Program-made: the position numbers and the translations under genes
Part shown: piece after piece, positions 1 through 64,000 of the stretch
Layout: every line of letters begins with the position of its first letter
How positions within the stretch are numbered: position 1 is the stretch's first letter
Assembly: GCA_043807135.1 (NCBI GenBank)
Contig: JAZDGF010000003.1
Span: 72,621-136,620 of the forward strand
Direction of reading: 5' to 3'
Origin: Candidatus Levyibacteriota bacterium
GTDB lineage: Bacteria; Patescibacteriota; Microgenomatia; Levybacterales; UBA12049
Length of the DNA stretch: 64,000 bases
Notes under the pieces: model-generated
The model's database searches: none
Seen by the model: only the letters and a program-made list of their open reading frames with translations
What the model was told of the DNA's origin: nothing

Positions 1-130
1 CAACAACAGTCAAAACAGAAAAACCAATTTTATTTCCACCTTTTGTTTTTTTAGAGACCCTGTTAACCTGGACTATCTCTTCTTCAAAGTCTTTTACCTG
101 ATTTCCAAAAAATTGCATATCTTTTGCCAT
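1..130 (-). CDS. rpsE: 30S ribosomal protein S5, N-terminal part; gene continues past window edge
   Basis: Reverse translation from ATG at 128-130 gives MAKDMQFFGNQVKDFEEEIVQVNRVSKKTKGGNKIGFSVLTVV, an S5 N-terminal signature. The start overlaps the rplR stop as TAATG. Confidence 0.85.
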   Translation of the reverse strand, partial: MAKDMQFFGNQVKDFEEEIVQVNRVSKKTKGGNKIGFSVLTVV

Positions 131-483
131 TAGAATTCCAAACCTCCTTCTCTTGCACCTTCTGCAAAGGCTTTAACTCTTCCGTGATAAATATAACTTC
201 CTTTGTCAAAGACTACTGTTTTTATCTTTTTTCTTAAAGCTTTTTTTGCCAAAACTGCTCCTAATTTTTTTGCTTTTTCCGTCTTATTAATCTTTTCCTT
301 TTCAGATAATTCTTTTTCCGAAATCCCAACTATAGTTTCTCCTTTTTTATCATTAATTATCTGTGCATAAATATATTGATTTGATCTATAAACGGACAGT
401 CTTAATCTTATGTCATTTCCTTTTGTTTTAGATCTTGTTCTTATTTTTCTTTTTAATTTTATATTAGTATTATTTCTTTTCAT
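130..483 (-). CDS. rplR: 50S ribosomal protein L18
   Basis: The 117-aa basic protein ends ...YHGRVKAFAEGAREGGLEF and sits in L6-L18-S5 order. Confidence 0.9.
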   Translation of the reverse strand: MKRNNTNIKLKRKIRTRSKTKGNDIRLRLSVYRSNQYIYAQIINDKKGETIVGISEKELSEKEKINKTEKAKKLGAVLAKKALRKKIKTVVFDKGSYIYHGRVKAFAEGAREGGLEF

Positions 484-484
484 A

Positions 485-1039
485 TTATTTTACCGCACCT
501 ATTGTTTTTGCAGCTTTTCCTGCTTTTCTTCTTATTTTTTCTCCCTGATATTTAATCCCTTTTCCTTTATATGGCTCTGGCGGCTTAATAGATCTTATCT
601 TTGCAGCAGTATCGCCTACTAATATTTTATCTATTCCAGAAACAGTAATAACATTTTCAACAATTGTAAAAACTATTCCCTCAGGTGCTTTAAAATGAAC
701 CGGATGGGAAAATCCAAGCGAGAGAGTAAGAGAAGGTCCTGATACTTGAGCTCTAAATCCAACTCCAATAAGCTCTAATTTTTTCTCAAAACCAACTGAA
801 ACACCAATTATAATATTAGCAATTAAAGCTCTTGTTAAACCAAATAATGCTCTTGTTTCAGGATCATTTTCATTCTTCTGAGAAACAATTATTTTATTTG
901 CTTCTGTTTTTACTTCAATCCCTTTTGGTATTCTAACAGAAAGAGTTCCTTTTGGACCATTTGCTTTTAATTCATAATTTTCAATGCTTATGGTTACTCC
1001 TTCTTTTATTTCAACTGGTTTTTTACCTATTTTTGACAT
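485..1039 (-). CDS. rplF: 50S ribosomal protein L6
   Basis: The 184-aa protein has a two-domain L6 signature and sits in the spc-operon position. Confidence 0.9.
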   Translation of the reverse strand: MSKIGKKPVEIKEGVTISIENYELKANGPKGTLSVRIPKGIEVKTEANKIIVSQKNENDPETRALFGLTRALIANIIIGVSVGFEKKLELIGVGFRAQVSGPSLTLSLGFSHPVHFKAPEGIVFTIVENVITVSGIDKILVGDTAAKIRSIKPPEPYKGKGIKYQGEKIRRKAGKAAKTIGAVK

Positions 1040-1052
1040 AATTTATTTACTT

Positions 1053-1445
1053 TTACCAAATAGCAAAAAGTATTTCTCCTCCTATTCCTTTTTTCTTTGC
1101 TTCTTTTCCTATCATCACTCCCTGACTGGTTGAAACAATAGCAATTCTTCTTCCTCTTTTTTCAAGCTCTAAAATATCTTTTACAGAACCATAAACACGA
1201 AGAGACGGTTTTGAAATAATTTCAATACTTGTTAACGTCGGAATTCTTTTATGATATTTAATAACTGCTGTTAAGGTTTTTTTATTATCTGTTATTGAAT
1301 CTTTTATTTCTTCCAAAAACCCGTTCCTTACTAAAACTCTTCCTACTTCTTTATTTATTTTAGAATATGGCAAAACAACCTTTTTTCTTTTAGACAAGGC
1401 TGAATTTTTAATCCTAATAATAAAATCTGCTATTAAATAATTCAT
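1053..1445 (-). CDS. rpsH: 30S ribosomal protein S8
   Basis: The 130-aa S8-like sequence lies between S14 and L6. Confidence 0.9.
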   Translation of the reverse strand: MNYLIADFIIRIKNSALSKRKKVVLPYSKINKEVGRVLVRNGFLEEIKDSITDNKKTLTAVIKYHKRIPTLTSIEIISKPSLRVYGSVKDILELEKRGRRIAIVSTSQGVMIGKEAKKKGIGGEILFAIW

Positions 1446-1452
1446 ATAATTT

Positions 1453-1638
1453 CTACCAACTAGTTTTTACAACTCCTGGAAGCTCTCCTTTTGCAGCAAG
1501 TTCCCTAAAGCAAATCCTGCAAAGACCAAATTTCCTCATATATGCTCTTGATCTTCCACAAATATTACAACGGTTTTTTTCTCTAACGGTAAATTTTTGT
1601 TTTTTATTAAATTTTGCAATATCTGATTTTTTTGCCAT
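1453..1638 (-). CDS. rpsN: 30S ribosomal protein S14, short zinc-binding type Z
   Basis: The 61-aa protein carries CNICGRS...CRICFRE, a CxxC...CxxC zinc-ribbon S14. Confidence 0.9.
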
Positions 1639-1640
1639 AA

Positions 1641-2195
1641 TTAATCTTTCTTAAAAGGCATTCCTAAAGCCTTTAACAAGCTAAGTCCTTCTTTATTATC
1701 TTTTGCTGTTGTAACAATTGTTAATTCAAGTCCCTGTATTTTATCTACTCTTGCAGGGTCTATCTCTGGAAAAACAGTAGACTCTGCGAATCCTAAAGTA
1801 TAGTTTCCACGTTTATCAAAACTAGTTGTTTTGACTCCATGAAAATCTCTTAATCTAGGTAATACTACTGATGTTAATTTTTCAAAAAAATCATACATCC
1901 TTTTCCCTCTTAAAGTAGCTGAAAGTCCAATTTTATCTCCTTCTCTTAATTTAAAAGTTGAAATTGATTTTTTAGCTTTCATAATCTTTGGCCTCTGTCC
2001 AGCTATTTGAGCAAGAAAAACACTTGCTTTTTCAATATTTTTTTTATCAAGAAGTGCATCTTTAACTCCCATATTTATAACAATTTTAGAAAGCACTGGA
2101 ACAGCCATGGAATTTTTTACTCCAAGTTCTTTTTTTAAATCATTTGTTATTTCTTTTGTAAATCTTTGCTGTAAGTTCATAATTCTGCTTTGCAT
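1641..2195 (-). CDS. rplE: 50S ribosomal protein L5
   Basis: The 184-aa L5-like protein sits in the spc-operon position. Confidence 0.9.
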
Positions 2196-2506
2196 TTTCT
2201 ACAAATTCTTACTTTTTGGTTTTTTTCAATTTTGAAACCTACTCTTGTTTGCTTATGACATTTTGGACAAATAAGTGCAATATTTGCAATTGGTAACGGT
2301 TTTGTAATAGTTATTATTTCTGATTTCTGACCCTGAGCTTTTGCCTTAACATGCTTCTTATAGAGATTAAGTCCAGCAATTAAAACTTTTTTCTCTTTTT
2401 GTAAAACTTTTTCAATTTTTCCGGTCTTTCCTTTTTCTTTTCCGGCAACAACTTTTACATTGTCATTCTTTTTAATTTTTTTAATTTTTAAACTTGAATC
2501 TGTCAT
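2177..2506 (-). CDS. rplX: 50S ribosomal protein L24, with an embedded CxxC...CxxC pair
   Basis: A KOW motif (VKVVAGKEKGKTGKI) is present. The C-terminal [27 protein letters not shown] aligns around the conserved RVGF segment. Confidence 0.85.
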   Translation of the reverse strand: MTDSSLKIKKIKKNDNVKVVAGKEKGKTGKIEKVLQKEKKVLIAGLNLYKKHVKAKAQGQKSEIITITKPLPIANIALICPKCHKQTRVGFKIEKNQKVRICRKCKAEL

Positions 2507-2880
2507 TATATAACCTCTGATGCCATACTGGCAATCTTTGCAAAACCTCTTTCTTTAACTTCTCTTGCAATGGGACCAAAAATTCTGGTTCCAATTGGAT
2601 TCTTATCTTTTATGCTATCAATTAAAACTCCCGCGTTTTCAGAAAATCTTATATACGACCCATCTGCTCTTTTATATTCTTTTCTGCTTCTTACTAAAAC
2701 TACTTTTACCATTTCACTTGCTTTTACTTGCCCCGTAGGACTTGCTTCTTTGATAGTGCAATTAAAAATATCTCCAATTCGACCATATTTTCTTTTTGAT
2801 CCGCCGTAAACTTGAATTACCATTAAACGCTTTGCTCCTGAGTTATCTGCAACAGATATTATTGATCTATGCTGTAACAT
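2506..2880 (-). CDS. rplN: 50S ribosomal protein L14
   Basis: The 124-aa protein begins [17 protein letters not shown], a typical L14 N-terminus. Confidence 0.92.
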
Positions 2881-2881
2881 A

Positions 2882-3121
2882 TTATTTTATTACCTCCACA
2901 ACTTTAAATTTCTTATCTTTAGAAATAGGTTTAACTTCAACAATCTTAACTTTATCTCCAACCTTAAGACTTAAATCTCCTGTATCCGCTTTAAAATTTC
3001 TACTTCTTTTAAGAAGTTTTTTATAAAGTGGGTGAGGAGCTCTTCTCTCAATCTTTACAACCGCTGTTTTTTGCATTTTCAATGAGGTTATTATTCCATT
3101 AAAGCTTTTTTGCATTTTCAA
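2882..3121 (-). CDS. rpsQ: 30S ribosomal protein S17
   Basis: The 79-aa OB-fold S17-like protein sits in the operon position. Confidence 0.88.
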
Positions 3122-3314
3122 ACTCCTTTCTTTTCATAATTGTCAGTATTCTTGCTATTTCTTTTCTCTTAAAAAAAATTGATCTGGTGTTTTTTAATTT
3201 ATTTTGAGTTTTTTCCATCTTAAGACTAAAAAGAGCATCTCTTGCTTCTTTAAGCATATTTTTTAACTCTTTTATATCTTTTGTAAATAAATCTTTTTTA
3301 TCTTTTGTTTTCAT
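3099..3314 (-). CDS. rpmC: 50S ribosomal protein L29
   Basis: The 71-aa helical protein lies between L16 and S17. Confidence 0.8.
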   Translation of the reverse strand: MKTKDKKDLFTKDIKELKNMLKEARDALFSLKMEKTQNKLKNTRSIFFKRKEIARILTIMKRKEFENAKKL

Positions 3315-3316
3315 AG

Positions 3317-3724
3317 TTAATCTTTAGCAACAATTTTTGTTTTTACTGGTAATTTATGAGAAGCAAGTCTTAGTGCTTCAAAAGCAACTTCCTTTGCAAC
3401 TCCGCTCATTTCAAAAATCATTCTTCCTGGTCTAACTGGAGCAACATATTCATGGATATCTCCCTTTCCTCCACCCATTCTTACTTCTGCCGGTTTTTTA
3501 GTAACTGGTTTGTCTGGAAAAATTCTTATCCAAACCCTTCCTCCTCTTTTGATGTAATGGGTAATTGCTCTCCTAGCCGCTTCAATCTGTCTTGACGTTA
3601 CCCAGCCAGTGGTTTCTGCAATTAGTCCATAATCACCAAAGGAAATATTCGTCCCTCTTTGAGCCACTCCTTTTAAAACACCTCTTTGCTGTTTCCTATA
3701 TTTTGATTTTTTTGGCATTAACAT
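3317..3724 (-). CDS. rplP: 50S ribosomal protein L16
   Basis: The 135-aa protein begins [15 protein letters not shown] and contains RMGGGKG, an L16 signature. Confidence 0.92.
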
Positions 3725-3725
3725 A

Positions 3726-4373
3726 TTATTTCTCCTCCGGTTTATTAATCCACACTTTTATACCTATGTATCCTTTTTTAGTCAAAGATGGAACGCTTGC
3801 AAAAGTTATATGTTCTCTAATTGTTGATAAAGGAACTTTTCCTTTCTGCAATTTTTCAACTCTTCCAATTTCTGCACCACCAATTCTCCCAGATAGCACA
3901 ATTCTTACTCCTTTTGCTCCCGAATTCATAACTCTTTCTACCGTTTGTGCCATAACTCTTCTGTGTGGAAATCTTCTAATTAATTGGTCTGAAATGTTTT
4001 TTGCAACTAGATATGCATTCAAATTAGGCTCTTTAATAGGCTCTACTCTAATATCAATTTTTCTAACATTTCTTTCCTCTTTTTTAATTTTTAAGATTTT
4101 ATATAATAACTCTTTAAGGTCTTCTAACCCTGAACCTGCTCTTCCAATAACCATACCCGGTCTTGAAACATAAGCAATAATTTTAATGCTATTAATAGAT
4201 CTTTCAATTTCAACAGAAGCAATTCCTGCATTTTTAAGCTTCTCCATTAAGGTTTTTCTTAATTTATAATCCTCAAGCAGAGTTTCCTTGTACTGCCTGT
4301 CTTCATACCATCTACTACTCCAGTTATATATCGGTCCTAATCTTAATAAAATTGGATTAACTTTTTGTCCCAT
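3726..4373 (-). CDS. rpsC: 30S ribosomal protein S3
   Basis: The 215-aa protein begins MGQKVNPI and has S3 KH and C-terminal domains. Confidence 0.92.
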
Positions 4374-4785
4374 CTTCTTTTACCTCCTTTACTTCCTCTT
4401 TTTCTTCTTTGTTTAATTTTTTCTCAATTTCTTTTTTTACTTCTTTTGCTTCTTCCTTAACTCCTAAAACTATTCTTATATGACTGCTTCTTTTTTTAAA
4501 AGGGTGAACCCTTCCTCTTGTTGAAGCATGAAATCTTTTAAAAGCCGGTCCCTCAACAACATCAATTGCTTTTATAAAAAGCGTATCTTGTGAATGTTTT
4601 GCATTATTTACTGCATTTGCAACAGCACTCTTTAAAGTTTTCAAAAGGGGATATGCCCCTCTTTTTTTAATAACTTCAAGGTTTTTAATTGCATCATTAA
4701 TTGACATTTTCTTAACTGCTTCTGCAATAAGCCTAACTTTTCTAGGACTAACTCTAACTGATTTTGTTTTTGATATAACTTCCAT
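4357..4785 (-). CDS. rplV: 50S ribosomal protein L22 with a Lys/Glu-rich C-terminal tail
   Basis: The 142-aa protein has an L22 core plus a [25 protein letters not shown] tail. Confidence 0.88.
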   Translation of the reverse strand: MEVISKTKSVRVSPRKVRLIAEAVKKMSINDAIKNLEVIKKRGAYPLLKTLKSAVANAVNNAKHSQDTLFIKAIDVVEGPAFKRFHASTRGRVHPFKKRSSHIRIVLGVKEEAKEVKKEIEKKLNKEEKEEVKEVKEDGTKS

Positions 4786-4787
4786 AA

Positions 4788-5072
4788 TTATGTTTTTGAT
4801 ATTTCTCTTGCAACAACTCTTCCATGTGTTCTAAATAATCTTGTTGGAGCAAATTCTCCTAATTTATGTCCAACCATTCCTTCCGCAATAAAAACGTTAA
4901 TAAAGTTTTTCCCGTTATGAATTGACAAGGTATGCCCAACAAACTCTGGAGTAATTGCACTTGCTCTTGCCCAAGTCTTAATTGGATCCTTATTTCCTGT
5001 TTGTTTTTGTCTTAATACTTTCTTAAATAATTTTTGGTCTATATATGGACCCTTTTTTAACGATCTACTCAT
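4788..5072 (-). CDS. rpsS: 30S ribosomal protein S19
   Basis: The 94-aa protein begins [12 protein letters not shown] and contains [11 protein letters not shown], an S19 signature. Confidence 0.92.
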
Positions 5073-5812
5073 TTCTTTCTCCTTTGAATAATATATTTAT
5101 TTGAATGTTTATTCTTTTTTCTGGTATTCCCAACAGCCGGTCTTCCAGCATAGGTTTTAGGTGTCGACATGCCTATTCCAGATCTTCCTTCTCCTCCTCC
5201 GTGAGGATGCGTCCTTGGGTTTTGAGCAACTCCTCTAACAGTTGGTCTTATTCCCATATGTCTTTTTCTACCAGCTTTTCCAATTACTTCATTTTTCCAT
5301 TCTACGTTTCCAACATTTCCAATACTTGCATACCCCTTAATTCTTACTTTTCTAACTTCTCCTGAAGGAAGTTTTAAGTGAACATACTCGCCTTCTTTTG
5401 CCTGAACAGTTGCTGCTGTTCCACTTCCTCTAGCAAGCTGTCCGCCTCTTCCAGGAGTAAGCTCAACATTATGCACAATTGTTCCGACTGGAATTGCTGA
5501 AAGCGGAAGAGCGTTCCCTGTTTTAACTTCTGCGTTTACACCAGAAACAACTTCATCATTAAGTTTTAAAGCTTCGGGACAAAGAATATATCTCTTGTCT
5601 CCGTCTGTGTATTGTATCAAAGCTATGTCACAAGTTCTATTAGGATCATATTCAATGGCGACAACTTTACCTACGACATTAAATTTGTTGCGTTTAAAAT
5701 CAATTGTTCTATAGAATCTTTTATGCTGTCCACCTTGATGCCTAACAACAACTTTTCCGCTTACGTCTCTTCCTGTTCTCTTTTTTTTAATAACCTTTAA
5801 TCTTTTAACCAT
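5069..5812 (-). CDS. rplB: 50S ribosomal protein L2
   Basis: The 247-aa L2 signature is present (..GRN..GKIT.RHRGGGHKR..). Confidence 0.92.
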
Positions 5813-6099
5813 TATTTTCCCCCTAATTCAAATAAACTAATTTTCTGACCTTGTTTTAGTAGCACAATTGCCTTTTTATAATTTGATGTTTTTCTCTCCA
5901 TTCTTTTTGAACCTGATCTCTTAGTTTTTCCTTTAACAACAACTATTAAGACACGTACAACATTTACGCTAAATCTTTTCTCAACTTCCTTTTTAATTTT
6001 CACCTTGCTTGCTCCTTGAGACACTCTAAACGTAAATTTGTCTTTTGCTGCAAAACTCATTGATTTCTCAGTAATAATTGGCGAAATAATAATATGCAT
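5812..6099 (-). CDS. rplW: 50S ribosomal protein L23
   Basis: The 95-aa L23-like protein sits in the operon position. Confidence 0.85.
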   Translation of the reverse strand: MHIIISPIITEKSMSFAAKDKFTFRVSQGASKVKIKKEVEKRFSVNVVRVLIVVVKGKTKRSGSKRMERKTSNYKKAIVLLKQGQKISLFELGGK

Positions 6100-6803
6100 T
6101 AATTTATTTTCTCCTTTAAAAAAGTTTTTTCTAAAACTTCAATTGAAGCTTTCATGAAAAGTACTGTTTTACAATTTAAAACTTCATATGTATTTAACAT
6201 TTTTGCGCTTAAAATAGTTACACCTTTTAAATTTCTTCCTGATTTAAATATATTTTCATAACCATTAATTGTATCCGGTGTAACCAATAAAATTTTTCTG
6301 TTTTTCTCTTCAAACTTAAGGTTTTTAATTACATCTGCCATTTTTTTTGTTTTTGTTTCGATTTTTTCAAGGCCTGTCAAAACCATTATTTTTCCTTCTT
6401 GTTTTTTAACTGTAAGCGAAGAAAATAAAGCTGCTTTTTTCATTTTCTTTGGCATTTTCATTGAATAATCTCTTGGTCTTGGTCCAAAAACAACTCCTCC
6501 TCCAACCCAGATTGGAGCAGATTTTGCACCATGTCTTGCTCTTCCTGTTCCCTTTTGTCTCCAAGCCTTATGAGTAGTTGCATTTATTTCTCCTCTGGTT
6601 TTTGTAGAATGGGTTCCTTTTCTTTGATTTGCAAGATATACTCTTACGGCTTGCGCCAAGAGTGTTTTGTTTACTTTTGTATCAAAAATCTCTTTAGGAA
6701 GATTTATTTTTTCTATAATTTTTCCTTTTAGATCATATACGTCCATTTTCAAACCAGTTGTTTTTTTAACTTCTTTTTTAACTATAGTTTTTACTTTAGG
6801 CAT
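6099..6803 (-). CDS. rplD: 50S ribosomal protein L4
   Basis: The 234-aa L4-like protein lies between L3 and L23. Confidence 0.88.
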
Positions 6804-7593
6804 TTTCCTCCTTCACTTCTTCTTTTTTTTCTTTAACCTCTTCTTTTATTTCTGCTACTTCTTTAACTTGTGTTTTTTCTTCAGTATCTTTTGGTTTTTC
6901 AACACTTACTTCTGTTTTTACTTCTTCTTCAGCAATTTCTCTATATAATGGGACAAAGTTTTTGTTTTTACCCACCTTTTTAATCATAAGTAATGATTTT
7001 TTTACGCCTGGAACAAGTCCTCTAAGTAAAATTGTTCCGTCTTCTTTTATTTCAATTACTTCTAAATTTTTAACGGTTACTTGCTCATGTCCCATGCGCC
7101 CTGCCATTTTTTTACCTTTATACACTCTCCCTGGTGTAGTTGTTTGACCAATAGATCCGGGAGCTCTCTCCCTATCAGATTGACCGTGGGTTCTTGGACC
7201 ACCTTTAAAGTGGTATCTCTTAACTACTCCTGCAAATCCTTTTCCTTTAGAAATTCCAACCACATCAACTATGTCTCCTGGTTCAAGCAATTCCGAAACA
7301 TTAATTTCATAACCAGGTTCAATTTCCGGAATATCCGTAAGTCTAATTTCTCTAAAAAAACGGGGTGTTTCTTTTAACCCCGCTTTATCACTGTGCCCTT
7401 TTAATGGCTTGTTTGTTTTTTTCTTTGTTCCAAATCCAAGCTGAATTGCATTGTATCCGTCTTTTTCTGCTGTTTTTACTTGAGATACTCTATTTCCTAA
7501 AGAAGTTACGACAGTAAGCGGAATCCTTTTCCCATCTTCTAAAAAACCTTGTGTCTGATAATCTTTCTTGCCAATAAATCCAGTTATATTCAT
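6796..7593 (-). CDS. rplC: 50S ribosomal protein L3 with a Lys/Glu-rich C-terminal tail
   Basis: The 265-aa protein has an L3 core (GKGFAGVVKRYHFKGGPRTHGQS) plus an [28 protein letters not shown] tail. Confidence 0.9.
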   Translation of the reverse strand: MNITGFIGKKDYQTQGFLEDGKRIPLTVVTSLGNRVSQVKTAEKDGYNAIQLGFGTKKKTNKPLKGHSDKAGLKETPRFFREIRLTDIPEIEPGYEINVSELLEPGDIVDVVGISKGKGFAGVVKRYHFKGGPRTHGQSDRERAPGSIGQTTTPGRVYKGKKMAGRMGHEQVTVKNLEVIEIKEDGTILLRGLVPGVKKSLLMIKKVGKNKNFVPLYREIAEEEVKTEVSVEKPKDTEEKTQVKEVAEIKEEVKEKKEEVKEENA

Positions 7594-7618
7594 ATCTATT
7601 CCAGGGATGGTTCAAACA

Positions 7619-7644
7619 ACAAAAAAAGCGGCTCCCTAAGCCGC
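7619..7644 (-). terminator. Intrinsic terminator/attenuator hairpin GCGGCU-UAGGG-AGCCGC followed by U7, about 25 nt upstream of the rplC ATG
   Basis: Plus strand 7628-7644 reads gcggctccctaagccgc, a 6-bp GC stem, preceded by A7 at 7621-7627. On the minus strand this is a hairpin followed by UUUUUUU. Confidence 0.6.
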
Positions 7645-7720
7645 ATCTTCTTTCGAAGCTAAAGCTATACTCAGGTAGTCAATCTCACATTTTTTATTAT
7701 AACCATGTAAAACTGGGATT

Positions 7721-7749
7721 ATTATATATGGAAACGGGGCTAAATGCAA
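7721..7749 (-). promoter_or_regulatory. Sigma70-like promoter TTGCAT-17nt-TATAAT inside the rpsJ-rplC intergenic region
   Basis: Minus strand reads TTGCATttagccccgtttccataTATAAT. The -35 element is at plus 7744-7749 and the -10 at 7721-7726, with a 17-nt spacer. Confidence 0.45.
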
Positions 7750-7833
7750 GTAATTTAAAACTAAAATTTAAAAAATATAATTTTAATTTCTTATTTTTTT
7801 TGGCAGGAATTGGTTTACTTATGCACTCCTTCA

Positions 7834-8142
7834 TTAGGTTCTTATCTCAATATTCACGCCTGCGGGAAGTTCCAGATGAGTTAAGCTATCAATGGTTTTT
7901 TCAGTAGGAGACATAATATCAATTAATCTTTTGTGTGTTTTTATCTGAAAATGATCTCTTGCGTTTTTATCTATAAAAGGGGACCTGTTTACCGCATAGA
8001 CTGTTCTTTTGCTTGGAAGAGGTATTGGACCCACGACTTTGGCACCGGTCCTAATGGCCGTATCTAATATCTGTTGACACGTAGAGTCAATTACTCTAGC
8101 ATCGTAGCTTTTTAAACGTACTCTTATTCTTCCTTTTGGCAT
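7834..8142 (-). CDS. rpsJ: 30S ribosomal protein S10
   Basis: The 102-aa protein begins MPKGRIRVRLKSYDARVID, an S10 signature. Confidence 0.93.
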   Translation of the reverse strand: MPKGRIRVRLKSYDARVIDSTCQQILDTAIRTGAKVVGPIPLPSKRTVYAVNRSPFIDKNARDHFQIKTHKRLIDIMSPTEKTIDSLTHLELPAGVNIEIRT

Positions 8143-8159
8143 TGTAGCAAATTGCGGAA

Positions 8160-9341
8160 TTAAGCAATTATTTTAGTAATTGCTCCTGCTCCAACTGTTT
8201 TTCCACCCTCTCGGATAGCAAATCTTAGTCCTTCCTCTAGGGCAATTGGGGAAATAAGCTTTGCAGTGATCTTGGTATTGTCTCCTGGCATTACCATTTC
8301 TACTCCTTTTGGTAATGTAGCTTCTCCTGTAACATCGGTTGTTCTGATGTAAAATTGTGGCCTATAGCCATTAAAAAATGGTGTATGCCTTCCGCCTTCT
8401 TCTTTTGTAAGTACATAAATCTCTGCTTCAAACTCTTTATGAGGAGTGATAGATCCCGGTTTTGCAATAACCTGACCACGCTCAACATCATCTTTTTCAA
8501 TTCCGCGAAGTAGAAGTCCAACATTATCTCCTGCTTGACCATCATCAAGTTGCTTTCTAAACATTTCAACGCCTGTTACTACAGTTGACTTAGTATCTCT
8601 AATTCCAACAATTTCTACTGTTTCGTTTACCTTAACCTTTCCTCTCTCAATTCTTCCTGTAACAACTGTTCCTCTTCCTTTAATAGAAAAAACATCTTCA
8701 ACAGGCATAAGGAATGGTTTATCAACTTCTCTTTTGGGTGTAGGAATATATTCATCAACCTTATCCATTAAGTCTAGTATTGATTTTTCTGCATCCGCAT
8801 CGCCTTCCAAGGCTTTAAGAGCTGATCCTCTAATAATTGACACTTTGTCTCCTGGATACTTATATTTTGTAAGAAGTTCTCTTACTTCCATTTCAACTAA
8901 GTCCAATAGTTCTTCATCTTGAACCATGTCACATTTATTAAGGAAAACTACGATTGCAGGAACTCCAACTTGATAAGCTAAGAGAATGTGTTCTCTTGTT
9001 TGAGGCATTGGGCCGTCTGGAGCAGAAACTACTAAAATAGCTCCGTCCATTTGAGCGGCACCGGTAATCATATTTTTTATGTAATCTGCGTGTCCTGGAG
9101 CATCAATATGGGCATAGTGTCTTTTTTCTGTTTCATATTCAATGTGAGAAATATTAATCGTTACTCCTCTTGCTTTTTCTTCAGGAGCATTATCAATATC
9201 TTCATATTTCATTGCTTTTCCTGAGCCTTTTTTGGATAAAATAGTAGCAATAGCTGCGGTTAGCGTGGTTTTACCATGATCTACGTGGCCAATGGTTCCG
9301 ATATTTACGTGTGGTTTTGTTCTCTGAAATGTATCTGCCAT
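8160..9341 (-). CDS. tuf: Elongation factor Tu
   Basis: The 393-aa protein carries [18 protein letters not shown] and NKCD G-motifs, and EF-Tu domains 2 and 3. Confidence 0.97.
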
Positions 9342-9349
9342 ATTTGATC

Positions 9350-9381
9350 AAAAAAAATAACCTCTTTATTCTCTAAAGGTT
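9350..9381 (-). promoter_or_regulatory. Leader stem-loop (7 bp) plus U8 ending 8 nt before the tuf ATG
   Basis: Minus strand reads AACCUUU-agagaauaa-AGAGGUU-a-UUUUUUUU-gaucaaau-AUG. Plus-strand arms lie at 9359-9365 and 9375-9381, with A8 at 9350-9357. Confidence 0.45.
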
Positions 9382-9387
9382 AAAGAT

Positions 9388-9416
9388 AATATACAATATT
9401 TTTCAAAATTCGTCAA
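9388..9416 (-). promoter_or_regulatory. Sigma70-like promoter TTGACG-17nt-TATATT upstream of tuf
   Basis: Minus strand reads TTGACGaattttgaaaaatattgTATATT. The -10 is about 7 nt before the leader stem-loop. Confidence 0.4.
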
Positions 9417-9424
9417 GAGGGAAG

Positions 9425-9541
9425 TTAATATCTATTAGACAAAATAAACAATAAAATAGCTATAGCAATTCCAAAACTTACAATGCTAAATCCGATTGTA
9501 AGCCATTTAAAAAAATGATAATAATTAAACTTTTTTTCCAT
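9425..9541 (-). CDS. Possible 38-aa hydrophobic small protein; not in the ORF track because it is under 60 aa
   Basis: ATG...TAA encodes MEKKFNYYHFFKWLTIGFSIVSFGIAIAILLFILSNRY, with one predicted TM helix. Confidence 0.25.
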   Translation of the reverse strand: MEKKFNYYHFFKWLTIGFSIVSFGIAIAILLFILSNRY

Positions 9542-9571
9542 AGTTTAATATTCTTGAATTATATCTAAAGA

Positions 9572-9838
9572 TTAATCAGAAATTGGATTATCTACGAAAT
9601 ATCTTGTAAGCTTAATGTTTTTTCTTAATCCAGACGCTTTTATTTTTCTAAAAACCAACGGAACAAAAACTATTAAAAAAGTAAATACTCCGAAAACAAA
9701 AGCTATTAAAAGAGCAAATGGGACTGATCCTTGAATTACCCAAACAGCAAAGTAAATCCAGGCAAAAGAGGATATTTGCAATATAAAAATTGCAAATAAA
9801 GCAAGTGCTCCCGCAACTAATAGTGCGTAATAGATCAT
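9572..9838 (-). CDS. Small integral membrane protein (2 TM), hypothetical
   Basis: The 88-aa protein has two long hydrophobic segments and a basic C-terminus. Confidence 0.5.
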   Translation of the reverse strand: MIYYALLVAGALALFAIFILQISSFAWIYFAVWVIQGSVPFALLIAFVFGVFTFLIVFVPLVFRKIKASGLRKNIKLTRYFVDNPISD

Positions 9839-9856
9839 ATTATTTCTCTAATTAAG

Positions 9857-9879
9857 AAAAAAGACCGCTTAGCGGTCTT
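9857..9879 (-). terminator. Rho-independent terminator downstream of maf
   Basis: Plus strand reads aaaaAAGACCGCttaGCGGTCTTaaa, a perfect 8-bp stem with a 3-nt loop. On the minus strand the hairpin is followed by UUUU(UU). Confidence 0.6.
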
Positions 9880-9949
9880 AAATTTACAGCTCAAAGCCAT
9901 GTTAAATCTTTCGTAATACATAAATCAATTAGACAAAGAGATACGGAAA

Positions 9950-10537
9950 CTATTTCCAATGACTACTTATATTAATACCAAATTCTTGTAGTGTTTTGCA
10001 AACAGCAAAAATTGGAAGACCTACTACATTAAAAAAATCTCCTTCTACTTTTTCAATAAATACCCCCGCTTTATCTTGAATCCCGTATGCTCCTGCCTTA
10101 TCCATTAGCTTACCTGTTTTTACATATACTTCTATTTCTTCCTTTGTAAGTTTTTTAAAATAAACTTTAGAAATAACTGATCTGGTTACGGACTTTTTTG
10201 TTTTAGTATCTAGAACAGTAAAACCGGTAATAACTGTATGCTTTCTACCAGATAGTTTTTGCAAAATCTCACTCGCATTCTTTTCAGAAGTTGGTTTCCC
10301 AATAATTTCTTTGTTTTGAACAACAATTGAATCAGCAGCAATTACAATTGCATTTTTATATTTTTTTAATATAGCATTTGCTTTTTGTCTGGATAATTTC
10401 TCAGCAAGTTTTTGAGGATTTTTTTCAACTATCAATTTTTCATCAATATTACTTACAACAACCTTAAATTTTAAGCCTATACTCTCTAGGAGCTGTTTTC
10501 TTCTTGGTGATCTTGATGCAAGTATTATTCTTTTCAT
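9950..10537 (-). CDS. maf: Maf-like nucleoside triphosphate pyrophosphatase / septum formation protein
   Basis: The 195-aa protein begins MKRIILASRSPRRKQLL and ends ...AGAYGIQDKAGVFIEKVEGDFFNVVGLP, Maf family motifs. Confidence 0.85.
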   Translation of the reverse strand: MKRIILASRSPRRKQLLESIGLKFKVVVSNIDEKLIVEKNPQKLAEKLSRQKANAILKKYKNAIVIAADSIVVQNKEIIGKPTSEKNASEILQKLSGRKHTVITGFTVLDTKTKKSVTRSVISKVYFKKLTKEEIEVYVKTGKLMDKAGAYGIQDKAGVFIEKVEGDFFNVVGLPIFAVCKTLQEFGINISSHWK

Positions 10538-10607
10538 TTAAAAGATCTTTTATTGAAGTTTTGAAAAGTCAACGATAACGATAAGTTTTATATGTTCTTT
10601 AAAAAAC

Positions 10608-12716
10608 CTATTCAACGCGTCCAGTAAAAGTAGACTTTGCAAGCATTTGTGAAACAATATTTTGTGGAACTTCTTCATAATGAGAAGGTTCCATATAATA
10701 ACTTGCTCTACCTTGTGACATAGAACGAAGTATTGTTGCATAACCTGATAATTCTGCCAGTGGTACTGTTGCTAAAATTATCGTTGCTTTTCCTCTTTCT
10801 TCAGTTCCCATAATTTGTGCTCTTTTTGAAGAAAGATCTCCAATAATATCTCCCATAAATTCACCTGGAGTTGTAACCTCAACCTTCATAATTGGTTCTA
10901 CAAGAGAAAGCTCTGCTTTTCTACAAGCTGTTTGAAGGGCCTGGCTTGCAGCAATCTTAAAAGCAACATCAGATGAATCAACATCATGAAAAGATCCATC
11001 ATAAACAGTTACACTCATATCAACTATTGGGTAACCAAGTAAAATTCCGTTCTCCATTGTTTCTTTAACGCCTTTTTCAATAGAAGTGATAAACTCAGCA
11101 GGAATTGCTCCTCCTTTAATTGCATTAACAAATTCATATCCTTCCCCTCTTGTTTTTGGCTCAACTCTAAGAAAACAGTGTCCATATTGTCCGCGTCCTC
11201 CGGATTGTCTTATATACTTTCCTTCTCCTTCTGCCGTGTTTTTAATAGTTTCTTTGTATGCAACTTGAGGAGCACCAACATTAGCCATAACATTAAACTC
11301 TCTTTTCATTCGATCAACCATAATTTCAAGCTGTAATTCTCCCATTCCTGAAATAATAGTTTGCCCTGTTTCATGGTTTGTTTTAATACTAAAAGTTGGG
11401 TCTTCTTCAGATAATCTTTTTAAAGCAAAACCGAGCTTTTCCTGATCTACTTTTGTTTTTGGCTCAATTGCCAAAGATATAACCGGCTCCGGGAAGGTAA
11501 TTTGTTCAAGAACAATAGGACTTTTTTCTTCGCAAAGTGTATCCCCTGTTCCCGTATCTTTAAGACCAACTAAGGCAACAATTTCCCCTGCATATGCTTC
11601 CTTAACTTCTTCTCTGTGATTTGCATGCATTAAAAGAATTCTTCCTATTCTTTCCCGCTTGTTTTTATTTGTGTTATAAATATATGAACCTGCTGCAGCT
11701 TTTCCAGAATAGACTCTAAAGTAGGTTAATTTTCCAACGTGAGGATCAATCTGAATCTTAAAAGCAAGCCCTGCAAAAGGTTCTTCAAAATCAGGCTTTC
11801 TTTCTTCTTCTTTTTCTGTTTTTGGATTAATCCCTTTAACTGCTCCAACATCCAAAGGCGATGGAAGATAGTCAATTACCGCATCAAGTAACGGTTGAAC
11901 TCCTTTGTTTCTTAAAGATGAACCTGCATAAATAGGAACCAGCTTATATGCAATAACCGCTCTTCTAAGTCCTGCTTTAAGTTCTTCTACAGATAATTCT
12001 TCGCCGTTTAAGTATTTTTCCATAAGAGCGTCATCATTTTCTGCTATTTTTTCAATTAACTTGTGTCTATATTCTTCAACTTGTTCTTTTAATTCTTCTG
12101 GAATTTCATCTGAAACTTCAAACTTTGCACCTAGTTGATCAGATCCCCAAATAAATGCTTTTTTAGTTAACAGATCAACTGTTCCTATAAAGCTTGATTC
12201 TACGCCGATTGGAAGCACCATAATTGCCGGATTTGCACCAAGCCTATTTTCAATAGATCTTATTGTTGCTAAAAAGTCCGCACCAAGTTTATCCATTTTG
12301 TTTACAAAGCAAATTCTTGGAACATTGTATTTATCTGCTTGTCTCCAGACTGTTTCAGACTGAGACTGAACACCTTCTTCAGCATCTAAAACTGTAATGC
12401 CTCCGTCTAATACACGCAAAGATCTTTCAACCTCTGCTGTAAAATCAACGTGTCCGGGAGTATCAATAATATTTATCCTGTGATCCTTCCAAAAAGCGGT
12501 AGTTGCAGCAGAAACAATGGTAATACCACGCTCTTTTTCCTGAACCATCCAGTCCATTTGTGTATTTCCTTCATCAATATCTCCAATCTTATACGTTCTT
12601 CCCGTATAAAAAAGAATACGCTCGGTTGTCGTGGTTTTACCCGCGTCAATATGCGCAATAATTCCAATGTTCCTAATTTTATCTAGTGTATAATCTTTTT
12701 TTGTTGGTTCTACCAT
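10608..12716 (-). CDS. fusA: Elongation factor G
   Basis: The 702-aa protein carries [20 protein letters not shown] and NKMD G-motifs, and EF-G domains IV and V. Confidence 0.97.
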
Positions 12717-12732
12717 AGTTTAAATTTAGTCA

Positions 12733-12760
12733 AAAAAAACTTCCCCCTTCTAAAGGAAGC
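12733..12760 (-). promoter_or_regulatory. Terminator-like leader hairpin plus U8 ending about 16 nt before the fusA ATG
   Basis: Minus strand reads CUUCCUUU-agaa-AGGGGGAAG-UUUUUUUU. The stem has 5 Watson-Crick and 3 G-U pairs. Confidence 0.45.
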
Positions 12761-12902
12761 TATGCGTAGTATAGCATAAATTAACGGTTAATTACTATTT
12801 TCCATCTCTTTAAAAATGGATAGCTTTACGAGCACACCTTGTTCTTGGAAAACCATCGCTAATCTTTGATCAAATTGCTGTTCAATTTCTTGATAATATT
12901 AA

Positions 12903-13376
12903 TTAAAATCTAAAGTGGCTAAATGCACGGTTTGCCTCGGCCATTCTGTGAGCCGTATCTCTTTTCTTAATAGCTGCTCCTTGGTTTTCTACGGCATCTT
13001 TAAGTTCTACTGCCAGTTTTTCAGCAAAGGTATGATATTCTTTATTTGATCTTCCCCTTGCAGCCTCAATTATCCACCGCATGGATAAAGAAATTCTTCT
13101 ATCTCCTCTTACATCCATTGGAATTTGGTAAGAAGCTCCTCCGATTCTTTTAGCTTTTACTTCTTGCCTTGGACCAACATTTTGAATTGCTTTTTCAAAA
13201 GTCTCCAGGGGATTTATTCCACCTTTTTCAAGAAGCTCAAAAGCTTTGTATAAATTTTTCTCGGCAATAGTTTTTTTACCATCTTTCATTAATTTATTAA
13301 TGAATTTGGCAACCAGAAAGTTATTATAAATTTTATCTGCCGATATTTTTCTTTTTTCTGTTTTTTTATGTCTCAT
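12903..13376 (-). CDS. rpsG: 30S ribosomal protein S7
   Basis: The 157-aa S7 signature is present (..KKREEV.R.A.AN.AF..). Confidence 0.92.
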   Translation of the reverse strand: MRHKKTEKRKISADKIYNNFLVAKFINKLMKDGKKTIAEKNLYKAFELLEKGGINPLETFEKAIQNVGPRQEVKAKRIGGASYQIPMDVRGDRRISLSMRWIIEAARGRSNKEYHTFAEKLAVELKDAVENQGAAIKKRDTAHRMAEANRAFSHFRF

Positions 13377-13382
13377 ATTTTT

Positions 13383-13856
13383 TTACTCAACTGGTGCTAC
13401 CGATGGCGGTGTAGGCACTGAAGCAGACGCTGAAACTCCTGCTTTTCCTCCTCCACTCTTGGTTCCATATTTACTTCGTGATGTTTTTCTTCCTTCAACT
13501 CCTGTCAAATCAAATTTTCCCCTAACTATATGATATTTTACACCCGGTAGATCCTTAACCCTTCCTCCTCTTACTAGAACAATTCCATGCTCTGAAAGAG
13601 AATGTCCGATTCCCTGAATATATGCTGTAACTTCCATTTTATTAGAAAGTTTTACTCTTGCAACTTTTCTTAGAGCAGAATTTGGCTTTTTAGGAGTCAT
13701 TGTTTTAACCAATGTTACAACTCCTCTTTTTTGTGGAGCAATAAGGTTTTTGTATTCTCTATCTTTTGCATTAAAAAGACGACGTAAAGCATTTGAACGC
13801 GTCTTTTTAACTTTTTTAACTCTTCCCCTTTTTGATAATTGTGAAATTGTTGGCAT
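13383..13856 (-). CDS. rpsL: 30S ribosomal protein S12 with an Ala/Ser/Pro-rich C-terminal extension
   Basis: The 157-aa protein begins MPTISQL, contains [10 protein letters not shown], and ends with a roughly 30-aa tail [24 protein letters not shown]. Confidence 0.9.
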
Positions 13857-13878
13857 AATTTATTTAATAAGTACTGTA

Positions 13879-16800
13879 TTATACCTCATCTGCTGTTTTT
13901 CCTTCAACCGGAATGAGGCGACCGATGATAACATTTTCTTTAAGTCCTACTAATTTATCTACTGCACCTTCAAGTGCTGCTTCTGTTAAAACTTTTGTTG
14001 TCTCTTGAAAAGAAGATGCCGAAAGCCAAGAATCAGAAAATAGAGATGATTTAGTAATGCCAAGCAATGTTTGTCTTGCCGTTGCAGGCTCTCCTCCTTG
14101 AGAAAGAATTTCCGAGTTAATTTCTTCAAATCTTGCTCTAGTAATAAAATCACCGGGAACCAAAGCCGTATCTCCAACTGTTTCAACAATAACCTTGTCT
14201 GACATTTTTCTTAAAATTACCTCAAAATGCTTATCATTAATAACAATTCCTTGAGATTCATATACTCTTTGAGCTTCGTCAATAACGTATCTTTGTGCTT
14301 CTTTTAGACCGTTAATTTTTACAACTTCTTTTGGATCAAGATAACCTTGTGCAAGTTGTGTTCCAACAATTATATCTTGTCCATCTTTAACTGTTAAAGT
14401 TGCTGAGGCGGGAACAAAATATTCTTTTTCTTCAACCGGTTTAACTTTAGTGTTTTTAATTTTTAACACATGGCCGTCATCATTTGACTCAATCTTTAGT
14501 TTTCCTGAAACTTCTGAGATTGGGGAAAGATTTTTTGGTGTTCTCATTTCAAAAAGTTCTTCTACTCTTGGTAAACCTTGAGTAACGTCGCTCATTACTA
14601 CTCCTCCAAAATGTCTAACACGCATAGTAAGCTGAGTTCCCGGCTCTCCAATAGATTGAGCAGCAACTACTCCAACAGGAACTCCAACTTCAACAATTCT
14701 TTTGTTACTAAAATCAATTCCATAACATTTAGCACAAATCCCGTATTCCATTTCACAGGTCAAAGGAGATCTTATAACAACTTCTTCTACTTCTTCCTTA
14801 AGAATTTCTTTTGCTTTTTCTGAAGTTATTTCATCGCCTGCTTTGACGATTCTTTTCTTTGTTTTCTTAGAAACAATCTTTGACGCAGCAAACCTACCTA
14901 AGATTCTGTCTATAAAGTTTGCAGTTCTTTCTTCTTCATGTGCAGCAATAGTGACTCCTTCTTTTGTCCCACAATCTTCTCCTTTTACAATTACGTCATG
15001 GGATACATCAACTAAACGTCTTGTTAAATATCCTGCATTTGCAGTTTTTAAAGCAGAATCAGTTAATCCTTTTCTTGATCCTCTTGCTGATGCAACATAC
15101 TCAAAGATTGAAAGCCCTTCTCTAAAATTAGATTTAATTGGTAGTTCAACAATTTTTCCAAGCGGATCAAGAATAAGACCTCTCATTGCAGATAACTGTT
15201 TTAATTGCTCTTTTCCTGCTCTTGCACCTTCTGAGTCAATAATTGTTTTTATTACGTTTTCATCTTTTAAGTTATTCCAGGTAAGATCTGCAATTTTATC
15301 GGTTGTTTTTAGCCAAACTTCGTTTGAAAGTCTTTTCTTTTCCTCGTTTGTAATAAGTCCTGATTGATAATCTTCATCAATCTTTGTTATCTTTTTCTCT
15401 GCTTCTCCAATTAATTCTTCTTTTTCTAAAACTTCTTCGTTATCAAAAACCGATACTGAAATTCCAGATACGGTTGCACCGAAAAATCCAAGTGATTTAA
15501 TTCCATCAATAAGCTCTGTAACTTCATCATCTTCAATAACAGAGATAGCACTAGTAACAAGTTTTTTAATTCCGGATGCTTTAATTGGTTCATTTATAAA
15601 ACCAAATTCATCTGGAAGTTTTTCATTAAACATAATTCTTCCAAGTGACGTTTCAATAATTTCATTATTAACTTTTACCTTAATTAGTTCTCTTAGCAAA
15701 ATTTTATCAAATGAATATGCAAGATAAGCTTCATTAAAATCTGAAAAAGTCCTTGGGTCTTCTTTTCTTAAAGTTTCATCAAAAGTTGTAAGATAAAAAA
15801 TTCCAACTGCCATTTCCTTATTTGGAAGAGTAATCGGACTTCCATCTGCAGGCTTTAATAGATTATGACTTGGCATCATGAGTTTTATTGCTTCTTCCTG
15901 AGCTTTTTTTGAAAGTGGAATATGAACAGCCATCTGATCTCCATCAAAATCAGCGTTATATCCTGCACAGACACAAGGATGAAGAGAAATTGCAGCGCCT
16001 TCAATTAAAATTGGGTAAAATGCTTGAATTCCCAATTTATGTAGCGTTGGTGCACGATTGAGTAAAACCGGATGATTTTTAGTTATCTCTTCCAAAATGT
16101 CAAATACTTCAGGTGGTCTTTTTTCAATAAATCTTTTTGCACTCTTAATGTTTGGAGCATATCCTCTGACAATAACTTCACGAAGAACAAATGGTTTAAA
16201 CATTTCAAGAGCCATTTCTTTTGGAAGCCCACATTGAGAAAGTTTTAACTCAGGTCCAACAACAATAACCGATCTTCCTGAGTAATCTACTCTTTTTCCA
16301 AGAAGATTTTGTCTGAATCTTCCTTGTTTTCCACGAAGCATATCAGAAAGTGATCTTAATGGTGAAGAGATCGACTGTGATCCTCTTTGAGATGCATCTA
16401 TTAACGAATCTACTGCCTCCTGAAGCATTCTTTTTTCATTTCTTAAGATTATTTCAGGTGCACCAAGGGAAATTAAATGCTTGAGCCTGTTATTTCTATT
16501 AATTACTCTTCTGTAAAGATCGTTTAAATCAGATGTTGCAAATCTTCCCCCTGAAAGCTGAACCATAGGACGAAGGTCCGGTGGGATAACCGGAAGAACG
16601 CTCATGATAATATTTGCAGGAGAAACTCCGGCTTTTTTCATTACCTCAATAAGCCTTAGTCTTTTAATAACTTTTAGATATTTTTGTCCTTTTGATTTTT
16701 CTGCTTCTTTTCTTAAAGTTAATATTAATTCACTAAGATCAAGTTTATTTATAAGTTCTAAAAGTCCGTCTGTTCCGGTTTTAATGGTAAAAAATACCGG

Positions 16801-17595
16801 AATATCATATTCAAGAATCTTAAAGTACTCATCTTCTGATAAAACACTCCCCATTTTAAGGCTTTTAATAAGCTTTGAAAGAGCATCTGCAATCTCGTCA
16901 ACTTTTTTGCTCTCAGAACTAAATCTATCATTAAGCCTTGCAACTCTTTGTCTTTTTTGAAGATCAAGCTCTTGAAGAATTAATTCTTTTTGCTCAGGTT
17001 TTACTTTTATTTTCTTAGATTCTTTTTTCTTTTCTTCAATCTCTTTATCAATTTTCTTTTCCTCTTCAAGTATTTCTTCCTTTAATTGTTCTTTTCTCTT
17101 TTCAATATTTTTAGAAAGATCGCCCAAGCTTTGTTTTTTCTTTTCTTCATCAATTTCTGTAATAAGATAGGATGCGTAATAAACAACTGCTTCAAGGCTT
17201 TTTTGCGGCATATTCAAAATTAAAGGCAATGCTGAAGAAAGACCTTTGAAAAACCAGACATGAGCAACCGGTGCAGCTAATGCAATATGTCCCATTCTTT
17301 CACGTCTTACTCTTGAAAGGGTAACCTCAACTCCACATTTGTCGCAAATTATTCCTCTATTTCTAATTCTTTTGTATTTTCCGCAATAACATTCCCAATC
17401 CTTAGTTGGACCAAAAATTCTTTCATCAAAAAGACCTGCTTTTTCCGGTCTTAAAGTTCTGTAGTTAATTGTTTCAGGCTTTGTTACTTCTCCGTAAGAC
17501 CACCTTAAAACATCTTCTTTTGAAGCAAGTAAGATTTTTAATGATTTGAAATCTAAGATTGTTAAATCTTTTGCTTTTTTATTATCGTTATTCAT
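13879..17595 (-). CDS. rpoC: DNA-directed RNA polymerase subunit beta-prime
   Basis: The 1238-aa protein has a zinc finger CYCGKYKRIRNRGIICDKCGVEV and the catalytic NADFDGDQM motif. Confidence 0.97.
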   Translation of the reverse strand: MNNDNKKAKDLTILDFKSLKILLASKEDVLRWSYGEVTKPETINYRTLRPEKAGLFDERIFGPTKDWECYCGKYKRIRNRGIICDKCGVEVTLSRVRRERMGHIALAAPVAHVWFFKGLSSALPLILNMPQKSLEAVVYYASYLITEIDEEKKKQSLGDLSKNIEKRKEQLKEEILEEEKKIDKEIEEKKKESKKIKVKPEQKELILQELDLQKRQRVARLNDRFSSESKKVDEIADALSKLIKSLKMGSVLSEDEYFKILEYDIPVFFTIKTGTDGLLELINKLDLSELILTLRKEAEKSKGQKYLKVIKRLRLIEVMKKAGVSPANIIMSVLPVIPPDLRPMVQLSGGRFATSDLNDLYRRVINRNNRLKHLISLGAPEIILRNEKRMLQEAVDSLIDASQRGSQSISSPLRSLSDMLRGKQGRFRQNLLGKRVDYSGRSVIVVGPELKLSQCGLPKEMALEMFKPFVLREVIVRGYAPNIKSAKRFIEKRPPEVFDILEEITKNHPVLLNRAPTLHKLGIQAFYPILIEGAAISLHPCVCAGYNADFDGDQMAVHIPLSKKAQEEAIKLMMPSHNLLKPADGSPITLPNKEMAVGIFYLTTFDETLRKEDPRTFSDFNEAYLAYSFDKILLRELIKVKVNNEIIETSLGRIMFNEKLPDEFGFINEPIKASGIKKLVTSAISVIEDDEVTELIDGIKSLGFFGATVSGISVSVFDNEEVLEKEELIGEAEKKITKIDEDYQSGLITNEEKKRLSNEVWLKTTDKIADLTWNNLKDENVIKTIIDSEGARAGKEQLKQLSAMRGLILDPLGKIVELPIKSNFREGLSIFEYVASARGSRKGLTDSALKTANAGYLTRRLVDVSHDVIVKGEDCGTKEGVTIAAHEEERTANFIDRILGRFAASKIVSKKTKKRIVKAGDEITSEKAKEILKEEVEEVVIRSPLTCEMEYGICAKCYGIDFSNKRIVEVGVPVGVVAAQSIGEPGTQLTMRVRHFGGVVMSDVTQGLPRVEELFEMRTPKNLSPISEVSGKLKIESNDDGHVLKIKNTKVKPVEEKEYFVPASATLTVKDGQDIIVGTQLAQGYLDPKEVVKINGLKEAQRYVIDEAQRVYESQGIVINDKHFEVILRKMSDKVIVETVGDTALVPGDFITRARFEEINSEILSQGGEPATARQTLLGITKSSLFSDSWLSASSFQETTKVLTEAALEGAVDKLVGLKENVIIGRLIPVEGKTADEV

Positions 17596-17598
17596 TTA

Positions 17599-20500
17599 TT
17601 AGTTATTCTCCTTTTCCGTTTGTTTAAGATCTTTGGCAACGCTTTCTTCTCCTACTTCCCCAACATGTACTCCTTGATCTTCTTCTAAGACTTCTTTTTC
17701 ACCAAGTTCTCCTGCAAGCTCTTTTACCTGCTCTTCTACTTTTTCCGCTACTATTTCTTTTTCTTCTGTTTTTACTTCTTCTTCTTTATCAGCAATTTTT
17801 GCATCAATTGGTATAACATTTAAACCAAGTGCCTGAAGCTCTTTAATAAGAACCTTAAAGGATTCAGGAACTTTTGGTGTTGGAATATCAGTTCCTTTAA
17901 CAATTGCTTCAAAAGCTTTTGCACGTCCAACAACATCATCTGATTTAATGGTCAACATTTCCTGCAAAGTGTATCTTGCCCTATGCGCCTCAAGTGCCCA
18001 AACTTCCATTTCTCCAAGTCTTTGTCCGCCCATTTGGGCTTTTCCTCCTAATGGTTGCTGAGTAACTAAAGAGTATGGACCGGTTGATCTTGCGTGAGTT
18101 TTATCTTCTACCATGTGAATTAATTTCATCATGTATTCAATTCCTACAACTACCGGTTTATCATATGCTTTTCCGGTTCTTCCGTCGTAAAGCACTGCTT
18201 TTCCACTAACTGGAAAGTTTGCTTTTTTTAAATCATTAATAATTTTTTCTTCTTTTACTTTTTCAAAAACCGGAATTGCGTACTTAGTGTTTAATCTATA
18301 TCCGGCAATTCCAAGATGAGCTTCCAAGAGCTGACCCAAATTCATACGAGCAAGTACGGAAATAGGAGATATTATTATGTCAACTGGTGTTCCATCTGCA
18401 AGGTGAGGCATATCAACTTCCGGAAGAATCTTTGAGATAACCCCTTTGTTTCCATGCCTTCCAGCAAGCTTATCTCCAACAACCACATGTCTTAATTGCG
18501 CTACCTCGACAATAATTTTTCTTAAAGCTCCAGGTTCAAGTTCATCACCTTTTTTTCGATCTAGAATTTGAACATTAACAACTGTTCCACGCTCTCCATG
18601 AGGTATTCTTAAGGAAGTATCTCTTACTTCTCTAGCCTGTTCTCCAAAGATTGCTCTTAATAGTCTTTCTTCTGCGGTAAGTTCGGTTTCTCCTTTTGGT
18701 GCAATTTTTCCAACAATAATATCTCCTGATGAAACTTCCGATCCTACAACAACTATTCCTTCTTCATCAAGGTTTGCCAAATCTTCTTCTGAGACATTTG
18801 GAATATCTCTGGTTGTTTCTTCAGGGCCTAATTTTGTTTCAACTACTACTGCTTCATATTTTTCAAGATGAATAGAGGATAAAACATCTTCTTTAACTAA
18901 TCTGTCAGAAATTACAATTGCATCTTCATATCCAAGACCATCAAAAGAAGTGTAGGCAATAATTAAGTTTTGACCTAGAGCAAGTTCTCCTTTTTGAGAA
19001 GCAGGACCATCAATTAAAAGATCTCCTTTTTTTACTTTTTCTCCTGTAATTACCATGGCTTTTTGAGTATACGCGGTTGCCTGAGAAGTTCTTTTGAATG
19101 AACTAATAATATAGGTTTCTTCTTCTTTTTTACCCTTTCCTTTAATCGTTATTCTGTTTGCATCTGCATAAGTAACAGTTGCGTCAAAAGGAGCCCTAAC
19201 TACTCTATTCATAACTTGAGAAATTTCTTTTTCCATGCCGGTTCCGACAATTGGGCTTTCTGGTTTAAGAAGCGGTACTGCCTGGCACTGCATATGAGTT
19301 CCCATAAGTGCTCTGTTTGCTTCGTCATGAGAAACAAATGGAATAAGAGATGCTGCTGATCCAACAACCTGCCTAGGAACAATATCTACGTATTCAATGT
19401 TCTCTTTATCAGTTTCAATAAATTCTCCCTTGTGTCTTGCAGGAACACGAGCAGAAGCAATAGTTCCATCATCTTCTAAAACAGTTGTATGGGTAATATA
19501 ATGATTTCTCTCGTCTTCAGTATCAATATAGACAAGTTCATCAGTTGCTTTTATAATGGCTTTCTTACCTTTTTTTTGATGAACTACTTTTCTGTATGGA
19601 GTTTCTAAAAAACCAAACTCATTTACTTTAGCATACAAAGCAAGGTAGGTAACAAGTCCTATGTTTGGTCCTTCAGGACTTCTGATCGGACAAATTCTTC
19701 CATACTGAGAAGCATTAATATCACGAATTGAGAAAGCTGCTCTTTCTCTTGAAATTCCGCCGGTTCCCATAACAGTAAGTCTGTTTAAATTGTCTATTTC
19801 TGAAAGTGGATTTGTCTGATCAAGAATGGTTGAGAGCTGAGAGGTTCTGAAGAATTCATTAATAGATGCCATAATCGGTCTTGCGTTAATTAATCCGGCA
19901 ATTGAGGTTGGCTGATCAAGCTGAATAAGACTCATTCTCTCTTTTACCGATCTTTCAAGCCTTAAAGCACCAATTCTAAAAGCAGTATTTGCTACCAGTT
20001 CCCCAACACACCTAACTCTTCTATTAGAAAGGCTGTCAATATCATCTACCCCATCCTTTCCTCTTGAAAGTCCGATTAAATAACTTATTGTTGCGACAAT
20101 ATCATCTAAAACTAGCGTCCTAACAGTCTCTTCTGCAGGAGTAAATCCGGGAACTTTTTTAAGTTTTTTATTCATTTTGTATCTTCCGACTTTTCCCAGA
20201 TCATATCTTCGTGAATTAAAAAACATTCCATTAAAGTTTTCTCTTACTTTATCTAAAACTATTGGTTCCCCCGGATGCATTTTTCTAAAAATCTCAACAA
20301 GTGCGGTTGCAGAATCTCCGGTTTCATCTTTTTTTAAAGTATTTGCAATATATGCTGTTTCTCCATCTACTTCAAGATCTTTAAATCTCTCTTTTATTTC
20401 ATCATTTGAAGAAATTCCAATTGCTCTTAAAAAAGTAGTTGCCGGAAACTTTCTTCTTCTGTCAATTTTAACCATAATTGTTTCGTGTCTGGTGGTAGAA

Positions 20501-21018
20501 AATTCAAGCCAAGATCCGTGAACCGGTCTAATTTCTGCAGTGTGCAAAGTTTTTCCGGTTACGTTATCTTTATTTGCGGTAAAGAATGCTCCAGGAGATC
20601 TAACCAATTGGCTAACAACCGCTCTTTCAATTCCATTAACAATAAATGTTCCTCTATCTGTCATTTGTGGAATATCCCCAAGAAAAACTTCCTGTTCTAA
20701 TTTTGAATCGGTTTTTTTGTTTATTAAAGTAGCGTTTACATAAAGAGGAGCGTCGTAAGTAAGTCCTTTGACAAGACAGACATCTGAATTAACAGGTATT
20801 TTTCCAAGTCTATAATCTTTAAGAACCATAGTCCAATTCTTTTCCGTAAAATCATCAATAGGAGATATTTCTTGAAGTACCTCTACAATTCCTTTTTCAA
20901 GAAACCATTTATAGGATTTTTTTTGAGTGGCAAGTAAATCTAATTTAGGCAGTAGTTTATAGTCCTTACCCCAATTATCTCTTAACTTGTTGTTTGTTTT
21001 AATATCAGCCTTTGGCAT
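17599..21018 (-). CDS. rpoB: DNA-directed RNA polymerase subunit beta with an acidic/Lys-rich C-terminal tail
   Basis: The 1139-aa protein has conserved beta-subunit blocks ([22 protein letters not shown]) and ends with an E/K-rich tail. Confidence 0.97.
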   Translation of the reverse strand: [1139 protein letters not shown]

Positions 21019-21110
21019 CTGAGAGTTGTCTTTAGAAGAATTAAGTTTTTTACAACAAAAACGCCTTGAGGATCTCTCCTCTTTCTTAATCCTTTATATA
21101 AAGTTATAAA

Positions 21111-21140
21111 CTTATATCATACAAAATTGCATAATGTCAA
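21111..21140 (-). promoter_or_regulatory. Candidate promoter TTGACA-18nt-TATAAG upstream of rpoB
   Basis: Minus strand reads TTGACAttatgcaattttgtatgaTATAAG, and the -35 abuts the stop of the upstream nuclease gene. Confidence 0.35.
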
Positions 21141-21149
21141 GAGGAGAAA

Positions 21150-21905
21150 TTAAGCTCCTCTTTCTCTTACGGCAATTCTATATTTACAATAGTCACAATC
21201 TTCTCCGGACTTGGGTATTTTATCGTCTCTTAAACAGTTAATTGCATCATTAATAGTTTTTTCAACCCAAGAATCATTTCCTTTATATGGCAAAATCTTA
21301 ATATCAAATTCAAGCTTTGCATCAAAAGCTTTTTTATCGGTAATACCATTACAATATACAAAATATCCTGTGTCTGACACTTTGTAGCCGTTTTTTCTAA
21401 ACAACCATTGATAAATTTCCATCTGTCTTTTATACCCATCTTGCCATTCCTTATCTAAAGTTACCTCTTCTTCTTTAGAAGTTGCTTTGTAATCAACAAT
21501 AATATATTCCCCATTTGGATTTATCCAAACATCATCTATTCCTCCTGTGACAATAACGTTTGAGTGATCAATTCTAGCAGTTATTCCCCTCCTCATAGCA
21601 TCTCTCCACTCATCTATTTTTTCATGATCTAAAGGAATTGCATCAACTCCATATGTTGTCATTAAAGGATGAGCTGTTTTTTTAGCTCTATGAATATCAA
21701 ATTCTTTTTTTAATAACTTATCTACTGCGGAATTTAGAGAAAACGGATAACCTGGAGGCTGACCTACACCAAGACGACGATCTAAGTAAAAGCAACGTGG
21801 ACAACTAATAAATAAATCTATTTTACTTCTGCTTAAGCGAAATAAATCAGTTGTGCTGGGGTTATATAAATATTTTTTCCGGTTAGGATTATAATATTGA
21901 GACAT
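21150..21905 (-). CDS. PD-(D/E)XK-superfamily nuclease with a four-Cys (putative Fe-S) signature, Cas4/RecB-nuclease-domain-like
   Basis: The 251-aa protein has N-terminal CPRC, C-terminal CDYCKY, and a GIDDVW...IIVDYK motif matching D..(D/E)xK. Confidence 0.5.
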   Translation of the reverse strand: MSQYYNPNRKKYLYNPSTTDLFRLSRSKIDLFISCPRCFYLDRRLGVGQPPGYPFSLNSAVDKLLKKEFDIHRAKKTAHPLMTTYGVDAIPLDHEKIDEWRDAMRRGITARIDHSNVIVTGGIDDVWINPNGEYIIVDYKATSKEEEVTLDKEWQDGYKRQMEIYQWLFRKNGYKVSDTGYFVYCNGITDKKAFDAKLEFDIKILPYKGNDSWVEKTINDAINCLRDDKIPKSGEDCDYCKYRIAVRERGA

Positions 21906-21978
21906 AGGTGCATTATATTACAAAAGAGAAAAGAGATAAACTCTAGCTTTGTTTTAAGCTCATGATATAATCAATTAG

Positions 21979-23790
21979 ATGACAGCTTTTGAAATAATTA
22001 AAAAATACATTTCATTTTTTGAAGAAAAAGAACATAAACAAATTGCAAATGCTCCTTTAGTTCCTGAAAATGACCCAACCACCCTTTTTACTTCATCAGG
22101 CATGCAACCTTTAGTTCCATATCTTTTAGGAGAGGCACATCCACAAGGAAAAAGACTTGTAAATTCTCAGGATAGTTTTAGAAGCCAAGATATTGAAGAA
22201 GTTGGCGACAATAGGCACACTACTTTTTTTAGAATGCTTGGTAATTGGTCACTGGGTAGTTACTTTAAAAAAGAACAGATCCTCTGGTTTTGGGAATTTT
22301 TGACAAAGGAATTAAAAATTCCTGCTGAAAAACTCTATGTCAGTGTATTTGAAGGAGATGAAAATATTTCAAAAGATACAGAATCTGAAGAGATTTGGAA
22401 AGAAATATTCGCAAAAGAAAGAATTGACGCTAGCGACAGAATATTTTTCTATGGAGTAAATCAAAACTGGTGGTCACGATCAGGTCCTCCAAGCAAAATG
22501 CCTGTTGGTGAACCAGGAGGGCCGGATAGTGAGGTTTTTTATGACTTTGGTGACTCCAAGGTACATGAAAAAAGCACATTTAAAGATAAAAAGTGTCACC
22601 TTAACTGTGACTGTGGAAGATACATGGAAATTGGAAATTCAGTCTTTATGGAGTTTATTAAAACAAAAGATGGATTTGACGAACTTCCGCAAAAAAATGT
22701 TGATTTTGGCGGAGGACTTGAAAGATTTTTAGCAGCAATAGAAAACCAACAAGATATTTTTAAAACCTCATTGTATTTCCCTGCTATCAAAAAAATAGAG
22801 GAATTAAGTAATAAGAAATATGATGAAGATAAACCGGCAATGCGAATTATCGCAGATCATTTAAAAGCATCTGTTTTTATCATTCTTGCAAGTGTAAAAC
22901 CATCAAATAAAGAACAGGGTTATCTTCTAAGAAGATTACTGCGGCGATCCGTTGTTAAATACCATGAATTAACAAAAAACTTTACACCTACTCAAGAGTT
23001 TAAAAAAATTGCGGAAGAAATTCTAAATATAGAAAAAGAAGTTGAACCTGAAAGAATAAATAAAGAAAGAGATCTAAAGCTTGTTGGTGAAGTTTTAGCA
23101 GATGAGCTTACACGCTTTGGCAAAAGCTTAAATAACGGACTTAAAATCATTAAAAACACAGATAAATTAACCGGCAAAGAGGCTTTTGATCTTTACCAAT
23201 CTTACGGTTTTCCACTTGAAATAACAATTGAGTTAATGGCAAAAAAGGACCAAAAAGTAAATACTGAGGAATTTAAAAAAGAATTTGAAAAACATAAGGA
23301 ACTTTCCAGAACCGCATCTTCTGGCATGTTTAAAGGAGGCTTGGCAGACTCGGGAGAACAGACTGTCATGGGACACACTGCAACCCATTTATTACACCAG
23401 GCCTTAAGAGAAGTATTAGGAGAAAAAGTAAACCAGGCAGGCTCAAATATTACAAATAAAAGGATAAGGTTTGATTTTAGCTCTGGTCAAAAACTTACCG
23501 ATGAAGAAATTAAAAAAGTTGAAAGAACAGTAAATGAAAAAATCAAAGAGAATTTGCCGATTAAATTTGAGATTATGTCACTTGAGAAAGCAAAGGAAAT
23601 TGGTGCTGCAGGAATATTTAATGAAAAATATGAAACACAGGTAAAAGTGTATTTTATAGGAAATTATTCAAAAGAAATCTGCGGTGGCCCGCATGTTGAT
23701 TTTACAGGCAAGCTAAAAAGGTTTAGAATAATAAAGCAGGAGAATATAGGACACGGATTAAAAAGAATATACGCAAAAGTAAATTTTTAA
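21979..23790 (+). CDS. alaS: Alanine--tRNA ligase, compact form (catalytic, tRNA-recognition and editing domains; no C-Ala domain)
   Basis: The 603-aa protein contains FTSSGMQP, RHTTFFRMLGNWSLGSYFK, the editing-domain HTATHLLHQALR motif, and a C-terminal CGGPH. Confidence 0.9.
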   Translation: MTAFEIIKKYISFFEEKEHKQIANAPLVPENDPTTLFTSSGMQPLVPYLLGEAHPQGKRLVNSQDSFRSQDIEEVGDNRHTTFFRMLGNWSLGSYFKKEQILWFWEFLTKELKIPAEKLYVSVFEGDENISKDTESEEIWKEIFAKERIDASDRIFFYGVNQNWWSRSGPPSKMPVGEPGGPDSEVFYDFGDSKVHEKSTFKDKKCHLNCDCGRYMEIGNSVFMEFIKTKDGFDELPQKNVDFGGGLERFLAAIENQQDIFKTSLYFPAIKKIEELSNKKYDEDKPAMRIIADHLKASVFIILASVKPSNKEQGYLLRRLLRRSVVKYHELTKNFTPTQEFKKIAEEILNIEKEVEPERINKERDLKLVGEVLADELTRFGKSLNNGLKIIKNTDKLTGKEAFDLYQSYGFPLEITIELMAKKDQKVNTEEFKKEFEKHKELSRTASSGMFKGGLADSGEQTVMGHTATHLLHQALREVLGEKVNQAGSNITNKRIRFDFSSGQKLTDEEIKKVERTVNEKIKENLPIKFEIMSLEKAKEIGAAGIFNEKYETQVKVYFIGNYSKEICGGPHVDFTGKLKRFRIIKQENIGHGLKRIYAKVNF

Positions 23791-23791
23791 T

Positions 23792-26224
23792 ATGAAAATG
23801 CCTTCTCTTTCTTTTTTTGAAAAAAAAGAAAAACCACAATATTTTCTTGCTTTAATTCTAAGAGATGAAAAAGCAACAGGCGTAGTTTTTGAAACACTCT
23901 CAGGTGTTGTAAAAATTGTAGGTTCAGGAGAAGAATATTTCTCCGAATCAATAGAAGAAATCTCTATTGAGGAATTACTTGATATTTGCGATAAATCTAT
24001 TTCAAGAGCGGAAAGTTCTCTTCCTGAGAATATTGAAACCCAAAAAGCTATTTTTGCCTTAAAAGAAAATTGGGTTGAAGATAACAAGATTAAAAAAGAT
24101 TATTTAGATAAACTTAAGAAAGTAAGTGATGAATTAAGCATTGTTCCAATCGGTTTTTTAGTAACAACCGAGGCAATTGTTTCTCTTCTTCAAAAAGAAG
24201 AGGGAGCCCCAATTTCAACCATTTTTGCCCAAATCAGTAAAGAAAATGCTATTGTTTCCCTAGTAAAGGCAAGCAAAGTTTTAGAAGCAAAAGCATCTAA
24301 AATTCATGAATCTGCCAGTTTTACCGTTGATACTTTACTTAAACACTTTGAAGTTCCAGAAATTCTACCTTCAAGAGTTATAATTTTTACAGATCAGGAA
24401 AAAGAACTTTCCCAGGAATTTATTAAACATCAGTGGAGCAAGAGCTTGTCTTTTCTTCATCTCCCTCAAGTTCTAACTCTTCCGTCAAATTATGATATTA
24501 AAGCAGTTATAAATGGGTCTGCAAAACAAATGGGACTTGCTGTTTCACCAGTCCTTATGGATTATAAAAGTTCAGACGATATTCCCGAACTTACAAAAGA
24601 AACTACCCATAAAGAAACCGAAGAGGAAAAGCCAAAAGAGGAAAACTCTGAGGAGAATGAAGAGGCAAAAGAAGCAAATGAAGAAGAAGTAAAAATTCCT
24701 GATGGGGAAAAAACAATTGAAGATAAGATTCATGAAGAACAGTCCTTTCCTTCCGAACACTTTGGATTTGGAGCAGCAGATATTGCAAAAATAGAACCAA
24801 AAGAAGTAGATCATAAAATTGAAAAGACAGAAAAGAAAGAAAGTGGAAAAGAAGATGACGAGTTAAAGATTGAAACAATTTCAAAAGAGGAAACAAAAGT
24901 AGAACCAAAACTTGCCATAATTGAAGACGATACAAAAAAATCATTCCCCGAATTTCCCGAAGAAAGGAAAAAAGATAGTTCTTCTCCATTAAGATTCTTA
25001 GGAAGCTTTGCATTTATTGGAGGATCTGCTTTTGCAAGTATAAAAAGCGTTGCAAGATCTATTATTAATTTTCTTCCCATTATTAGAGGAAACAAGATAC
25101 TTTTAATCCCCGGCATTGTAATTATACTCTTAATTGTATTTTTCATTTATTATTTATTTGCTCTTAGGGCAAATATTATTTTAAGTGTTGACCCAAAAAT
25201 TGAAGAAACTAAACAATCGGCAACATTTTCTACCTCCTCTTCAACGGACGTTGAAAAAAATCTTATTTCAGGTGAATTTGTAACTATTTCTGAAGAAGGG
25301 TCAACAACAATAACTACCAGCGGTAAAAAAGAAATTGGAGAAGCTGCTAAGGGGAAAATAACTTTATACAGCCGTTTTACAAAAGAGACAACTATTAAAT
25401 CAGGAATAGTAATTTCTGCTCCAAACGATTTGGAGTTTACTGTAGATGATTCCATTAAGATTGCATCCGCGTCTGCAGACGCAAGTGCTGAGCCAACTAC
25501 TGCAACCATTCTGGTTACTGCCAAAAAAATAGGAAAAGAGTATAACTTACCTGCCGGAACAAAGTTTTCGGTCGAAGATTTAAGCACAGGAGATATTATC
25601 GGAAAAAATGATGACCCTCTGTCAGGAGGAAATAAAAAAGAGGTAACTGTTGTCTCAGAAGAAGATATTACCCGCGCAGAACAAGATCTTATTAAAGAAC
25701 TTGAAAATAAAGCAAAGGATGAGCTTAACAATAGAATTGCGACCGATAAAATCCTCCTTCCCGTTTTTGCAGACGCAAGTGTTTCCAAAGCAGATTTTAG
25801 CAAAGATGTTGACGACGAATCAGATAAATTAACTATTACAGGAACCGTTGACTATCAAGCACTCTCCTATAAAAAAGACGACCTTGTCTCGTTTGCAAAA
25901 TTACTTTTAAAAAGCAAAATTCCAGAAGGTCTTACCATTACTGAGGATAATATTAACGTAGAAGTAAAAGACAGCAAAAAAAAAGGAGACGATGAAATTT
26001 CTGCAAACTTAAATATTAAAGCCGCACTTTTACCTAAGATTGATCAAGAAAAAATGGTTAAAGAAGTTGCCGGTAAATCAGTTTCAGATGCTGAAAAAAT
26101 GTTTAAAGATCTTCCTCAAGTAACAAACATTACTACAAGTCTTTTTCCAAGACTTCCTTTTATTCCAAAATACCTGCCTAGAGATCCTAATAAGATAAAA
26201 GTTACACTAGATATTAATGGCTAA
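23792..26224 (+). CDS. Large bitopic membrane protein (cytoplasmic domain, E/K-rich linker, one TM, extracytoplasmic domain), hypothetical
   Basis: The 810-aa protein has an acidic low-complexity region around residues 270-400 and a TM segment ILLIPGIVIILLIVFFIYYLFAL. Its start is 1 nt after the alaS stop. Confidence 0.6.
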   Translation: MKMPSLSFFEKKEKPQYFLALILRDEKATGVVFETLSGVVKIVGSGEEYFSESIEEISIEELLDICDKSISRAESSLPENIETQKAIFALKENWVEDNKIKKDYLDKLKKVSDELSIVPIGFLVTTEAIVSLLQKEEGAPISTIFAQISKENAIVSLVKASKVLEAKASKIHESASFTVDTLLKHFEVPEILPSRVIIFTDQEKELSQEFIKHQWSKSLSFLHLPQVLTLPSNYDIKAVINGSAKQMGLAVSPVLMDYKSSDDIPELTKETTHKETEEEKPKEENSEENEEAKEANEEEVKIPDGEKTIEDKIHEEQSFPSEHFGFGAADIAKIEPKEVDHKIEKTEKKESGKEDDELKIETISKEETKVEPKLAIIEDDTKKSFPEFPEERKKDSSSPLRFLGSFAFIGGSAFASIKSVARSIINFLPIIRGNKILLIPGIVIILLIVFFIYYLFALRANIILSVDPKIEETKQSATFSTSSSTDVEKNLISGEFVTISEEGSTTITTSGKKEIGEAAKGKITLYSRFTKETTIKSGIVISAPNDLEFTVDDSIKIASASADASAEPTTATILVTAKKIGKEYNLPAGTKFSVEDLSTGDIIGKNDDPLSGGNKKEVTVVSEEDITRAEQDLIKELENKAKDELNNRIATDKILLPVFADASVSKADFSKDVDDESDKLTITGTVDYQALSYKKDDLVSFAKLLLKSKIPEGLTITEDNINVEVKDSKKKGDDEISANLNIKAALLPKIDQEKMVKEVAGKSVSDAEKMFKDLPQVTNITTSLFPRLPFIPKYLPRDPNKIKVTLDING

Positions 26225-26939
26225 ATATTATAAAAAGTCTTCTCTAAATTTTAAAAAAATATCTAAGCTCATAAGTCTTCTTATGATAGTTGTTGGTGGT
26301 TTTATTATAATTTATATATTTTTCCCGTTAATTTCCTGGCAAATATATTTTGCTAATGCTTTTACCAATCCCGAACTTACAACTCCCATTCCGAAAGCAA
26401 CAGTTATAAATAGTTCAACTATTGCAAGCTTAATTACTCAAGCATCAAATGTTTTTACTCAAGCTGATTACACAAATGCTGAGACTTGGTTTCCAAACAT
26501 TAAGTTTCAAAAACAACACCAAGATATTCAAACCTATGCTTTAAGTATTCAAAAATTAAAAATTGAAAATGCTGTTGTTTCAACAATTGATACTGATTTG
26601 TCAGCTCACCTTGTAAATTACGGAGGGACCGCAATCCCACCGCAAAAAGGAGCAGCAGTGGTTTTTGGACACTCAACTCTTCCCCAATGGTTTAATCCAA
26701 AAGACTACAAAACAATTTTTGCGACTCTTCATGAATTACGAGTCGGAGATGAAATAAAAGTAAATGTTTCAAATCTTACTTTTATTTATAAGGTTTATAA
26801 TATTTCCGTTGTGGAGTCATCGGATGTTTCTATGTTTGAACAAAGATATGACGACTCATATCTTACTCTTGTTACCTGTACTCCTCCTGGAACAATCTGG
26901 AAAAGACTTATAATAAGAGCAAGGCTTGATAAGGTTTAA
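26217..26939 (+). CDS. Sortase-family transpeptidase
   Basis: The 240-aa protein has an N-terminal TM anchor, a catalytic His in VVFGHS, an LTLVTC active-site Cys motif and a downstream Arg. It overlaps the upstream gene by 8 nt. Confidence 0.8.
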   Translation: MAKYYKKSSLNFKKISKLISLLMIVVGGFIIIYIFFPLISWQIYFANAFTNPELTTPIPKATVINSSTIASLITQASNVFTQADYTNAETWFPNIKFQKQHQDIQTYALSIQKLKIENAVVSTIDTDLSAHLVNYGGTAIPPQKGAAVVFGHSTLPQWFNPKDYKTIFATLHELRVGDEIKVNVSNLTFIYKVYNISVVESSDVSMFEQRYDDSYLTLVTCTPPGTIWKRLIIRARLDKV

Positions 26940-26941
26940 TT

Positions 26942-27085
26942 ATGGAAGAAAGTTCTTTTAAAAGATTTTTAATTAAGATTTGGCCAACAATTTACAGAGT
27001 AATAAATACTCTTGTCTATGCCCTTTTAAACTTTTTAAAATCCGCTGTTTCCCAAAGCATAGAACAATTAAAAGGTAAATAAATT
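26942..27085 (+). CDS. Possible 47-aa small protein (amphipathic helix)
   Basis: It encodes MEESSFKRFLIKIWPTIYRVINTLVYALLNFLKSAVSQSIEQLKGK and exactly fills the gap between the sortase stop and the next gene start. Confidence 0.3.
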
Positions 27086-28360
27086 ATGGAAGAAAAAAAA
27101 TTAGCACTTAAGGCAATTCAAAAAAAATTAGTTGGTAAAAGACTTAGTTATAAAGAAATATTTGCCATTATGAATCAGATTTCAAATGAAGAATTAGGCG
27201 ATATTTTAACCACCTATTTTGCTGCATCCGGCTATTCTAAAGGCTTTACTAATAAAGAACTTTTTTATCTTACAAAAGCCATGGTTGAAACAGGGGATAA
27301 ATTGAAATTTGAAGGAATTGTTGCTGATAAACATTCCATAGGAGGTGTTCCTGGAACCAGAACAACCCCAATTATTGTCGCTATTATCGCAACAGCTGGA
27401 TTTAAAATTCCTAAAAGCTCTTCTAGGGCAATTACTTCTCCTGACGGAACTGCAGATGACATGGAAGTACTTGCCCCAGTAATTCTTAAAAAAGAAAAAA
27501 TTTATGAAGTAGTTAGAAAAACTAATGGATGCATTGTTTGGGGAGGAAGCTTTAATCTTGCTCCTGCAGACGACATTATTATTCAAGTAGAAAAGCCGCT
27601 TCTATTTGAAAGTTATGATAAAATTTTAGTTTCAATTATGGCCAAAAAGATTGCGTTCGGAGCAACTCACGTTGTTATTGATCTTCCATATGGAGAAACC
27701 GTTAAAGTGCACACTTTACGTGATGCGGAAATTATTAAAGATAAATTTATATTTCTTGCAAAACAATTTAAGATAAAAATAAAAGTAATGATTCACAAAA
27801 CAGAAGAGCCGGCAGGACGGGGGGTTGGGCCAATTTTAGAAATTCAAGAAGTCTTAAAAATTTTACAGCAAAAGAAAAACAGACCACTAGATTTAGAGGT
27901 AAGAAGTTTAAATATTGCAGGAACACTTTTAGAATTATGCTTAAAGGATTCTCCTAAAAAATTAAGAGAAGGTGTTAAAAGACACTACGGAAATGCATTT
28001 GGCTGGGCAACTTCAATTCTTAAAAGTGGTAACGCTTTTAAGAAATTCCAAGAAATTATTAAAGCACAGGGAGGAGATCCCAATATAGACAGTGAAAAAC
28101 TTAAACCTGGGAAATATACATATAAAGTAAAGGCAAAAAAAAGCGGGGCAGTTAAAAAGTTTAATATTAAAAACCTTACAAGTGTTGCAAAAATTCTTGG
28201 TGCACCAACCGAAAAAGCAGCAGGAATTTATTTAGATAAAAAGCTTAATGAAAAGGTTGAAAAAGGAGAGACAATCTGTACTTTATACAGTCAAAGCGTG
28301 TATAATCTAAAAGAAGGAAAAGATTCAATAAGAAACTTTCCAATTACTAATTTAGAATGA
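27086..28360 (+). CDS. Thymidine/pyrimidine-nucleoside phosphorylase family protein (possibly an AMP-phosphorylase-type nucleoside salvage enzyme)
   Basis: The 424-aa protein contains ADKHSIGGVPGTRTTPIIVAIIATAGFKIP, matching the DKHSTGGVGD block of thymidine phosphorylases. Confidence 0.75.
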   Translation: MEEKKLALKAIQKKLVGKRLSYKEIFAIMNQISNEELGDILTTYFAASGYSKGFTNKELFYLTKAMVETGDKLKFEGIVADKHSIGGVPGTRTTPIIVAIIATAGFKIPKSSSRAITSPDGTADDMEVLAPVILKKEKIYEVVRKTNGCIVWGGSFNLAPADDIIIQVEKPLLFESYDKILVSIMAKKIAFGATHVVIDLPYGETVKVHTLRDAEIIKDKFIFLAKQFKIKIKVMIHKTEEPAGRGVGPILEIQEVLKILQQKKNRPLDLEVRSLNIAGTLLELCLKDSPKKLREGVKRHYGNAFGWATSILKSGNAFKKFQEIIKAQGGDPNIDSEKLKPGKYTYKVKAKKSGAVKKFNIKNLTSVAKILGAPTEKAAGIYLDKKLNEKVEKGETICTLYSQSVYNLKEGKDSIRNFPITNLE

Positions 28361-29316
28361 AAAGAATAATTGTTGCTTTTGTTTTAGTACTTGCTATATC
28401 GGTGCTAACAACTCTTTGGTGGAAAAATAACAGCCTGCCGGTTAATTCTCAAGATAAAACTCAAAAAATATTTGTTGTTCAAAAAGGACAAGGGGTTAGA
28501 GAAATTTCTTCAAAGCTTAAAAAAGAAAATTTAATTAAAGATTCTATTGTATTTTTTATTATTACTAAAAGATACGGTTATGACAAAAAGATTGAAGCAG
28601 GAGATTTTAGATTAAGCCCTTCAATGGCTACAAGAGAAATTGCCGAAAAACTTACTCATGGAACATTAGATGTATGGGTAATAATTCCTGAAGGAAAAAG
28701 AGCAGAAGAAGTCGCAGAGATTCTTGAAGAGAAAGTTCCTTCTTATGAGGATACCTGGATTAATGATTTAAAAGAACATGAAGGATATCTTTTTCCAGAT
28801 ACTTATCTTTTCCCAAAAGATGCAGACATTGATTTAATAATCTCAATCATGAAGAATAATTTTGAAAGTAAATTTAATAGTGTAAAGAATTCAAAAACAA
28901 CCAACCTAACAGAAAATGAAACTATTACTCTTGCATCCCTTGTTGAACGCGAAGCAAAAGCAGATGTTGATAGACCGCTGATTGCAAGCGTCATTTATAA
29001 CAGGTTGAATATCGGAATGAAGCTTGATATTGATGCCACTCTTCAATACATGCTTGGATATCAAGAAGCTGAAAAAAGATGGTGGAAAAAAGCCTTAACT
29101 AATGATGATAAAAAAATAAATTCTCCCTTTAATACTTATACAAATCCGGGGCTTCCTCCAAGACCTATTTCAAACCCAGGCATTGCAAGTATTAAGGCAG
29201 CACTAAATCCTGCAAGCACCAATTATCTTTTTTATATTTCTGACGCAAGTGGAAAAAACCGTTATGGAGAAACAATTGAAGAACACCATGCAAATATTAG
29301 AAACTACGGGTTATAA
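28357..29316 (+). CDS. mltG: Endolytic murein transglycosylase MltG/YceG
   Basis: The 319-aa protein has an N-terminal TM and the motifs LASLVEREA...YNTYTNPGLPPRPISNPG. Confidence 0.85.
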   Translation: MKRIIVAFVLVLAISVLTTLWWKNNSLPVNSQDKTQKIFVVQKGQGVREISSKLKKENLIKDSIVFFIITKRYGYDKKIEAGDFRLSPSMATREIAEKLTHGTLDVWVIIPEGKRAEEVAEILEEKVPSYEDTWINDLKEHEGYLFPDTYLFPKDADIDLIISIMKNNFESKFNSVKNSKTTNLTENETITLASLVEREAKADVDRPLIASVIYNRLNIGMKLDIDATLQYMLGYQEAEKRWWKKALTNDDKKINSPFNTYTNPGLPPRPISNPGIASIKAALNPASTNYLFYISDASGKNRYGETIEEHHANIRNYGL

Positions 29317-29321
29317 GCGAA

Positions 29322-29723
29322 TTATTTACTTCGTTTAAAGAATCTGCGGATTTTTTTAACTTTGGGTTTTTCTTCTATTTCCTCTTCCTCTTTTTCCAAC
29401 TCTTCGGTTTCTTCTAGCTCCTCTTCTTTGTCTTCTTTATCTAAATCTTCTGCTATTTTTACCTTATCTTTCTTAACTTTTTTTTCTTTTTCCTCTTGTT
29501 TTTCTTCGTAATTTTCGAGAATATTTGTAATGTTATCCAAACCCTCTTCTGAAATTAATTTCAAAATTCTTTTACCTTTTTTTGTTGCCAGAAGAAAGAC
29601 TATTACTCCTCCTACTATTAAACCTAATAGGAAACCGTTAAAAAACTTATTATCATGACGGGAATTATTATTTTGCATAAGGCAGTTATTTTGAATTTTC
29701 TTTTTTCTTAAAGTATTTGGCAA
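29322..29723 (-). CDS. Small membrane protein with an E/K-rich tail (YtxH-like); true start may be the internal Met near 29678
   Basis: The 133-aa protein contains GFLLGLIVGGVIVFLLATKKGKR and a highly charged tail. Its 5' end overlaps the upstream ORF by 38 nt. Confidence 0.45.
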   Translation of the reverse strand: MPNTLRKKKIQNNCLMQNNNSRHDNKFFNGFLLGLIVGGVIVFLLATKKGKRILKLISEEGLDNITNILENYEEKQEEKEKKVKKDKVKIAEDLDKEDKEEELEETEELEKEEEEIEEKPKVKKIRRFFKRSK

Positions 29724-29946
29724 TCGTTGCTCCTGTTTTAAGTCCTGTTACAAGAGTCGAAAGAGATGAAATTGGCCCTGAAACACTTTCAGTTATATTT
29801 CCGGTGTTATCTAATACTTTATTCGCTTTTTTTAAAGTCTGTCTAAGCTCACGAAGGATAAAATATACTTGAACTCCTAAAATGATTACGAGAATTGTTA
29901 AAATAAGGATTACTAAAAATAGTGCAATCTGAGCAGGATCTATCAT
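29686..29946 (-). CDS. Small membrane protein, hypothetical
   Basis: The 86-aa protein has one N-terminal TM helix. Confidence 0.45.
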   Translation of the reverse strand: MIDPAQIALFLVILILTILVIILGVQVYFILRELRQTLKKANKVLDNTGNITESVSGPISSLSTLVTGLKTGATIAKYFKKKENSK

Positions 29947-29986
29947 ATAACTAAGTTAGCTTAAATAAGATTTTATGTCAAGGGTT

Positions 29987-30619
29987 TTATTTTATTTCTA
30001 TAGTTCTTTCAACAACGGTTTGCCTTCCAAATTTATTAGTTACTTTTATTTCAATTATTGTTTTCCCCGGAAATACATTTATTACTTTTCTAAATTCTCC
30101 ATCAGGATCAACCGAAGCCGAAAACTCTTCAATCATAACAGTTGCATTTGGATCAGTTTTTCCTAAAACAGTAACTTTTGTTGATTTAACAATTGTATTA
30201 TCTTCAGGACTTATGATATAAACTGAGGGTCCAAAAACCGCAGATCTATATTGATATCCAATAAAACCTAAAACTACTGCAAAAATTAAAAATATATAAA
30301 GAAAAGATTGCTTAATTCGCAGCCTAGAAGGAGAGTATTCTTTATTTTTTGTAAATCCTTGAGGCAAAACCCCATAATGTTTTTTTTCATCAAATTCTCT
30401 TCTAAATAATGCAAGTGTTTCCTTTTCAGGAAGCCCTAAAAATCTTGCATAATTTCTAACAAACCCATGTGCATATGTAACTGAGGGAAGTTTTGAATAA
30501 TCCCCTTTTTCTATTGCAGATAAAAAATTTGCCCTTATTTTTGTTCCTTGTGCAACTTCTTCAAGGGTTAGTCCTTTACTAAGTCTTTTTTCCTGAAGCC
30601 TTTGTCCTGCTTTAATCAT
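29987..30619 (-). CDS. rodZ: RodZ-like cytoskeleton protein (XRE-type HTH, TM, C-terminal domain)
   Basis: The 210-aa protein has an N-terminal HTH (RLSKGLTLEEVAQGTKIRANFLSAIE) and a TM segment YIFLIFAVVLGFIGY. Confidence 0.6.
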   Translation of the reverse strand: MIKAGQRLQEKRLSKGLTLEEVAQGTKIRANFLSAIEKGDYSKLPSVTYAHGFVRNYARFLGLPEKETLALFRREFDEKKHYGVLPQGFTKNKEYSPSRLRIKQSFLYIFLIFAVVLGFIGYQYRSAVFGPSVYIISPEDNTIVKSTKVTVLGKTDPNATVMIEEFSASVDPDGEFRKVINVFPGKTIIEIKVTNKFGRQTVVERTIEIK

Positions 30620-30620
30620 T

Positions 30621-32738
30621 TTAACTTTCAGTGGAATTAGCTAGAAACTCATCTGCATTTTTAATCATTACGTCTCTTGGCTTAGAACCTTCCGCTCTTC
30701 CAACAACTCCTTCTGCTTCCAATTGATCTAAAATCCTAGCAGCTCTTGAATAACCTATTGAAAGTCTTCGCTGAAGAAGTGAGGCTGAAGCTTTATCATG
30801 TTCACATATAATTCTGAGCGCATCTTCAAAAAGAGTATCTCTTCCATCAGCGCCTACTGAATGAATTCCTTTTTTAAGCATAACCGGATGAGAAGTAACC
30901 TCTTCTGTATATTCAATAGGAAAGTTCTTTGCTTTTAGATTATCCACTAGCCTCCTTACTTCTTTCTCTGATATAAAAGCTCCTTGAATACGGGTTGGCT
31001 TTGCTTGATCAGGTGGAATATATAGCATGTCTCCTCTTCCTAATAATTTTTCAGCTCCTGGGGTATCCAAGATTACTCTTGAATCAATCATTGATGAAAC
31101 ATTAAAGGCAACTCTGCAAGGAATGTTTGCTTTAATAAGACCGGTAATAACATCAACTGAAGGTCTTTGAGTTGCAACTACTAAATGAATTCCAGTTGCA
31201 CGAGCCATTTGAGCAAGCCTTGTAATAGCATCTTCAACCGCAACTGGCGCAAAAGACATAAGATCTGCAAGCTCATCTACAAGAATTACTATAAAGGGAA
31301 GAGCCTGAAAACCGGAAAGCTCATTATATGATTCAATATTTCTAACCCCACTATTAGCAAACGTTTTATACCTTCTATCCATTTCTGAAATTGCCCAATT
31401 AAGTGCTGCTAAAATCTTTTCAACCTCTACAATTACTGGTGTCATTAAATGCGGAATACCGTTATATCCTGTAAGCTCTACTCTTTTAGGGTCAATTAAA
31501 ATAAGTTTTAATTCATCAGGTGATGCTCTGAATAAAAGGGAAGAAATAAAAGCATTCATCATTACCGATTTTCCAGATCCTGTAGTTCCTGCAATTAAAA
31601 CATGGGGCATTTTAGCAATATCTGCAATTAAAGGATTTCCAGATACGTCAAGACCCAAAGAAACTGCAAGTTTTGATTTGTTTTTTCGCATAATATCTGA
31701 CGCAAGCATTGTTTTAAGAGGAACAATTTCAAGTCCCCTATTTGGAATTTCAATTCCAACCAAACTTCTTCCTGGAATTGGTGCTTCAATTCTAATTTGA
31801 CCAGTTGGTGCTTCTGTTGCCAGAGCAAGATCATTAGCAAGAGAGGTAATTTTTGACACTTTTGTTCCTAAAGCAATTTCCATTGCATATTGAGTAACTG
31901 CAGGACCAAGGTTAACTTCAACTACTTTTGCACCTATTCCAAAACTCTGAAGAGTTTTTTCAATAACACTTGCTGTTTTTTTAATATCACCACGCTCTGC
32001 TTTTTGAGCAGAAGAATCAGACAGAAGACTAAGCGGAGGATATTCCCATAAAACATTTTTTCCTAATGTGTTGGCAACAAGCTTATCTGCAATAAGAGGA
32101 GAGTCTTTTTTAACCGGAGCTGAAGAAGCTTCTCTAATATTTTGAATAGCAGGAAAATTTTTGTCCATTCCTTTAATAGTCATTTGTTTATTTTTAAGGG
32201 AAGACATTTTTTCTTTTTTAAAATAGTCCATAAGCTTACCTGGGAATAGTCTTCTTAAAGAAGAAAATACATAACTTATTGCATTTATTAATTGATCAAT
32301 TGACGTATCAAAAAGTACGATTAAACCAACAAAAATTCCAAATAAATAAACTAAGTACGCACCCGTTCCGGTTAAAATATCTGCAATTACCTGAAAAAGA
32401 TAAAAACCGAAAATTCCACCTTTAGAGATTGCGCTAAGAGATATAAAGAAAAGAATAAAACCTAAAGCAACATTTGGTTTTGAAATAAACATCTTTAACC
32501 TTAGAAAGAAAAAGCCAAGAAGAATTAAGGAAAGAGGAAAAAGATAAGCAGAGAATCCAAAATATGCAATTAAAGAATCATTTAAAATAACAAAAGAATT
32601 CCCGTTTCTTGTAAAAGATAAATAGCAGATTAGTCCTAGGAGAATTAGACCAAAAGAAAAGAGTGAGTAAACAGTATTCTTTTTTAACTTTAATTTCATC
32701 CTTGGCTTACGCTTACGGTATGCTCTTTTTTTAGCCAT
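30621..32738 (-). CDS. ftsK: DNA translocase FtsK/SpoIIIE
   Basis: The 705-aa protein has N-terminal TM helices, a Walker A AGTTGSGKS, and a C-terminal gamma winged-helix domain. Confidence 0.92.
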   Translation of the reverse strand: MAKKRAYRKRKPRMKLKLKKNTVYSLFSFGLILLGLICYLSFTRNGNSFVILNDSLIAYFGFSAYLFPLSLILLGFFFLRLKMFISKPNVALGFILFFISLSAISKGGIFGFYLFQVIADILTGTGAYLVYLFGIFVGLIVLFDTSIDQLINAISYVFSSLRRLFPGKLMDYFKKEKMSSLKNKQMTIKGMDKNFPAIQNIREASSAPVKKDSPLIADKLVANTLGKNVLWEYPPLSLLSDSSAQKAERGDIKKTASVIEKTLQSFGIGAKVVEVNLGPAVTQYAMEIALGTKVSKITSLANDLALATEAPTGQIRIEAPIPGRSLVGIEIPNRGLEIVPLKTMLASDIMRKNKSKLAVSLGLDVSGNPLIADIAKMPHVLIAGTTGSGKSVMMNAFISSLLFRASPDELKLILIDPKRVELTGYNGIPHLMTPVIVEVEKILAALNWAISEMDRRYKTFANSGVRNIESYNELSGFQALPFIVILVDELADLMSFAPVAVEDAITRLAQMARATGIHLVVATQRPSVDVITGLIKANIPCRVAFNVSSMIDSRVILDTPGAEKLLGRGDMLYIPPDQAKPTRIQGAFISEKEVRRLVDNLKAKNFPIEYTEEVTSHPVMLKKGIHSVGADGRDTLFEDALRIICEHDKASASLLQRRLSIGYSRAARILDQLEAEGVVGRAEGSKPRDVMIKNADEFLANSTES

Positions 32739-32831
32739 AAAAATATTATATACGCTTGGTATACCTACTACAAGTTTATCTTATTGTCAAAGTATTCTCA
32801 AGAATTTTAGAAAAGAAGTATCTATTAGTAG

Positions 32832-33113
32832 TTAAGAGTGTTTCCCTTGCTCTTCCCAGTATGCCTCGCCTTCTTCTTCCATTTTATCCAAGCGAGTATA
32901 ATAATCACGAATTTCATTTAAATGAGTAAGAACAATTTTATCGGTCATCAGAGGATCATTATTTGTAACGTTTGTGTTTGGATCTACTGACCCATGCTCA
33001 AGCTCTACATCCATTCCGCATCTAAATTGCTCAACATCAAACAAACTCCAGTCAATTCCTAGCTTTTTACCAATCTCTCTTGCTTGTTCTGCTGTAAAAA
33101 CTTTTTGTGACAT
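32832..33113 (-). CDS. Small conserved hypothetical protein
   Basis: The 93-aa acidic protein has a GMDVELEHG motif and no recognisable catalytic signature. Confidence 0.5.
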   Translation of the reverse strand: MSQKVFTAEQAREIGKKLGIDWSLFDVEQFRCGMDVELEHGSVDPNTNVTNNDPLMTDKIVLTHLNEIRDYYTRLDKMEEEGEAYWEEQGKHS

Positions 33114-33197
33114 ATATTTATTATTATACGGTTTTTGTCAAGAACTAGCATCTTCTATTGACTCTTTATAAAAATCAGTTTATACTCTGCTCACAAT

Positions 33198-33833
33198 ATG
33201 TTTAAGAGTAAGGGCTTAATCATTGCGGCAATCGCTATTCTTGCAATTATTGGCAGTGCTTTATACTTAAATCTTGGAAAAAAAACCTCAAATATTCCCG
33301 CTGAAGAAAAAACCCAAACCACAGGAGAAATGGTTAAAGGAACCATAAAAAGTCTTTTTGGTACTAATAAAAATACTATCTGTACAATAAACGACACTGA
33401 AAATCAAGGAAGTGGTAAGCTTTATATTTCCAACAATAAGGTAAGAGGTGATTTTACTCTTAAAACAGAAGGTGAAATGATGGAAAGTCACTTTATTCAA
33501 GACGGAGAATTTACTTACATTTGGTCATCTGAAATGGAAAAAGGCATAAAAATGAAAGCAGACTTGATAACAGAGGATTCTCCTGAAGGAGATAACAGCT
33601 TTCAAGAGCAAGCAGTAGATTTAAATAAAGAGGTAGATTATAAATGTTCAAATTGGGCTGTTGATAATTCAAAATTTGCCCCTCCTTCAAATATTGAATT
33701 TTCAGATATGACATATTTAATGATGCCCAAGACAACTCCTCCTACAGATTTAAACACAATAGAGGGATCTCCTTGCGATCAAATGCCAGACGCAGAAACC
33801 AAAGCAGCTTGCGAGAAAGCTTTAGAAGGATAA
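33198..33833 (+). CDS. Secreted/membrane-anchored hypothetical protein
   Basis: The 211-aa protein has an N-terminal signal anchor and several Cys in the mature part. Confidence 0.5.
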   Translation: MFKSKGLIIAAIAILAIIGSALYLNLGKKTSNIPAEEKTQTTGEMVKGTIKSLFGTNKNTICTINDTENQGSGKLYISNNKVRGDFTLKTEGEMMESHFIQDGEFTYIWSSEMEKGIKMKADLITEDSPEGDNSFQEQAVDLNKEVDYKCSNWAVDNSKFAPPSNIEFSDMTYLMMPKTTPPTDLNTIEGSPCDQMPDAETKAACEKALEG

Positions 33834-33852
33834 ATTTTATTCTTTAAAAAGA

Positions 33853-34200
33853 TCATTTTATAGAATAAAATATTACGCCAAGAAGAAAAACAAATATTCC
33901 TATAACTATTGCTCCAAAAAGTGTTTTCTTTTGTCCTGGATCAAGCGGTTTTTCTTTTCCCCACTGCTTTTTATTTTTTAACCCGACTAACACATATATT
34001 ATTCCCAGTATTAAGAAAACATATGAAGTATCTTTTGAAAGAAGGGTTTGTGGAAAAAAATAAATTATCAAAAAAAACAGACCAAGTATAAAGAAAGCAC
34101 GGTAATTAGGTTTTGATGTTTTCTTTCTCATTAAGAAAACTACAAGTATGACTAGGATTAAAACCGTAATTATTACCGCTAGGTATATACTGCTTATCAT
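33853..34200 (-). CDS. Small polytopic membrane protein, hypothetical
   Basis: The 115-aa protein has three hydrophobic helices. Confidence 0.45.
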   Translation of the reverse strand: MISSIYLAVIITVLILVILVVFLMRKKTSKPNYRAFFILGLFFLIIYFFPQTLLSKDTSYVFLILGIIYVLVGLKNKKQWGKEKPLDPGQKKTLFGAIVIGIFVFLLGVIFYSIK

Positions 34201-34241
34201 CGTCTTCTTTCTATCTTATGCATAAGTAAGTAAAAGATCAA

Positions 34242-35894
34242 TCACCAGCTTCCTCCACCGCCTCCACCCCCACCGCCACCGGAAAAACCACCTGATGCAC
34301 CGCTTGAAGAAGAAGTTGTCATGCTGGTTGTCATAGATGAATAAAAACCTGCATAGCCCCCATAAAATCCACCCGAATAACCACTATACCAAGTTGGGTT
34401 ATAATCAGGTTTTATAAGCTTTAGTTGTTCCATAAATTTATCTATATATCCTAAAGCCATCGCATAAGGAATCATTCTCTCAACAATATAAAATCTTTCT
34501 GCTTGCCACTTATAATTCCTATCCATTGATTTTAAGAATAATTTTAATCCGTCTACTCTAAAATCCATTTCATCTCCAAGAAAAGTTCTACCTTTAAGTT
34601 TTTTTGATAAGAAAAATAAAGTTCCGGAGAGAAATAAATTTAAAGTAAAAAAGCTAAAAAGCGCTGCCATAATAAGTAATGCTTTTTGTGTTTTGGGATT
34701 TTTTATATAATATTTTTTTTCAACTAAAGTTTTAAAAGCCTCTTTCTCTAATTTTGAGAAAGTTTTATAAAAATCCGTTTTTAATTCACTAACTTTTATA
34801 CTATCCCCATCTTTAAATAAACGATTAAGTAGTATTTTTTCAAATTCAGATAAATTACTATCATCTTTTTTAAGCTTTTTAATTATTTGCTCTTTATGAC
34901 TTGTGTCTATAATCCCAAATACTTTTGATGATTCTTTTACTTCCTCTAGTTTTATGTATTTTCTTATTGCCAAGTCAAAAATTGTTCCAACGATATCATC
35001 TCTTTCTAGTTTTGTAGTATCTATTATTCCAGAAAGGGCAGGAATAATTCTTCGACCCTTATCATCTTTGGGAGTGTCAAAATTAACGCCTGGTTTGCCA
35101 AATCTCTTTTTATTTTTGTTTTTTTGATACCATAAAAATAAATATGGAGCAAAAATCAGATTTAGAAAAATAAGAACTAAATAGTAATTTTTTAAAATAA
35201 AATTAAAAATTTTATCTCCTAAATCTTGTGGTGGATTTTTTGACAAAACACTTTTGGGAAAAGTATTTACCGGATACACAGCAACTACGGTTAATCCCTC
35301 TCCCGGATTAAGAGCATTTAAAGAAGATGTTATGTTTTCTTGAGTTTCACAATTTTTTTCTTTTGACGAAAAACTACCAGTAAAACAAGTTACATTTTCT
35401 TTTTTTGCATCAAAGTCAGTAGTTATTTTTACGCTTGCTTTTTCAATAACTACTTCCCATTTATTTCCTGTTGTATTCCAATAAATTTCATCATGTTCTG
35501 GAAAATTACTCCCTATACCGTTAGTAACGGTATAGTAAATTTTATAGATATGTGATCCTGTAATTGTTTTATTTGCATCTCCGATTTTAAATTCCGCCTG
35601 ACTACTGGTTTGAGTTTTTTTAAAGTTCTCACTTTGTCCATCTCTTTCTACTTTGACATTTTTAATGTCAATTATTCTGTACCAATCGCCAACCTTTGTA
35701 TATAGAGAAATAAATCTGTAAATTCCATGTCTGTCTAAATTCTCAAAGTCATAATTTATTATTTCAACAATCTCCATTTGTCCATTTTTTTCTGCCTTTA
35801 TATCAACATCAAAAGAGTGGATTATTTCAGCAAAAATTATTGAGGGTTTAATAAAGAAAAAAAGAAATGTAATAAGCAAAATTATTTTTTTCAT
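34242..35894 (-). CDS. DUF2207-like membrane protein with a C-terminal poly-Gly tail
   Basis: The 550-aa protein has a signal peptide, an extracytoplasmic domain, a TM, a cytoplasmic domain, further TMs and a GGFSGGGGGGGGGGSW tail. Confidence 0.6.
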   Translation of the reverse strand: MKKIILLITFLFFFIKPSIIFAEIIHSFDVDIKAEKNGQMEIVEIINYDFENLDRHGIYRFISLYTKVGDWYRIIDIKNVKVERDGQSENFKKTQTSSQAEFKIGDANKTITGSHIYKIYYTVTNGIGSNFPEHDEIYWNTTGNKWEVVIEKASVKITTDFDAKKENVTCFTGSFSSKEKNCETQENITSSLNALNPGEGLTVVAVYPVNTFPKSVLSKNPPQDLGDKIFNFILKNYYLVLIFLNLIFAPYLFLWYQKNKNKKRFGKPGVNFDTPKDDKGRRIIPALSGIIDTTKLERDDIVGTIFDLAIRKYIKLEEVKESSKVFGIIDTSHKEQIIKKLKKDDSNLSEFEKILLNRLFKDGDSIKVSELKTDFYKTFSKLEKEAFKTLVEKKYYIKNPKTQKALLIMAALFSFFTLNLFLSGTLFFLSKKLKGRTFLGDEMDFRVDGLKLFLKSMDRNYKWQAERFYIVERMIPYAMALGYIDKFMEQLKLIKPDYNPTWYSGYSGGFYGGYAGFYSSMTTSMTTSSSSGASGGFSGGGGGGGGGGSW

Positions 35895-35933
35895 TATTTT
35901 AATTATACTCTAAAAGAGAATTAGAGGAAAAAG

Positions 35934-36923
35934 TTAATTATTTTTTGCTCTGTAAAAGCTTCCTTTTGTTTTTCCTGACTTTTCAACTAAATTTTGATTC
36001 GTAAGTTTTTTTAAATCATAACGAAGCGTTCGTTCAGGTACTTTTAAAAAACGTCTTTTTATACTATCAAATGAAATCGCTGGGTGTTCTTTTATAATAT
36101 TAAGAATTTCTTCTTGTCTTGGAGGCAAGAATATATCTTGCTTTTTAGTTATCTCACTTTCAATTAGTTTTTTAGTTTTTTCAGTTTGCTCATAAAAAGC
36201 TTTAAGCATAAAATAAAGGTATTCTTCAGGTTCTTTTAAACCAATATCTAAATAGTAATAATAATCACTTTTGTGTTCATCTAGGTATTCCTCAAAAGGA
36301 ATATTAACTTCAAAGTTCCAATTTTTTTCTTTAAGAATGGCAAATACTAATAATCTTCCAACTCTTCCATTTCCATCAATAAAAGGATGAATTTTTTCAA
36401 ATATAAAATGCCCCATAAAAGCGCTTATTATTGGAAACTTTTCTTTATTAAAATTTATGTATTTTAAAAGTTTGTTTAATAATAACGGTACTTCTTGTGG
36501 AGGTGGACTTAAATAAATGGCAATTCCCGCGCTATTAAAAATAGCTCCCATTTCTTTTCTAAACTTACCTTGCACCGTGAATAAATCATTCATCACAAGT
36601 GAATGCAGATCTAAAATATCCTTCTCGGAAATTTCTTGCCCTTCTTTAATATTCTTATTTATAAAATCTACTGCTTTTAAGATATTAAAAACCTCAATTT
36701 TTTTTTGCTCTTCGGTTTGCTCCATTCCTATCTCTTCTAAGGTAAGAGGATTTCCCTCAATACGAGCTGAAAAAAGAGAACTCTTTAAAATGCTTACTCT
36801 TTGAATCTTTTCTTTTACGAGGATTGGAATTTTTATTAAAGAAAAATATTGCCTATTTGCTTCAATTTTTGATATAAGTTCTAATATTTCTGGCGTAATC
36901 TTGTATTTTGGATGTATTTGCAC
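35934..36923 (-). CDS. Fic-family protein (class II: N-terminal inhibitory SxxxEGN motif) with a C-terminal winged-helix domain; GTG start
   Basis: The Fic motif HPFIDGNGRVGRLL is present, the inhibitory SARIEGN lies upstream, and the C-terminus has a wHTH. The first in-frame start is GTG at 36923. Confidence 0.85.
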   Translation of the reverse strand: MQIHPKYKITPEILELISKIEANRQYFSLIKIPILVKEKIQRVSILKSSLFSARIEGNPLTLEEIGMEQTEEQKKIEVFNILKAVDFINKNIKEGQEISEKDILDLHSLVMNDLFTVQGKFRKEMGAIFNSAGIAIYLSPPPQEVPLLLNKLLKYINFNKEKFPIISAFMGHFIFEKIHPFIDGNGRVGRLLVFAILKEKNWNFEVNIPFEEYLDEHKSDYYYYLDIGLKEPEEYLYFMLKAFYEQTEKTKKLIESEITKKQDIFLPPRQEEILNIIKEHPAISFDSIKRRFLKVPERTLRYDLKKLTNQNLVEKSGKTKGSFYRAKNN

Positions 36924-36930
36924 GTATTAA

Positions 36931-36990
36931 TATTACCAAATATTGCCGAATATTACCAGATATTACCTAATCTTGCCAAATATTGCCGAA
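36931..36990. repeat. Six tandem 10-bp repeats (consensus TATTRCCNAA), one helical turn each, between the rnj stop and the fic start
   Basis: The units are tattaccaaa / tattgccgaa / tattaccaga / tattacctaa / tcttgccaaa / tattgccgaa, with a degenerate flank tcaaacctca. Confidence 0.85.
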
Positions 36991-38643
36991 TCAAACCTCA
37001 ACCACAACCGGAAGAACCAGAGGATGTTTCTTAAAGTTTTTATAAATATATGCTTCGGAAATCTTTCCTGTTAATCTTCTAAACCTTATCCAATCTTTAA
37101 CTGCTCCCCTTCTTTCCTGAAAAGCTCTTCTTAACTCTTGATTTAAATTTCTGCTAAGAGTTTTTGATTCATCGGATGAAAATCCACGAGCAATAATATT
37201 TGGATTTTCTACAGGCTGACCTGTTGCAGAATCAATTTCTACCATTACAATAACTATTCCTTCTTGAGCAATCTTTTGTCTGTCGCGAAGAACAAATTGT
37301 TCAACTTCTTCCCCTGAAATCTGATCCACATATACGCTCTTGAGCTGAATTTTTCTTCCTAATCTTCCTTTTCCATTTGAAAATATTATTTCTTGTCCAT
37401 CCTCGGGAAGTAAAACATTCTCATCCGCAAGTCCATGAAGCTTAGCAAGATTTTTATATGCAACCATTTGCCTAAAAGTTCCACCAATAGGAACGGCCAT
37501 TTTGGGATTAGTTAAAGCCATCATTAAAAATATTTCCTGCGAGGAACCGTGGCCTGATACATGAAAACTATCACTTACTTCAGAATAAATCGGTCTTGCA
37601 CCGGTTCTTGAAATTGCATCAATTACCGCGTTTACAGAAATTTCATTGCCTGGGATCGGATCTGCTGAAAAAACTACCACGTCCTTTGAACCTAATTTAA
37701 CAAATCTATGTTCGTTATTGGCAACTCTTGTCATGGAAGCATTCTCCTGTCCTTGACTCCCTGCAATCACTAAGCAAAGATCATGATCTTTATAATTTTT
37801 AATCTGCTCAGGAGTTATAACAAAGTTTCTTGGAAAGTTCATGTATCCCAATCTTTCCGCAATATCTTTTGCCCTAATTAAAGACCTTCCTACGAAACAA
37901 ATTTTCCTACCTGTTCTTTGCGCAGCTATTGCTGCTTGGTTTAACCTTGAAATATTTGAACTGTAAGTTGTTAGTATAAATTTTCCTTCACACTTTCGCA
38001 TTTCCATTTCAATATTTTCTTCAAGTTTTCTTTCCGAAGGAGTATGACCTTCTTTCTCAGCACCTAATGCATCTGACATTAAACATAAAATTCCCTCGGA
38101 CGCACACTTTGCTATTTTGGCAAAATTAGTTGTTTTTTTGTCGAAAGGAGTTAAGTCAAATTTATAATCGCTACCGTGGTAAAAATTACCAGCTTGAGTT
38201 TTTATAAAAAGATTTGAGGCATCAGGTATAGAATGAGTTACTCTTATAAAAGAAATTTTAAATCCTCCTAAAGAGATATCTCCACCGTCAAAATCAACCG
38301 GTTTTACTCTATTTAGAGATTTAAATTCTTCAAGCTTCCCATTAGCAAAAGCAGCAGTTAAAGGACTTCCAAAAATAGGGAACAGGGGAAGCTGCGGGAG
38401 AATAAACGGTAAGGCTCCAATATGATCTTCGTGACCATGAGATAAAACCATTCCGACAATCTTTTTCTTAGTTTGCAATAAGTAAGAAATGTCAGGAAGT
38501 AATAAATCTACGCCAAGCACAGTCTCATCTGCAAAACCAATTCCACAGTCAACTATTAATATTTCTGTTGCGGATTCGTAGATATACATGTTCTTTGTTA
38601 CATCTCCTGATCCACCTAATGGTATAAATTTTATTTCATTCAT
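36991..38643 (-). CDS. rnj: Ribonuclease J
   Basis: The 550-aa protein has a metallo-beta-lactamase HGHEDH motif, a beta-CASP domain and a C-terminal domain. Confidence 0.9.
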   Translation of the reverse strand: MNEIKFIPLGGSGDVTKNMYIYESATEILIVDCGIGFADETVLGVDLLLPDISYLLQTKKKIVGMVLSHGHEDHIGALPFILPQLPLFPIFGSPLTAAFANGKLEEFKSLNRVKPVDFDGGDISLGGFKISFIRVTHSIPDASNLFIKTQAGNFYHGSDYKFDLTPFDKKTTNFAKIAKCASEGILCLMSDALGAEKEGHTPSERKLEENIEMEMRKCEGKFILTTYSSNISRLNQAAIAAQRTGRKICFVGRSLIRAKDIAERLGYMNFPRNFVITPEQIKNYKDHDLCLVIAGSQGQENASMTRVANNEHRFVKLGSKDVVVFSADPIPGNEISVNAVIDAISRTGARPIYSEVSDSFHVSGHGSSQEIFLMMALTNPKMAVPIGGTFRQMVAYKNLAKLHGLADENVLLPEDGQEIIFSNGKGRLGRKIQLKSVYVDQISGEEVEQFVLRDRQKIAQEGIVIVMVEIDSATGQPVENPNIIARGFSSDESKTLSRNLNQELRRAFQERRGAVKDWIRFRRLTGKISEAYIYKNFKKHPLVLPVVVEV

Positions 38644-38650
38644 AATTTTC

Positions 38651-39736
38651 TTAGGTTGATAAAAATTGCTTTAAGTTTTCTTTGGTAACATGAACTTGAG
38701 TATTTTGTTGCACTTTTCCCTCAATAATAAGCCTTGCAGTTTTCCTGCAAATTCCCTCAATTGTTCTCTCTAAGCTTCTAATCCCAGAGTCAAAACCCAA
38801 TGGCCTTATAATGTTTGGCCATAAAGGATCATCGACTATTAGCTGATTATCAGAAAGTCCTGAGGCTTTTCTAATTTTTGGAAAAAGATAAATTTTAGCA
38901 ATAACAGTTTTTTCTTCGTCCGTATAAGACGGCATTTGAATTATCTCAAGCCTATCTAGCACTGCAGTTGAAATATTGGTTGTATTATTTGCAGTTGTAA
39001 CAAATAAAGAGTGAGATAAATCAAACGGATAATCAATATAATGATCTGTAAATGCCTTATTTTGCTCAGGATCTAAAAGTTCAACTAAAACTCCCATAAT
39101 ATCAGCTCTTGCCGCTTCGGTAACTCTATCAAGCTCATCAAGTAAAATTACCGAATTTTTACTTTGCGCGTGTACTATTTTTTTAACAATTGCGCCCGGT
39201 TCTGCTTCTGCAAGTGCACGAGACTGCCCACGCAGAATTTTTGCATCTCCCATTCCTCCGAAAGGAATTCTCTCAAATTTTCTTCCCAATGCTTCTGCAA
39301 TTGAATAAGCAAGTGTTGTTTTACCGGTTCCGACAAGACCAATCAAACAAAGAATTGGAGCACGAATTGTCATGTCTTGCTCTTGATTTGTTCTTAAATT
39401 AAGCATAATTGAGGAAAGATATTCAAGAATTCTGTTTTTAACACTTTCCAAACCGTAATGATTTTTGTCTAAAATTTGTTTTGCCGCATTAATATCTAAA
39501 AAATCCTTTGTTTCTTTTGCAAAGGGAAGATCACATATCCAATCAATATATTTTGCCGTACTTTCAAAATTAATAAAAGTTGCTCCTCCTGCTTTAAGCC
39601 CAGCTCTTAACATGGAAAGCATTCCATTAACTTTTTCTAAAAGTTCCGGAGGTAAATTTGCAGCTTTTACTTTTTCTTCAAGTTTTTTCACTTGAATATC
39701 AAGAGAGCCAGTTTGGTCCATATATTTATAATACAA
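38651..39736 (-). CDS. Lon-like AAA+ ATPase module only (no LON N-domain, no S16 peptidase domain)
   Basis: The 361-aa protein aligns to the Lon ATPase region: YIDWICDLPF, HYGLESVKNRILEYL, Walker A GLVGTGKTT, Walker B ILLDELD and TTANN. It ends exactly at the ATPase/protease boundary and is flanked by intact genes. Confidence 0.6.
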   Translation of the reverse strand: MYYKYMDQTGSLDIQVKKLEEKVKAANLPPELLEKVNGMLSMLRAGLKAGGATFINFESTAKYIDWICDLPFAKETKDFLDINAAKQILDKNHYGLESVKNRILEYLSSIMLNLRTNQEQDMTIRAPILCLIGLVGTGKTTLAYSIAEALGRKFERIPFGGMGDAKILRGQSRALAEAEPGAIVKKIVHAQSKNSVILLDELDRVTEAARADIMGVLVELLDPEQNKAFTDHYIDYPFDLSHSLFVTTANNTTNISTAVLDRLEIIQMPSYTDEEKTVIAKIYLFPKIRKASGLSDNQLIVDDPLWPNIIRPLGFDSGIRSLERTIEGICRKTARLIIEGKVQQNTQVHVTKENLKQFLST

Positions 39737-39775
39737 CAGTAGTTAGTAAATAGGAAATAGTTAACTTTTTATAAA

Positions 39776-42085
39776 TTACCGCGGTTTTCTATTATAGCGA
39801 GGCATTCCACTTTGTGGCCTATTTTGTCTTCCACCCATGTTCTTTGCATGCCATTCTTTTTCACGCTCACGTCTAAATTGCATTGCCAATGGATGATCGG
39901 TTTTAGCTCCTTGAAAAGAATCTCCACTTCTTTGAGGATCATTCTCTCTTCCCTCACTTTTTTTATCTCCTCCTTCTGCATTTTCTCCAAATAGCATAGA
40001 AAGATTAATTCTTCCTTGTTCATCAATCTCAATAACTTTTACTTTTACTTTTTGTCCAATAGAGACTACATCGTTTGGATCTTTAACAAATTCTGTAGAC
40101 ATTTTGGAAACATGTACCATTCCTTCTTTACCTGGTAAAATTTCAATAAATGCTCCGAAAGGAAGAATTCTTTTTACTTCCCCTTCAAAAACCTCTCCTG
40201 AAGTTACTTCGCGAACTAAACCTTTTATCCAATCAACCGCTTTTTGTACTGCTTCTTCCGAAGTTCCCGAAATTGCCACTGAACCATCGTCTTCAACATC
40301 TACTGTTGCACCTGTTGTAGCAATAATATTTTTAATTATTTTTCCTCCCGGACCAATAACTTCACCTATTTTTTCAACTGGAATTTTAACCATTTCAATC
40401 TTTGGTGCATATTCTGAAACTTCTTCTCTTACATGAGGCATAACAGAAAGCATTTTTTCTAAAATAAATATTCTTGCAGTTTTTGCTTTTTCTAAAGCTT
40501 CAGCAATTTGTTCAAAGGTAATACCTGCAATTTTAACATCTAGTTGAATTGCAGTAATGCCATCTTTTGATCCTGCAATTTTAAAGTCCATGTCTCCGGA
40601 AAAATCTTCTAAACCCAAGATATCTGTTAGGATTTGATATTTTTCAGAGGAGCTCATAAGCCCCATGGCAATTCCTGCAATCGGATTTTTAATTGGAACT
40701 CCAGCATCCATTAAAGCGAGTGTTGATCCGCATGTTGCTGCCATAGAAGTTGAACCGTTAGAAGAAAGAATTTCTGAAACTACTCTTATTGTGTAAGGAA
40801 ACTTGGCTTGATCCGGAATAACTGGCTCAAGAGCTCTTTCCGCCAAAGCTCCATGTCCGATTTCTCTTCTTGAAGGAATTCCAATTCTTCCTGTTTCTCC
40901 AACAGAATATGGAGGCATTGAATAATGGTGCATATATTTTTTAGACTCTTCTCCTTCTGCCGATTCAATTAACTGCTCTAGCCTTGGAGATCCTAAGGTT
41001 ACAACCGTAAGTCCTTGTGTCTGTCCTCTTTGAAAAATTGCCGATCCGTGAGTTCTTGGTAAAAGTGAAACTCGTGAAGAAATTTCTCTTATCTCATCCA
41101 TTTTTCTTCCATCCGGTCTAATTCCTTTTTTAAGAATGTTTTCTCTAATACTTGCAAAAAGTACATATTCTATTGCTTTGGCAATGCTTTTTTTGTCTAT
41201 TGAAAATTCAGGATTTGCCGATTGTTCTCTTTCAAAAACTGCATCCACTAAATCTCCTGCTCCGTCTCCGCTTGATTCTTTACTAAGTCTATTTTTAAGA
41301 AGCGCAACTGCCTCCTCCTTGTATGATTTTTGGATTAAGGCTTTTGCTTCTTCAAGTTTTTGATCAGGGCTAACCGTCTCCTTTTTTTCTCCTGCTTCTT
41401 TAACAAATTTTTCAATAAATTCAATTATTTTTTTGTTTTCTTCGTGTGCTTTTTTAATTGCTCCTAAAACTATCTCTTCCGAAACTTGGGTTGCTCCTGC
41501 TTCAAGCATTAAGGTTTTTTCTTTATTTTGAGTTGCAATCAAATCAAGTTCTGAAAAATCAGATTCGGCATGACCGGGATTAACAAAATATTCAAAATTT
41601 CCATTATTTGGTTCTTTTACAAAACCTATTCTTACTGCTGCTATAGGACCATTCCAGGGAATTCTTGATGCAGCAAGTGCTGCTGAGACAGCATTAATTG
41701 ATAAGATATCAGGCTCGTTTTCTCCATCAACAGAAAGAACAGTTATTATAATTTGCACTTCTTTTTTAAATTCTTTTGGAAAAAGAGGCCTAATTGACCT
41801 ATCAATAAGTCTTGCGATTAGAATAGAATCATCTGAAGGTCTCCCTTCTCTTTTTACCCAACGGCTTCCTTTAATTCTTCCACCTGCGTAAAGTCTTTCA
41901 ACATACTCAACCATCAGGGGAAAATAATCAATATCTTCTCTTTGTTTTCCTTCTGTAACAGTTACCAAAACCATAGTATCTCCCATTCTTGCCAGAACAG
42001 AAGATGTAGCTTGGTTTGCCAGCTCATCTGTCTCAAAGGTTATTTTTTTACCTTCTAATTCTAGTTCTACTGAGGTTTTCTTCAT
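39776..42085 (-). CDS. pnp: Polynucleotide phosphorylase with a Gly/Arg-rich C-terminal extension
   Basis: The 769-aa protein has two RNase PH domains, KH and S1 domains, and a basic tail. Confidence 0.95.
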   Translation of the reverse strand: MKKTSVELELEGKKITFETDELANQATSSVLARMGDTMVLVTVTEGKQREDIDYFPLMVEYVERLYAGGRIKGSRWVKREGRPSDDSILIARLIDRSIRPLFPKEFKKEVQIIITVLSVDGENEPDILSINAVSAALAASRIPWNGPIAAVRIGFVKEPNNGNFEYFVNPGHAESDFSELDLIATQNKEKTLMLEAGATQVSEEIVLGAIKKAHEENKKIIEFIEKFVKEAGEKKETVSPDQKLEEAKALIQKSYKEEAVALLKNRLSKESSGDGAGDLVDAVFEREQSANPEFSIDKKSIAKAIEYVLFASIRENILKKGIRPDGRKMDEIREISSRVSLLPRTHGSAIFQRGQTQGLTVVTLGSPRLEQLIESAEGEESKKYMHHYSMPPYSVGETGRIGIPSRREIGHGALAERALEPVIPDQAKFPYTIRVVSEILSSNGSTSMAATCGSTLALMDAGVPIKNPIAGIAMGLMSSSEKYQILTDILGLEDFSGDMDFKIAGSKDGITAIQLDVKIAGITFEQIAEALEKAKTARIFILEKMLSVMPHVREEVSEYAPKIEMVKIPVEKIGEVIGPGGKIIKNIIATTGATVDVEDDGSVAISGTSEEAVQKAVDWIKGLVREVTSGEVFEGEVKRILPFGAFIEILPGKEGMVHVSKMSTEFVKDPNDVVSIGQKVKVKVIEIDEQGRINLSMLFGENAEGGDKKSEGRENDPQRSGDSFQGAKTDHPLAMQFRREREKEWHAKNMGGRQNRPQSGMPRYNRKPR

Positions 42086-42089
42086 TTAT

Positions 42090-42359
42090 TTAATTCTTTA
42101 ATCCTATCTTTTTCTCGATTTCAGAGGAGCGTTTTGCGTCCACTTTTTTTAAGAAATTAATAAGTCTTCTCCTTTTTGCAATCATTGATAAAAGTCCACG
42201 TCTTGAATGATTATCATGATCATGTGCTTTTAAGTGTTCTGTTAATTTAGCAATTCTTGTTGATAAAAGAGCAACCTGAACTTCAGGACTCCCTGTATCA
42301 CCCTGTACTGTTTGAAATTTTTTAATAATGTCTTGCTTTTGTGAAGTACTAAGCGGCAT
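42090..42359 (-). CDS. rpsO: 30S ribosomal protein S15
   Basis: The 89-aa protein contains GDTGSPEVQVALLSTRI...HDHDNHSRRGLL. Confidence 0.93.
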   Translation of the reverse strand: MPLSTSQKQDIIKKFQTVQGDTGSPEVQVALLSTRIAKLTEHLKAHDHDNHSRRGLLSMIAKRRRLINFLKKVDAKRSSEIEKKIGLKN

Positions 42360-42447
42360 ATCTAATATATTCTTTAAACTGAGAATCTAATAATTTATTC
42401 TTGTTTATTTGGGTATTATAGCAGTTATTCTTAGGATTTACAATCAT

Positions 42448-43467
42448 TTAAAAATTGGTCGATCCTTTGTAGATTTTTGGCGCAAGCCAATCCTCTGGAG
42501 GGTTTTCAATTTGCTTTTCTTTTTCAACTTGTTCAATTGGAGTAACTTCATCAGTTTTTTTAGCTGCCGGTGCAATTTCCGGTTGGTTGCTTAATTTTTC
42601 TTCCTGTCTTTTTTGCGATTCAATAATTTGTTTTCTAAGTCTTTCCATCACTTCTTCTGAGCTTTGAGTTGTTTGCTGTTGAGGTCTTTGCACAGTTTGT
42701 GATGGCTCAAAATTTGTTGCTCTTTGCCTTACCAGGGAAGTTCTTCTTGCTCCATTTCTTATTAAAGCACCTGCCATTTCAAATGCTAAGGAGCTAGTTT
42801 CCGGATTTTGGAAATCATTAGTTGTAAATGAAATTCCTGACAAAAGATTTTGAGAAATATCTTGATCCATTGGAAGACCAAGAAATAGAATTAAACTCGC
42901 AATAATTTCTGAAACAGAAGAAGCTTTTGGATCTACTAAAACAACATCTCCAAAACCTTGATTCTCAGATTTATTGTCAATATTAATTACTTTTGTATCT
43001 TTAAGATCTGCAACGTCAAAAATCGTACTAAAATCAGTAAGCCTTGGAGAACCAATAGTAAATAAAATGTTTGGAGTATTTGAAGCACCACTTGTAAACT
43101 TAATATCTTTTTGGGAAAAATTAAGTCCTTGAGGTCCTGCTTTTACAATAATATTTAGTAATTCATTTTCTAAAGTATAAGAAACTTTTTCTATTTCTCC
43201 ATCTTTATACGGAAATGATACTACCAAATCTCCACCTGATATTCCTAAACTTGTTTTTACTTTATTTATACCTACTAAATTAGATATTTCAACAATCGGC
43301 TGATCAGGAGCTGCAATAGAAACTGTTTTTCCAGAAGAAACTAATGCAAGATACAAAGAAAGGGCAGCGCCCATATCATCAAGGCTTGGGTTTTTTCCAG
43401 CCACAATACCAAAAGTATTTGCCGTATTTAATAGATCTTTAATTTGTTTAAAAGTAAATGTATCCAT
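42448..43467 (-). CDS. DHH/DHHA1-family (NrnA-like) protein with degenerate catalytic motifs (DHH replaced by DNK)
   Basis: The 339-aa protein aligns to NrnA (VINIDNKSENQGFGDVVLVDPKASSVSEII against IDHHPNEDPYGDLLWVDTSASSVSEMI). Motif I is altered and it carries a roughly 100-aa low-complexity C-terminal tail. Confidence 0.55.
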   Translation of the reverse strand: MDTFTFKQIKDLLNTANTFGIVAGKNPSLDDMGAALSLYLALVSSGKTVSIAAPDQPIVEISNLVGINKVKTSLGISGGDLVVSFPYKDGEIEKVSYTLENELLNIIVKAGPQGLNFSQKDIKFTSGASNTPNILFTIGSPRLTDFSTIFDVADLKDTKVINIDNKSENQGFGDVVLVDPKASSVSEIIASLILFLGLPMDQDISQNLLSGISFTTNDFQNPETSSLAFEMAGALIRNGARRTSLVRQRATNFEPSQTVQRPQQQTTQSSEEVMERLRKQIIESQKRQEEKLSNQPEIAPAAKKTDEVTPIEQVEKEKQIENPPEDWLAPKIYKGSTNF

Positions 43468-43478
43468 ATGTCTATTTT

Positions 43479-44930
43479 TTAGTTATGGCATATTAACATA
43501 TCGCCTATAGTAAAGTCAAGGAGAGGGGATATTACAATTCCTGCCTCTTGCCCTTTTTCTACTTTTGAGGTTGAATTTTTGCCAATTCTTACTGAGTTTA
43601 CATTACTTTCTCCAACAACTTCTTTATCTCTCATTAGCCTCACTCGGTCACCTTTGGCAACTCTTCCTTCCAAAACTGAAATGCCAAGTGCTTTTCCTTT
43701 CTCAAAAGGAAATGAGGCAAGTATTTTTGCTCTACCGTAAATCTGTTCCTGCATAGCAAGTTTTTTACCCTCTAGTAAATCTTTAACTTCTTCTATTATT
43801 TCGTAAATTAAGTTGTAATTTCTAAGTAAAACTTTTTCTGCTTCGGCAAGCTTTAAAACATCTTGTTTTATTTTTATATTAAATCCTAAAATTACCGCGC
43901 CAGTTGATTTGGCAAAAAGAATATCTGACGTTTCAATATCACCTGTTTTTGAAGAAAGAATTTTAAGCTCACTAGGAAGTGAACTTATCAAAGCTTCAAG
44001 CGATCCATAAGTATCGGCACAAATAATAAAAGAGGGCATTCCCTCTTGAGATTTTTGAACCTCTTCTTCTTGCAATTCAGAGCTTCCCAGTTCTTTTTTT
44101 TCTTTAATTTTTGAATTAACAATTTCACCTATCTTAGGAGCATTTTCAAAACCTAAAATTTCTACTGCTTCTCCTACGGTTGCTTCTTTTAGTTGTTTTC
44201 CTTTGTCATTTGTTAAACTTCTTACTCTTGCTTTTATACCTCCTGCAAAAATATCACTTCTTACCTTTATTACTCCGTTTTTAATAACAACCGTTGCTTT
44301 TGGACCTGCTTTTGGATCAAGCTTTGACTCTATAACTATCGCTTCAAGCTCTTTTTTTGAAGAATAAGTAAATTTATCCTGATTTACGTCATAAATAAGA
44401 AGAATTAAATCCAAAAGTTCTTTTACGTTATGATTTGACTTTGCAGAAACTTCTATTGAAGGCACGTTTCCACCATAGCTTTCAAGTATTATCTCCTCTT
44501 TTAAAAACTGTTTTTTCACCTTTTCTACACTTATATCCGGAAGGTCAGCTTTTGTTAAAACAACAATAAAAGGAGTTTTTGAAGCTTTTAATAATTCTAT
44601 GCTTTCTTTTGTCTGAGGCTTAATTCCGTCATTTAAAGCAACAATTAAAAGTGCAATATCTGCTGCCCTAAGTCCTCTTCCCCGCATTTGAGAAAAAGCT
44701 TCATGGCCGGGTGTATCTATAAAAGTAATTTTTCGCAGTTTTTCCTCGTGCTTTATTTCTATTTCCGATGCTCCAATTTTCTGAGTAATTCCTCCATGTT
44801 CACGCTCAGCAATGTTTGTTTTTCTAATTGCATCTAAAAGTGTGGTTTTACCGTGATCAACATGCCCTAATACAGCAATTACTGGAGGGTATAAATTTTC
44901 TTTACTATGTTTTTTATTTTTAACATCCAT
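43479..44930 (-). CDS. infB: Translation initiation factor IF-2, compact form beginning at the G domain
   Basis: The 483-aa protein contains [25 protein letters not shown] and TKAD, plus IF-2 C-terminal domains. Confidence 0.9.
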   Translation of the reverse strand: MDVKNKKHSKENLYPPVIAVLGHVDHGKTTLLDAIRKTNIAEREHGGITQKIGASEIEIKHEEKLRKITFIDTPGHEAFSQMRGRGLRAADIALLIVALNDGIKPQTKESIELLKASKTPFIVVLTKADLPDISVEKVKKQFLKEEIILESYGGNVPSIEVSAKSNHNVKELLDLILLIYDVNQDKFTYSSKKELEAIVIESKLDPKAGPKATVVIKNGVIKVRSDIFAGGIKARVRSLTNDKGKQLKEATVGEAVEILGFENAPKIGEIVNSKIKEKKELGSSELQEEEVQKSQEGMPSFIICADTYGSLEALISSLPSELKILSSKTGDIETSDILFAKSTGAVILGFNIKIKQDVLKLAEAEKVLLRNYNLIYEIIEEVKDLLEGKKLAMQEQIYGRAKILASFPFEKGKALGISVLEGRVAKGDRVRLMRDKEVVGESNVNSVRIGKNSTSKVEKGQEAGIVISPLLDFTIGDMLICHN

Positions 44931-44985
44931 AATGTTTTTTTATTAATAAGCTTAAATTTAGAATTTAAAATTACAAATTCCATAA

Positions 44986-46173
44986 TCAGGCTTTATCTTT
45001 TATTTCTTCTGTTTTATTTTTTTTAACTTTTTTAACAGTCTTCTTTTTTGCAACTGTTTTTTTTTCTACCTTTTCTTTCTTAACTTTCTTAACTTTTTCA
45101 TCTTTTTTCACTGTTTTAGCTTTCTTTTTTTCCTTTTTTTCAGGCTTATCGTCTTTTTCTACATCTTTTTCTTCAACCTTTTCTTCTGTCTCCATTCCTT
45201 CAATTTCTATTCTATATCCTGATAATTTTGAGGCAAGTCTTACATTTTGACCTTCTCTGCCGATTGCCAAAGAAAGCTCATCTTCTGCAACTGACACATG
45301 AGCAATTTTTTCTTTTTCATCAATTTCTACTTTAAGATTTTTTGCAGGAGACAAAGCTTGAGCAATATAGCTTTTTGGGTTTTCCTGCCATTGAATAATA
45401 TCTATTTTTTCAAGACCACCAAATTCCTGAATAACTGCCTGAACTCTCACTCCTTTTTGACCAACACAGCTTCCAACAGGATCAATTCCTGACTGAGTGG
45501 AAAATACTGCAATCTTACTTCTTGCACCTGCTTCTCTTGCAATTTCCTTAATTTCAACATTTCCCTGAGCTACTTCAGGAACTTCTCTTTTAAAAAGCCC
45601 TTCCAAGAGTCCGGGGGCAGATCTTGAAACAATAATCTCTTCTCCTTTTAACCCTTCTCTTATCTCTGCTAAATAAACAGCTAGTCTTTGATTTAAATAG
45701 TATTTTTCATTTTGAATTTGATCTTGAGAAGGCATTATTGCTTCAGTTTTTCCAATATCAATAATTATATTTGGTCCAGCAAATCTTAATACCATTCCGT
45801 TTATAATCGATCCTATTTTTAGTCTGTAATCGGTAATTATCGCTTCTTTTTCTTTTTCTCTAATTTTTTGAAGGATTACCTGTTTTGCGGTTTGAGCTGC
45901 AATTCTACCAAAGCCCGGAGGGGTTACGTCTTTTTTGTTATGAAAAATCTTCGCTTCTCCTGTTTGAGAATCAAGACTCGCAGTAAATTCTGTAACTTCT
46001 ATTCCTGGGTGGTCTTTTCTATATGCTGCAACAATAGCATTTCTAACAGTTTCCATAACAACCTCGGGGTCAATTCCCCTTTCGGTTGAAACCTGATTTA
46101 GTGCTAATGCAAATTCGCTTCTTTGTATTGCCGGCATATTTTTTAAAAAAATGGCGGGCTTAATCCCCACCAT
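44986..46173 (-). CDS. nusA: Transcription termination/antitermination factor NusA with a Lys-rich tail
   Basis: The 395-aa protein has an N-terminal domain, an S1 domain, KH1 and KH2 domains, and a K/E-rich C-terminus. Confidence 0.9.
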   Translation of the reverse strand: MVGIKPAIFLKNMPAIQRSEFALALNQVSTERGIDPEVVMETVRNAIVAAYRKDHPGIEVTEFTASLDSQTGEAKIFHNKKDVTPPGFGRIAAQTAKQVILQKIREKEKEAIITDYRLKIGSIINGMVLRFAGPNIIIDIGKTEAIMPSQDQIQNEKYYLNQRLAVYLAEIREGLKGEEIIVSRSAPGLLEGLFKREVPEVAQGNVEIKEIAREAGARSKIAVFSTQSGIDPVGSCVGQKGVRVQAVIQEFGGLEKIDIIQWQENPKSYIAQALSPAKNLKVEIDEKEKIAHVSVAEDELSLAIGREGQNVRLASKLSGYRIEIEGMETEEKVEEKDVEKDDKPEKKEKKKAKTVKKDEKVKKVKKEKVEKKTVAKKKTVKKVKKNKTEEIKDKA

Positions 46174-46197
46174 CTCAAATGCTCCTTAATTGAATTC

Positions 46198-46226
46198 ATT
46201 TTAGCAGATTTAACCTCTTCAGTCAA
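46198..46226 (-). promoter_or_regulatory. Candidate nusA promoter TTGACT-17nt-TAAAAT, with AAGGAG Shine-Dalgarno 8 nt before the ATG
   Basis: Minus strand reads TTGACTgaagaggttaaatctgcTAAAATgaattcaattAAGGAGcatttgagATG. Confidence 0.4.
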
Positions 46227-46347
46227 CCAAAAACAACCCAGTGGATTACCTCTTTTTAAAAACACCTCTTTATATAAGAGATGTTATTTGCTAATATTGA
46301 CCTACTACTTAGACTAGCTCATTTGGAATTTTAGGGGGTGAGTAAAT

Positions 46348-46596
46348 TTGAAAAAAGACTTAATCGGAAAAGTAATTCATTATTACGACAAAATCGGAGT
46401 TGCCGTAATAAAATTGGATAAAGGGCTTAAAACCGGGGATAAAATAAAATTTGTAAAGGGCGACCACGAGTTTGAACAAATAGCCGATTCAATACAACTT
46501 GAGCACGAACAAATCTCAGAGGGTAAAAAAGGAGATGAAATTGCTTTGAAAGTTGATAAAGAGGCTGGCTCGGGAACTTTAGTTTATATAGCCTAA
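46348..46596 (+). CDS. Small beta-barrel protein resembling a translation-factor domain-2-like fold; TTG start with a strong Shine-Dalgarno
   Basis: The 82-aa protein contains GKVIHYYDKIGVAVIKLDKGLKTGDKIKF. AGGGGGTGA lies 10 nt upstream of the TTG. Confidence 0.45.
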   Translation: MKKDLIGKVIHYYDKIGVAVIKLDKGLKTGDKIKFVKGDHEFEQIADSIQLEHEQISEGKKGDEIALKVDKEAGSGTLVYIA

Positions 46597-46746
46597 TACA
46601 TATTTATATATTTATGCCACACAATGTGCAATGAACGACGCAAACTTGTCGTACAACCTCTAATTTGCTACGCGTCGAGGCTAAGTATATTACTCTAAGC
46701 TATATCTTCTTAGTGATTTTTGCCTTTGGATTAAAAATTTCCAGCC

Positions 46747-47256
46747 TTAAAAAGTATTCTGCACTACTCTTATTTCAACTAATTGACTTGAAGCTTGTTT
46801 TGTAATTTCTATACCTATTTCTTGATGTTCATCTGCTCCTGAAAGCTTATTTAAAACATTTCCGTTTGTACTTGTTGAAACAAAAGAAACAGCATTCATT
46901 CCTATTTCTCTAATTCTTTCTTTATACCAATTTGTTATTTGTCCTACATCATCATAACTTTGCAAATTAATTGCGTTTCCTGAGTTACTTAGTTGCTGTG
47001 AATTAGGATAAACCCAAGTATTGCTTATTCCCTGTACCTGTTTTACTTCACTTGTAAAAGTAGGAGTATTTTCAATTATTGTATTTGTTTGAATCGGTAT
47101 CTTTGTTGGAATAGGTGTAGGTGTTTTTTCTTCTAAAACAGGTGTTGGCGTTAATATTTTTGGCGCAAATGTTTTTTCGTCTTGTCTTAAAACAGAACTT
47201 TTAGAAAAAAGAATAAACAAGACTAATAAGATAAGAAGAATTTTTAAACTATTCAC
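46747..47256 (-). CDS. Secreted hypothetical protein with a signal peptide and Pro/Thr linker
   Basis: The 169-aa protein begins MNSLKILLILLVLFILFS and has a PT-rich linker. It is the last gene of the co-directional cluster. Confidence 0.5.
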   Translation of the reverse strand: MNSLKILLILLVLFILFSKSSVLRQDEKTFAPKILTPTPVLEEKTPTPIPTKIPIQTNTIIENTPTFTSEVKQVQGISNTWVYPNSQQLSNSGNAINLQSYDDVGQITNWYKERIREIGMNAVSFVSTSTNGNVLNKLSGADEHQEIGIEITKQASSQLVEIRVVQNTF

Positions 47257-47284
47257 AATCTATATTATAGAGGATTAATGCAAG

Positions 47285-49666
47285 TTAATTAATATTTACA
47301 ATAAGTTCGTTTTCCTTACCTACTGAAAGAGAAACTTTATTTCCTCTGTTTATTTCTCCTGATAAAATCTTTTTTGCAATATTATCTTCTATGCCATTTT
47401 GAATAAAACGTTTTAATGGTCTTGCTCCAAATTGCTCGTCAAATCCTTCGCTTGAAACTTTTTTAACAATATTTTCATCAAAACTAAGATTAACGTCTTT
47501 TTCGGCAATTCTTCTTACCAAATCTTCTAAAAGCATTTTTGAAATTAACATAACCTGTTCTAATCCTAATGGTTTAAATACAATTGTGTCATCAAATCTG
47601 TTTATAAGTTCTGGTTTAAATATTCCGTTTATCTGCAAAAACTCAAATAATCTTTCTTTAAATGCCTTATCTAAAACAATTGATTTTTTAACTTCTTCAC
47701 GAATGAACTCAGAGGCTGCATTTGAAGTTGCAATAATAATTGTATTTGCAAAAGAGACAGTTTTTCCTTTATTGTCAGTTAATCTTCCATCATCTAAAAC
47801 CTGAAGAAATAAATCGAGAATTCTTGGATGTGCTTTTTCAAATTCATCAAGCAAAACCAGAGAATATGGATTATCATAAACTTTATCCGTTAATTCTCCT
47901 TTTTCAGATCCTTCTCCAGGAAGAGCACCAAGAAGTCTTTTACCACTATCTTCCTGTGAGTACTCACTCATATCAAGTCTTATCATCCGTTCACTTGATC
48001 CATAATAACTTTCTGCTAAGGCTTTTGCAGTTTCTGTTTTCCCAACTCCGGTAGGACCCATGAATAAAAAGGAAATTGGCCTTCTTTGATCTGTCAGACC
48101 TGATCTAAGCCTTCTCATTGCTTCTGAAATTGCCACAACTGCCTCATCTTGATCAATAACTCTTTTATGAATTTGTTCCTCCAGATGTAGAAGCAATTGC
48201 TTTTCTTTTTCTTTTGGAATGCCTATCGCACTTTTTATCTTTCTTTCTAAGAAAGAGATAATATCTTCTTCTTCGAGTATATTTTTACCGTTTGCTAATG
48301 CAAAAGTTGAAGCATCTTCTAAGAGAACAATTGCAGAGCCAGGAAGAACCAAATTTCTATTGTATTTATCTGCATAATTTAAAGAGGCAAGAAGTCCTCT
48401 GTAGCTTATTTGAATATTCTTGCTTTTTTCCACATACCAAGCATTTCTAAAAAGCATCATAAGAGCAGTATTTTTATCAGGCACATCAAGCCTTATTGTT
48501 TGTAAGGCACCCATTAGCTCATGCCTTTGTTCAATTTGCTTTTTAAAAGCAACTGGAGTTGTAGTTGTAATTAATCTGATTACTCCTTTTTCAATATATG
48601 GGATGAGGGCAGAAGATAAATCTAACTTGTATGAAGAATTACCTAATATATTTTCAAAATCCTTAACTAAAATAATGATATCCCCTGCATGAGCAAGTTC
48701 CACAACCATTAATCCAAGTCTTTCTTCAAGCTCTCCTTGACTTTCTGCTCCTGCTAAAAAAGAATCTACCATTAATTGAAAAATTCTTTGGTGATAAAGA
48801 TTTCCTTTTAGTTTTCCAGAATAACTATCAAGAGCTAACTTTTGAATTAAAGAATCCTTGCCACTTCCCGGCTCACCAATAATAAGCACGCTTTTTTTCT
48901 CCATAAGTCCTTCTAGGAGCATTTTATATTCTTCATCTCTTCCAATTATTTCAGGGCTTCTTCTTAAGATTTCTGAAGTTAAATCAACCATATATTTTTT
49001 AATTTCAATTGTCCATCCGTAAACCCATGGTTCACCAACTCCCTCTCCCCAAAACTCCACTCTATTGTGTTTTGTTTTTTCAAGCTTATCAAAGCTCATT
49101 CTTGCCCAAATTAAAATTCTTAATAAATCATCTTCCTTAAGTTTATTTTTAAAAAGTAGTTTTGTTTTATCCTCTGTGTTTAAAAAGTAAGCTGCAAAAA
49201 CATCAACTTCTGTTACAAAATTTCCGTTTATTTTTTTTACCAAGTACATTGCTGTTTGCATAAGCTTTTCTTTGAAAACACTTTCTTTTACTAAATCCTC
49301 TTTTTTAATATCCATTTTAGTTAACATAAATTTCCCAATTTTTTGTTTTTTTAGTTTTTCTAAGATTTCACTTTCATGATCAAAACAAAGAACAATTGCT
49401 TCAAGAGTAAAGGAATTAAAAATATCTTCCTTATTTTCCAAAACTTTTACACTTGGAAACTTTCGATAGATTTTTCTCTTAAAGAAAATTTCAATAATTA
49501 AGAATAGGCAAAGGAAAAATAACGGAAATTTAATGTTGACTAGTTTTTGAGGAATAATTAAGAACTGATTAACTACTGCAATAATTAGAAGAGCAAATAT
49601 TAAAAACCTTATTAATTCTATAATTCTTGAGGAGTAAAAATAATAAAGCTTTGCGTAATTTTTCAT
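47285..49666 (-). CDS. Membrane-anchored Hsp100/Clp-family ATPase with two AAA+ modules; D1 degenerate, D2 canonical
   Basis: The 793-aa protein has two N-terminal TM helices, Clp_N-like repeats, D1 (GEPGSGKDS; ILVKDFENIL) and D2 (GPTGVGKTE; LVLLDEFEKAH; ATSN). Confidence 0.75.
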   Translation of the reverse strand: MKNYAKLYYFYSSRIIELIRFLIFALLIIAVVNQFLIIPQKLVNIKFPLFFLCLFLIIEIFFKRKIYRKFPSVKVLENKEDIFNSFTLEAIVLCFDHESEILEKLKKQKIGKFMLTKMDIKKEDLVKESVFKEKLMQTAMYLVKKINGNFVTEVDVFAAYFLNTEDKTKLLFKNKLKEDDLLRILIWARMSFDKLEKTKHNRVEFWGEGVGEPWVYGWTIEIKKYMVDLTSEILRRSPEIIGRDEEYKMLLEGLMEKKSVLIIGEPGSGKDSLIQKLALDSYSGKLKGNLYHQRIFQLMVDSFLAGAESQGELEERLGLMVVELAHAGDIIILVKDFENILGNSSYKLDLSSALIPYIEKGVIRLITTTTPVAFKKQIEQRHELMGALQTIRLDVPDKNTALMMLFRNAWYVEKSKNIQISYRGLLASLNYADKYNRNLVLPGSAIVLLEDASTFALANGKNILEEEDIISFLERKIKSAIGIPKEKEKQLLLHLEEQIHKRVIDQDEAVVAISEAMRRLRSGLTDQRRPISFLFMGPTGVGKTETAKALAESYYGSSERMIRLDMSEYSQEDSGKRLLGALPGEGSEKGELTDKVYDNPYSLVLLDEFEKAHPRILDLFLQVLDDGRLTDNKGKTVSFANTIIIATSNAASEFIREEVKKSIVLDKAFKERLFEFLQINGIFKPELINRFDDTIVFKPLGLEQVMLISKMLLEDLVRRIAEKDVNLSFDENIVKKVSSEGFDEQFGARPLKRFIQNGIEDNIAKKILSGEINRGNKVSLSVGKENELIVNIN

Positions 49667-49667
49667 A

Positions 49668-49997
49668 TTAAATAAAAATTAAATAAAATGTCAGTATTGG
49701 AAAAGCAATAAATAAAAGAATAAAGGAAAATTCAATAAGTAAAACTATTGCCATTAAAAATAAATCCGCGAGAATTACAAAGGTTTTAATAAAAATTCCC
49801 ATACCTATTGAAAAACCAACAAGTCCCTCTCTGTACTCATTTTTCCAAGGCTTAAAGTACGTTTTTACTAAAAGTGGAAGAGAAATAATACCCATTATTG
49901 TCTTATTTAGAGATATAAAAAAGGAAATAAGTAAAACAGGAGCTTCTATAAACCAAAAGCGTAATAGAATTAATGGCAGACTTAAATAAAAGAGCAT
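49668..49997 (-). CDS. Small polytopic membrane protein, coupled to the downstream Clp-like gene by a 1-nt gap
   Basis: The 109-aa protein has three to four hydrophobic helices. Confidence 0.45.
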   Translation of the reverse strand: MLFYLSLPLILLRFWFIEAPVLLISFFISLNKTIMGIISLPLLVKTYFKPWKNEYREGLVGFSIGMGIFIKTFVILADLFLMAIVLLIEFSFILLFIAFPILTFYLIFI

Positions 49998-50037
49998 AGT
50001 TTAAGTTTAGAAAGTTTTACGACTAAATGCAATTAAT

Positions 50038-51981
50038 TTAATTTATAGGTGTACATTTGAGGCTACAAATTTGAATACCATCTTCTCTTGAAGTACATGC
50101 AGGGTCAAAAACACAATTAGCCGTTTTATAAATGGTTGTAGTTGTGGTAGAAGTTCCTAAACCTCCTTCTCCAGGCAAACTACAATCAGAAGGACAATTT
50201 ACATTTGTTTCTCCTAATTCACAGGTTCCATTTCCACAAGTATTATTTCCTCCAGGCAAACTACAATCAGAAGGACAATTTACATTTGTTTCTCCTAATT
50301 CACAGGTTCCATTTCCACAAGTATTATCTCCTCCTCCGGGGTTTGCTCCTGGCGGAATTATAAAGCTAAAAATAAGACCAAAATTACTAGTATTAATATT
50401 AATAGGGTTCGAAGGGAAAACAATTGTCCCTGCTTTTGCGGAAATATTATAGCTACCAATAGGAAGAGAAGTAAATGCGTATTCACCGTTACTATTAGTT
50501 GTGATAGTGCCACTGTATGGACCCGACAAAGTAATTGTTGCTCCTTGAATACCTTGTTCTCCTGGATCAAAAGTATTATTACTGTTTTGATCTATAAAAA
50601 CTGCACCCGAAATAAAGGGCCTATTTTGAAGAGAAGGATCGCCTCCTCCTGGATTAGTCCCTCCCGTTGTAGTTGTTGTTGTCTGTGTTGTTGTTCCTCC
50701 ACAATATTTTGGCAAAACATTAGTTCTAATCCAATATTTTTCTACAGAGTCAAATATTGGTTGTGTTGCACAACCTACTGCACTCATCATAGTGTTTGCA
50801 TTACCACTTGCTACTAGGTTTGGGTTAGCAGGTTTTGGACAAGTTAATGGAGAAGAAGCATAATTATTTATATTACTACAGCCCTTGTATGATCCTTGCC
50901 CGCCTGCTGTTTGCCAAAAACTTTCTCCGCTTGGATTATTCGTACAATTACTTTTTATTCCCCCTTGTATTTGTCCATAGCCTAAGTTTGAAGAGACATA
51001 GCGATCATACAAGAGGCCTATTGCATGACCTAAAAATTCATGCGCTGCAACTACTCTGGTGGTATTAGTAATATTTCCTCCATTATTTGGGAAAACTGCA
51101 ACGTTTCCCCCAATTCCGCTTGTTACTCCAAGCGCACCCCCTGAAATTACCATATCAACTAAAACTATTACTTTTGAAGCATCCGGATAAGTAGATTTTG
51201 CTATTTGCATAATTCTAGTGCTACCCACACAATTAAGGCTTGCTTTACACCCTAAAGATTCTGAATTGTCAACTACTCTAAAATCAAAAATGCTTTGTGT
51301 GTTGTACGGATCAACTGAAAGATAAATTTGCTTAAAAGCATCTACATCTTGATGAAACTTATTAAAATCCGTATACCCATCACTTACAAATGCAACAACT
51401 AAAGGACTACATCCTTGTGTCTGGGCATGGGCTTTGGGTAAATTAAAAAAATTTAGAGAATTTTTTTTTACAGGGAGCTCAATTTTCAAGATATTCTCAC
51501 TATTCTCTTTAATAAGAATCTTTGTTCCTTTGTCTAAGTATGGAACATAAATAACCGTATCTAATTTATCAGGAATTTCAGGCTGAGAACTTCCCGAAGC
51601 AGGAGCATTTATAGACATATCATATAAAGGATCTGTTGTAATGTTTATTTTTGTTCTATAAAGCACTTCATCACCTGAAGAATACATCACTAACTCGTAT
51701 GGCGAAAAATCTGCACTTCTATTATCTTGTGATATTTTTTTATCAATAAGGGTTACTTCTTTTAAAACAAGCTCTCTTTTGTCCGTATTAAAAGTAAGTA
51801 TTACCTCCCATGTCTTATAATTTGGTTTTTGCTCTGTAGTTACTGTCTTTTTAGACATAAATAAAGCGATTGGAATTGAGAATAAAACAATTAGAATAAT
51901 TACAACAAAAATGATTTTTTTTGGAATTGATATCTTTTGAAAAAATGAATTAATTTTACTTAAAAATCCCTCGTTATTCAT
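50038..51981 (-). CDS. Secreted multidomain protein with an N-terminal anchor, an HEFLGH (HExxxH) zincin-like segment, a Cna-B/SdrD-B-type fold and two Cys-rich 27-aa repeats
   Basis: The 647-aa protein contains AAHEFLGHAIGLLYDRY, then SGAVFIDQNSNNTFDPGEQGIQGATITLSGPYSGTITTNSNGEYAF, then two copies of NTCGNGTCELGETNVNCPSDCSLPG. Confidence 0.55.
   Translation of the reverse strand: MNNEGFLSKINSFFQKISIPKKIIFVVIILIVLFSIPIALFMSKKTVTTEQKPNYKTWEVILTFNTDKRELVLKEVTLIDKKISQDNRSADFSPYELVMYSSGDEVLYRTKINITTDPLYDMSINAPASGSSQPEIPDKLDTVIYVPYLDKGTKILIKENSENILKIELPVKKNSLNFFNLPKAHAQTQGCSPLVVAFVSDGYTDFNKFHQDVDAFKQIYLSVDPYNTQSIFDFRVVDNSESLGCKASLNCVGSTRIMQIAKSTYPDASKVIVLVDMVISGGALGVTSGIGGNVAVFPNNGGNITNTTRVVAAHEFLGHAIGLLYDRYVSSNLGYGQIQGGIKSNCTNNPSGESFWQTAGGQGSYKGCSNINNYASSPLTCPKPANPNLVASGNANTMMSAVGCATQPIFDSVEKYWIRTNVLPKYCGGTTTQTTTTTTGGTNPGGGDPSLQNRPFISGAVFIDQNSNNTFDPGEQGIQGATITLSGPYSGTITTNSNGEYAFTSLPIGSYNISAKAGTIVFPSNPININTSNFGLIFSFIIPPGANPGGGDNTCGNGTCELGETNVNCPSDCSLPGGNNTCGNGTCELGETNVNCPSDCSLPGEGGLGTSTTTTTIYKTANCVFDPACTSREDGIQICSLKCTPIN
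50171..50332. repeat. Near-perfect 81-bp tandem direct repeat, two copies, inside the secreted-protein gene
   Basis: ccaggcaaactacaatcagaaggacaatttacatttgtttctcctaattcacaggttccatttccacaagtattat occurs twice with period 81. It is also visible as a repeated peptide in the opposite-strand ORF 50132-50452. Confidence 0.85.
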
Positions 51982-54626
51982 ACGGAATTATTATTTAACG
52001 GATTGGCATTAACAGCCATTGTTTGCCCCTCTCCTATAGTAGGAGTTGGTGGAATTGAGTCAGGTGGAACCGGAGGCACCTGATTTTGATCCTGAATAGC
52101 ACCGTTTATCGGATTCTGAACTGACTGTCCTGGCTGTTGAGCTTGTTGTTTTTGCACCTGCTCTCCTGGTTTTTGAATCGCCTTTGTAAAAACAAATTCT
52201 TCTTTTTGAGAATTGTAATCAATAAGAATTTTATCTCCTTGAACAAAAGTTTTTTTGATAAGGAAAAGAGCTATTGGATTCTCGATTGCCGTTTGAATTA
52301 ATCTTCTTAAAGGCCTTGCACCATATACAGGATCGTAGCCTTCTTCAGCAAGCCTTGCCAAAGCTGCTTCGCTTGCTTCAAGATCAACTCCTTGCATAAG
52401 TAATAATTTCTTAGTTGCATTTATTCCAAGCCTTGCCACTTGAGTCATATTTTTCTGACTTAAGGGTTCGAAAACAATTACTCCGTCAAACCTATTTAAA
52501 AGCTCAGGCCTAAAGAATTTTCTAAGCTCCCCCATTAAAATTTTTGTTAATTCTGCAAATTTCTCTTTTGCTTCTTCCAGTATTTTTTCAGGCTGTAGGA
52601 TTTGTGCATTTTTATCTTCTTTCGTAACCTTATCTTGCAATTGCTGTTGAATTAAAGCGCTACCAATATTTGAAGTTGCAATTATAATGGTGTTTTTAAA
52701 GGAAATCGTATTTCCTTTATTGTCGGTTAATCTTCCATCTTCTAATAACTGAAGCAAAATATTAAATACATCGGGATGAGCTTTTTCTACTTCATCTAAA
52801 AGAACTATTGAGTATGGTTTCGCTCTTACGGCTTCTGTTAATTGACCACCTTCTTCATAGCCAACATATCCAGGAGGAGCTCCAATAAGTTTTGCTACTT
52901 CGTGTTTTTCCATATATTCACTCATATCAAGCCTGATCATTGACTGTTCTTTTCCAAAAAGAACTTGGGCAAGAGTTTTAGCAAGTTCTGTTTTTCCAAC
53001 ACCAGTAGGACCAAGGAAAATAAAGGAAGCAATTGGTCTATTAACACTTGAGAGTCCGATTCTTCCTCTTCTTACAGCTTCCGCAACTAAACTTACTGCG
53101 TTTTCTTGATTAATCAGTCTTTTATGAATTGTTTCTTCTAGACGAAGCAGTTTTTCACTTTCGTTTTCGGTTAATTTAGTAATTGGTATTCCTGTCCAGT
53201 TGCTTACTACTTTTTCAATATCTTCTCTTTTTATTTCATTTCCTTGCCTTTTCCCGGCATTAAGCTCAAGTCTTACTTGTGCTGATGCTTCATCTAAAAG
53301 ATCTACTGCCTTATCAGGAAGATAACGCTCTCCAATATATCTTTTAGAAAGTTTTACAGATGCCTCTATTGCCTCAGGGGTAGCTTTTACTTTATGGAAT
53401 TCTTCATATCTTGGGACCAAAATCTTAATCATTTCAATTGCTGCTTTTTCGTCCGGTTCTTCAACTAAAACTGGCTGAAATCTTCTTTCAAAAGCTTTAT
53501 CTTTTTCAAAATACCTTCTGTATTCAACTGTAGTTGTGGTTCCAATTATTTGCAGTTGCCCACGTGCAAGGAATGGTTTTATGATATTTGATGCATCTAA
53601 AGCTCCTTCTGTATCTCCTGCTCCAATTATGCTGTGAATTTCATCAATAAATAAAATTACATTTCCTGCTGCTTGAGTTTCTTTAATTACTCCCCTTAAT
53701 CTTTCTTCAAATTCTCCTCTATGCGATGCACCTGCAACCAAAGATGAAAGATCAAGTTGAATAATTTTTTTTGCTTCAAGATCCTTGGGCGCTTTTCCAC
53801 CAACAATATCTTGAGCAAGACCTTCAACAATTGCTGTTTTACCAACTCCTGCCTCTCCGATAATAATAGGGTTATTTTTTGTTCTCCTTAAAAGAATGTG
53901 AGTAAGTCTTTCTACTTCTCTATCTCTTCCGGTTATAGGATCAAGATCTCCATTTTTAGCTTGCTCTGTAAGATTAATTCCGAATTGTTCAAGCGTTGAT
54001 TTTTTACCATATACAAAAGTAGAAGACTTAGATAATTGTTTTTCTATTTTTTCTTTATCAAGCCCTTGTGATTTCAAATAATCAGATACTGCCATGTTTT
54101 GAGAAAATAAAGAGACAAGTAAATCTTCCGGGCTTATAAATTCAACGCCTCTTGATTTAATAGTTGAATATGCCTGCTCAAAAACATGCTTGGAATTTTC
54201 AGAAAGCATAGGCTGTCCTTCAAAAGTTCCTGCTTGTTCTTTTGCCTGCAACTCCTTTGAAAGCTTGGCAACATCTACTGAAAATTTTGAAAGTAGGGCA
54301 AAAACTTCAGAGTCAAATAAAAGACCTAATAAAATTTGCTCAGGCTCTATTAATCCTTGTTTAATTCTTTTTGTTTCCTGCTGTGCTTGATTTAAAATTT
54401 GAGTGGTTCTAGAATCTAGATGAGAAAGAATTGATAAATCCTGTCTTTGTCCCGGCTGCATAGAAGAACTAACTATACCGTCCTGCTGAGGATTTGAAGG
54501 AGAAGAAGGAATGGGCGGTTGTTGCATGGGTGACTGCCCTAACGGTGGCATAACCGGCTGCTGAGATTGATCTTGCTTAATTTCGTTTTCTTCTTTTTTC
54601 TTTTGACTAAATAAATTTCCTAACAT
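51978..54626 (-). CDS. clpC: ClpC/ClpB-type Hsp100 ATPase with Gln/Pro-rich N- and C-terminal extensions
   Basis: The 882-aa protein has Clp_N repeats, D1 (GEAGVGKTA; ILFIDEIH), D2 (GPTGVGKTE; IVLLDEVEKAH) and no obvious ClpP-binding IGF loop. Confidence 0.85.
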   Translation of the reverse strand: MLGNLFSQKKKEENEIKQDQSQQPVMPPLGQSPMQQPPIPSSPSNPQQDGIVSSSMQPGQRQDLSILSHLDSRTTQILNQAQQETKRIKQGLIEPEQILLGLLFDSEVFALLSKFSVDVAKLSKELQAKEQAGTFEGQPMLSENSKHVFEQAYSTIKSRGVEFISPEDLLVSLFSQNMAVSDYLKSQGLDKEKIEKQLSKSSTFVYGKKSTLEQFGINLTEQAKNGDLDPITGRDREVERLTHILLRRTKNNPIIIGEAGVGKTAIVEGLAQDIVGGKAPKDLEAKKIIQLDLSSLVAGASHRGEFEERLRGVIKETQAAGNVILFIDEIHSIIGAGDTEGALDASNIIKPFLARGQLQIIGTTTTVEYRRYFEKDKAFERRFQPVLVEEPDEKAAIEMIKILVPRYEEFHKVKATPEAIEASVKLSKRYIGERYLPDKAVDLLDEASAQVRLELNAGKRQGNEIKREDIEKVVSNWTGIPITKLTENESEKLLRLEETIHKRLINQENAVSLVAEAVRRGRIGLSSVNRPIASFIFLGPTGVGKTELAKTLAQVLFGKEQSMIRLDMSEYMEKHEVAKLIGAPPGYVGYEEGGQLTEAVRAKPYSIVLLDEVEKAHPDVFNILLQLLEDGRLTDNKGNTISFKNTIIIATSNIGSALIQQQLQDKVTKEDKNAQILQPEKILEEAKEKFAELTKILMGELRKFFRPELLNRFDGVIVFEPLSQKNMTQVARLGINATKKLLLMQGVDLEASEAALARLAEEGYDPVYGARPLRRLIQTAIENPIALFLIKKTFVQGDKILIDYNSQKEEFVFTKAIQKPGEQVQKQQAQQPGQSVQNPINGAIQDQNQVPPVPPDSIPPTPTIGEGQTMAVNANPLNNNSV

Positions 54627-54631
54627 ATTTT

Positions 54632-55990
54632 TTATTGTGAACAGGTAAATGGATTATCTTTATTTGTTTTTACCATTCCGCCCCATTCAACTGCCGTAAA
54701 TCCTTTTCTTTGAGGCGTTACAATTACCGGTTCTTTTATATTAACTTTTTTATCTAATGCTTCAAAATATAATCTTACTCTAATAAACACATCAGGATTT
54801 GGATTAAAGAATATCGGCTCAATTTGATCAATATCATTTTTTGTCATAACTCCTACAAAATAGTATGGAGAAATAGGTAAAACTTTTTCCCAATATTCTT
54901 TAAATTCTTTACTTTCTTTTTCATTTAATCCCAATTTTGGCAAAAGTTTATCAAATAAAGACCCTAATTCATCTCTTTTGACTACATATCCTTTTTGAGG
55001 TTTTTTTACCAAATTATCAGGAATCTTTGATTCATAGTATAAATACGGATAAGTATTGTTTTCTAATGTAATTAGTCCTTTTTTATCTGCAAGGACTGTC
55101 CAACCTTCTTCTGGATAAGAAGGAATGGTTAAAGTTAATATTCCTTTTGTCTTTACTTTCACATTTACTTCCTCTTCTTTTTCAGGATACAGATAAATTG
55201 CTGGTTTACAGGCAGGAGTCCACCAAGAATACGATCTTGTTGTTACAAAAGTTACTTTCTTAAGCTGAAGAGATTTTTCTCCCTGAGCAGGAGGGGGAAT
55301 TGGCGTATCTACCCAAAGATACTCATAGATATTATCTCCATTTTTTAAATAAATAGTTCCCAGATGATAAAATAATGAATAATTAGTTTGTCCTACCTTT
55401 AATTTTCCAATTTCTTTTACTTCGCTAAGATTATTAAGAGAGCTAAAAACTGTAACATTCCCATTATGAACATAGCCAGGGGCAACCGATGGCTCTGTTA
55501 AGCCAATTATGTCTGTTTTATTAAATGAACTTGGAGGAAATGTATTCTCATCTCCTTCAACAATAGTAAGTTTTCCTCCTGTTGATTTGCAGTTTTTAAT
55601 ATAATCGGGGATTGCTGCTCCATCTTTTATATAAAGATCAAAAACATATGGAGATTCTAGAGTTGTATTTTTCAATTGGAAAACAATTATCGGATCTACT
55701 TTTTGACCAAAATAATTACTTGTCAGTGCGTAAAGATTATTTCCAAGCGAATTTAATTCTTTAAATTTATACTCTTCAATAATTTCTGCATCTTTTTTTA
55801 TTAAGTTATACTGAACTCCGTTATATGACACTGTTTGGGAAGTACTTGGTGGATCAAAATCAACACAAGAAGCTGTTGGAGAAACAGGTGTATAATTTTG
55901 ATTTTTATTTGGACTTATTGAAAACAAACCCGCCAAGGCTACCGCAGCAATTACTACAACCCCTAAAGTAAATATCACAAGCTTGTTCAT
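54632..55990 (-). CDS. Secreted/anchored hypothetical protein
   Basis: The 452-aa protein has an N-terminal signal anchor and no recognisable motif. Confidence 0.5.
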   Translation of the reverse strand: MNKLVIFTLGVVVIAAVALAGLFSISPNKNQNYTPVSPTASCVDFDPPSTSQTVSYNGVQYNLIKKDAEIIEEYKFKELNSLGNNLYALTSNYFGQKVDPIIVFQLKNTTLESPYVFDLYIKDGAAIPDYIKNCKSTGGKLTIVEGDENTFPPSSFNKTDIIGLTEPSVAPGYVHNGNVTVFSSLNNLSEVKEIGKLKVGQTNYSLFYHLGTIYLKNGDNIYEYLWVDTPIPPPAQGEKSLQLKKVTFVTTRSYSWWTPACKPAIYLYPEKEEEVNVKVKTKGILTLTIPSYPEEGWTVLADKKGLITLENNTYPYLYYESKIPDNLVKKPQKGYVVKRDELGSLFDKLLPKLGLNEKESKEFKEYWEKVLPISPYYFVGVMTKNDIDQIEPIFFNPNPDVFIRVRLYFEALDKKVNIKEPVIVTPQRKGFTAVEWGGMVKTNKDNPFTCSQ

Positions 55991-56032
55991 AAATTTATTG
56001 TAACACTATTTTTAAAATCAAGAAAAATCTTT

Positions 56033-58309
56033 TTATTTAATCTTTTCATCTATCTTTGCTTCCTCTGCCATTTCTTTTGGTTTTTCTTCTTTCTTAGTCC
56101 TTGCAGAAAGCATTGTGTCCTCTTCTTCTTGTTTACTTTTAAGTTTTCCTACTACAGACTTTGCTGCTTCAAGTTTTGCCTTAAGATAAGCAACTACTTC
56201 AGTCTGAGAAAATCCTCCAATCAGAAGGAAAGGAAGAATATTTCCAACTGCTTCCATTCCCTTATCAACATTTTGTGTATCTTGTGAAGAAAGAAGATTA
56301 ACTGTATCTGTAATCTTTCCAATATCTGCGTTTATCCATTCTGCTCTCTCCTGTTGTTTTGGAGGCTCAAGTGTTTCATAATTTTCCTCCCACATCTTTC
56401 TAACTGCTTCATAATCATCAAGGCTTACTTGCTGCACTCTGTTTGTAACAGGGAATGGCCCTGAAGAAACTTTAGATATATCCGTAACTCCTGCCTCCTC
56501 AAGCACCATTGCAGCAATTGAATTCCCTTTTTCTTTTGCTTCTTTAAGTCTTTCCTTAAGTGCTTCATCTGCTCCTTCTTTATCCATTGCAGAAAGAATA
56601 GAGACTGCAAGAGGATTACCATTTTTTTGCGCTTTTATTAATTGATCTTTTATTGTTGTTAATTTTTGTTTTTCTGCAATGTTTGCAGTATTTGGACTTG
56701 CAATCTTTTGAAGTGCCGTATTAAGACGTGCTGTTTCTTTTTGAGACTGAACAACCATTTCCGGCTTATTAATAGTGCTTGCAGCAGTAAGAATAGAACT
56801 TGCAACTCTATTTCCTTTTTGACCTTCCTGAACAAGTTTATCTTTTATCGATGTATATTTCTCTCTTTCTATTGTTGAGCTTAATTTCTTTGGATTAGCA
56901 ATTCTTTCTAATGATTCGTGATATTTTGCAAGTTCTGTGTGCTTACTCATGCTTGAACTTAAAGAAGCAGTTTCAAATTTTGCAATATCTCTCATTGTTG
57001 GAATAGATAAATTAGTAAGTTTCGTAATCTCTAACTGCATTGATCTTATGTTTGAGATGTCCATTGGAATACTTTGCGTCTTTATGTTTGGTATTGAAAT
57101 CTTAGCAGCAAAAGGAATAGTTTTTGCCATACCTGTTGGCTGATGAGATGAAAGAGGCGAAGGAGGCGGAGCCTGGGGAGAACTTTTTGATTTTGACATA
57201 AACGAAGAACCTGATTCTACCAATTGTTTTACAAAAGAATTCTCACTAAAGGATAACGTTTGGATATAATCAAGAAAAATCTGCAAAAGTAAAAAAGGAA
57301 GAATTATAATAACCCAAAGCATAAGAAGTGCAACAACGTAAAGTGCAAAAGACTCCTTATTATTTACACTGTTACTTAAAGACAAAACCTGTCCTGGGCC
57401 TCCTAAGAGAATATTAATTGCTGTTGGATAAACAACTGTATTTGAAAAGGCGAATTGTAAAGGAATACCAGTTCGCCAAACATAAACAAGTCCTGATAAA
57501 AAGATAGCAAAAATAGGAGCATACAAAAGCCAGCGGAAAAATTCTCCAATCCAAATTTTTCCAGTATTTCTAATTGGGGAATATAGCAAAAGAAGCGGAA
57601 ATACGGGAGAAATGATTATGAAAAACCACAGGATAATTTTTCTTATTAAAAGAATTCCTGCCATTACATAATAAGTTGCTGCAGTAAGTTTTATTAAAAG
57701 AAGGGAAATAAAAGCAGATTCATCAAAAGGAGCACCAAATCTTCTATAACCTGTAAAATCCTGATAATTAAATCCTATGTTTAAAAGGTTTTTTTGGGAA
57801 ATAAAACCGGTTCCTTCAGGATTTTTTAAGAAAAAGCCCTGAATTACATCTATAATCTGATACAAAAACTGGATAAGCGCAAAAGAAAATGTAACTAAAA
57901 GAATGATGATAATAAATCTTGGAATAAAACGCATAACCGTAATGCTTCTTCCGCGGGTTACGATCATAATAAATGCTGTTATTAAAACTGCTAAAGCAAA
58001 GAAAGCGTAAACAATATTTCTAATTTGTGACCAGAAATTAGCAAGCGGATTCTGAGTACCTGCAGTAACAAATGACCAGCTATAATTTTGAAGTGTCCAA
58101 TCTAAAAATTGTCCTGATCTTGCTCCCATTTTTCCAACAAAAGTAACATCTGAATCATTAACCCAGGTTCCATCGCCAGGTTGACCTGTTGCAGATGTAG
58201 GAGAAGTTGTTGAAGGACTACTCGGATCAATTTGAGCAATAGCTGGAGCAACAAATAACAAACTAACTATTGTTATTAAAAGAAATAAAAAGGGCAGGAA
58301 TTTTTTCAT
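56033..58309 (-). CDS. VirB6/TrbL-like polytopic membrane protein with a long repeat-containing hydrophilic C-terminal domain
   Basis: The 758-aa protein has a signal peptide, an exposed segment of about 100 aa, 6 or more TM helices, and a roughly 400-aa C-terminus with three repeats (KGNRVASSILTAAS / NGNPLAVSILSAMD / KGNSIAAMVLEEAG). Confidence 0.4.
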   Translation of the reverse strand: MKKFLPFLFLLITIVSLLFVAPAIAQIDPSSPSTTSPTSATGQPGDGTWVNDSDVTFVGKMGARSGQFLDWTLQNYSWSFVTAGTQNPLANFWSQIRNIVYAFFALAVLITAFIMIVTRGRSITVMRFIPRFIIIILLVTFSFALIQFLYQIIDVIQGFFLKNPEGTGFISQKNLLNIGFNYQDFTGYRRFGAPFDESAFISLLLIKLTAATYYVMAGILLIRKIILWFFIIISPVFPLLLLYSPIRNTGKIWIGEFFRWLLYAPIFAIFLSGLVYVWRTGIPLQFAFSNTVVYPTAINILLGGPGQVLSLSNSVNNKESFALYVVALLMLWVIIILPFLLLQIFLDYIQTLSFSENSFVKQLVESGSSFMSKSKSSPQAPPPSPLSSHQPTGMAKTIPFAAKISIPNIKTQSIPMDISNIRSMQLEITKLTNLSIPTMRDIAKFETASLSSSMSKHTELAKYHESLERIANPKKLSSTIEREKYTSIKDKLVQEGQKGNRVASSILTAASTINKPEMVVQSQKETARLNTALQKIASPNTANIAEKQKLTTIKDQLIKAQKNGNPLAVSILSAMDKEGADEALKERLKEAKEKGNSIAAMVLEEAGVTDISKVSSGPFPVTNRVQQVSLDDYEAVRKMWEENYETLEPPKQQERAEWINADIGKITDTVNLLSSQDTQNVDKGMEAVGNILPFLLIGGFSQTEVVAYLKAKLEAAKSVVGKLKSKQEEEDTMLSARTKKEEKPKEMAEEAKIDEKIK

Positions 58310-58321
58310 AATTTCTTGTCT

Positions 58322-58606
58322 TTATTTAAAACCAGGTATATGCAATATGTCAATAGCAATTATTTGAACAAAAACATAGCCAAAAATTGCTAAAAGCAAA
58401 CCTATAATAGCATAGAAAATATAGCTTTTACCCGTATTTAGTTTATCAGGATTTCCTTGAGAAATAAGAATCATGTATCCTCCGTAGATAATAAATAAAA
58501 CGGAAACTCCGCCAATTAAACCTAAACCAATAGCATAAAATTTTGTAACAAAACCTATCGGATCATTAGGAATACATCCCAATTCCGTAGGTGTACAATC
58601 AGGCAT
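58322..58606 (-). CDS. T4SS-pilin-like (TrbC/VirB2-like) small membrane protein
   Basis: The 94-aa protein has an N-terminal Cys pair (CTPTELGC), two hydrophobic helices separated by a GNPDKLNTGKS loop, and sits directly upstream of the VirB6-like gene. Confidence 0.4.
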   Translation of the reverse strand: MPDCTPTELGCIPNDPIGFVTKFYAIGLGLIGGVSVLFIIYGGYMILISQGNPDKLNTGKSYIFYAIIGLLLAIFGYVFVQIIAIDILHIPGFK

Positions 58607-58678
58607 AAATTAATCGTAACACATTAAAGGTCTTAAAACCAGCCTTTTTTAATTTAACCTGATATAATTATTCAGCTA

Positions 58679-59617
58679 ATGAAAGCTTACGAAATTAAAG
58701 TAAAAGGGAAAGTATTAGATTACCGAATTGGTAAGGATTTAGATTTAAAAGAAGTAAGAAGATTTTTTGCTAAAAACTACAAAGTTAAAAGAATATGGCA
58801 GGAAAAAAGACATGTTGTCGGAATTTTAGAAAAAAATAGCATTGAATTGTTTTTAAAACTATCCCCAACAGAAGGAATCAGCGCTGTTACACAAATTGAA
58901 TATAATTGGAATGATCAGTTCAATAAATTAGTTTCTAGAAAGTCAAACTTCTGGGTTCCTAAAAATATTTATGAGGGATTTTACAAAAAAAATCTTTTTT
59001 ATTTAATTACAGATTATTTTAAAGGAGAATCTATTTCAGAAGTGCCGCATAAAGATAACAAAGGAAGAGATTTTAAGCAATATCTTTTGCCTATTATTGA
59101 ATTTTCCGAACTTATTCAAAATTTAGAAATAGGAGAACTTTCAGAGAAAGATAAAGAAAATCATAGCAAGTGGTTTTTAGAAAAAACAAAAGCTTGGTAT
59201 GAAGCTGTTCCCAAAAGCATTCTTGAAAAATATAAAGTAAATAATTTACTTGAAATCGTTGAGAATGGATATCTGAATTTAGAAAAAAAAACAAAACACG
59301 GTGATTTTACTCCATGGCACATGATTAAATTAAACGAGAAACGAATTGGCTTAATTGATGGCGAACATGCGATGAATAGTGGAACTGAGTATTATGATAC
59401 TGGATATTTAATCCAAAGAATATTTACCGTTCTAAAAGAACCCGATTTTGCAAAAGAGTTTTTTCAACTTTTACTAAAAAGAAACTATAATTTAGAAAAG
59501 CTTCAGGTTACCTTGGCTGCAAGAGCAATTGGTGGCTTTACTGATGAAGCAATAATTAGAGAAAAAGCAAATTACCTAAGAGCAAATAAATTCAAGAATT
59601 GGGTATTAAGTTTATAA
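58679..59617 (+). CDS. Protein-kinase-like-fold phosphotransferase (aminoglycoside/choline-kinase family)
   Basis: The 312-aa protein has an HGDFTPWHM catalytic loop and an IDGEHA motif (DFG-equivalent). Confidence 0.65.
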   Translation: MKAYEIKVKGKVLDYRIGKDLDLKEVRRFFAKNYKVKRIWQEKRHVVGILEKNSIELFLKLSPTEGISAVTQIEYNWNDQFNKLVSRKSNFWVPKNIYEGFYKKNLFYLITDYFKGESISEVPHKDNKGRDFKQYLLPIIEFSELIQNLEIGELSEKDKENHSKWFLEKTKAWYEAVPKSILEKYKVNNLLEIVENGYLNLEKKTKHGDFTPWHMIKLNEKRIGLIDGEHAMNSGTEYYDTGYLIQRIFTVLKEPDFAKEFFQLLLKRNYNLEKLQVTLAARAIGGFTDEAIIREKANYLRANKFKNWVLSL

Positions 59618-59618
59618 T

Positions 59619-60515
59619 TTAAAACCAGCTTTTCTTCTTGCTTCCTTCTCCTTCAAACTCTCTAAGAAGTTCCTTTTGTTGAGAGGTTAAATTTTTGGGA
59701 ATAACTACTTTTATTTTTACGTAATGATTTCCTTTTCCCGAACCACGCAAATGAGCAATTCCTTTTTGGGCTAGTCTAAAAACTGTTTCTGGTTGAGTAC
59801 CGGAAGGAATTCTTAATTTTACTTTTCCATCTACAGTTTCTACATCGATATTTCCTCCAAGCGTAGCTATTGCAAAAGATATTTCTTCTTCAGAAACAAT
59901 ATCTTGTCCTTGCCTATGAAAATGTGAATCAGGTTTTACCTTTACTAAAACATCGTAATCATTAAAACGAATTCTGGATCCATCATCTACGCCTGCGGGG
60001 ATTTTAATTTTTTGACTTTTATTTTCGATCCTAACCTGTTTTTCAACACCTTTAACTGCTTCCATAAAATTAATTGTTATGGAATAAATAGCTCTTCTTT
60101 GTCTTTGCGCGCCAAACGGGGAACCACCACCAAAAAACTCCCTAAAAATTTCAAAAGGGTCGGAAAAGCCACCAAAATCAAAATCATTGGCATTACTGTT
60201 TGAATAAGTATAGGTAAATGGCCCATATTGTCCACCTTGCTGCCCTGAAAAACCACCAAATCCTCCAAACGGTCCTTGACCGGTTGGTCCTCCTTGCTCA
60301 AAAGCAGCACTGCCAAACTGATCATAAGTTTGTCTTTTTTGCGGATCTGATAATGCCTCATATGCTTTACTTACCTCTTTAAATTTTAGCTCTGCTTCTT
60401 TTGTTCTATTTTTATCAGGATGATACTGAACTGCAAGTTTTCGATATGCTTTTTTAATTTCTTCTTGAGAAGCTGATTTATTTACTCCAAGAATTTTATA
60501 AAAATCTTTCTCCAT
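59619..60515 (-). CDS. dnaJ: DnaJ-class co-chaperone (J domain plus G/F region, no zinc-finger; type II/CbpA-like)
   Basis: The 298-aa protein has a J domain with HPDKN, a G/F-rich linker and C-terminal substrate-binding domains. Confidence 0.9.
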
Positions 60516-60533
60516 AGGTTTAATTATATTACA

Positions 60534-60554
60534 AAAGCGCGTTTGCCGCGCTTT
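60534..60554. promoter_or_regulatory. GC-rich perfect hairpin AAAGCGCG-tttgc-CGCGCTTT between dnaK and dnaJ
   Basis: An 8-bp perfect stem with a 5-nt loop in a gap that is otherwise about 25% GC. On the minus strand it is followed by UUUUG. Confidence 0.45.
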
Positions 60555-60580
60555 AAAAAATTAGATATATTTGATATCTA

Positions 60581-62482
60581 TTAATTAACTACTTCGCCTT
60601 CTACTGGCTCATCTGAACCCTTATCGTCTTTTTTTGCTTCCTCTTTAGACTCACTAGGCTCATCTTTTTTTGCTTCTTGTTCTGGCTGTTGCTTTTGATA
60701 CATTGCTTGTCCAACTTTTTGCAAAGAATCTGAAAGTTCTTTTGTTTTTGCTTCTAAGTCTTCTTTTGAACCTGTATCTAAAATTCCTTTAAGAGCTGAG
60801 ATTTTTTCTTCAATTTCTTTTTTGTCATCTTCTGAAACTTTATCTTTTGCATCACTTAAAGTTTTTTCTGCAGTAAAGATTAATGAATCTGCTGCATTTC
60901 TTGCTTCGACTTTTTCCTTTTTCTCAGCATCTTCCTTGGCATGAATTTCTGCTTCTTTAGTCATTTTTTCAACTTCATCAGGAGTAAGTCCTGTTGAGCC
61001 GGTAATTTTTATGCTTTGTTCTTTTCCGCTTGCTTTATCTTGAGCTTTTACATGCAAAATTCCGTTTGCATCAATATCAAAAGTCACTTCCACTTGTGGA
61101 ACACCACGCGGTGCAGGTGGAATTCCGTCAAGAATAAATCTGCCAAGCGACTTATTATCAGGAGCCATTGAACGCTCTCCTTGTAATACATTAATTTCAA
61201 CTTGAGTTTGATTATCAGCTGCTGTTGAAAATACTTGAGATTTAGAACTTGGAATAGTTGTATTTTTTGAAATAAGCGGTGTTGAAACATTTCCTAATGT
61301 TTCAATTCCAAGTGTTAAAGGAGTTACATCTAAGAGAAGCACGTCTTTTACTTCTCCTCCTAAAACTCCTCCTTGAATTGCAGCACCAACTGCAACAACT
61401 TCGTCAGGATTAACCGATTTATTAGGCTCTTTACCAAAGAATTTTGTAACTTTTTCAATAACTTTTGGCATTCTGGTCATTCCACCAACTAAAATAATCT
61501 CATCAACATCTGATGCTTTAATTTTTGCATCTTTCAAAGCAAGTTCAACCGGCTTTAAAGTTTTTTCAATTAAAGGTTCTACTATTTGCTCTAGTTTTGA
61601 GCGAGACAAACTCATTGTTAAATGAAGAGGACCGTTTTTTCCTTGAGTTATAAAAGGCTGATTAATTTGTGCCTCTTGAGAACTTGAAAGCTCAATCTTT
61701 GCTTTTTCAGCTGCTTCTCTTAATCTTTGCAGTGCTTGAGAATCTTTTTTTAAATCAACTCCGTTTTCTTTTTTGAATTCATCAGCCAGATAATCAATAA
61801 TTATCTTATCAAAATCGTCTCCTCCTAAGTGAGTATCACCATTTGTTGATTTTACTTCATAAACTCCATCACCAAGCTCTAAAATAGAAATATCAAACGT
61901 CCCGCCTCCTAAATCATAAACTGCAATTGTATGGGCATTTTTTTTATCAAGTCCATATGCAAGAGCTGCTGCTGTAGGTTCGTTAATAATTCTAAGGACT
62001 TCAAGTCCGGCAATTTCTCCAGCCTGTTTTGTTGCTTGTCTTTGAGAATCATCAAAATATGCAGGAACTGTAATTACTGCTTGAGTAATTTTTCCACCTA
62101 AATAGCTTTCTGCATCTGATTTTATTTTTTGAAGAATTTTTGCAGATATTTCCTGTGGAGTATATGTTCTTCCGTCTACTTCAACAACGACCATTCCATC
62201 ACGGCCTTCTTTTATGTTGTAGGGAAGCCATTCTTTATCATGCTTAACAGACTCATCTTTATATTTTTTACCCATCAACCTCTTAATTGAGAAGATCGTT
62301 GTTTTGGGTTTTAAAACAAGTTGTCTTTTTGCAACGTCACCGACAACATGTGAAACAGGATCGACAACCGAAGGAATTGTATTTTTCCCCTCTGCCGAAT
62401 GAATTACTTTAGGGCTTCCGCCTTCCATAACAGCAACACATGAATTTGTTGTACCTAAATCTATTCCAATTATTTTTCCCAT
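60581..62482 (-). CDS. dnaK: Chaperone DnaK (Hsp70)
   Basis: The 633-aa protein contains [14 protein letters not shown] and DLGGGTFD, and has an acidic C-terminus. Confidence 0.97.
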
Positions 62483-62549
62483 ATTTTTCCTTTTTTTATA
62501 AAATTTAAAATGAAAAATCTAAATTTATTTAAACTTTTCGCTTTAAACT

Positions 62550-62996
62550 TTAGTTTAATTTTCCAACTATTACTTGTGCTGGTCGTAAAACTTTGTCATA
62601 TAAGATGTATCCTGATTTTACTTCCTCTATCACCTTTTCCTCTTCTCCTTCTATAGCTTGCACACATTCCATAAGTAACGGATCAAAATCTTTTCCTTTA
62701 GTTTCTATTTTCTCAACTCCCTCTTCTCTTAAAACATCCATGAAGGTCTTAATACTTAAAACTACTCCTTCATCCTTAGTATGCTTTTCCGCCAAAAGTA
62801 AGGCGTCAAGAGCGGGAAAAAGACGAAGCAATAATTCCTTATTAGCTAATTTTACCCATTTTGCCCTGTCTTCTGCAACCCTTTTTTCTAAATTTTTATA
62901 ATCTGCCAAAGAGCGTTTAAACTGGTTTTCAAGTTCTGCACAATTTTCTTCACATTTATTTTTTTTCTCTTCTTTCTCTTTTTTCTTTTTTGACAT
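62550..62996 (-). CDS. grpE: Nucleotide exchange factor GrpE
   Basis: The 148-aa protein has a coiled-coil N-terminus and a C-terminal beta domain (YDKVLRPAQV). Confidence 0.88.
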   Translation of the reverse strand: MSKKKKEKEEKKNKCEENCAELENQFKRSLADYKNLEKRVAEDRAKWVKLANKELLLRLFPALDALLLAEKHTKDEGVVLSIKTFMDVLREEGVEKIETKGKDFDPLLMECVQAIEGEEEKVIEEVKSGYILYDKVLRPAQVIVGKLN

Positions 62997-63004
62997 AATT
63001 TATA

Positions 63005-63736
63005 TTACCAGCCTTTTGCAATTTCCTCAATCAAATCTCCAAAATATCTAACTGTTGGAACAACATATGTATAATCAAGTCTTGTTGGTCCAATTACTCC
63101 TATTTCTCCGTTTAATCTCATTGGTGTTTGGTATTTTGTAAAAACAAAACCGTATGGTCCTTGAAGTTTTGGGCCTAATTCTTCACCAATCAGAACATGA
63201 ATCTCTTCGTCGTCTAAAACTTTTGAAAAAATATCTCTTAAATAGTCATTTTCGTCAATTACCGAAAAAAGGCATTTTGTAACATCAATATCAAAGAATT
63301 CTGGCATGTCTAAAATATTTGCATACCCTGAACAGAAAAATTCTCCTTCACTAGTAGTTATAACTGCTAATGCTTTCGTTCTTTCTGCAAGATTTTTGGT
63401 AAGCTCTTTTAAGAACTGCTTTTCCTTATCTCTTATGTCCCATACTTTTTCTTTAAGACCAATTTCATCTGCAACTGAAAGTTCTTTTTCTTTCATAAGC
63501 TGCTTCACGTAAAACTTCATTGCTTGTGGAGTTGGAACGCGTCCTGCTGAAATGTGTAATTTTTTAAGATAACCAAGTTCGGTTAACTTAACCATTTCAT
63601 TTCTAATCGTTGCAGGAGATGCAGACAAATTATGCTTTTTTTCCAAAGTCTCTGAACCAACAGCTTCTGCCGTATTAATATACTCCTCAATAAGATTTCT
63701 TAAAATCTCTACCTGTCTTTGTGTTAAGTCATGCAT
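63005..63736 (-). CDS. hrcA: Heat-inducible transcription repressor HrcA (short form)
   Basis: The 243-aa protein has an N-terminal wHTH (LTQRQVEILRNLIEEY...SATIRNEM..LTELGYL..H.SAGRVPT). It is the first gene of the hrcA-grpE-dnaK-dnaJ cluster. Confidence 0.8.
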   Translation of the reverse strand: MHDLTQRQVEILRNLIEEYINTAEAVGSETLEKKHNLSASPATIRNEMVKLTELGYLKKLHISAGRVPTPQAMKFYVKQLMKEKELSVADEIGLKEKVWDIRDKEKQFLKELTKNLAERTKALAVITTSEGEFFCSGYANILDMPEFFDIDVTKCLFSVIDENDYLRDIFSKVLDDEEIHVLIGEELGPKLQGPYGFVFTKYQTPMRLNGEIGVIGPTRLDYTYVVPTVRYFGDLIEEIAKGW

Positions 63737-63766
63737 AATTCTTTACTCCAAGTACTAATTTAGCAG

Positions 63767-63796
63767 TATGATAACATGACTGCCAATTTATGTCAA
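63767..63796 (-). promoter_or_regulatory. hrcA promoter TTGACA-17nt-TATCAT flanked by CIRCE-like half-sites (coordinates +/- 2 nt)
   Basis: Minus strand reads TTAGCACaaaaaaacctcTTGACAtaaattggcagtcatgtTATCATaCTGCTAA. The half-sites match CIRCE arms but are spaced about 37 nt apart instead of 9. Confidence 0.45.
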
Positions 63797-64000
63797 GAGG
63801 TTTTTTTGTGCTAAACTTAATTCATGCGAAGAAAAAGAAAGATAAAGTTGTTATTTATTAGTTTTATTTTCCTTTTTATATCTACCTATCTTGTCTATAG
63901 TTTTTCTCCTAATCAAAAACTTTCAGTACTTGGTTTCCAATTACCAAACGTCCCCTTGTTTCTCTTTTCACTTTTTTTATTCATGACTTCCCTTTTTGCT

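What the first reader, a model, noticed from the sequence alone, without database searches (positions are those of the whole stretch)
38651..39736. Stand-alone Lon AAA+ module lacking both the LON N-domain and the S16 protease domain
The 361-aa ORF aligns across the Lon ATPase region, including the segment before the Walker A, Walker A and B, and sensor motifs. It stops exactly where the protease domain would begin, and PNPase sits 39 nt upstream, so there is no room for the missing domains. It could be a protease-less Lon-like unfoldase or adaptor, a split Lon whose other parts are elsewhere, or a decaying gene that still has a clean reading frame.
Basis: seen in the sequence. Interest (0 to 1): 0.5.

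Follow-up and report, generated by a model that had tools for sequence, protein, structure and literature searches.

The report
Protease-less Lon ATPase of Microgenomates bacteria
This is a real, strongly conserved gene found throughout one class of ultra-small (CPR) bacteria; it keeps only the ATP-driven motor of the Lon protease, has lost both the substrate-binding head and the cutting domain, and has also lost the residues that normally pull proteins through the motor, so it probably does something other than protein degradation.

Summary
It matches LonA only over its ATPase region: TIGR00763 positions 254-576 of 795, and PDB 6N2I, E. coli Lon 235-584. There is no LON N-domain and no S16 peptidase domain.

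It is not a pseudogene or an artefact. The same ~355-aa architecture occurs in all 80 species loci retrieved, from Levy-, Shapiro-, Gottesman-, Woese-, Ames-, Davies- and Roizmanbacteria, and in a Dojkabacteria protein. dN/dS is 0.07 against the nearest orthologue. The family separates from LonA in an NJ tree (49 of 60 bootstraps).

Walker A, Walker B, sensor-1, Arg-finger and sensor-2 residues are invariant in 98 of 98 members. The pore-loop-1 Tyr, invariant in 72 of 72 LonA, is aromatic in only 24 of 98, and the loop has become acidic (P-[DE]-A-E-P-G).

The gene usually lies between pnp (49 of 66 loci) and rnj (58 of 68). In a sub-clade it lies divergent from groES-groEL.

No Lon N or S16 domain was found in the window or within 8-10 kb of the gene in 91 related loci. 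Whole genomes could not be searched.

Best reading: an ATP-dependent, proteolysis-independent Lon-derived remodeller. Its client is unknown.

The parts
38651..39721 (-). CDS of the stand-alone Lon-type AAA+ ATPase (356 aa, ATG start, TAA stop at 38651-38653)
   Evidence: ORF list. The start is placed at the ATG because all orthologues begin MD... and are 354-356 aa long. Pfam AAA + Lon_lid. LonA-only homology over TIGR00763 positions 254-576.
39722..39736 (-).
   Evidence: No orthologue carries this extension.
39389..39712 (-). N-terminal helical bundle (residues 4-111). It corresponds to the C-terminal part of the LonA HI(CC) domain (helices alpha8-alpha11 of E. coli Lon 235-584).
   Evidence: The AF2 model has helices 4-21, 25-43, 49-64, 77-87 and 92-111. 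The PDB alignments start at 3M6A residue 9 and 6N2I residue 12. Domain description in PMC6722904.
38924..39370 (-). Nucleotide-binding alpha/beta (NB) domain, residues 118-266
   Evidence: Pfam AAA 129-267 in 361-aa numbering. AF2 strands and helices. Foldseek TM about 0.8 to LonA and LONP1 chains.
39314..39340 (-). Walker A, GLVGTGKTT (LonA has GPPGVGKTS)
   Evidence: Read in the sequence. G128, G131, G133, K134 and T135 are invariant in 98 of 98 members. The 'GL[VAQ]G' signature replaces the LonA 'GPPG'.
39194..39232 (-). Pore-loop 1, degenerate: RGQSRALAEAEPG, where LonA has RGHRRTY[VI]G[AS][ML]PG
   Evidence: LonA has T and Y in 72 of 72 sequences. In the family the Tyr position is H/F/S/R/L/Y/Q/N and aromatic in 24 of 98. 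Position 172 is D/E in 86 of 98 and position 174 is E in 94 of 98.
39128..39151 (-). Walker B, VILLDELD
   Evidence: D195 and E196 are invariant in 98 of 98 members.
39089..39118 (-). Pore-loop 2 region (residues 202-211), EAARADIMGV, where LonA has xD[FY]RGDP[AS][SA]A
   Evidence: The LonA position that is F or Y in 50 of 72 sequences is A, S or G in 80 of 98 family members.
38951..38989 (-). Sensor-1 Asn245 (38987-38989) to Arg-finger Arg257 (38951-38953)
   Evidence: Both residues are invariant in 98 of 98 members.
38654..38920 (-). Lon-type lid (small alpha-helical H) domain, residues 268-356, including sensor-2 Arg315 (38777-38779). The protein ends where the LonA linker to the protease domain would begin.
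   Evidence: Pfam Lon_lid. R315 is invariant. The alignment to LonA ends at TIGR00763 position 576 and 6N2I residue 339.
39776..42085 (-). Upstream gene pnp (PNPase), same strand. It is part of the conserved nusA-infB-ORF-rpsO-pnp-lonAAA-rnj array.
   Evidence: Translation. Pfam domains of the orthologues. PNPase lies upstream in 49 of 66 evaluable species loci.
36991..38643 (-). Downstream gene rnj (RNase J), same strand, 7 nt after the lonAAA stop codon
   Evidence: RNase J lies downstream in 58 of 68 evaluable species loci, and within 400 nt in 34. No terminator-like site in either spacer.

Best explanation
The gene encodes a functional, vertically inherited member of a distinct protein family in Microgenomates-group Patescibacteria (CPR). 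The family derives from LonA and consists only of the last helices of the HI(CC) domain, the nucleotide-binding domain and the Lon lid. Shown here: the domain boundaries, conservation across at least 80 species, strong purifying selection, and invariance of every residue needed to bind and hydrolyse ATP between subunits (Walker A, Walker B, sensor-1, Arg finger, sensor-2). Also shown: the aromatic pore-loop residues that LonA uses to grip and thread substrate are not conserved and are replaced by a conserved acidic loop. No N-domain or S16 peptidase gene lies nearby. Inferred: the protein assembles into a Lon-like ring or spiral. It uses ATP to remodel or hold a partner rather than to feed a protease, so it is a proteolysis-independent chaperone or remodeller, not a general unfoldase. 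It is co-transcribed with pnp and rnj. In a sub-clade it is transcribed next to groES-groEL. Its clients are therefore most likely components of RNA turnover or of general proteostasis, possibly basic proteins or tails that suit the acidic pore.
For: The span equals the stable E. coli Lon(235-584) fragment, which crystallised with ADP bound and packs as an open helical hexamer (PMC6722904). All of the 120 best homologues (67-93% identity) are 320-395 aa, 115 of them 347-360 aa, with AAA + Lon_lid only. All 80 GTDB species loci show the same architecture. More distant members (39-57% identity), including one from Dojkabacteria, end at the same point. dN/dS is 0.07. The family forms one bipartition against 55 LonA and tandem-Lon modules plus 5 LonA-like fragments in an NJ tree, with 49 of 60 bootstraps. 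Catalytic residues are invariant in 98 of 98 members, while the pore-loop-1 Tyr position is aromatic in 24 of 98 against 72 of 72 Tyr in LonA, and the pore-loop-2 aromatic residue is lost. Tyr397 and Trp431 of the LonA pore loops contact substrate and are required for degradation (PMC8503904). No LON-N or Lon_C was found in the window or in the related loci, and the HMM positive controls worked. Context: rnj downstream in 58 of 68 loci, pnp upstream in 49 of 66, and divergent groES-groEL in 8 species loci plus L090. No terminator-like site lies in the 39-nt or 7-nt spacers.
Against: No biochemical data exist. ATPase activity, oligomeric state and clients are all inferred. A quarter of members keep an aromatic residue (F or Y) at the pore-loop-1 position, so some threading ability may persist. 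Gene order in CPR genomes is compact and conserved, so the pnp/rnj linkage may be inherited synteny rather than a functional link. A family-4 uracil-DNA glycosylase gene is often inserted between lonAAA and rnj. A trans-acting peptidase elsewhere in the genome was not excluded.
Confidence: 0.55

Rival explanations
1. It is a dedicated ATP-dependent cofactor of the RNA-decay machinery. The Lon-derived ATPase would bind RNase J and/or PNPase, or their RNP substrates, and remodel them, acting as an AAA+ component of a CPR 'degradosome'.
For: The gene is tightly embedded between pnp and rnj, with spacers of 39-54 nt and 7 nt and no terminator-like site. rnj lies downstream in 58 of 68 species loci and pnp upstream in 49 of 66. 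The linkage persists in distant members L085-L087 at 45-52% identity. The PNPase here has an Arg/Lys-rich C-terminal tail that could suit an acidic pore; this last point is speculation.
Against: Eight of 61 fully evaluable species loci have neither neighbour and sit next to groES-groEL instead. An unrelated UDG gene often separates lonAAA from rnj. The operon is a mixed housekeeping array (nusA-infB-rpsO-pnp). I know of no precedent for an AAA+ partner of RNase J or PNPase, and the literature searches found none. An acidic pore argues against direct RNA threading.
Confidence: 0.2
2. It is a split Lon. The ATPase works with a separately encoded S16 peptidase (and perhaps an N-domain protein) encoded elsewhere in the genome, reconstituting a two-component Lon protease.
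For: The protein ends exactly at the LonA ATPase-protease junction. Whole genomes could not be searched, so a distant partner gene is not excluded. AAA+/peptidase pairs encoded apart are common (ClpX/ClpP; established knowledge).
Against: No Lon_C or LON-N ORF lies in the 64-kb window or within 8-10 kb of the gene in 91 related loci from very divergent genomes. No core-family member is fused to Lon_C, among the family's 17 representatives of 50%-identity clusters or the 80 species loci. The pore-loop residues needed to deliver a chain into a protease chamber are not conserved.
Confidence: 0.1
3. It is a nucleotide-dependent switch or scaffold that does no mechanical work. It would bind ATP and oligomerise, for example as a regulator or assembly platform, with hydrolysis serving only as a timer.
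For: The substrate-gripping pore loops are lost while the nucleotide-site residues are kept. Some members carry long Q/P/S-rich disordered tails, typical of scaffolding proteins.
Against: The Walker B Glu, sensor-1 and the trans-acting Arg finger are invariant in 98 of 98 members. That points to selection for hydrolysis coupled between subunits and not for binding alone. The new pore-loop sequence (P-[DE]-A-E-P-G) is itself conserved, which suggests the pore is still used.
Confidence: 0.14
4. It is a pseudogene fragment, or an assembly or frameshift artefact, of a full-length lon gene.
For: None beyond the truncated appearance relative to LonA.
Against: The flanking genes leave no room for the missing domains. 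The architecture is identical in independent assemblies of at least 80 species. dN/dS is 0.07. The catalytic motifs are invariant. The nearest single-module full-length LonA shares only about 37-48% identity, against up to 93% within the family.
Confidence: 0.01

Closest known systems
LonA protease (endopeptidase La, MEROPS S16, TIGR00763), for example B. subtilis LonA 3M6A, E. coli Lon and human LONP1
   Same: The ATPase region has about 37-48% identity to LonA and covers the three-helix bundle before the AAA+ module, the NB domain and the Lon-specific lid. All ATPase catalytic motifs are shared. The fold matches at TM about 0.8.
   Different: It has no LON N-terminal domain and no S16 Ser-Lys protease domain. 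Walker A reads GL[VAQ]G instead of GPPG. The pore-loop-1 T-Y and the pore-loop-2 aromatic residue are not conserved, and the pore loop is acidic. It scores 321 bits against the TIGR00763 cutoff of 608.
E. coli Lon fragment 235-584 (PDB 6N2I), made by limited proteolysis
   Same: It has almost the same span: query residues 17-359 align to 6N2I residues 12-339. The fragment binds ADP and packs as an open helical hexamer, which shows that this part of Lon is a stable autonomous unit.
   Different: 6N2I is a laboratory fragment of a protease with canonical pore loops. The CPR protein is a natural, independently evolving gene product with altered pore loops.
LonC (Meiothermus taiwanensis), the Lon-like protease with no ATP-powered unfolding
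   Same: It is a Lon family member that has lost one half of the Lon machine and has been reported to act as a chaperone (abstracts of PMC3391209 and PMC13069640).
   Different: It is the mirror image: LonC keeps the protease and has a dead ATPase module, whereas this family keeps a seemingly live ATPase and has no protease.
Protease-free or pseudo-protease AAA+ relatives of AAA+ proteases (ClpB/Hsp104 versus ClpA/C; plant FtsHi pseudo-proteases)
   Same: These are precedents for an AAA+ protease lineage giving rise to members that act without proteolysis. PMC8197885 (title) covers FtsHi; the ClpB case is established knowledge.
   Different: ClpB has two AAA+ rings, an M-domain and intact pore-loop tyrosines. 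FtsHi proteins keep an inactive protease domain. Here the protease domain is deleted outright and the pore loops have changed.

Membership tests
LonA protease (endopeptidase La, TIGR00763 / MEROPS S16) | LON N-terminal substrate-binding domain (PF02190) | tested here: not met
   No Pfam hit. The TIGR00763 match starts at model position 254. My LonA N-domain HMM and tblastn with 11 LonA sequences find nothing in the window.
LonA protease (endopeptidase La, TIGR00763 / MEROPS S16) | C-terminal S16 peptidase domain with Ser-Lys dyad (PF05362 Lon_C) | tested here: not met
   The protein ends at TIGR00763 position 576 of 795, and RNase J starts 7 nt later. There is no Lon_C in the window or in 91 related loci. 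The positive controls worked.
LonA protease (endopeptidase La, TIGR00763 / MEROPS S16) | Whole-protein score above the curated equivalog cutoff | tested here: not met
   321 bits against 608 for TIGR00763, and 250 against 891 for NF008053.
LonA protease (endopeptidase La, TIGR00763 / MEROPS S16) | Lon-type AAA+ module with the Lon-specific lid | tested here: met
   Pfam AAA + Lon_lid. E about 1e-70 to LonA structures. Foldseek TM about 0.8.
LonA protease (endopeptidase La, TIGR00763 / MEROPS S16) | Substrate-translocating pore loops (pore-loop-1 Tyr, pore-loop-2 aromatic residue) | tested here: not met
   The query has Leu at the Tyr position. The family is aromatic there in 24 of 98 members, against 72 of 72 Tyr in LonA. 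The functional role of these residues is described in PMC8503904.
Classical AAA+ ATPase (hydrolysing, oligomeric) | Walker A Lys/Thr, Walker B Asp-Glu, sensor-1 Asn, Arg finger and sensor-2 Arg | tested here: met
   All are invariant in 98 of 98 family members and present in the query.
Classical AAA+ ATPase (hydrolysing, oligomeric) | Measured ATP hydrolysis and ring or spiral assembly | not testable with these tools
   Only a monomer model is available. By analogy, E. coli Lon(235-584) forms an open helical hexamer in crystals.
Split (two-component) Lon | A separately encoded S16 peptidase in the same genome that co-occurs with the ATPase | tested here: inconclusive
   It is absent from the 64-kb window and from 8-10 kb around the gene in 91 loci. 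Whole genomes could not be fetched with these tools.
LonB / LonC | Transmembrane insertion in the AAA+ module (LonB), or a degenerate ATPase plus an active protease domain (LonC) | tested here: not met
   The best models are the LonA equivalogs. The Walker motifs are intact and there is no protease domain.
Anti-phage defence AAA+/Lon-like proteins (for example BrxL) | A specific PADLOC model hit and a defence-island context | tested here: not met
   Only weak generic AAA matches, 32 bits or less. The context is a housekeeping operon.

The most novel reading that the evidence does not exclude
Microgenomates-group bacteria may have converted Lon into a protease-free ATPase that is a stoichiometric, ATP-driven component of their RNA-decay machinery. 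It would work with RNase J and PNPase, for example by engaging basic tails or RNP clients through its acidic pore. That would be the first AAA+-powered bacterial degradosome component, and the first natural 'ATPase-only' Lon.
Probability: 0.12. Interest if true: 0.8.

Novelty: new variant of a known kind. Interest (0 to 1): 0.55.

Why it matters
Lon is regarded as the archetype of a protease whose motor and blade sit on one chain. The known deviants (LonB, LonC, LonBA) all keep the protease. Here a whole bacterial class keeps only the motor, under strong selection, with an intact ATP site and a remodelled pore. That makes it a natural experiment on what the Lon ATPase can do without proteolysis.

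It also bears on annotation. IMG labels these proteins 'ATP-dependent Lon protease' and NCBI labels them 'AAA family ATPase'. Metabolic reconstructions of CPR genomes may therefore credit them with a Lon protease they do not have.

Finally, the conserved position between pnp and rnj, or beside groESL, gives concrete and testable candidates for its partners in organisms whose proteostasis and RNA turnover are almost unstudied.

Tried and rejected
- **Pseudogene or frameshift:** rejected on conservation and dN/dS.
- **Lon parts elsewhere in the window:** tblastn with 11 full-length LonA sequences hit only this ORF, plus weak AAA similarity to the two Clp-type ATPases.
- **Lon N or S16 near the gene in relatives:** HMMs built from 34 LonA sequences gave no hits, and the positive controls worked.
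- **Whole-genome search for S16:** not possible.
- **Rosetta-stone fusions:** the extended family members (P0126, P0160, P0072, P0125, P0130, P0144) carry only low-complexity Q/P/S-rich tails, not domains.
- **Recurrent gene between lonAAA and rnj as a candidate partner:** by its sequence motifs it looks like a family-4 uracil-DNA glycosylase (family 1 in L064), with no evident functional tie to the ATPase.
- **CIRCE heat-shock operator upstream of lonAAA:** not found. The only good CIRCE sits in front of an Hsp20-like gene in L073.
- **Defence-system membership:** PADLOC gave only generic AAA hits.
- **Literature:** seven full-text searches for a protease-less Lon or for Lon in CPR found nothing relevant.
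- **First NJ test of monophyly:** it failed because five truncated LonA fragments had been counted as family members. After removing them (family-HMM score about 350, against at least 439 for members), the family is one clade.
- **The conserved 'LG[FY]' before sensor-2 as a ClpX-like IGF docking loop:** rejected, because it lies in the lid next to the nucleotide site and not on a protruding loop (inference).

Full report
**Observation.** The ORF at window 38651..39736 (-) exists as described. PNPase (39776..42085, -) ends 39 nt upstream of its TTG. RNase J (36991..38643, -) begins 7 nt after its stop codon. No room is left for further domains, and neither spacer holds a terminator-like site. 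Pfam finds only AAA (129-267) and the Lon-specific lid (290-343). The LonA equivalog TIGR00763 aligns only over model positions 254-576 of 795, at 321 bits against a cutoff of 608. The best solved relatives are B. subtilis LonA (3M6A) and the E. coli Lon 235-584 fragment (6N2I), at E about 1e-70, with query residues 17-359 aligned to 6N2I residues 12-339. An AlphaFold2 model (mean pLDDT 80) has a five-helix N-terminal bundle, an alpha/beta domain and a helical lid. It superposes on LonA and LONP1 chains over its full length at TM about 0.8. The one correction concerns the start codon. All orthologues begin 'MD' and are 354-356 aa long, so the ATG at 39721 (356 aa) is the likely start.

**The gene is real and conserved.** The 120 best database homologues (67-93% identity) are 320-395 aa long, 115 of them 347-360 aa, and carry AAA + Lon_lid only. 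Those with names are Levybacteria or 'Patescibacteria group'. A scan of one genome per GTDB species returned 80 loci with 49-89% identity. Their titles name Levy-, Shapiro-, Gottesman-, Woese-, Ames-, Davies- and Roizmanbacteria, all in the Microgenomates group. Every one has the same short architecture. An exhaustive HMMER search of 1.84 billion cluster representatives found further stand-alone members at 41-57% identity. One is from Dojkabacteria, and some carry low-complexity Q/P/S-rich tails but no extra domains. Against the nearest orthologue (L005) dN/dS is 0.07. After five truncated LonA fragments were removed, the family formed a single bipartition against 55 LonA and tandem-Lon modules plus those five LonA-like fragments in an NJ tree, with 49 of 60 bootstraps. 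The nearest full-length LonA sequences, from Clostridiales, Veillonellaceae and Anaerolineales, share only about 40-48% identity in the ATPase region. Pseudogene, frameshift and assembly artefact are therefore excluded.

**What is kept and what is changed.** I compared 98 family members with the ATPase modules of 72 full-length LonA representatives.
- Walker A Lys/Thr, Walker B Asp-Glu, sensor-1 Asn, the Arg finger and sensor-2 Arg are invariant in both sets.
- LonA pore-loop 1 is RGHRR-T-Y-[VIL]-G-[AS]-[MLI]-P-G, with Thr and Tyr in 72 of 72 sequences.
- The family has RG-Q-S-R-x-x-[PAL]-[DE]-A-E-P-G at the same place.
- The Tyr position is H, F, S, R, L, Y, Q or N, and aromatic in 24 of 98 members. 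It is Leu in this window.
- The positions after it have become acidic: D/E in 86 of 98 and E in 94 of 98.
- The pore-loop-2 position that is F or Y in most LonA sequences is A, S or G.

In LonA these two residues (Tyr397 and Trp431 in M. taiwanensis) make the contacts to the translocating chain and are required for degradation (PMC8503904). The family also has its own conserved signatures, GL[VAQ]G in place of GPPG in the P-loop and P-L-G-[FY]-D before sensor-2. The ATP site, including the trans-acting Arg finger, is under selection. The canonical substrate-gripping paddles are not, and a new acidic pore loop has been fixed in their place.

**No partner domains nearby.** tblastn with 11 full-length LonA sequences hits only this ORF in the 64-kb window. 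HMMs for the LonA N-domain and the S16 domain, built from 34 LonA sequences and checked with positive controls, find nothing in the window, in 84 related loci with 10-kb flanks, or around the seven stand-alone members found in metagenomes. Whole genomes could not be searched, so a distant S16 gene is not excluded.

**Genomic context.** In the window and in its relatives the gene lies in the array nusA - infB - (unknown ORF) - rpsO - pnp - lonAAA - rnj.
- Among one-per-species loci with enough flank, RNase J is downstream on the same strand in 58 of 68, and within 400 nt in 34.
- PNPase is upstream in 49 of 66.
- In 21 loci a gene that, by its sequence motifs, looks like a family-4 uracil-DNA glycosylase sits between lonAAA and rnj.
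- Eight of 61 fully evaluable loci have neither pnp nor rnj nearby. In seven of these, and in L063, lonAAA is divergent from groES-groEL. It is preceded there by a conserved promoter-like motif, TTGTCAAG[GT]GGA-N-TCTGCTAA.
- The distant metagenomic members show the same two contexts.
- The window also carries dnaK and two Clp-type ATPases 8-22 kb upstream.

**Interpretation.** The most economical reading is a LonA-derived AAA+ ATPase that has been released from proteolysis. It probably still oligomerises and hydrolyses ATP. This rests on the invariant inter-subunit catalytic residues, and on the equivalent E. coli fragment being a stable ADP-binding unit that packs as an open hexamer (PMC6722904). 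Because it has no N-domain and lacks conserved aromatic pore loops, it is unlikely to be a general unfoldase. It more probably remodels or holds specific partners.

Its operon partners point to RNA turnover (RNase J, PNPase) or, in one sub-clade, to the chaperonin system. Compact CPR operons mix functions, so this remains a lead and not a finding. I give the protease-independent remodeller reading 0.55, a specific RNA-decay cofactor 0.2, a nucleotide switch or scaffold 0.14, a split Lon 0.1 and an artefact 0.01.

**Comparison with known families.** The protein fails the defining tests for LonA membership: no N-domain, no S16 domain, a sub-threshold equivalog score and no pore-loop Tyr. It passes those of a classical AAA+ ATPase with a Lon-type lid. 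It is the mirror image of LonC, which keeps the protease and has a dead ATPase (PMC3391209). Conceptually it parallels ClpB and the plant FtsHi proteins. I found no NCBIfam, Pfam or PADLOC model specific to it. Seven full-text searches found no paper describing it. I class it as a new variant of a known kind.

**Limits.** No function was measured. The context statistics come from related genomes and are not independent events. The NJ tree is simple. Whether these genomes have any S16 peptidase is still unanswered, and that is the single most decisive missing computation.

Noticed in passing
Proteins P0121, P0123, P0124, P0127, P0129, P0132, P0135, P0136, P0139-P0141 and others: These proteins carry two or three tandem Lon-type AAA+ modules followed by one Lon_C peptidase domain, and have no LON N-domain. 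They make up 24 of the 150 best cluster representatives. The named ones are from Candidatus Dependentiae/Babeliales. In some, one of the modules has divergent pore loops. I do not know of a description of 'double-ring' Lon proteases.
   Followed up: partly
L017 11081-11719, L046 11067-11717, L054 11041-11691 and 18 more loci; also L085-L087: A gene of about 210 aa recurs between lonAAA and rnj. By eye it carries family-4 uracil-DNA glycosylase motifs (GEAPG ... PMYHPAA); it was not scanned against Pfam. L064 has a family-1-like UNG there instead. The arrangement is conserved even in distant members, so pnp-lonAAA-udg-rnj may be the ancestral order.
   Followed up: partly
L038, L051, L063, L067, L073, L076, L080, L082, L090 (for example L076 9970-9996): In a sub-clade, lonAAA is divergently adjacent to groES-groEL. 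It is preceded, only a few nucleotides before its start codon, by a conserved motif, TTGTCAAG[GT]GGA-N(8-22)-TCTGCTAA. This may be a promoter giving a near-leaderless mRNA. The motif was found nowhere else in these loci.
   Followed up: partly
window 47285-49666 (-) and 51978-54626 (-): Two Clp/Hsp100-type ATPases lie upstream. The 882-aa one has Clp_N plus two AAA modules. In the 793-aa one, Pfam detects only the second module (AAA_2 + ClpB_D2-small), so its first module may be degenerate. The 793-aa gene keeps the same position upstream of nusA in relatives.
   Followed up: no
window 42448-43467 (-): A 339-aa ORF between infB and rpsO has no Pfam hit, and the orthologues in L001 and L003 also have none. 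It occupies the place where rbfA/truB sit in many bacteria, and it keeps this position in most related loci.
   Followed up: no
window 39776-39990 (-), C-terminus of PNPase: This PNPase (769 aa) ends in a tail of about 70 aa rich in Arg, Lys, Gly and Gln, beyond the S1 domain. A basic tail beside an ATPase with an acidic pore is suggestive, but it was not tested.
   Followed up: no
P0126 (residues 1-320), P0160 (residues 355-548), P0125, P0130, P0144, P0072: Some family members carry long Q/P/S/N-rich low-complexity extensions at the N- or C-terminus with no detectable domain. They may be disordered interaction tails.
   Followed up: partly
L073 8341-8367: A near-perfect CIRCE operator (TTAGCACTC-N9-GACTGCTAA, 1 mismatch) lies in front of an Hsp20-like gene (8416-8844), two genes from lonAAA. 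This suggests that HrcA-type heat-shock control exists in these genomes, but it does not sit on lonAAA itself.
   Followed up: no
window 35934-36923 (-) and 34242-35894 (-): Immediately downstream of rnj lie a Fic/DOC-domain protein with a C-terminal HTH-like tail, and a 550-aa membrane protein ending in a Gly/Ser-rich tail. Neither shows up downstream of rnj in the related loci; only L020 has a Fic homologue, about 9 kb away.
   Followed up: no

What the first reader, a model, noticed from the sequence alone, without database searches (positions are those of the whole stretch)
46747..58606. Eight-gene co-directional cluster mixing T4SS-like membrane parts, two Hsp100/Clp ATPases and secreted proteins: a candidate novel export or surface-structure module
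All eight minus-strand genes are separated by -4 to +42 nt, so they look like one operon. In order they are a VirB2/TrbC-like pilin, a VirB6/TrbL-like channel protein, a secreted protein, a ClpC/B-type unfoldase, a secreted Cna-B/Cys-repeat protein with a zincin-like motif, a small TM protein, a TM-anchored Clp paralogue with an inactive-looking D1, and another secreted protein. No VirB4, VirB11 or VirD4 ATPase is present. If the association is real, AAA+ unfoldases would sit where T4SS ATPases normally do, and I do not recognise that combination as a described system. It may instead be a remnant conjugation island next to protein-quality-control genes.
Basis: partly seen in the sequence, partly recalled or inferred. 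Interest (0 to 1): 0.7.

Follow-up and report, generated by a model that had tools for sequence, protein, structure and literature searches.

The report
VirB6-like, pilin and Clp gene module
In an uncultured ultra-small bacterium (Levybacteria), a pilin-like and a channel-like protein related to type IV secretion parts always sit beside an unusual Clp/Hsp100 ATPase that in some relatives carries the same repeat as the channel protein's tail, which points to a new ATPase–membrane machine but does not prove one.

Summary
The eight tightly spaced minus-strand genes are real. They lie in the core chromosome of a Candidatus Levyibacteriota MAG, between hrcA-grpE-dnaK-dnaJ and nusA-infB, so this is not a remnant island. 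Family-level HMMs support g1 as a T4SS_pilin (VirB2-like) protein and g2 as a divergent extended TrbL/VirB6.

g4 is a two-ring Hsp100 with no M-domain and no ClpP-docking loop. g7 is membrane-anchored, has a dead D1, and lacks a pore-loop tyrosine in either ring. In other lineages g7 is fused to the small TM protein g6.

Across 80 Levybacteria species, pilin, VirB6-like and Clp are adjacent wherever the contig allows (77/78 and 67/67). In one subclade the trio sits between dnaK and dnaJ.

The new evidence is a helical repeat from the VirB6-like tail that recurs as a C-terminal extension of the Clp in 13 loci and in no other protein. A published survey finds VirB4 in only about 45% of Levybacteria genomes.

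Outside Levybacteria, VirB6-like orthologues are almost never next to a Clp (1/80). My verdict is two linked sub-modules (g1-g2-g4 and g6-g7) plus variable secreted proteins. A functional VirB6-like/Clp link is plausible. "Clp replaces VirB4" remains a hypothesis.

The parts
58322..58606 (-). g1: 94-aa VirB2-like pilin of the T4SS_pilin family. It has two TM helices (residues 30-48 and 67-85), a conserved N-terminal Cys pair (C4, C11) and no long signal peptide.
   Evidence: PF18895 scores E 9.4e-5 (22.9 bits, below the 26.6-bit threshold) on the window protein. 45/46 orthologues match, best 2.5e-8. NCBIfam gives a sub-threshold hit to the Mbov_0395 pilin-like family.
56033..58309 (-). g2: 758-aa extended VirB6/TrbL-like polytopic membrane protein. 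It has a signal peptide, a TM core and a long helical tail.
   Evidence: The window protein has no Pfam hit, but 10/32 family members match PF04610 TrbL. P0079 scores 26.7 bits, above the 25.9-bit threshold, over residues 110-287 against profile positions 5-189 of 215. hhalign against R388 TrwI gives P 0.0028 over the same region. The highest-probability Foldseek hits are 8rtd_H/I at probability 0.84 but E 0.7. Those chains are probably TrwI, by analogy with 7o3v chains F-J. There are 238 representative relatives at E<1e-30.
57275..58015 (-). TrbL/VirB6-like TM core of g2 (residues ~99-345). It includes the invariant IRNTxKIWxGEFFRW motif.
   Evidence: The topology of five TM helices with the N-terminus outside and the C-terminus inside is inferred from the positive-inside rule and from the cytosolic Clp carrying the tail repeat.
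56465..57022 (-). Helical repeat region of the g2 tail (residues ~430-615). It holds three units with the motif NP..E+xKY..hKxKL..A..KGNxLAxSIL. The same repeat occurs at the C-terminus of the Clp in 13 related loci.
56105..56452 (-). Conserved C-terminal domain of g2 (residues ~620-735). Relatives give weak DUF7441 hits here.
   Evidence: Invariant columns are listed.
54632..55990 (-). g3: 452-aa secreted or anchored protein with a conserved C-terminal domain of unknown family. It is a variable member of the cluster.
   Evidence: It has an N-terminal hydrophobic segment. It has no Pfam, NCBIfam or PDB sequence match. It is present in about 18 of 80 Levybacteria loci, and g3-like genes also follow the VirB6-like gene in some non-Levybacteria loci.
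51978..54626 (-). g4: 882-aa cytosolic class-I Hsp100/Clp ATPase with Clp_N, D1 and D2. Both Walker sites and the D2 GYVG pore loop are intact. The D1 pore-loop Tyr is replaced by His. It has no M-domain and no ClpP-docking loop. Both ends carry Q/P-rich extensions.
   Evidence: Pfam and NCBIfam results are; every equivalog model scores below its cutoff. Alignment to ClpC shows the M-domain gap. Motif conservation across 71 orthologues is. The PDKA-to-WTGIP spacing is 40 aa in 55/64 sequences, and 0/61 carry an hGF tripeptide.
50038..51981 (-). g5: 647-aa secreted protein with an HEFLGH motif, an SdrD_B (Cna-B-like) domain and a duplicated Cys-rich unit. It is a variable member of the cluster.
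   Evidence: PF17210 scores E 1.8e-11. An 81-bp tandem duplication at 50169-50334 is 98% identical. The positional counterpart in L003 carries Peptidase_M4 plus SdrD_B.
49668..49997 (-). g6: 109-aa multi-TM protein and obligate partner of g7.
   Evidence: It lies immediately upstream of g7 in the loci that carry both. It is fused to the N-terminus of the TM-Clp in P0235 (59% identity over 102 aa, E 8e-38). It matches no Pfam family.
47285..49666 (-). g7: 793-aa membrane-anchored Clp paralogue with a TM hairpin at residues 21-60. D1 is degenerate (Walker A GKD, Walker B DF). The D2 ATPase site is intact. Neither ring has a pore-loop tyrosine, and there is no M-domain.
   Evidence: It is collinear with g4 at 36% identity, with no gap at the D1/D2 junction.
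46747..47256 (-). g8: 169-aa secreted protein, poorly conserved. It is the last gene before a 570-nt gap.
   Evidence: Homologues appear in only 2 related loci.
59619..63736 (-). Upstream heat-shock operon hrcA-grpE-dnaK-dnaJ. It is the conserved context, and in a subclade it encloses the pilin-VirB6-like-Clp trio.
   Evidence: Pfam results are. The synteny is shown.
63760..63786 (-). CIRCE-like HrcA operator TTGGCAGTC-N9-TACTGCTAA, overlapping the -10 of the best promoter match.
   Evidence: It occurs upstream of hrcA in 65 related loci and never before the pilin or Clp genes.

Best explanation
This is a Levybacteria-wide, chromosomally fixed envelope module built from two sub-units.

Sub-unit 1 consists of a VirB2-like pilin (g1), a divergent extended VirB6/TrbL-like membrane platform (g2) and an atypical stand-alone Hsp100 ATPase (g4). 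g4 has no M-domain, so it has no canonical DnaK coupling. It has no ClpP loop, so it is not a protease partner. The cytoplasmic helical-repeat tail of the VirB6-like protein and the ATPase are functionally coupled, most simply by the ATPase docking on or next to that tail. The ATPase would then use its intact D2 pore to pull on, unfold or recycle something at this platform, either pilin subunits or exported clients.

Sub-unit 2 is a small TM protein (g6) plus a membrane-anchored Clp paralogue (g7). g7 has only D2 active and has no pore-loop tyrosines, so it probably acts as a membrane-bound regulatory or scaffolding ATPase rather than a threading motor.

Variable secreted proteins (g3, g5, g8) are carried in the same locus. 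The whole block sits in, or directly after, the HrcA/CIRCE-controlled dnaK operon.

Shown here: the gene families, the motif states, the conserved order, the shared repeat and the g6-g7 fusion. Inferred: the cytoplasmic location of the tail, docking of the ATPase, and what the ATPase acts on.
For: Adjacency is invariant in 80 species-level genomes: pilin upstream in 77/78 and Clp downstream in 67/67. This holds although the VirB6-like protein diverges to 38% identity and the surroundings are rearranged (dnaJ relocated, 0-4 variable genes inserted).

The trio is kept without the hrcA-dnaK context in L004 and L047. It also recurs in a different order, VirB6-like then Clp then pilin, in the unrelated locus L120.

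The tail repeat of the VirB6-like protein occurs in 1-5 copies at the C-terminus of the Clp in 13 loci and in no other ORF of 166 loci (E 1e-19 to 1e-46). The reciprocal search confirms this with zero hits to reversed-sequence controls. Genomes whose Clp carries the repeat have longer VirB6-like tails (median 1235 vs 789 aa, P 6e-4, not corrected for phylogeny).

g6 is fused to g7 in P0235-type proteins.

In the published survey VirB4 was detected in 20/44 Levybacteria genomes, against 34/39 ABY1/Paceibacteria genomes in the same part of the table. Three of the six genomes that I could match to my loci are VirB4-negative (PMC12102498 Table S1).

A 2025 T4SS review mentions neither Clp nor Hsp100 and says the role of extended VirB6 tails is unknown (PMC12857230).
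Against: Outside Levybacteria the VirB6-like orthologues still carry the repeat tail (71/84), yet only 1 of 80 sits next to a Clp. They sit instead beside cohesin-like LPXTG proteins, a SpoU methylase or a peptidase.

The Levybacteria genomes compared are fairly close (DnaK 72-92% identical), so much of the synteny could be inherited rather than selected.

A close relative keeps hrcA...dnaJ and TM-Clp-nusA with no trio between them. This shows that g6-g7 is separable from g1-g2-g4.

The window's own g4 lacks the repeat extension.

Placement inside the dnaK operon fits a plain chaperone role for g4 equally well.

There is no interaction, expression or structural data, and all sequences come from MAGs.
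Confidence: 0.5

Rival explanations
1. The arrangement is synteny by descent only. g4 and g6-g7 are the lineage's general proteostasis ATPases and belong with the hrcA-dnaK heat-shock genes. The pilin and VirB6-like genes are unrelated envelope or T4SS parts that became fixed in the same place. They work alone, as a pilus or adhesion platform, or with a VirB4 encoded elsewhere.
For: The association is confined to one order-level clade whose DnaK proteins are 72-92% identical. Outside that clade 79 of 80 VirB6-like genes have no Clp neighbour. The trio lies in or next to the CIRCE-controlled dnaK operon, and no separate operator precedes it. About half of Levybacteria do have VirB4. The P0235 lineage keeps the chaperone genes without the trio.
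Against: This reading does not explain why a repeat otherwise exclusive to the VirB6-like tail is found on the Clp, nor why it co-expands with the tail. It does not explain why the trio stays together when the dnaK context is lost (L004, L047) or why it recurs in L120. g4 lacks the M-domain that a DnaK-coupled disaggregase needs.
Confidence: 0.3
2. This is membrane protein quality control. The VirB6-like tail acts as an adaptor that localises a ClpP-independent unfoldase to the membrane. There the unfoldase clears stalled or misfolded secreted and membrane proteins. The T4SS-like proteins have been repurposed, and no pilus or secretion channel is involved.
For: The module sits within the heat-shock locus. 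The shared repeat fits an adaptor or tether role. Genes for secreted proteins are interleaved with the module. A second membrane-anchored Clp paralogue is encoded in the same locus.
Against: The pilin-like partner and the strongly conserved extracellular and TM features of g2 have no role in this model. No protease partner is present in the locus. g7 lacks pore-loop tyrosines.
Confidence: 0.15
3. The cluster is a remnant conjugative or integrative element lying next to protein-quality-control genes.
For: The VirB2-like and VirB6-like genes occur without VirB4, VirB11 or VirD4 in the window.
Against: The block occupies the same chromosomal position in at least 67 species. Its GC content of 0.30-0.36 equals that of the flanks. 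No integrase, relaxase or repeat boundaries are present. The proteins are under strong conservation, with many invariant columns.
Confidence: 0.02

Closest known systems
Patescibacteria T4SS (VirB4-centred and MPF-FATA-related, with VirB2-like pilin arrays; Quinonero-Coronel et al. 2025, PMC12102498; Wang et al. 2023, as cited in PMC12857230)
   Same: Both lie in the chromosome and lack a relaxase. Both use T4SS_pilin (PF18895) proteins and VirB6 homologues in monoderm CPR bacteria.
   Different: No VirB4, VirB3, VirB8 or T4CP is present in this locus. That study found VirB6 'scarce' in Microgenomatia and detected VirB4 in only about 45% of Levybacteria. Here the neighbours are Hsp100 ATPases and dnaK, which that paper and the 2025 review do not mention.
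Extended VirB6 proteins (Rickettsiales VirB6-like paralogues, F-plasmid TraG). This comparison rests on my own knowledge and on PMC12857230.
   Same: Both have a TrbL/VirB6 TM core followed by a large extra C-terminal region whose function is unknown.
   Different: The tail here is a distinct helical repeat with no detectable fold match, and it is shared with a Clp ATPase.
ClpV in type VI secretion, and housekeeping ClpB used for sheath recycling in Francisella. This comparison rests on my own knowledge.
   Same: In both cases a ClpP-independent Hsp100 is recruited to a secretion apparatus to remodel or recycle a structural polymer.
   Different: No T6SS genes are present. g4 scores below the TssH equivalog cutoff (677 vs 885 bits). 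The recruitment element would be a VirB6-like tail rather than a VipB helix.
VirB4 as a pilin dislocase acting on the VirB6 platform (Agrobacterium, and the R388 structure). This comparison rests on my own knowledge. The R388 entries 7o3v and 8rtd appear.
   Same: Both combine a minimal pilin, a VirB6 platform and a hexameric ATPase on the cytoplasmic side. The arrangement of the small TM protein g6 directly before the ATPase g7 resembles VirB3-VirB4.
   Different: The ATPases here are AAA+ Hsp100 proteins, not VirB4/HerA-FtsK-type. The resemblance is by analogy only. g6 matches neither VirB3 nor any other Pfam family.
The archaeal Ced DNA-import system (CedA as VirB6-like, CedA1 as VirB2-like, CedB as VirB4-like). 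This comparison rests on my own knowledge.
   Same: Both are minimal chromosomal sets of VirB2-like, VirB6-like and ATPase genes without the rest of a T4SS.
   Different: The Ced ATPase is VirB4-like. No DNA-handling genes are present in this locus.

Membership tests
Type IV secretion system (VirB/MPF) | VirB4-family ATPase, the signature protein | tested here: not met
   No VirB4, CagE or AAA_10 hit on any ORF of the window. No VirB4-sized ATPase appears in the gene tables I read for four related loci; the other related loci were searched only with the window's own proteins, not screened for VirB4. The rest of the genome could not be searched. The published survey lists VirB4 in 20/44 Levybacteria.
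Type IV secretion system (VirB/MPF) | VirB6/TrbL polytopic membrane protein | tested here: inconclusive
   The window protein has no PF04610 hit. Ten of 32 family members match, one above the threshold (26.7 vs 25.9 bits) over profile positions 5-189 of 215. hhalign against TrwI gives P 0.0028 and probability 11%. Foldseek gives probability 0.84 but E 0.7 to R388 chains.
Type IV secretion system (VirB/MPF) | VirB2-type pilin | tested here: met
   PF18895 T4SS_pilin matches 45/46 orthologues, best 2.5e-8. The window copy is sub-threshold at 22.9 vs 26.6 bits. There is no similarity to R388 TrwL, as expected for a separate Pfam family.
Type IV secretion system (VirB/MPF) | Coupling protein or relaxase (conjugative type) | tested here: not met
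   None is present in the window. A T4CP-like gene was seen only in the unrelated locus L120.
ClpB disaggregase | Long coiled-coil M-domain between D1 and D2, which mediates DnaK coupling | tested here: not met
   g4 aligns to ClpB and ClpC with the M-domain missing. The PDKA-to-WTGIP spacing is 40 aa in 55/64 orthologues, against 95 aa in the ClpC-like L120 protein. TIGR03346 scores 874 bits, below its 1232-bit cutoff.
ClpA/ClpC (ClpP partners) | ClpP-docking (I/L/V)-G-(F/L) loop in D2 | tested here: not met
   0/61 orthologues carry such a tripeptide in the loop region. In g4 the aligned ClpC 'AGFGG' segment is replaced. ClpA equivalog models score below their cutoffs.
ClpV / TssH | Equivalog-level match and a T6SS gene context | tested here: not met
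   TIGR03345 scores 677 bits, below its 885-bit cutoff. No T6SS genes are present in the window.
Class-I Hsp100/Clp AAA+ (general) | Clp_N domain, two AAA+ rings and the D2-small domain, with Walker A and B intact | tested here: met
   g4 meets all of these, and the motifs are invariant in 71 orthologues. g7 has only D2 intact; its D1 Walker A and B are degenerate and both pore-loop aromatics are absent.
HrcA/CIRCE heat-shock regulon | CIRCE inverted repeat at the promoter | tested here: met
   The element is present upstream of hrcA at 63760-63786, with 0 expected by chance, and in 65 related loci. It is not present before g1 or g4, so any control of the cluster would have to come by read-through. 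In this window that read-through is interrupted by an opposite-strand ORF at 58679-59617.

The most novel reading that the evidence does not exclude
Levybacteria build a VirB4-independent surface filament or export device from a VirB2-like pilin and an extended VirB6-like platform. The device is powered or recycled by an M-domain-less Hsp100 ATPase that docks on the platform's cytoplasmic repeat tail. A second, membrane-anchored and pore-less Clp paralogue with its small TM partner plays a VirB3/VirB4-like scaffolding role. This would be the first case of an AAA+ Clp unfoldase serving as the motor of a T4SS-derived machine.
Probability: 0.2. Interest if true: 0.85.

Novelty: new variant of a known kind. 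Interest (0 to 1): 0.62.

Why it matters
T4SS-derived machines are essential for the epibiotic life of the only genetically tractable Patescibacteria. However, VirB6 was reported as 'scarce' in Microgenomatia, and the role of extended VirB6 tails is an acknowledged open question. This locus identifies a large, highly conserved divergent VirB6-like family, with 238 representative clusters at E<1e-30, that could be that missing component. It ties the family's tail, through a shared repeat, to an unusual Hsp100 ATPase in a lineage where VirB4 is often undetected. If the link is physical, it gives a concrete and testable example of motor replacement in a secretion or pilus machine. It would also give a function to an M-domain-less, ClpP-independent Clp. 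If the link is not physical, the result still shows that these T4SS-like genes are core chromosomal genes embedded in the heat-shock locus.

Tried and rejected
- A word-indexed protein search with a Clp C-terminal repeat extension as query returned nothing at E<=0.001, so the wider distribution of the repeat is unknown.
- A profile search of the VirB6-like family against PDB sequences found no VirB6, only chance helical hits.
- Foldseek on the full g2 model gave no significant hit. Only the probability ranking pointed to R388.
g3 and g5 have no PDB sequence relatives.
- A search for canonical CIRCE with up to 3 mismatches found nothing. A clade-specific variant was then found.
- g6 was tested as a VirB3-like protein and matched no Pfam family.
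- g1 compared with R388 TrwL showed no similarity.
- Rfam and tRNA scans of the window were empty.
- The remnant-island reading was rejected on synteny, GC content and the absence of mobility genes.
- The promoter and terminator scans were uninformative, since the counts did not exceed shuffled expectation.


Full report
**Where the window comes from**

The VirB6-like protein is 100% identical to a protein of an NCBI MAG named Candidatus Levyibacteriota. That places the window in the CPR/Patescibacteria, class Microgenomatia.

The window is core chromosome. It carries ribosomal-protein-sized genes, EF-Tu, EF-G and rpoB/rpoC. It also carries alaS, a sortase and ftsK. Further along come RNase J, PNPase, infB and nusA, and hrcA-grpE-dnaK-dnaJ. 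GC content is flat at 0.29-0.37 across the cluster and its flanks.

**The observation**

The eight minus-strand ORFs lie at the stated coordinates with gaps of -4 to +42 nt. No sense-strand terminator lies between the genes. Nearly all genes from 30 to 64 kb share this strand, so co-direction alone proves little.

The cluster is bounded upstream by a 312-aa ORF on the opposite strand (58679-59617), which separates it from dnaJ. It is bounded downstream by a 570-nt gap holding a small plus-strand ORF, followed by nusA.

**What the genes are**

- **g1** has two TM helices and a conserved Cys pair. It matches T4SS_pilin (PF18895) just below threshold. 45 of 46 orthologues match, best 2.5e-8. PF18895 is one of the VirB2 profiles used in the published Patescibacteria T4SS survey.
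- **g2** has no Pfam hit itself. Ten of 32 family members match TrbL/VirB6, and one exceeds the gathering threshold over nearly the whole profile. hhalign to R388 TrwI aligns the same region at P 0.0028. The two Foldseek hits with the highest probability are chains of the R388 inner-membrane complex, probably TrwI, although the E-value is not significant. I accept "divergent extended VirB6-like" at the family level. The family is large, with 238 representatives at E<1e-30. Conservation extends through a 400-residue tail.
- **g4** is a full Hsp100 with Clp_N, D1, D2 and D2-small, but it fails every equivalog cutoff. The M-domain is missing: the spacing is 40 aa in 55/64 orthologues, against 95 aa in a ClpC-like relative. 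No ClpP-docking tripeptide exists in 61/61. The D1 pore-loop Tyr is His in 66/71, while both Walker sites and the D2 GYVG loop are invariant.
- **g7** has an N-terminal TM hairpin. Its D1 Walker motifs are degenerate, its D2 ATPase site is intact, and it has no pore-loop aromatic residue in either ring. It is collinear with g4 without an M-domain.
- **g6** is a small multi-TM protein with no family match.
- **g5** has an SdrD_B domain, an HEFLGH motif and a recent 81-bp tandem duplication of a Cys-rich unit.
- **g3** and **g8** are signal-peptide proteins with no family match.

**Comparative genomics inside Levybacteria**

A scan of one genome per GTDB species found 320 relatives of g2, of which the best 80 were kept. 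In those 80 loci the order is hrcA-grpE-dnaK-(dnaJ)-pilin-VirB6-like-(g3)-Clp-(variable genes)-(dnaJ)-g6-g7-...-nusA-infB.

The counts are as follows:

| Feature relative to the VirB6-like gene | Loci |
|---|---|
| Pilin upstream | 77/78 |
| Clp within 3.5 kb downstream | 67/67 |
| TM-Clp within 10 kb | 38/43 |
| dnaK upstream | 60/61 |

The VirB6-like protein diverges to 38% identity, while DnaK stays at 72-92%.

In one subclade dnaJ lies after the Clp, so the trio sits between dnaK and dnaJ. A CIRCE-like operator precedes hrcA in 65 loci, and at 63760-63786 in the window. It never precedes the pilin or the Clp. Two loci, L004 and L047, keep the trio without the heat-shock genes.

**Two fusion or domain-sharing links**

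First, an HMM of the g2 tail repeat (residues 430-615) hits the C-terminal extensions of the g4-type Clp in 13 loci. Those Clp proteins are 1057-1513 aa and carry 1-5 copies, at E 1e-19 to 1e-46. The HMM hits no other ORF except VirB6-like proteins. The reverse search with the Clp extensions hits 79+10 VirB6-like tails, no reversed-sequence control and no other family. The motif is visible by eye. Genomes whose Clp carries the repeat have longer VirB6-like tails. The Clp has no TM segment or signal peptide, so the repeat, and hence the g2 tail, is most likely cytoplasmic. That fits a five-TM VirB6-type topology with the N-terminus outside and the C-terminus inside, which is an inference.

Second, P0235-type proteins (818-831 aa) are g6 fused to g7.

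These links define two sub-modules. In the P0235 locus, hrcA...dnaJ and the fused TM-Clp-nusA are present without the trio, so the two sub-modules are separable.

**Outside Levybacteria**

A metagenome scan seeded with a distant family member returned 80 loci. Most of these VirB6-like proteins keep the repeat tail (71/84). They sit in other conserved contexts, however. One is topA-SLT-...-PAP2-SpoU-VirB6-like-cohesin-like. Another is large secreted protein / cohesin-like LPXTG protein / VirB6-like / Xaa-Pro peptidase, with pilin-like pairs a few genes away.

Only L120 has a Clp neighbour. There the order is VirB6-like, then Clp (with a ClpC-length M-domain), then T4SS_pilin, with a T4CP-like gene nearby. 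Adjacency to Clp is therefore a clade feature, with one independent recurrence.

**Literature**

The 2025 survey of Patescibacteria T4SS centres on VirB4. It reports VirB2-like arrays and finds VirB6 scarce in Microgenomatia. It never mentions Clp.

In the part of its Table S1 that I read, VirB4 is listed in 20/44 Levybacteria genomes and in 34/39 ABY1/Paceibacteria genomes from the same sample series. Of the six genomes also present among my loci, three are VirB4-negative. MAG incompleteness is a caveat.

A December 2025 T4SS review contains no occurrence of Clp or Hsp100 and states that the role of extended VirB6 architectures is unknown. Other searches found nothing relevant.

**Interpretation**

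The remnant-island idea is rejected.

The best reading, at confidence 0.5, is a clade-fixed envelope module in which the VirB6-like platform and pilin are functionally coupled to an M-domain-less, ClpP-independent Hsp100. The coupling runs through the shared repeat. The module sits beside a g6-g7 membrane-anchored Clp unit and within or next to the HrcA-controlled dnaK operon.

The main rival, at 0.3, is inherited synteny of chaperone genes with unrelated envelope genes. It explains the clade restriction but not the shared, co-expanding repeat. A membrane quality-control variant gets 0.15.

The bold version is that Clp acts in place of VirB4 as pilin dislocase or export motor. It fits the evidence but is not demonstrated, and I give it 0.2.

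**Limits**

All evidence is comparative and comes from MAGs. No whole genome could be searched for VirB4, ClpP or a second ClpB. The repeat-expansion correlation is not corrected for phylogeny. The VirB6 assignment rests on weak but mutually consistent signals.

Noticed in passing
window 58679-59617 (+): A 312-aa ORF with no Pfam or NCBIfam match lies on the opposite strand between dnaJ and the pilin gene. Homologues occupy this position only in the two closest loci (L005, L006). It breaks any read-through from the hrcA promoter in this genome.
   Followed up: partly
window 50169-50334: An 81-bp tandem duplication (2.0 copies, 98% identical) inside g5 duplicates a Cys-rich 27-aa unit (CGNGTCELGETNVNCPSDCS...). 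It looks recent.
   Followed up: partly
window 23792-26939 (+): An 810-aa protein with a weak Baseplate_J hit (E 1.2e-6) is followed immediately by a sortase gene. This may be a surface or contractile-system-related protein.
   Followed up: no
window 38651-39736 (-): A 361-aa AAA+ protein has a Lon lid domain but no protease domain. It lies between the PNPase and RNase J genes. The same gene sits at the same place in the P0235 locus, and L085 has a Lon-lid AAA+ gene downstream of its PNPase.
   Followed up: no
window 46348-46596 (+): An 82-aa ORF with a TTG start lies in the 570-nt gap between g8 and nusA. It reads like a small beta-barrel protein and matches no family.
   Followed up: partly
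window 1-64000: The whole 64 kb contains no tRNA gene and no Rfam family at gathering score. This includes the regions around the ribosomal-protein and rpoBC genes.
   Followed up: no
loci L048, L050, L053-L055, L060, L061, L065, L069, L070, about 2.3-4.6 kb upstream of hrcA: A second CIRCE-like site (TTAGCACTC-N9-TACTGATAA) appears in one Levybacteria subclade. The gene it precedes was not identified.
   Followed up: no
L120:4013-16111: In an unrelated Patescibacteria contig, a VirD4/T4CP-like gene (TrwB_AAD_bind, TraG-D_C) lies four genes upstream of a VirB6-like, Clp, T4SS_pilin trio. That Clp has a ClpC-length M-domain and a C-terminal Cys4 motif.
   Followed up: partly
loci L087-L166: Outside Levybacteria the VirB6-like gene is flanked by cohesin-like proteins with LPXTG-type sorting signals (families F2, F12, F19). 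g3-like secreted proteins follow it in L105, L119, L121 and L162. Tandem pilin-like genes (F6) lie a few genes upstream on the other strand.
   Followed up: partly
window 35934-36923 (-): A Fic/DOC-domain protein with a C-terminal winged-helix domain lies among housekeeping RNA-processing genes. A Fic gene also follows dnaJ in the P0235 locus.
   Followed up: no

What the first reader, a model, noticed from the sequence alone, without database searches (positions are those of the whole stretch)
47285..49997. Membrane-anchored Clp/Hsp100 paralogue whose first AAA+ ring has lost its catalytic residues
The ATPase at 47285-49666 (793 aa) has two N-terminal TM helices. D1 has GKT changed to GKD in Walker A and DE changed to DF in Walker B (ILVKDFENIL), and the arginine-finger region ALERRFQ is replaced by ELMGALQ. 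D2 is fully canonical. It is translationally coupled by a 1-nt gap to the upstream small TM protein at 49668-49997. A membrane-tethered unfoldase with a non-hydrolytic D1 ring is unusual for ClpB/ClpC proteins.
Basis: seen in the sequence. Interest (0 to 1): 0.55.

Follow-up and report, generated by a model that had tools for sequence, protein, structure and literature searches.

The report
Membrane-anchored Clp ATPase plus small partner
This gene and the small membrane-protein gene in front of it form a two-gene unit found across several groups of ultra-small (CPR/Patescibacteria) bacteria. It encodes a membrane-tethered relative of the ClpB/ClpC protein-unfolding motors that has lost the parts normally used to grip and thread proteins, so it probably works in a different and still unknown way.

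Summary
ORF 47285-49666(-) encodes a 793-aa Clp/Hsp100 ATPase from a Levybacteria genome. It has an N-in two-helix membrane hairpin, a divergent Clp_N domain, a catalytically dead D1 and a catalytically intact D2. In D1, Walker A is GKD, Walker B D-E aligns to K-D, and the RR fingers are G-A.

So D2 is not "fully canonical", and "unfoldase" is doubtful.

This is not a lone odd paralogue. About 300 close relatives share these features. More distant 2-TM subfamilies (Berkelbacteria and other Patescibacteria) also lack the D2 tyrosine and the D1 arginine fingers, whereas every TM-less hit is canonical (108 vs 8).

The 109-aa upstream gene is an obligate partner. It was adjacent (gap -4 to +3 nt) or fused in 35/35 loci found through the ATPase and 66/66 testable loci found through the small protein. 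It was also adjacent in 7 distant loci with unrelated neighbourhoods.

Best reading: a two-subunit membrane AAA+ machine driven by D2 only. It most likely remodels rather than threads, as torsin and Bcs1 do. The substrate is unknown. I found no literature on it.

The parts
47285..49666 (-). TM-Clp gene, 793 aa: membrane hairpin, Clp_N-like domain, pseudo-ATPase D1 and active D2 with D2-small domain
   Evidence: ORF. Pfam AAA_2 1.8e-45 and ClpB_D2-small 1e-20. Collinear match to the ClpA model TIGR02639 over residues 102-781. PDB hits to ClpB/ClpC/ClpA. Identical to the NCBI MAG protein P0001 from Levyibacteriota.
49556..49627 (-). TM helix 1 (residues 14-37, RIIELIRFLIFALLIIAVVNQFLI), preceded by the cytoplasmic N-tail MKNYAKLYYFY
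   Evidence: KD 19-residue window 2.61. AF2 helix H14-37 with pLDDT above 90. Coordinates checked. This helix is lost in all fused forms.
49469..49543 (-). TM helix 2 (residues 42-66), with conserved intramembrane E59 and the FF+FKI motif, followed by the basic stretch KRKIYRK on the cytoplasmic side
   Evidence: AF2 helix H42-66. E59, F61 and K65 are at least 90% conserved. This helix is kept in the fused forms.
49094..49423 (-). Divergent Clp_N-fold N-domain (residues 82-191)
48992..49054 (-). Family-specific Trp/Gly-rich linker FWGEGVGEPWVYGWTIEIKKY between the N-domain and D1
   Evidence: Within-family identity 0.58 against 0.18 to the canonical Clp. G209, W218 and E221 are invariant. pLDDT is low in the monomer models. 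Its function is unexplained.
48257..48970 (-). D1 AAA+ module (residues 233-470). It is conserved but catalytically degenerate.
   Evidence: Within-family identity 0.52. Motif states.
48851..48877 (-). D1 Walker A GEPGSGKDS: Lys kept, Thr replaced by Asp
   Evidence: In the family, K 109 / R 11; the Thr position is E58/T26/K10/N10/D7.
48731..48754 (-). D1 pore-1 loop AGAESQGE (canonical AGAKYRGE): Tyr replaced by Ser
   Evidence: 0/120 homologues have an aromatic residue here.
48650..48676 (-). D1 Walker B region IILVKDFEN. The canonical D-E aligns to K335-D336.
   Evidence: In the family, the D position is P95/S10/K6 and the E position is E40/D39/N35.
48500..48520 (-). D1 Arg-finger region ELMGALQ (canonical ALERRFQ): RR replaced by GA
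   Evidence: At the two finger positions R occurs in 1/120 and 0/120 homologues.
47576..48166 (-). D2 large AAA+ domain (residues 501-697), catalytically intact
   Evidence: Within-family identity 0.70. Walker A K/T, Walker B D/E and sensor-1 N are 120/120; Arg finger R is 119/120.
48032..48058 (-). D2 Walker A GPTGVGKTE
47894..47929 (-). D2 pore-1 loop GALPGEGSEKGE (canonical GAPPGYVGYEEGG). The GYVG Tyr is replaced by Glu and the loop is 2 residues shorter, acidic and Gly-rich.
   Evidence: HMMER alignment to 1qvr. Family variants are all without an aromatic residue at the Tyr position and vary in length. The distant subfamilies show the same loss.
47825..47860 (-). D2 Walker B LVLLDEFEKAHP
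47288..47575 (-). D2-small domain (residues 698-793), including the sensor-2 motif GARPLKR
   Evidence: Pfam ClpB_D2-small 1e-20. Sensor-2 R is 117/120.
49668..49997 (-). Obligate small membrane partner, 109 aa (P0121), with its stop 1 nt before the TM-Clp ATG
   Evidence: ORF; junction. It has 283 homologues of about 109 aa and no Pfam or NCBIfam match. It is adjacent or fused in 35/35 and 66/66 loci. It is fused to the ATPase in about 15 of 120 homologues.
49830..49865 (-). Near-invariant basic/aromatic motif KTYFKPWKNEYR of the partner (residues 45-56), inferred to be cytoplasmic
   Evidence: T46, F48, P50, W51, K52, E54, Y55 and R56 are invariant in 59 sequences. Distant relatives keep TLF.PW[KR][RK]D. 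The location is an inference from the positive-inside rule and from the fusion topology.
49683..49766 (-). C-terminal membrane anchor of the partner (residues 78-105), with conserved D78, E89 and P100
   Evidence: KD windows 2.3-2.9. It is part of the long AF2 helix H56-105 in the fused homologue. Conservation.

Best explanation
The two genes encode the two subunits of a membrane-embedded Hsp100-type AAA+ machine specific to CPR/Patescibacteria.

The large subunit:
- It is held in the membrane by an N-in/C-in helical hairpin, so its Clp_N-like domain and the D1 face point toward the membrane and D2 points into the cytoplasm.
- D1 keeps its fold and its P-loop lysine. It has lost the trans-acting arginine fingers and, in most members, the Walker A Thr and Walker B Asp. 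It is therefore a structural pseudo-ATPase ring that possibly binds nucleotide but does not hydrolyse it.
- D2 keeps every catalytic residue and is the only motor.

The small subunit:
- It has a highly conserved, basic and aromatic N-terminal part (inferred cytoplasmic) and a C-terminal membrane anchor.
- It acts as an obligate cofactor or adaptor that docks on the membrane-proximal face of the ATPase. In some lineages it is fused in place of hairpin helix 1.

Mechanism:
- Neither ring has the aromatic-hydrophobic pore-1 loop that Hsp100 proteins need to grip and thread polypeptide.
- ATP hydrolysis in D2 is therefore most likely converted into conformational work on the partner or on a membrane-associated client, in the manner of torsin-LAP1 or Bcs1. 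Processive unfolding through the pore is less likely.

What is shown and what is inferred:
- Shown: the architecture, the motif states, their conservation, the gene coupling and the fusions.
- Inferred: the topology of the partner, physical contact between the subunits, ring formation, the non-threading mode and the cellular role, which I take to be membrane or envelope protein homeostasis.
For: Architecture:
- Pfam, NCBIfam and PDB matches.
- The AF2 full-length model of a fused homologue matches ClpC, ClpB and ClpA with TM-score 0.80-0.83 normalised to the target.
- Two TM helices.

D1 dead, D2 alive:
- Per-site counts in 120 homologues.
- D1 remains under constraint, with within-family identity 0.52.

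Pore loops:
- 0/120 homologues have an aromatic residue at either Tyr position, and the D2 loop varies in length.
- Hsp104 loop-3 requires the Tyr and hydrophobicity (PMC5741831).

Clade-wide coupling of traits:
- Among 117 full-length hits to a distant member, 108 have TM helices and lack both GYVG and RR. Eight have no TM helix and have both. One is probably truncated.

Obligate partner:
- It is adjacent or fused in 35/35 loci found through the ATPase.
- It is adjacent in 66/66 testable loci found through the small protein.
- Gaps of -4, 0, 1 or 3 nt predominate.
- Fusions occur with at least two linker arrangements, always small protein plus hairpin helix 2.
- The pair persists in 7 distant loci with unrelated neighbours.

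Precedents for membrane-associated AAA+ proteins without pore loops:
- Torsins (PMC7175109).
- Bcs1 (PMC7994207).
Against: - There is no experimental data of any kind, and the substrate is unknown.
- D2 keeps its own Arg finger and sensor 2. It is therefore a self-sufficient hydrolase and, unlike torsin, does not depend on a cofactor for hydrolysis.
- Loss of the aromatic residue does not strictly exclude translocation of an unusual client, for example a basic one, by the acidic loop.
- The chaperone-rich neighbourhood (hrcA-grpE-dnaK-dnaJ, a canonical Clp and a Lon-like gene) could simply be inherited synteny, and it is absent in distant lineages.
- The topology of the small protein is ambiguous. 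AF2 draws one 50-residue helix, and a hairpin would place the conserved loop outside the cell.
- I could not inspect inter-domain contacts in the AF2 model.
Confidence: 0.5

Rival explanations
1. It is a conventional membrane-tethered threading unfoldase or dislocase. It would extract and unfold membrane proteins into the cytoplasm in the manner of FtsH or Msp1, with D2 as the threading motor.
For: - The orientation fits: the N-terminus is in the membrane, so the D1 entry face points toward it.
- D2 is fully competent for hydrolysis.
- Chaperone and protease genes lie nearby in Microgenomates.
- The fold is closest to the threading enzymes ClpC, ClpB and ClpA.
Against: - The pore-1 aromatic and hydrophobic residues are missing from both rings in all 120 close and 108 distant members.
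- The D2 loop varies in length and sequence, which suggests relaxed constraint rather than re-specialisation.
- There is no ClpP-docking tripeptide: 115/120 lack any hG[FL] in the relevant region.
- There is no M-domain for Hsp70 coupling.
Confidence: 0.25
2. It is an ATP-driven transport or export device. The small proteins and hairpins would form a membrane conduit, and the ATPase would move a folded protein or a non-protein or basic polymer across or into the membrane, as Bcs1 and PTEX-HSP101 do.
For: - Charged residues are conserved inside the membrane segments: partner K71, D78 and E89, and ATPase E59.
- The D2 loop is acidic.
- Bcs1 is a precedent for a TM-anchored AAA protein without a pore loop that moves folded cargo (PMC7994207).
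- A membrane-anchored HExxH protein is encoded just upstream in at least 10 loci.
Against: - No cargo gene is consistently linked, and the neighbourhoods differ among lineages.
- In PTEX the D2 face, not the N-terminal face, contacts the pore. This point rests on my own knowledge.
- The partner probably has only one TM helix, so a conduit is speculative.
Confidence: 0.12
3. It is a decaying paralogue or an annotation artefact: a mis-called start creates false TM helices and the degenerate motifs reflect a pseudogene.
For: D1 has lost its catalytic residues.
Against: - The intact 793-aa ORF has full-length homologues at 44-82% identity.
- The N-terminal residues are at least 90% conserved.
- The start codon is coupled to the partner's stop.
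- D2 catalytic residues are 117-120/120 conserved.
- D1 is 52% identical within the family.
Confidence: 0.02
4. It is a mobile anti-phage or conflict system, with an ATPase sensor and a small membrane effector.
For: - The layout of a small TM protein plus an AAA+ ATPase resembles some defence systems.
- PADLOC gives generic D2 matches to DolB and PDC-M37B.
Against: - The PADLOC hits cover only the generic ClpB-D2 module, and the small protein has no hit.
- The pair sits at a fixed housekeeping position (dnaK/clp ... nusA-infB-rpsO-pnp) in 30 or more Microgenomates loci, which indicates vertical inheritance.
Confidence: 0.03

Closest known systems
Class-I Clp/Hsp100 ATPases (ClpB, ClpC, ClpA)
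   Same: - The domain order is Clp_N, D1, D2, D2-small.
- The best sequence matches (E 1e-106 to ClpB 1qvr) and the best structure matches (TM-score 0.8) are to these proteins.
- D2 Walker A/B, sensor 1/2 and the Arg finger are identical in type.
   Different: - It has an N-terminal two-TM anchor and an obligate small membrane partner.
- D1 lacks the Arg fingers and usually the Walker A Thr and Walker B Asp.
- Both pore-1 tyrosines are absent.
- It has no M-domain (ClpB/ClpC) and no ClpP-binding loop (ClpA/ClpC).
- Scores fall far below the NCBIfam cut-offs: ClpB 425 vs 1232 and ClpA 375 vs 993.
Torsin ATPases with the membrane cofactors LAP1/LULL1
   Same: - Both have a Clp/Hsp100-D2-related AAA+ module associated with a membrane.
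- Both lack conserved aromatic pore loops.
- Both depend on a dedicated membrane-protein partner.
- The mechanism is presumed to be non-threading (PMC7175109).
   Different: - Torsins have a single ring, are eukaryotic and lie in the ER lumen. They lack their own Arg finger, which the cofactor supplies.
- Here D2 has its own Arg finger, there is an extra pseudo-ATPase ring, and the partner is a tiny non-AAA protein.
- The similarity is functional only. No specific sequence relationship was tested.
Bcs1 (mitochondrial inner-membrane AAA translocase of folded Rieske protein)
   Same: Both are anchored by an N-terminal TM segment with the ATPase on the cytoplasmic or matrix side. [quoted passage not shown] A concerted, non-threading mechanism is proposed for Bcs1 (PMC7994207).
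   Different: Bcs1 belongs to a different AAA clade. It has a single ring, forms heptamers, lacks sensor 2, and has no small partner.
FtsH / Msp1 (membrane-anchored AAA threading machines)
   Same: Both have an N-terminal membrane anchor, and the ring's entry face points toward the membrane.
   Different: FtsH and Msp1 keep aromatic pore loops, and FtsH carries an M41 protease domain. The protein here has neither.
ClpS-ClpA, MecA-ClpC and similar small adaptors that bind Clp N-domains
   Same: A cofactor of about 100 aa is encoded next to the ATPase that carries a Clp_N domain. Adjacency of clpS and clpA is from my own knowledge.
   Different: The partner here is membrane-anchored, has no detectable similarity to ClpS or MecA (no Pfam or NCBIfam hit), and is sometimes fused N-terminally to the ATPase.
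Double-ring AAA+ proteins with one non-hydrolysing ring (NSF D2, PEX1/PEX6 D1)
   Same: One ring serves as a structural or assembly ring and the other is the motor. This comparison rests on my own knowledge.
   Different: Those proteins belong to the classic AAA clade, are soluble, and their active ring keeps aromatic pore loops.

Membership tests
Clp/Hsp100 class I (double-ring AAA+) | Two tandem AAA+ modules followed by the ClpB_D2-small domain | tested here: met
   Pfam AAA_2 and ClpB_D2-small. D1 aligns to ClpB and ClpA D1. Foldseek TM-score 0.80-0.83 to ClpC, ClpB and ClpA.
Clp/Hsp100 class I (double-ring AAA+) | Clp_N N-terminal domain | tested here: met
Clp/Hsp100 class I (double-ring AAA+) | Catalytic D1: Walker A GK[TS], Walker B hhhhDE and trans Arg fingers | tested here: not met
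   GKD; K-D at the D-E position; G-A at the R-R position. The family-wide counts agree.
Clp/Hsp100 class I (double-ring AAA+) | Aromatic pore-1 loops: D1 KYR and D2 GYVG | tested here: not met
   ESQ and GEGS in the window protein. 0/120 close and 0/108 distant TM-bearing relatives have the D2 G-aromatic-h-G motif; the D1 Tyr position was counted only in the 120 close homologues (0/120).
Clp/Hsp100 class I (double-ring AAA+) | Catalytic D2: Walker A/B, sensor 1, Arg finger and sensor 2 | tested here: met
   117-120 of 120 conserved.
ClpB (disaggregase) | Long coiled-coil M-domain inserted in D1-small; NCBIfam TIGR03346 cut-off | tested here: not met
   There is no insertion. The stretch from D1-small to the D2 Walker A is 138 aa, with no coiled-coil insertion in the pairwise alignments. 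TIGR03346 scores 425 against a cut-off of 1232.
ClpA / ClpC / ClpE (ClpP partners) | ClpP-docking hG[FL] tripeptide loop in D2 | tested here: not met
   It is absent in the window protein and in 115/120 relatives. TIGR02639 scores 375 against a cut-off of 993.
FtsH | N-terminal TM helices, a single AAA module and an M41 zinc protease domain | tested here: not met
   TM helices are present, but there is no Peptidase_M41 hit and the AAA modules are of the Clp type.
Torsin | Single D2-like AAA+ module that lacks its own Arg finger, activated by LAP1/LULL1 | tested here: not met
   The protein has two modules and the D2 Arg finger is present in 119/120. Only the loss of the pore loop and the membrane partnership are shared.
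CPR TM-Clp plus small-partner module (defined here) | Two-TM N-terminal hairpin on a double-ring Clp-type ATPase | tested here: met
   window protein; 108 distant members.
CPR TM-Clp plus small-partner module (defined here) | Small membrane protein with the motifs W[WF].x(2,3)[AG]P ... FS.P.L..T.F.PW[KR] encoded directly upstream or fused | tested here: met
   Window junction TAA-T-ATG. 35/35, 66/66 and 7/7 loci.
CPR TM-Clp plus small-partner module (defined here) | Physical complex of the two proteins, ring stoichiometry and ATPase activity of D2 only | not testable with these tools
   This is inferred from the gene fusions and the motif states only.

The most novel reading that the evidence does not exclude
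The pair is a new functional class of Hsp100-derived machine that arose early in CPR/Patescibacteria. It would be a membrane-embedded, D2-powered, non-threading AAA+ remodeller or translocase that works only through its tail-anchored cofactor. It would carry out an envelope- or membrane-related task, such as insertion, extraction or gating of a membrane component, that other bacteria handle with different machinery.
Probability: 0.35. Interest if true: 0.85.

Novelty: new variant of a known kind. Interest (0 to 1): 0.68.

Why it matters
- Hsp100/Clp proteins are textbook threading motors. A large, conserved bacterial clade that is membrane-anchored, runs on one ring, has lost the pore-loop tyrosines and always needs a tiny membrane partner would be a natural counter-example. 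It would also be a bacterial parallel to the poorly understood torsin and Bcs1 mechanisms.
- The pair is one of the few multi-lineage, CPR-restricted gene pairs with a recognisable motor domain. That makes it a tractable entry point into the unknown membrane biology of these uncultivated episymbionts.
- There is a practical annotation point. Databases call these proteins "ATP-dependent Clp protease ATP-binding subunit ClpC", which the motif evidence contradicts. The small partner is often not called at all, or is called on the wrong strand.

Tried and rejected
- **CIRCE operator.** I searched the window for the HrcA operator TTAGCACTC-N9-GAGTGCTAA with up to 3 mismatches and found none. There is therefore no evidence for heat-shock control.
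- **Small partner in family libraries.** Pfam, NCBIfam and PADLOC give no hits for the small partner. Pfam also gives nothing for its distant relatives.
- **PADLOC for the ATPase.** Only generic D2 matches appear, so I rejected a defence role.
- **The 647-aa upstream protein.** The PDB sequence search found nothing useful. The Pfam Peptidase_M64 hit is weak (E 0.007, below threshold) and remains only a lead.
- **Genome scan.** I repeated the scan with the closer alignment A3. Because the scan uses exact peptide patterns, the 29 loci it found under-sample the family.
- **AFDB fold search.** This library was unavailable.
- **Literature.** Five searches for a membrane-anchored Clp/Hsp100 in CPR found nothing. 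The CPR protein-family paper PMC6744442 does not mention Clp.
- **Offset catalytic residues.** I considered whether an offset alignment could rescue the D1 catalytic residues. R382 and R392 flank the finger site in the window protein; the family variants at 381-391 show R382 is variable, R392 was not assessed, and neither aligns with the finger positions. An acidic residue persists at the Glu position in 79/120, but the Walker B Asp is Pro in 95/120.
- **Hetero-oligomer with the neighbouring canonical Clp.** I rejected this as a general feature. That gene is upstream in only about 15 of 35 loci and is absent from the distant loci.


Full report
**1. What is at the coordinates**

The window is AT-rich (about 33% GC). 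ORF 47285-49666(-) encodes 793 aa, and ORF 49668-49997(-) encodes 109 aa. The junction reads TAA-T-ATG, a 1-nt gap. The large protein is identical to an NCBI MAG protein from Candidatus Levyibacteriota, in the Microgenomates group of Patescibacteria.

Pfam finds AAA_2 (1.8e-45) and ClpB_D2-small (1e-20) in the C-terminal half, and only weak P-loop matches in the first module. NCBIfam aligns residues 102-781 collinearly with the ClpA model. All scores are far below the curated cut-offs: ClpB 425 vs 1232 and ClpA 375 vs 993. The best PDB sequence match is T. thermophilus ClpB 1qvr, at E 1.6e-106. A canonical 882-aa Clp lies two genes upstream at 51978-54626 and is 36% identical.

**2. Checking the motifs**

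The alignments to 1qvr and to the neighbouring Clp agree with each other.

| Site | Canonical | Window protein |
|---|---|---|
| D1 Walker A | GEPGVGKTA | GEPGSGKDS |
| D1 Arg fingers | ALERRFQ | ELMGALQ |
| D1 pore-1 loop | AGAKYRGE | AGAESQGE |
| D2 pore-1 loop | GAPPGYVGYEEGG | GALPGEGSEKGE (Glu at the Tyr position) |

D2 Walker A (GPTGVGKTE), Walker B (LLDEFE), sensor 1 (TSN), Arg finger (NRFD) and sensor 2 (GARP) are intact.

In Hsp104 these tyrosines are "invariable and mutationally sensitive", and the hydrophobicity of the D2 loop is essential for function (PMC5741831). There is no M-domain and no ClpP-docking tripeptide.

**3. The N-terminus is real**

Basic residues flank the hairpin on the N-tail and after TM2 (KRKIYRK). 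I therefore infer an N-in/C-in topology with the ATPase in the cytoplasm. Residues M1, Y11, R20, E59, F61 and K65 are at least 90% conserved, so the start codon is not mis-called.

**4. The features are family-wide**

The search returned 120 full-length homologues, about 780-825 aa and 44-82% identical, all from Patescibacteria or Levybacteria where a source names them. The per-site counts are as follows.

| Position | Residues in 120 homologues |
|---|---|
| D1 P-loop Lys | K109 / R11 |
| D1 Walker A Thr position | E58 / T26 / K10 / N10 / D7 |
| D1 Walker B Asp position | P95 / S10 / K6 |
| D1 Walker B Glu position | E40 / D39 / N35 |
| D1 Arg-finger positions | R once (1/120 and 0/120) |
| D1 pore Tyr position | N/T/S/D, no aromatic residue |
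| D2 catalytic residues | 117-120 of 120 conserved |
| D2 pore Tyr position | no aromatic residue; loop length varies |

Within-family identity is 0.70 for D2-large and 0.52 for D1-large. It is 0.58 for a family-specific Trp/Gly-rich linker, FWGEG..GWTIETKKY. D1 is therefore a conserved pseudo-ATPase and not a decaying domain.

**5. The small protein is an obligate partner**

- It has 283 homologues of about 109 aa and no Pfam or NCBIfam family.
- Its N-terminal two-thirds are extremely conserved. W15, P20, S29, N31, T46, F48, P50, W51, K52, E54, Y55, R56, K71 and others are invariant in 59 sequences.
- About 15 of the 120 ATPase homologues (about 820 aa) carry this protein fused at their N-terminus.
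- All fusion variants examined (P0119, L007, L009, L011 and the 871-aa L008) consist of the small protein followed by hairpin helix 2. Helix 1 is lost in every case.
- A genome scan seeded with a D1 alignment, and so independent of the small gene, gave 29 species-representative loci from Levybacteria, Gottesmanbacteria and Microgenomates.
- Together with 5 loci from look-ups and the window itself, 35/35 loci have the small gene directly upstream or fused. Gaps to the ATG are mostly -4, 0, 1 or 3 nt.
- A metagenome scan seeded with the small protein gave 80 loci. Of these, 62 have the TM-Clp immediately downstream, 4 have its truncated N-terminus, and 14 end too early to test. That makes 66/66 testable loci.

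**6. The module extends beyond Microgenomates**

A profile search of 1.84 billion representative proteins found only 63 clusters of the small protein. All are 43-152 aa long. Some are weak hits that keep the motifs WW[YF]..[AG]P and FS.P.L..TLF.PW[KR][RK]D. I looked up three of these, and each lies 1, -4 or 3 nt upstream of a 2-TM Clp-type ATPase in an unrelated neighbourhood.

Searching with one such ATPase (850 aa) found the following groups:

- a second subfamily of about 90 clusters, from Berkelbacteria and other Patescibacteria;
- further subfamilies, called C and D here, and P0399;
- then canonical Clps from Clostridia, Streptomyces and others.

In the joint alignment, all 108 TM-bearing full-length proteins lack both the D2 GYVG motif and the D1 RR fingers. 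All 8 TM-less proteins have both. One further protein is probably truncated.

The D1 Walker A and B states vary between subfamilies, and a few keep GKT or DE. The universal traits are therefore the anchor, the loss of the D1 arginine fingers, the loss of the D2 aromatic loop, and the partner. Subfamilies C and D, P0399 and a named Berkelbacteria genome all have a small-protein homologue directly upstream. One of these is an ORF the gene callers missed.

**7. Genomic context**

In Microgenomates the pair sits in a fixed housekeeping stretch:

hrcA-grpE-dnaK-dnaJ ... [canonical Clp, often a ~650-aa exported protein] - small gene - TM-Clp - nusA-infB-DHH-rpsO-pnp - Lon-like ATPase.

This is compatible with a proteostasis role. 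It may equally be inherited synteny, because the neighbours differ in distant lineages. No CIRCE element is present in the window.

**8. Topology and model of the partner**

AF2 modelling of the fused homologue P0119 (pLDDT 86, pTM 0.71) gives these elements:

- helix 3-33;
- a loop at residues 42-55 that carries the KTYF+PWKNEYR motif;
- one continuous helix 56-105;
- a short loop;
- the hairpin-2 helix at 115-128;
- the Clp body.

The Clp body matches ClpC, ClpB and ClpA with TM-score 0.80-0.83 normalised to the target.

The ATPase must be cytoplasmic, and exactly one TM helix separates it from the partner's C-terminus in the fusions. The partner's C-terminus must therefore be outside the cell.

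In distant homologues the N-terminal 70-80 residues are not hydrophobic and are rich in Lys and Arg. Only the C-terminal 40-45 residues are hydrophobic.

The favoured inference is a tail-anchored cofactor: a conserved cytoplasmic N-domain, one TM helix, and an N-in/C-out orientation. In the fusions its TM helix would replace hairpin helix 1. An alternative three-TM topology would put the conserved loop outside the cell. It violates the positive-inside rule but is not excluded.

**9. Mechanism**

Shown:
- a membrane anchor;
- a Clp_N fold;
- a D1 that cannot hydrolyse in the normal way, having no trans arginines and usually no Mg-coordinating Thr or Asp;
- a D2 with a complete catalytic set;
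- pore-1 loops without aromatic or hydrophobic grip;
- an obligate, sometimes fused partner.

Inferred:
- D1 is a structural ring, possibly nucleotide-binding, and D2 is the only motor.
- The partner docks on the membrane-proximal face, at the N-domain, the linker or the D1 entrance.
- ATP-driven motion acts on the partner or on a membrane client without processive threading.

Two membrane-associated AAA+ proteins offer precedents:
- Torsins lack aromatic pore loops and depend on membrane cofactors (PMC7175109).
- Bcs1 is TM-anchored, lacks the substrate-contacting pore loop, and is proposed to work by a concerted non-threading mechanism (PMC7994207).

Unlike torsin, D2 here keeps its own Arg finger, so the partner is not needed to complete the active site.

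The main rival is classical threading of membrane proteins in the manner of FtsH or Msp1. The orientation and the fold favour it. The universal loss and the variability of the pore loops count against it.

**10. Novelty**

Databases annotate the large protein as "ATP-dependent Clp protease ATP-binding subunit (ClpC)" and the small one as hypothetical. Five full-text searches and the CPR protein-family paper gave no description of a membrane-anchored, pore-loop-less Hsp100 or of its partner.

It is a member of the Clp/Hsp100 superfamily by fold and by D2 sequence. It fails the defining tests for ClpB, ClpA/ClpC, FtsH and torsin. I classify it as a new variant of a known kind, with a substantial chance that its mode of action is new for this family.

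Noticed in passing
window 50038-51981 (-): A 647-aa protein with an N-terminal membrane anchor, an HExxH motif (AAHEFLGHAIG) with a sub-threshold Peptidase_M64 hit (E 0.007), an SdrD_B-like domain and two repeats of GNNTCGNGTCELGETNVNCPSDCSLPG. Its start overlaps the stop of the canonical Clp by 4 nt. Homologues lie between the canonical Clp and the small-gene/TM-Clp pair in at least 10 other loci, and the L001 homologue also has HExxH (HELEGH).
   Followed up: partly
window 51978-54626 (-): The "canonical" 882-aa Clp is itself atypical. It has no M-domain and no ClpP-docking tripeptide. Its D1 pore loop is SHR instead of KYR. It has long Gln/Pro-rich N- and C-terminal tails. It scores below both the ClpB and ClpA NCBIfam cut-offs (874 vs 1232; 715 vs 993).
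   Followed up: partly
window 38651-39736 (-): A 361-aa protein has only AAA and Lon_lid domains, with no Lon N-domain and no protease domain. It lies downstream of pnp. The same position holds a Lon-like gene in related loci L003 and L004.
   Followed up: no
window 63005-63736 to 59619-60515 (-): An hrcA-grpE-dnaK-dnaJ operon is present, but no CIRCE-like inverted repeat (up to 3 mismatches) exists anywhere in the 64-kb window.
   Followed up: partly
L001 6668-6997; L003 6668-7000; L120 about 3630-4010: The small partner gene is frequently missed by public gene calls. It is uncalled in L001 and L120, and in L003 a gene is called on the opposite strand. Its true distribution is therefore under-counted in protein databases.
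   Followed up: yes
window 23792-26224 (+): An 810-aa protein has a weak Baseplate_J-like match (E 1.2e-6). It lies in the only stretch of the window (about 22-30 kb) where genes run on the + strand and the GC skew changes sign.
   Followed up: no
window 58322-58606 (-) and 54632-58309 (-): A 94-aa protein has a sub-threshold T4SS_pilin match. It lies next to two large ORFs (758 and 452 aa) that have no Pfam family, between dnaJ and the canonical Clp. This is the variable insert region of the otherwise syntenic locus.
   Followed up: no
window 48992-49054 (-): The Trp/Gly-rich linker FWGEGVGEPWVYGWTIEIKKY is one of the most conserved, family-specific elements of the TM-Clp, yet it is modelled with low confidence in the monomer. 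It may form the contact site with the partner or with the membrane.
   Followed up: partly
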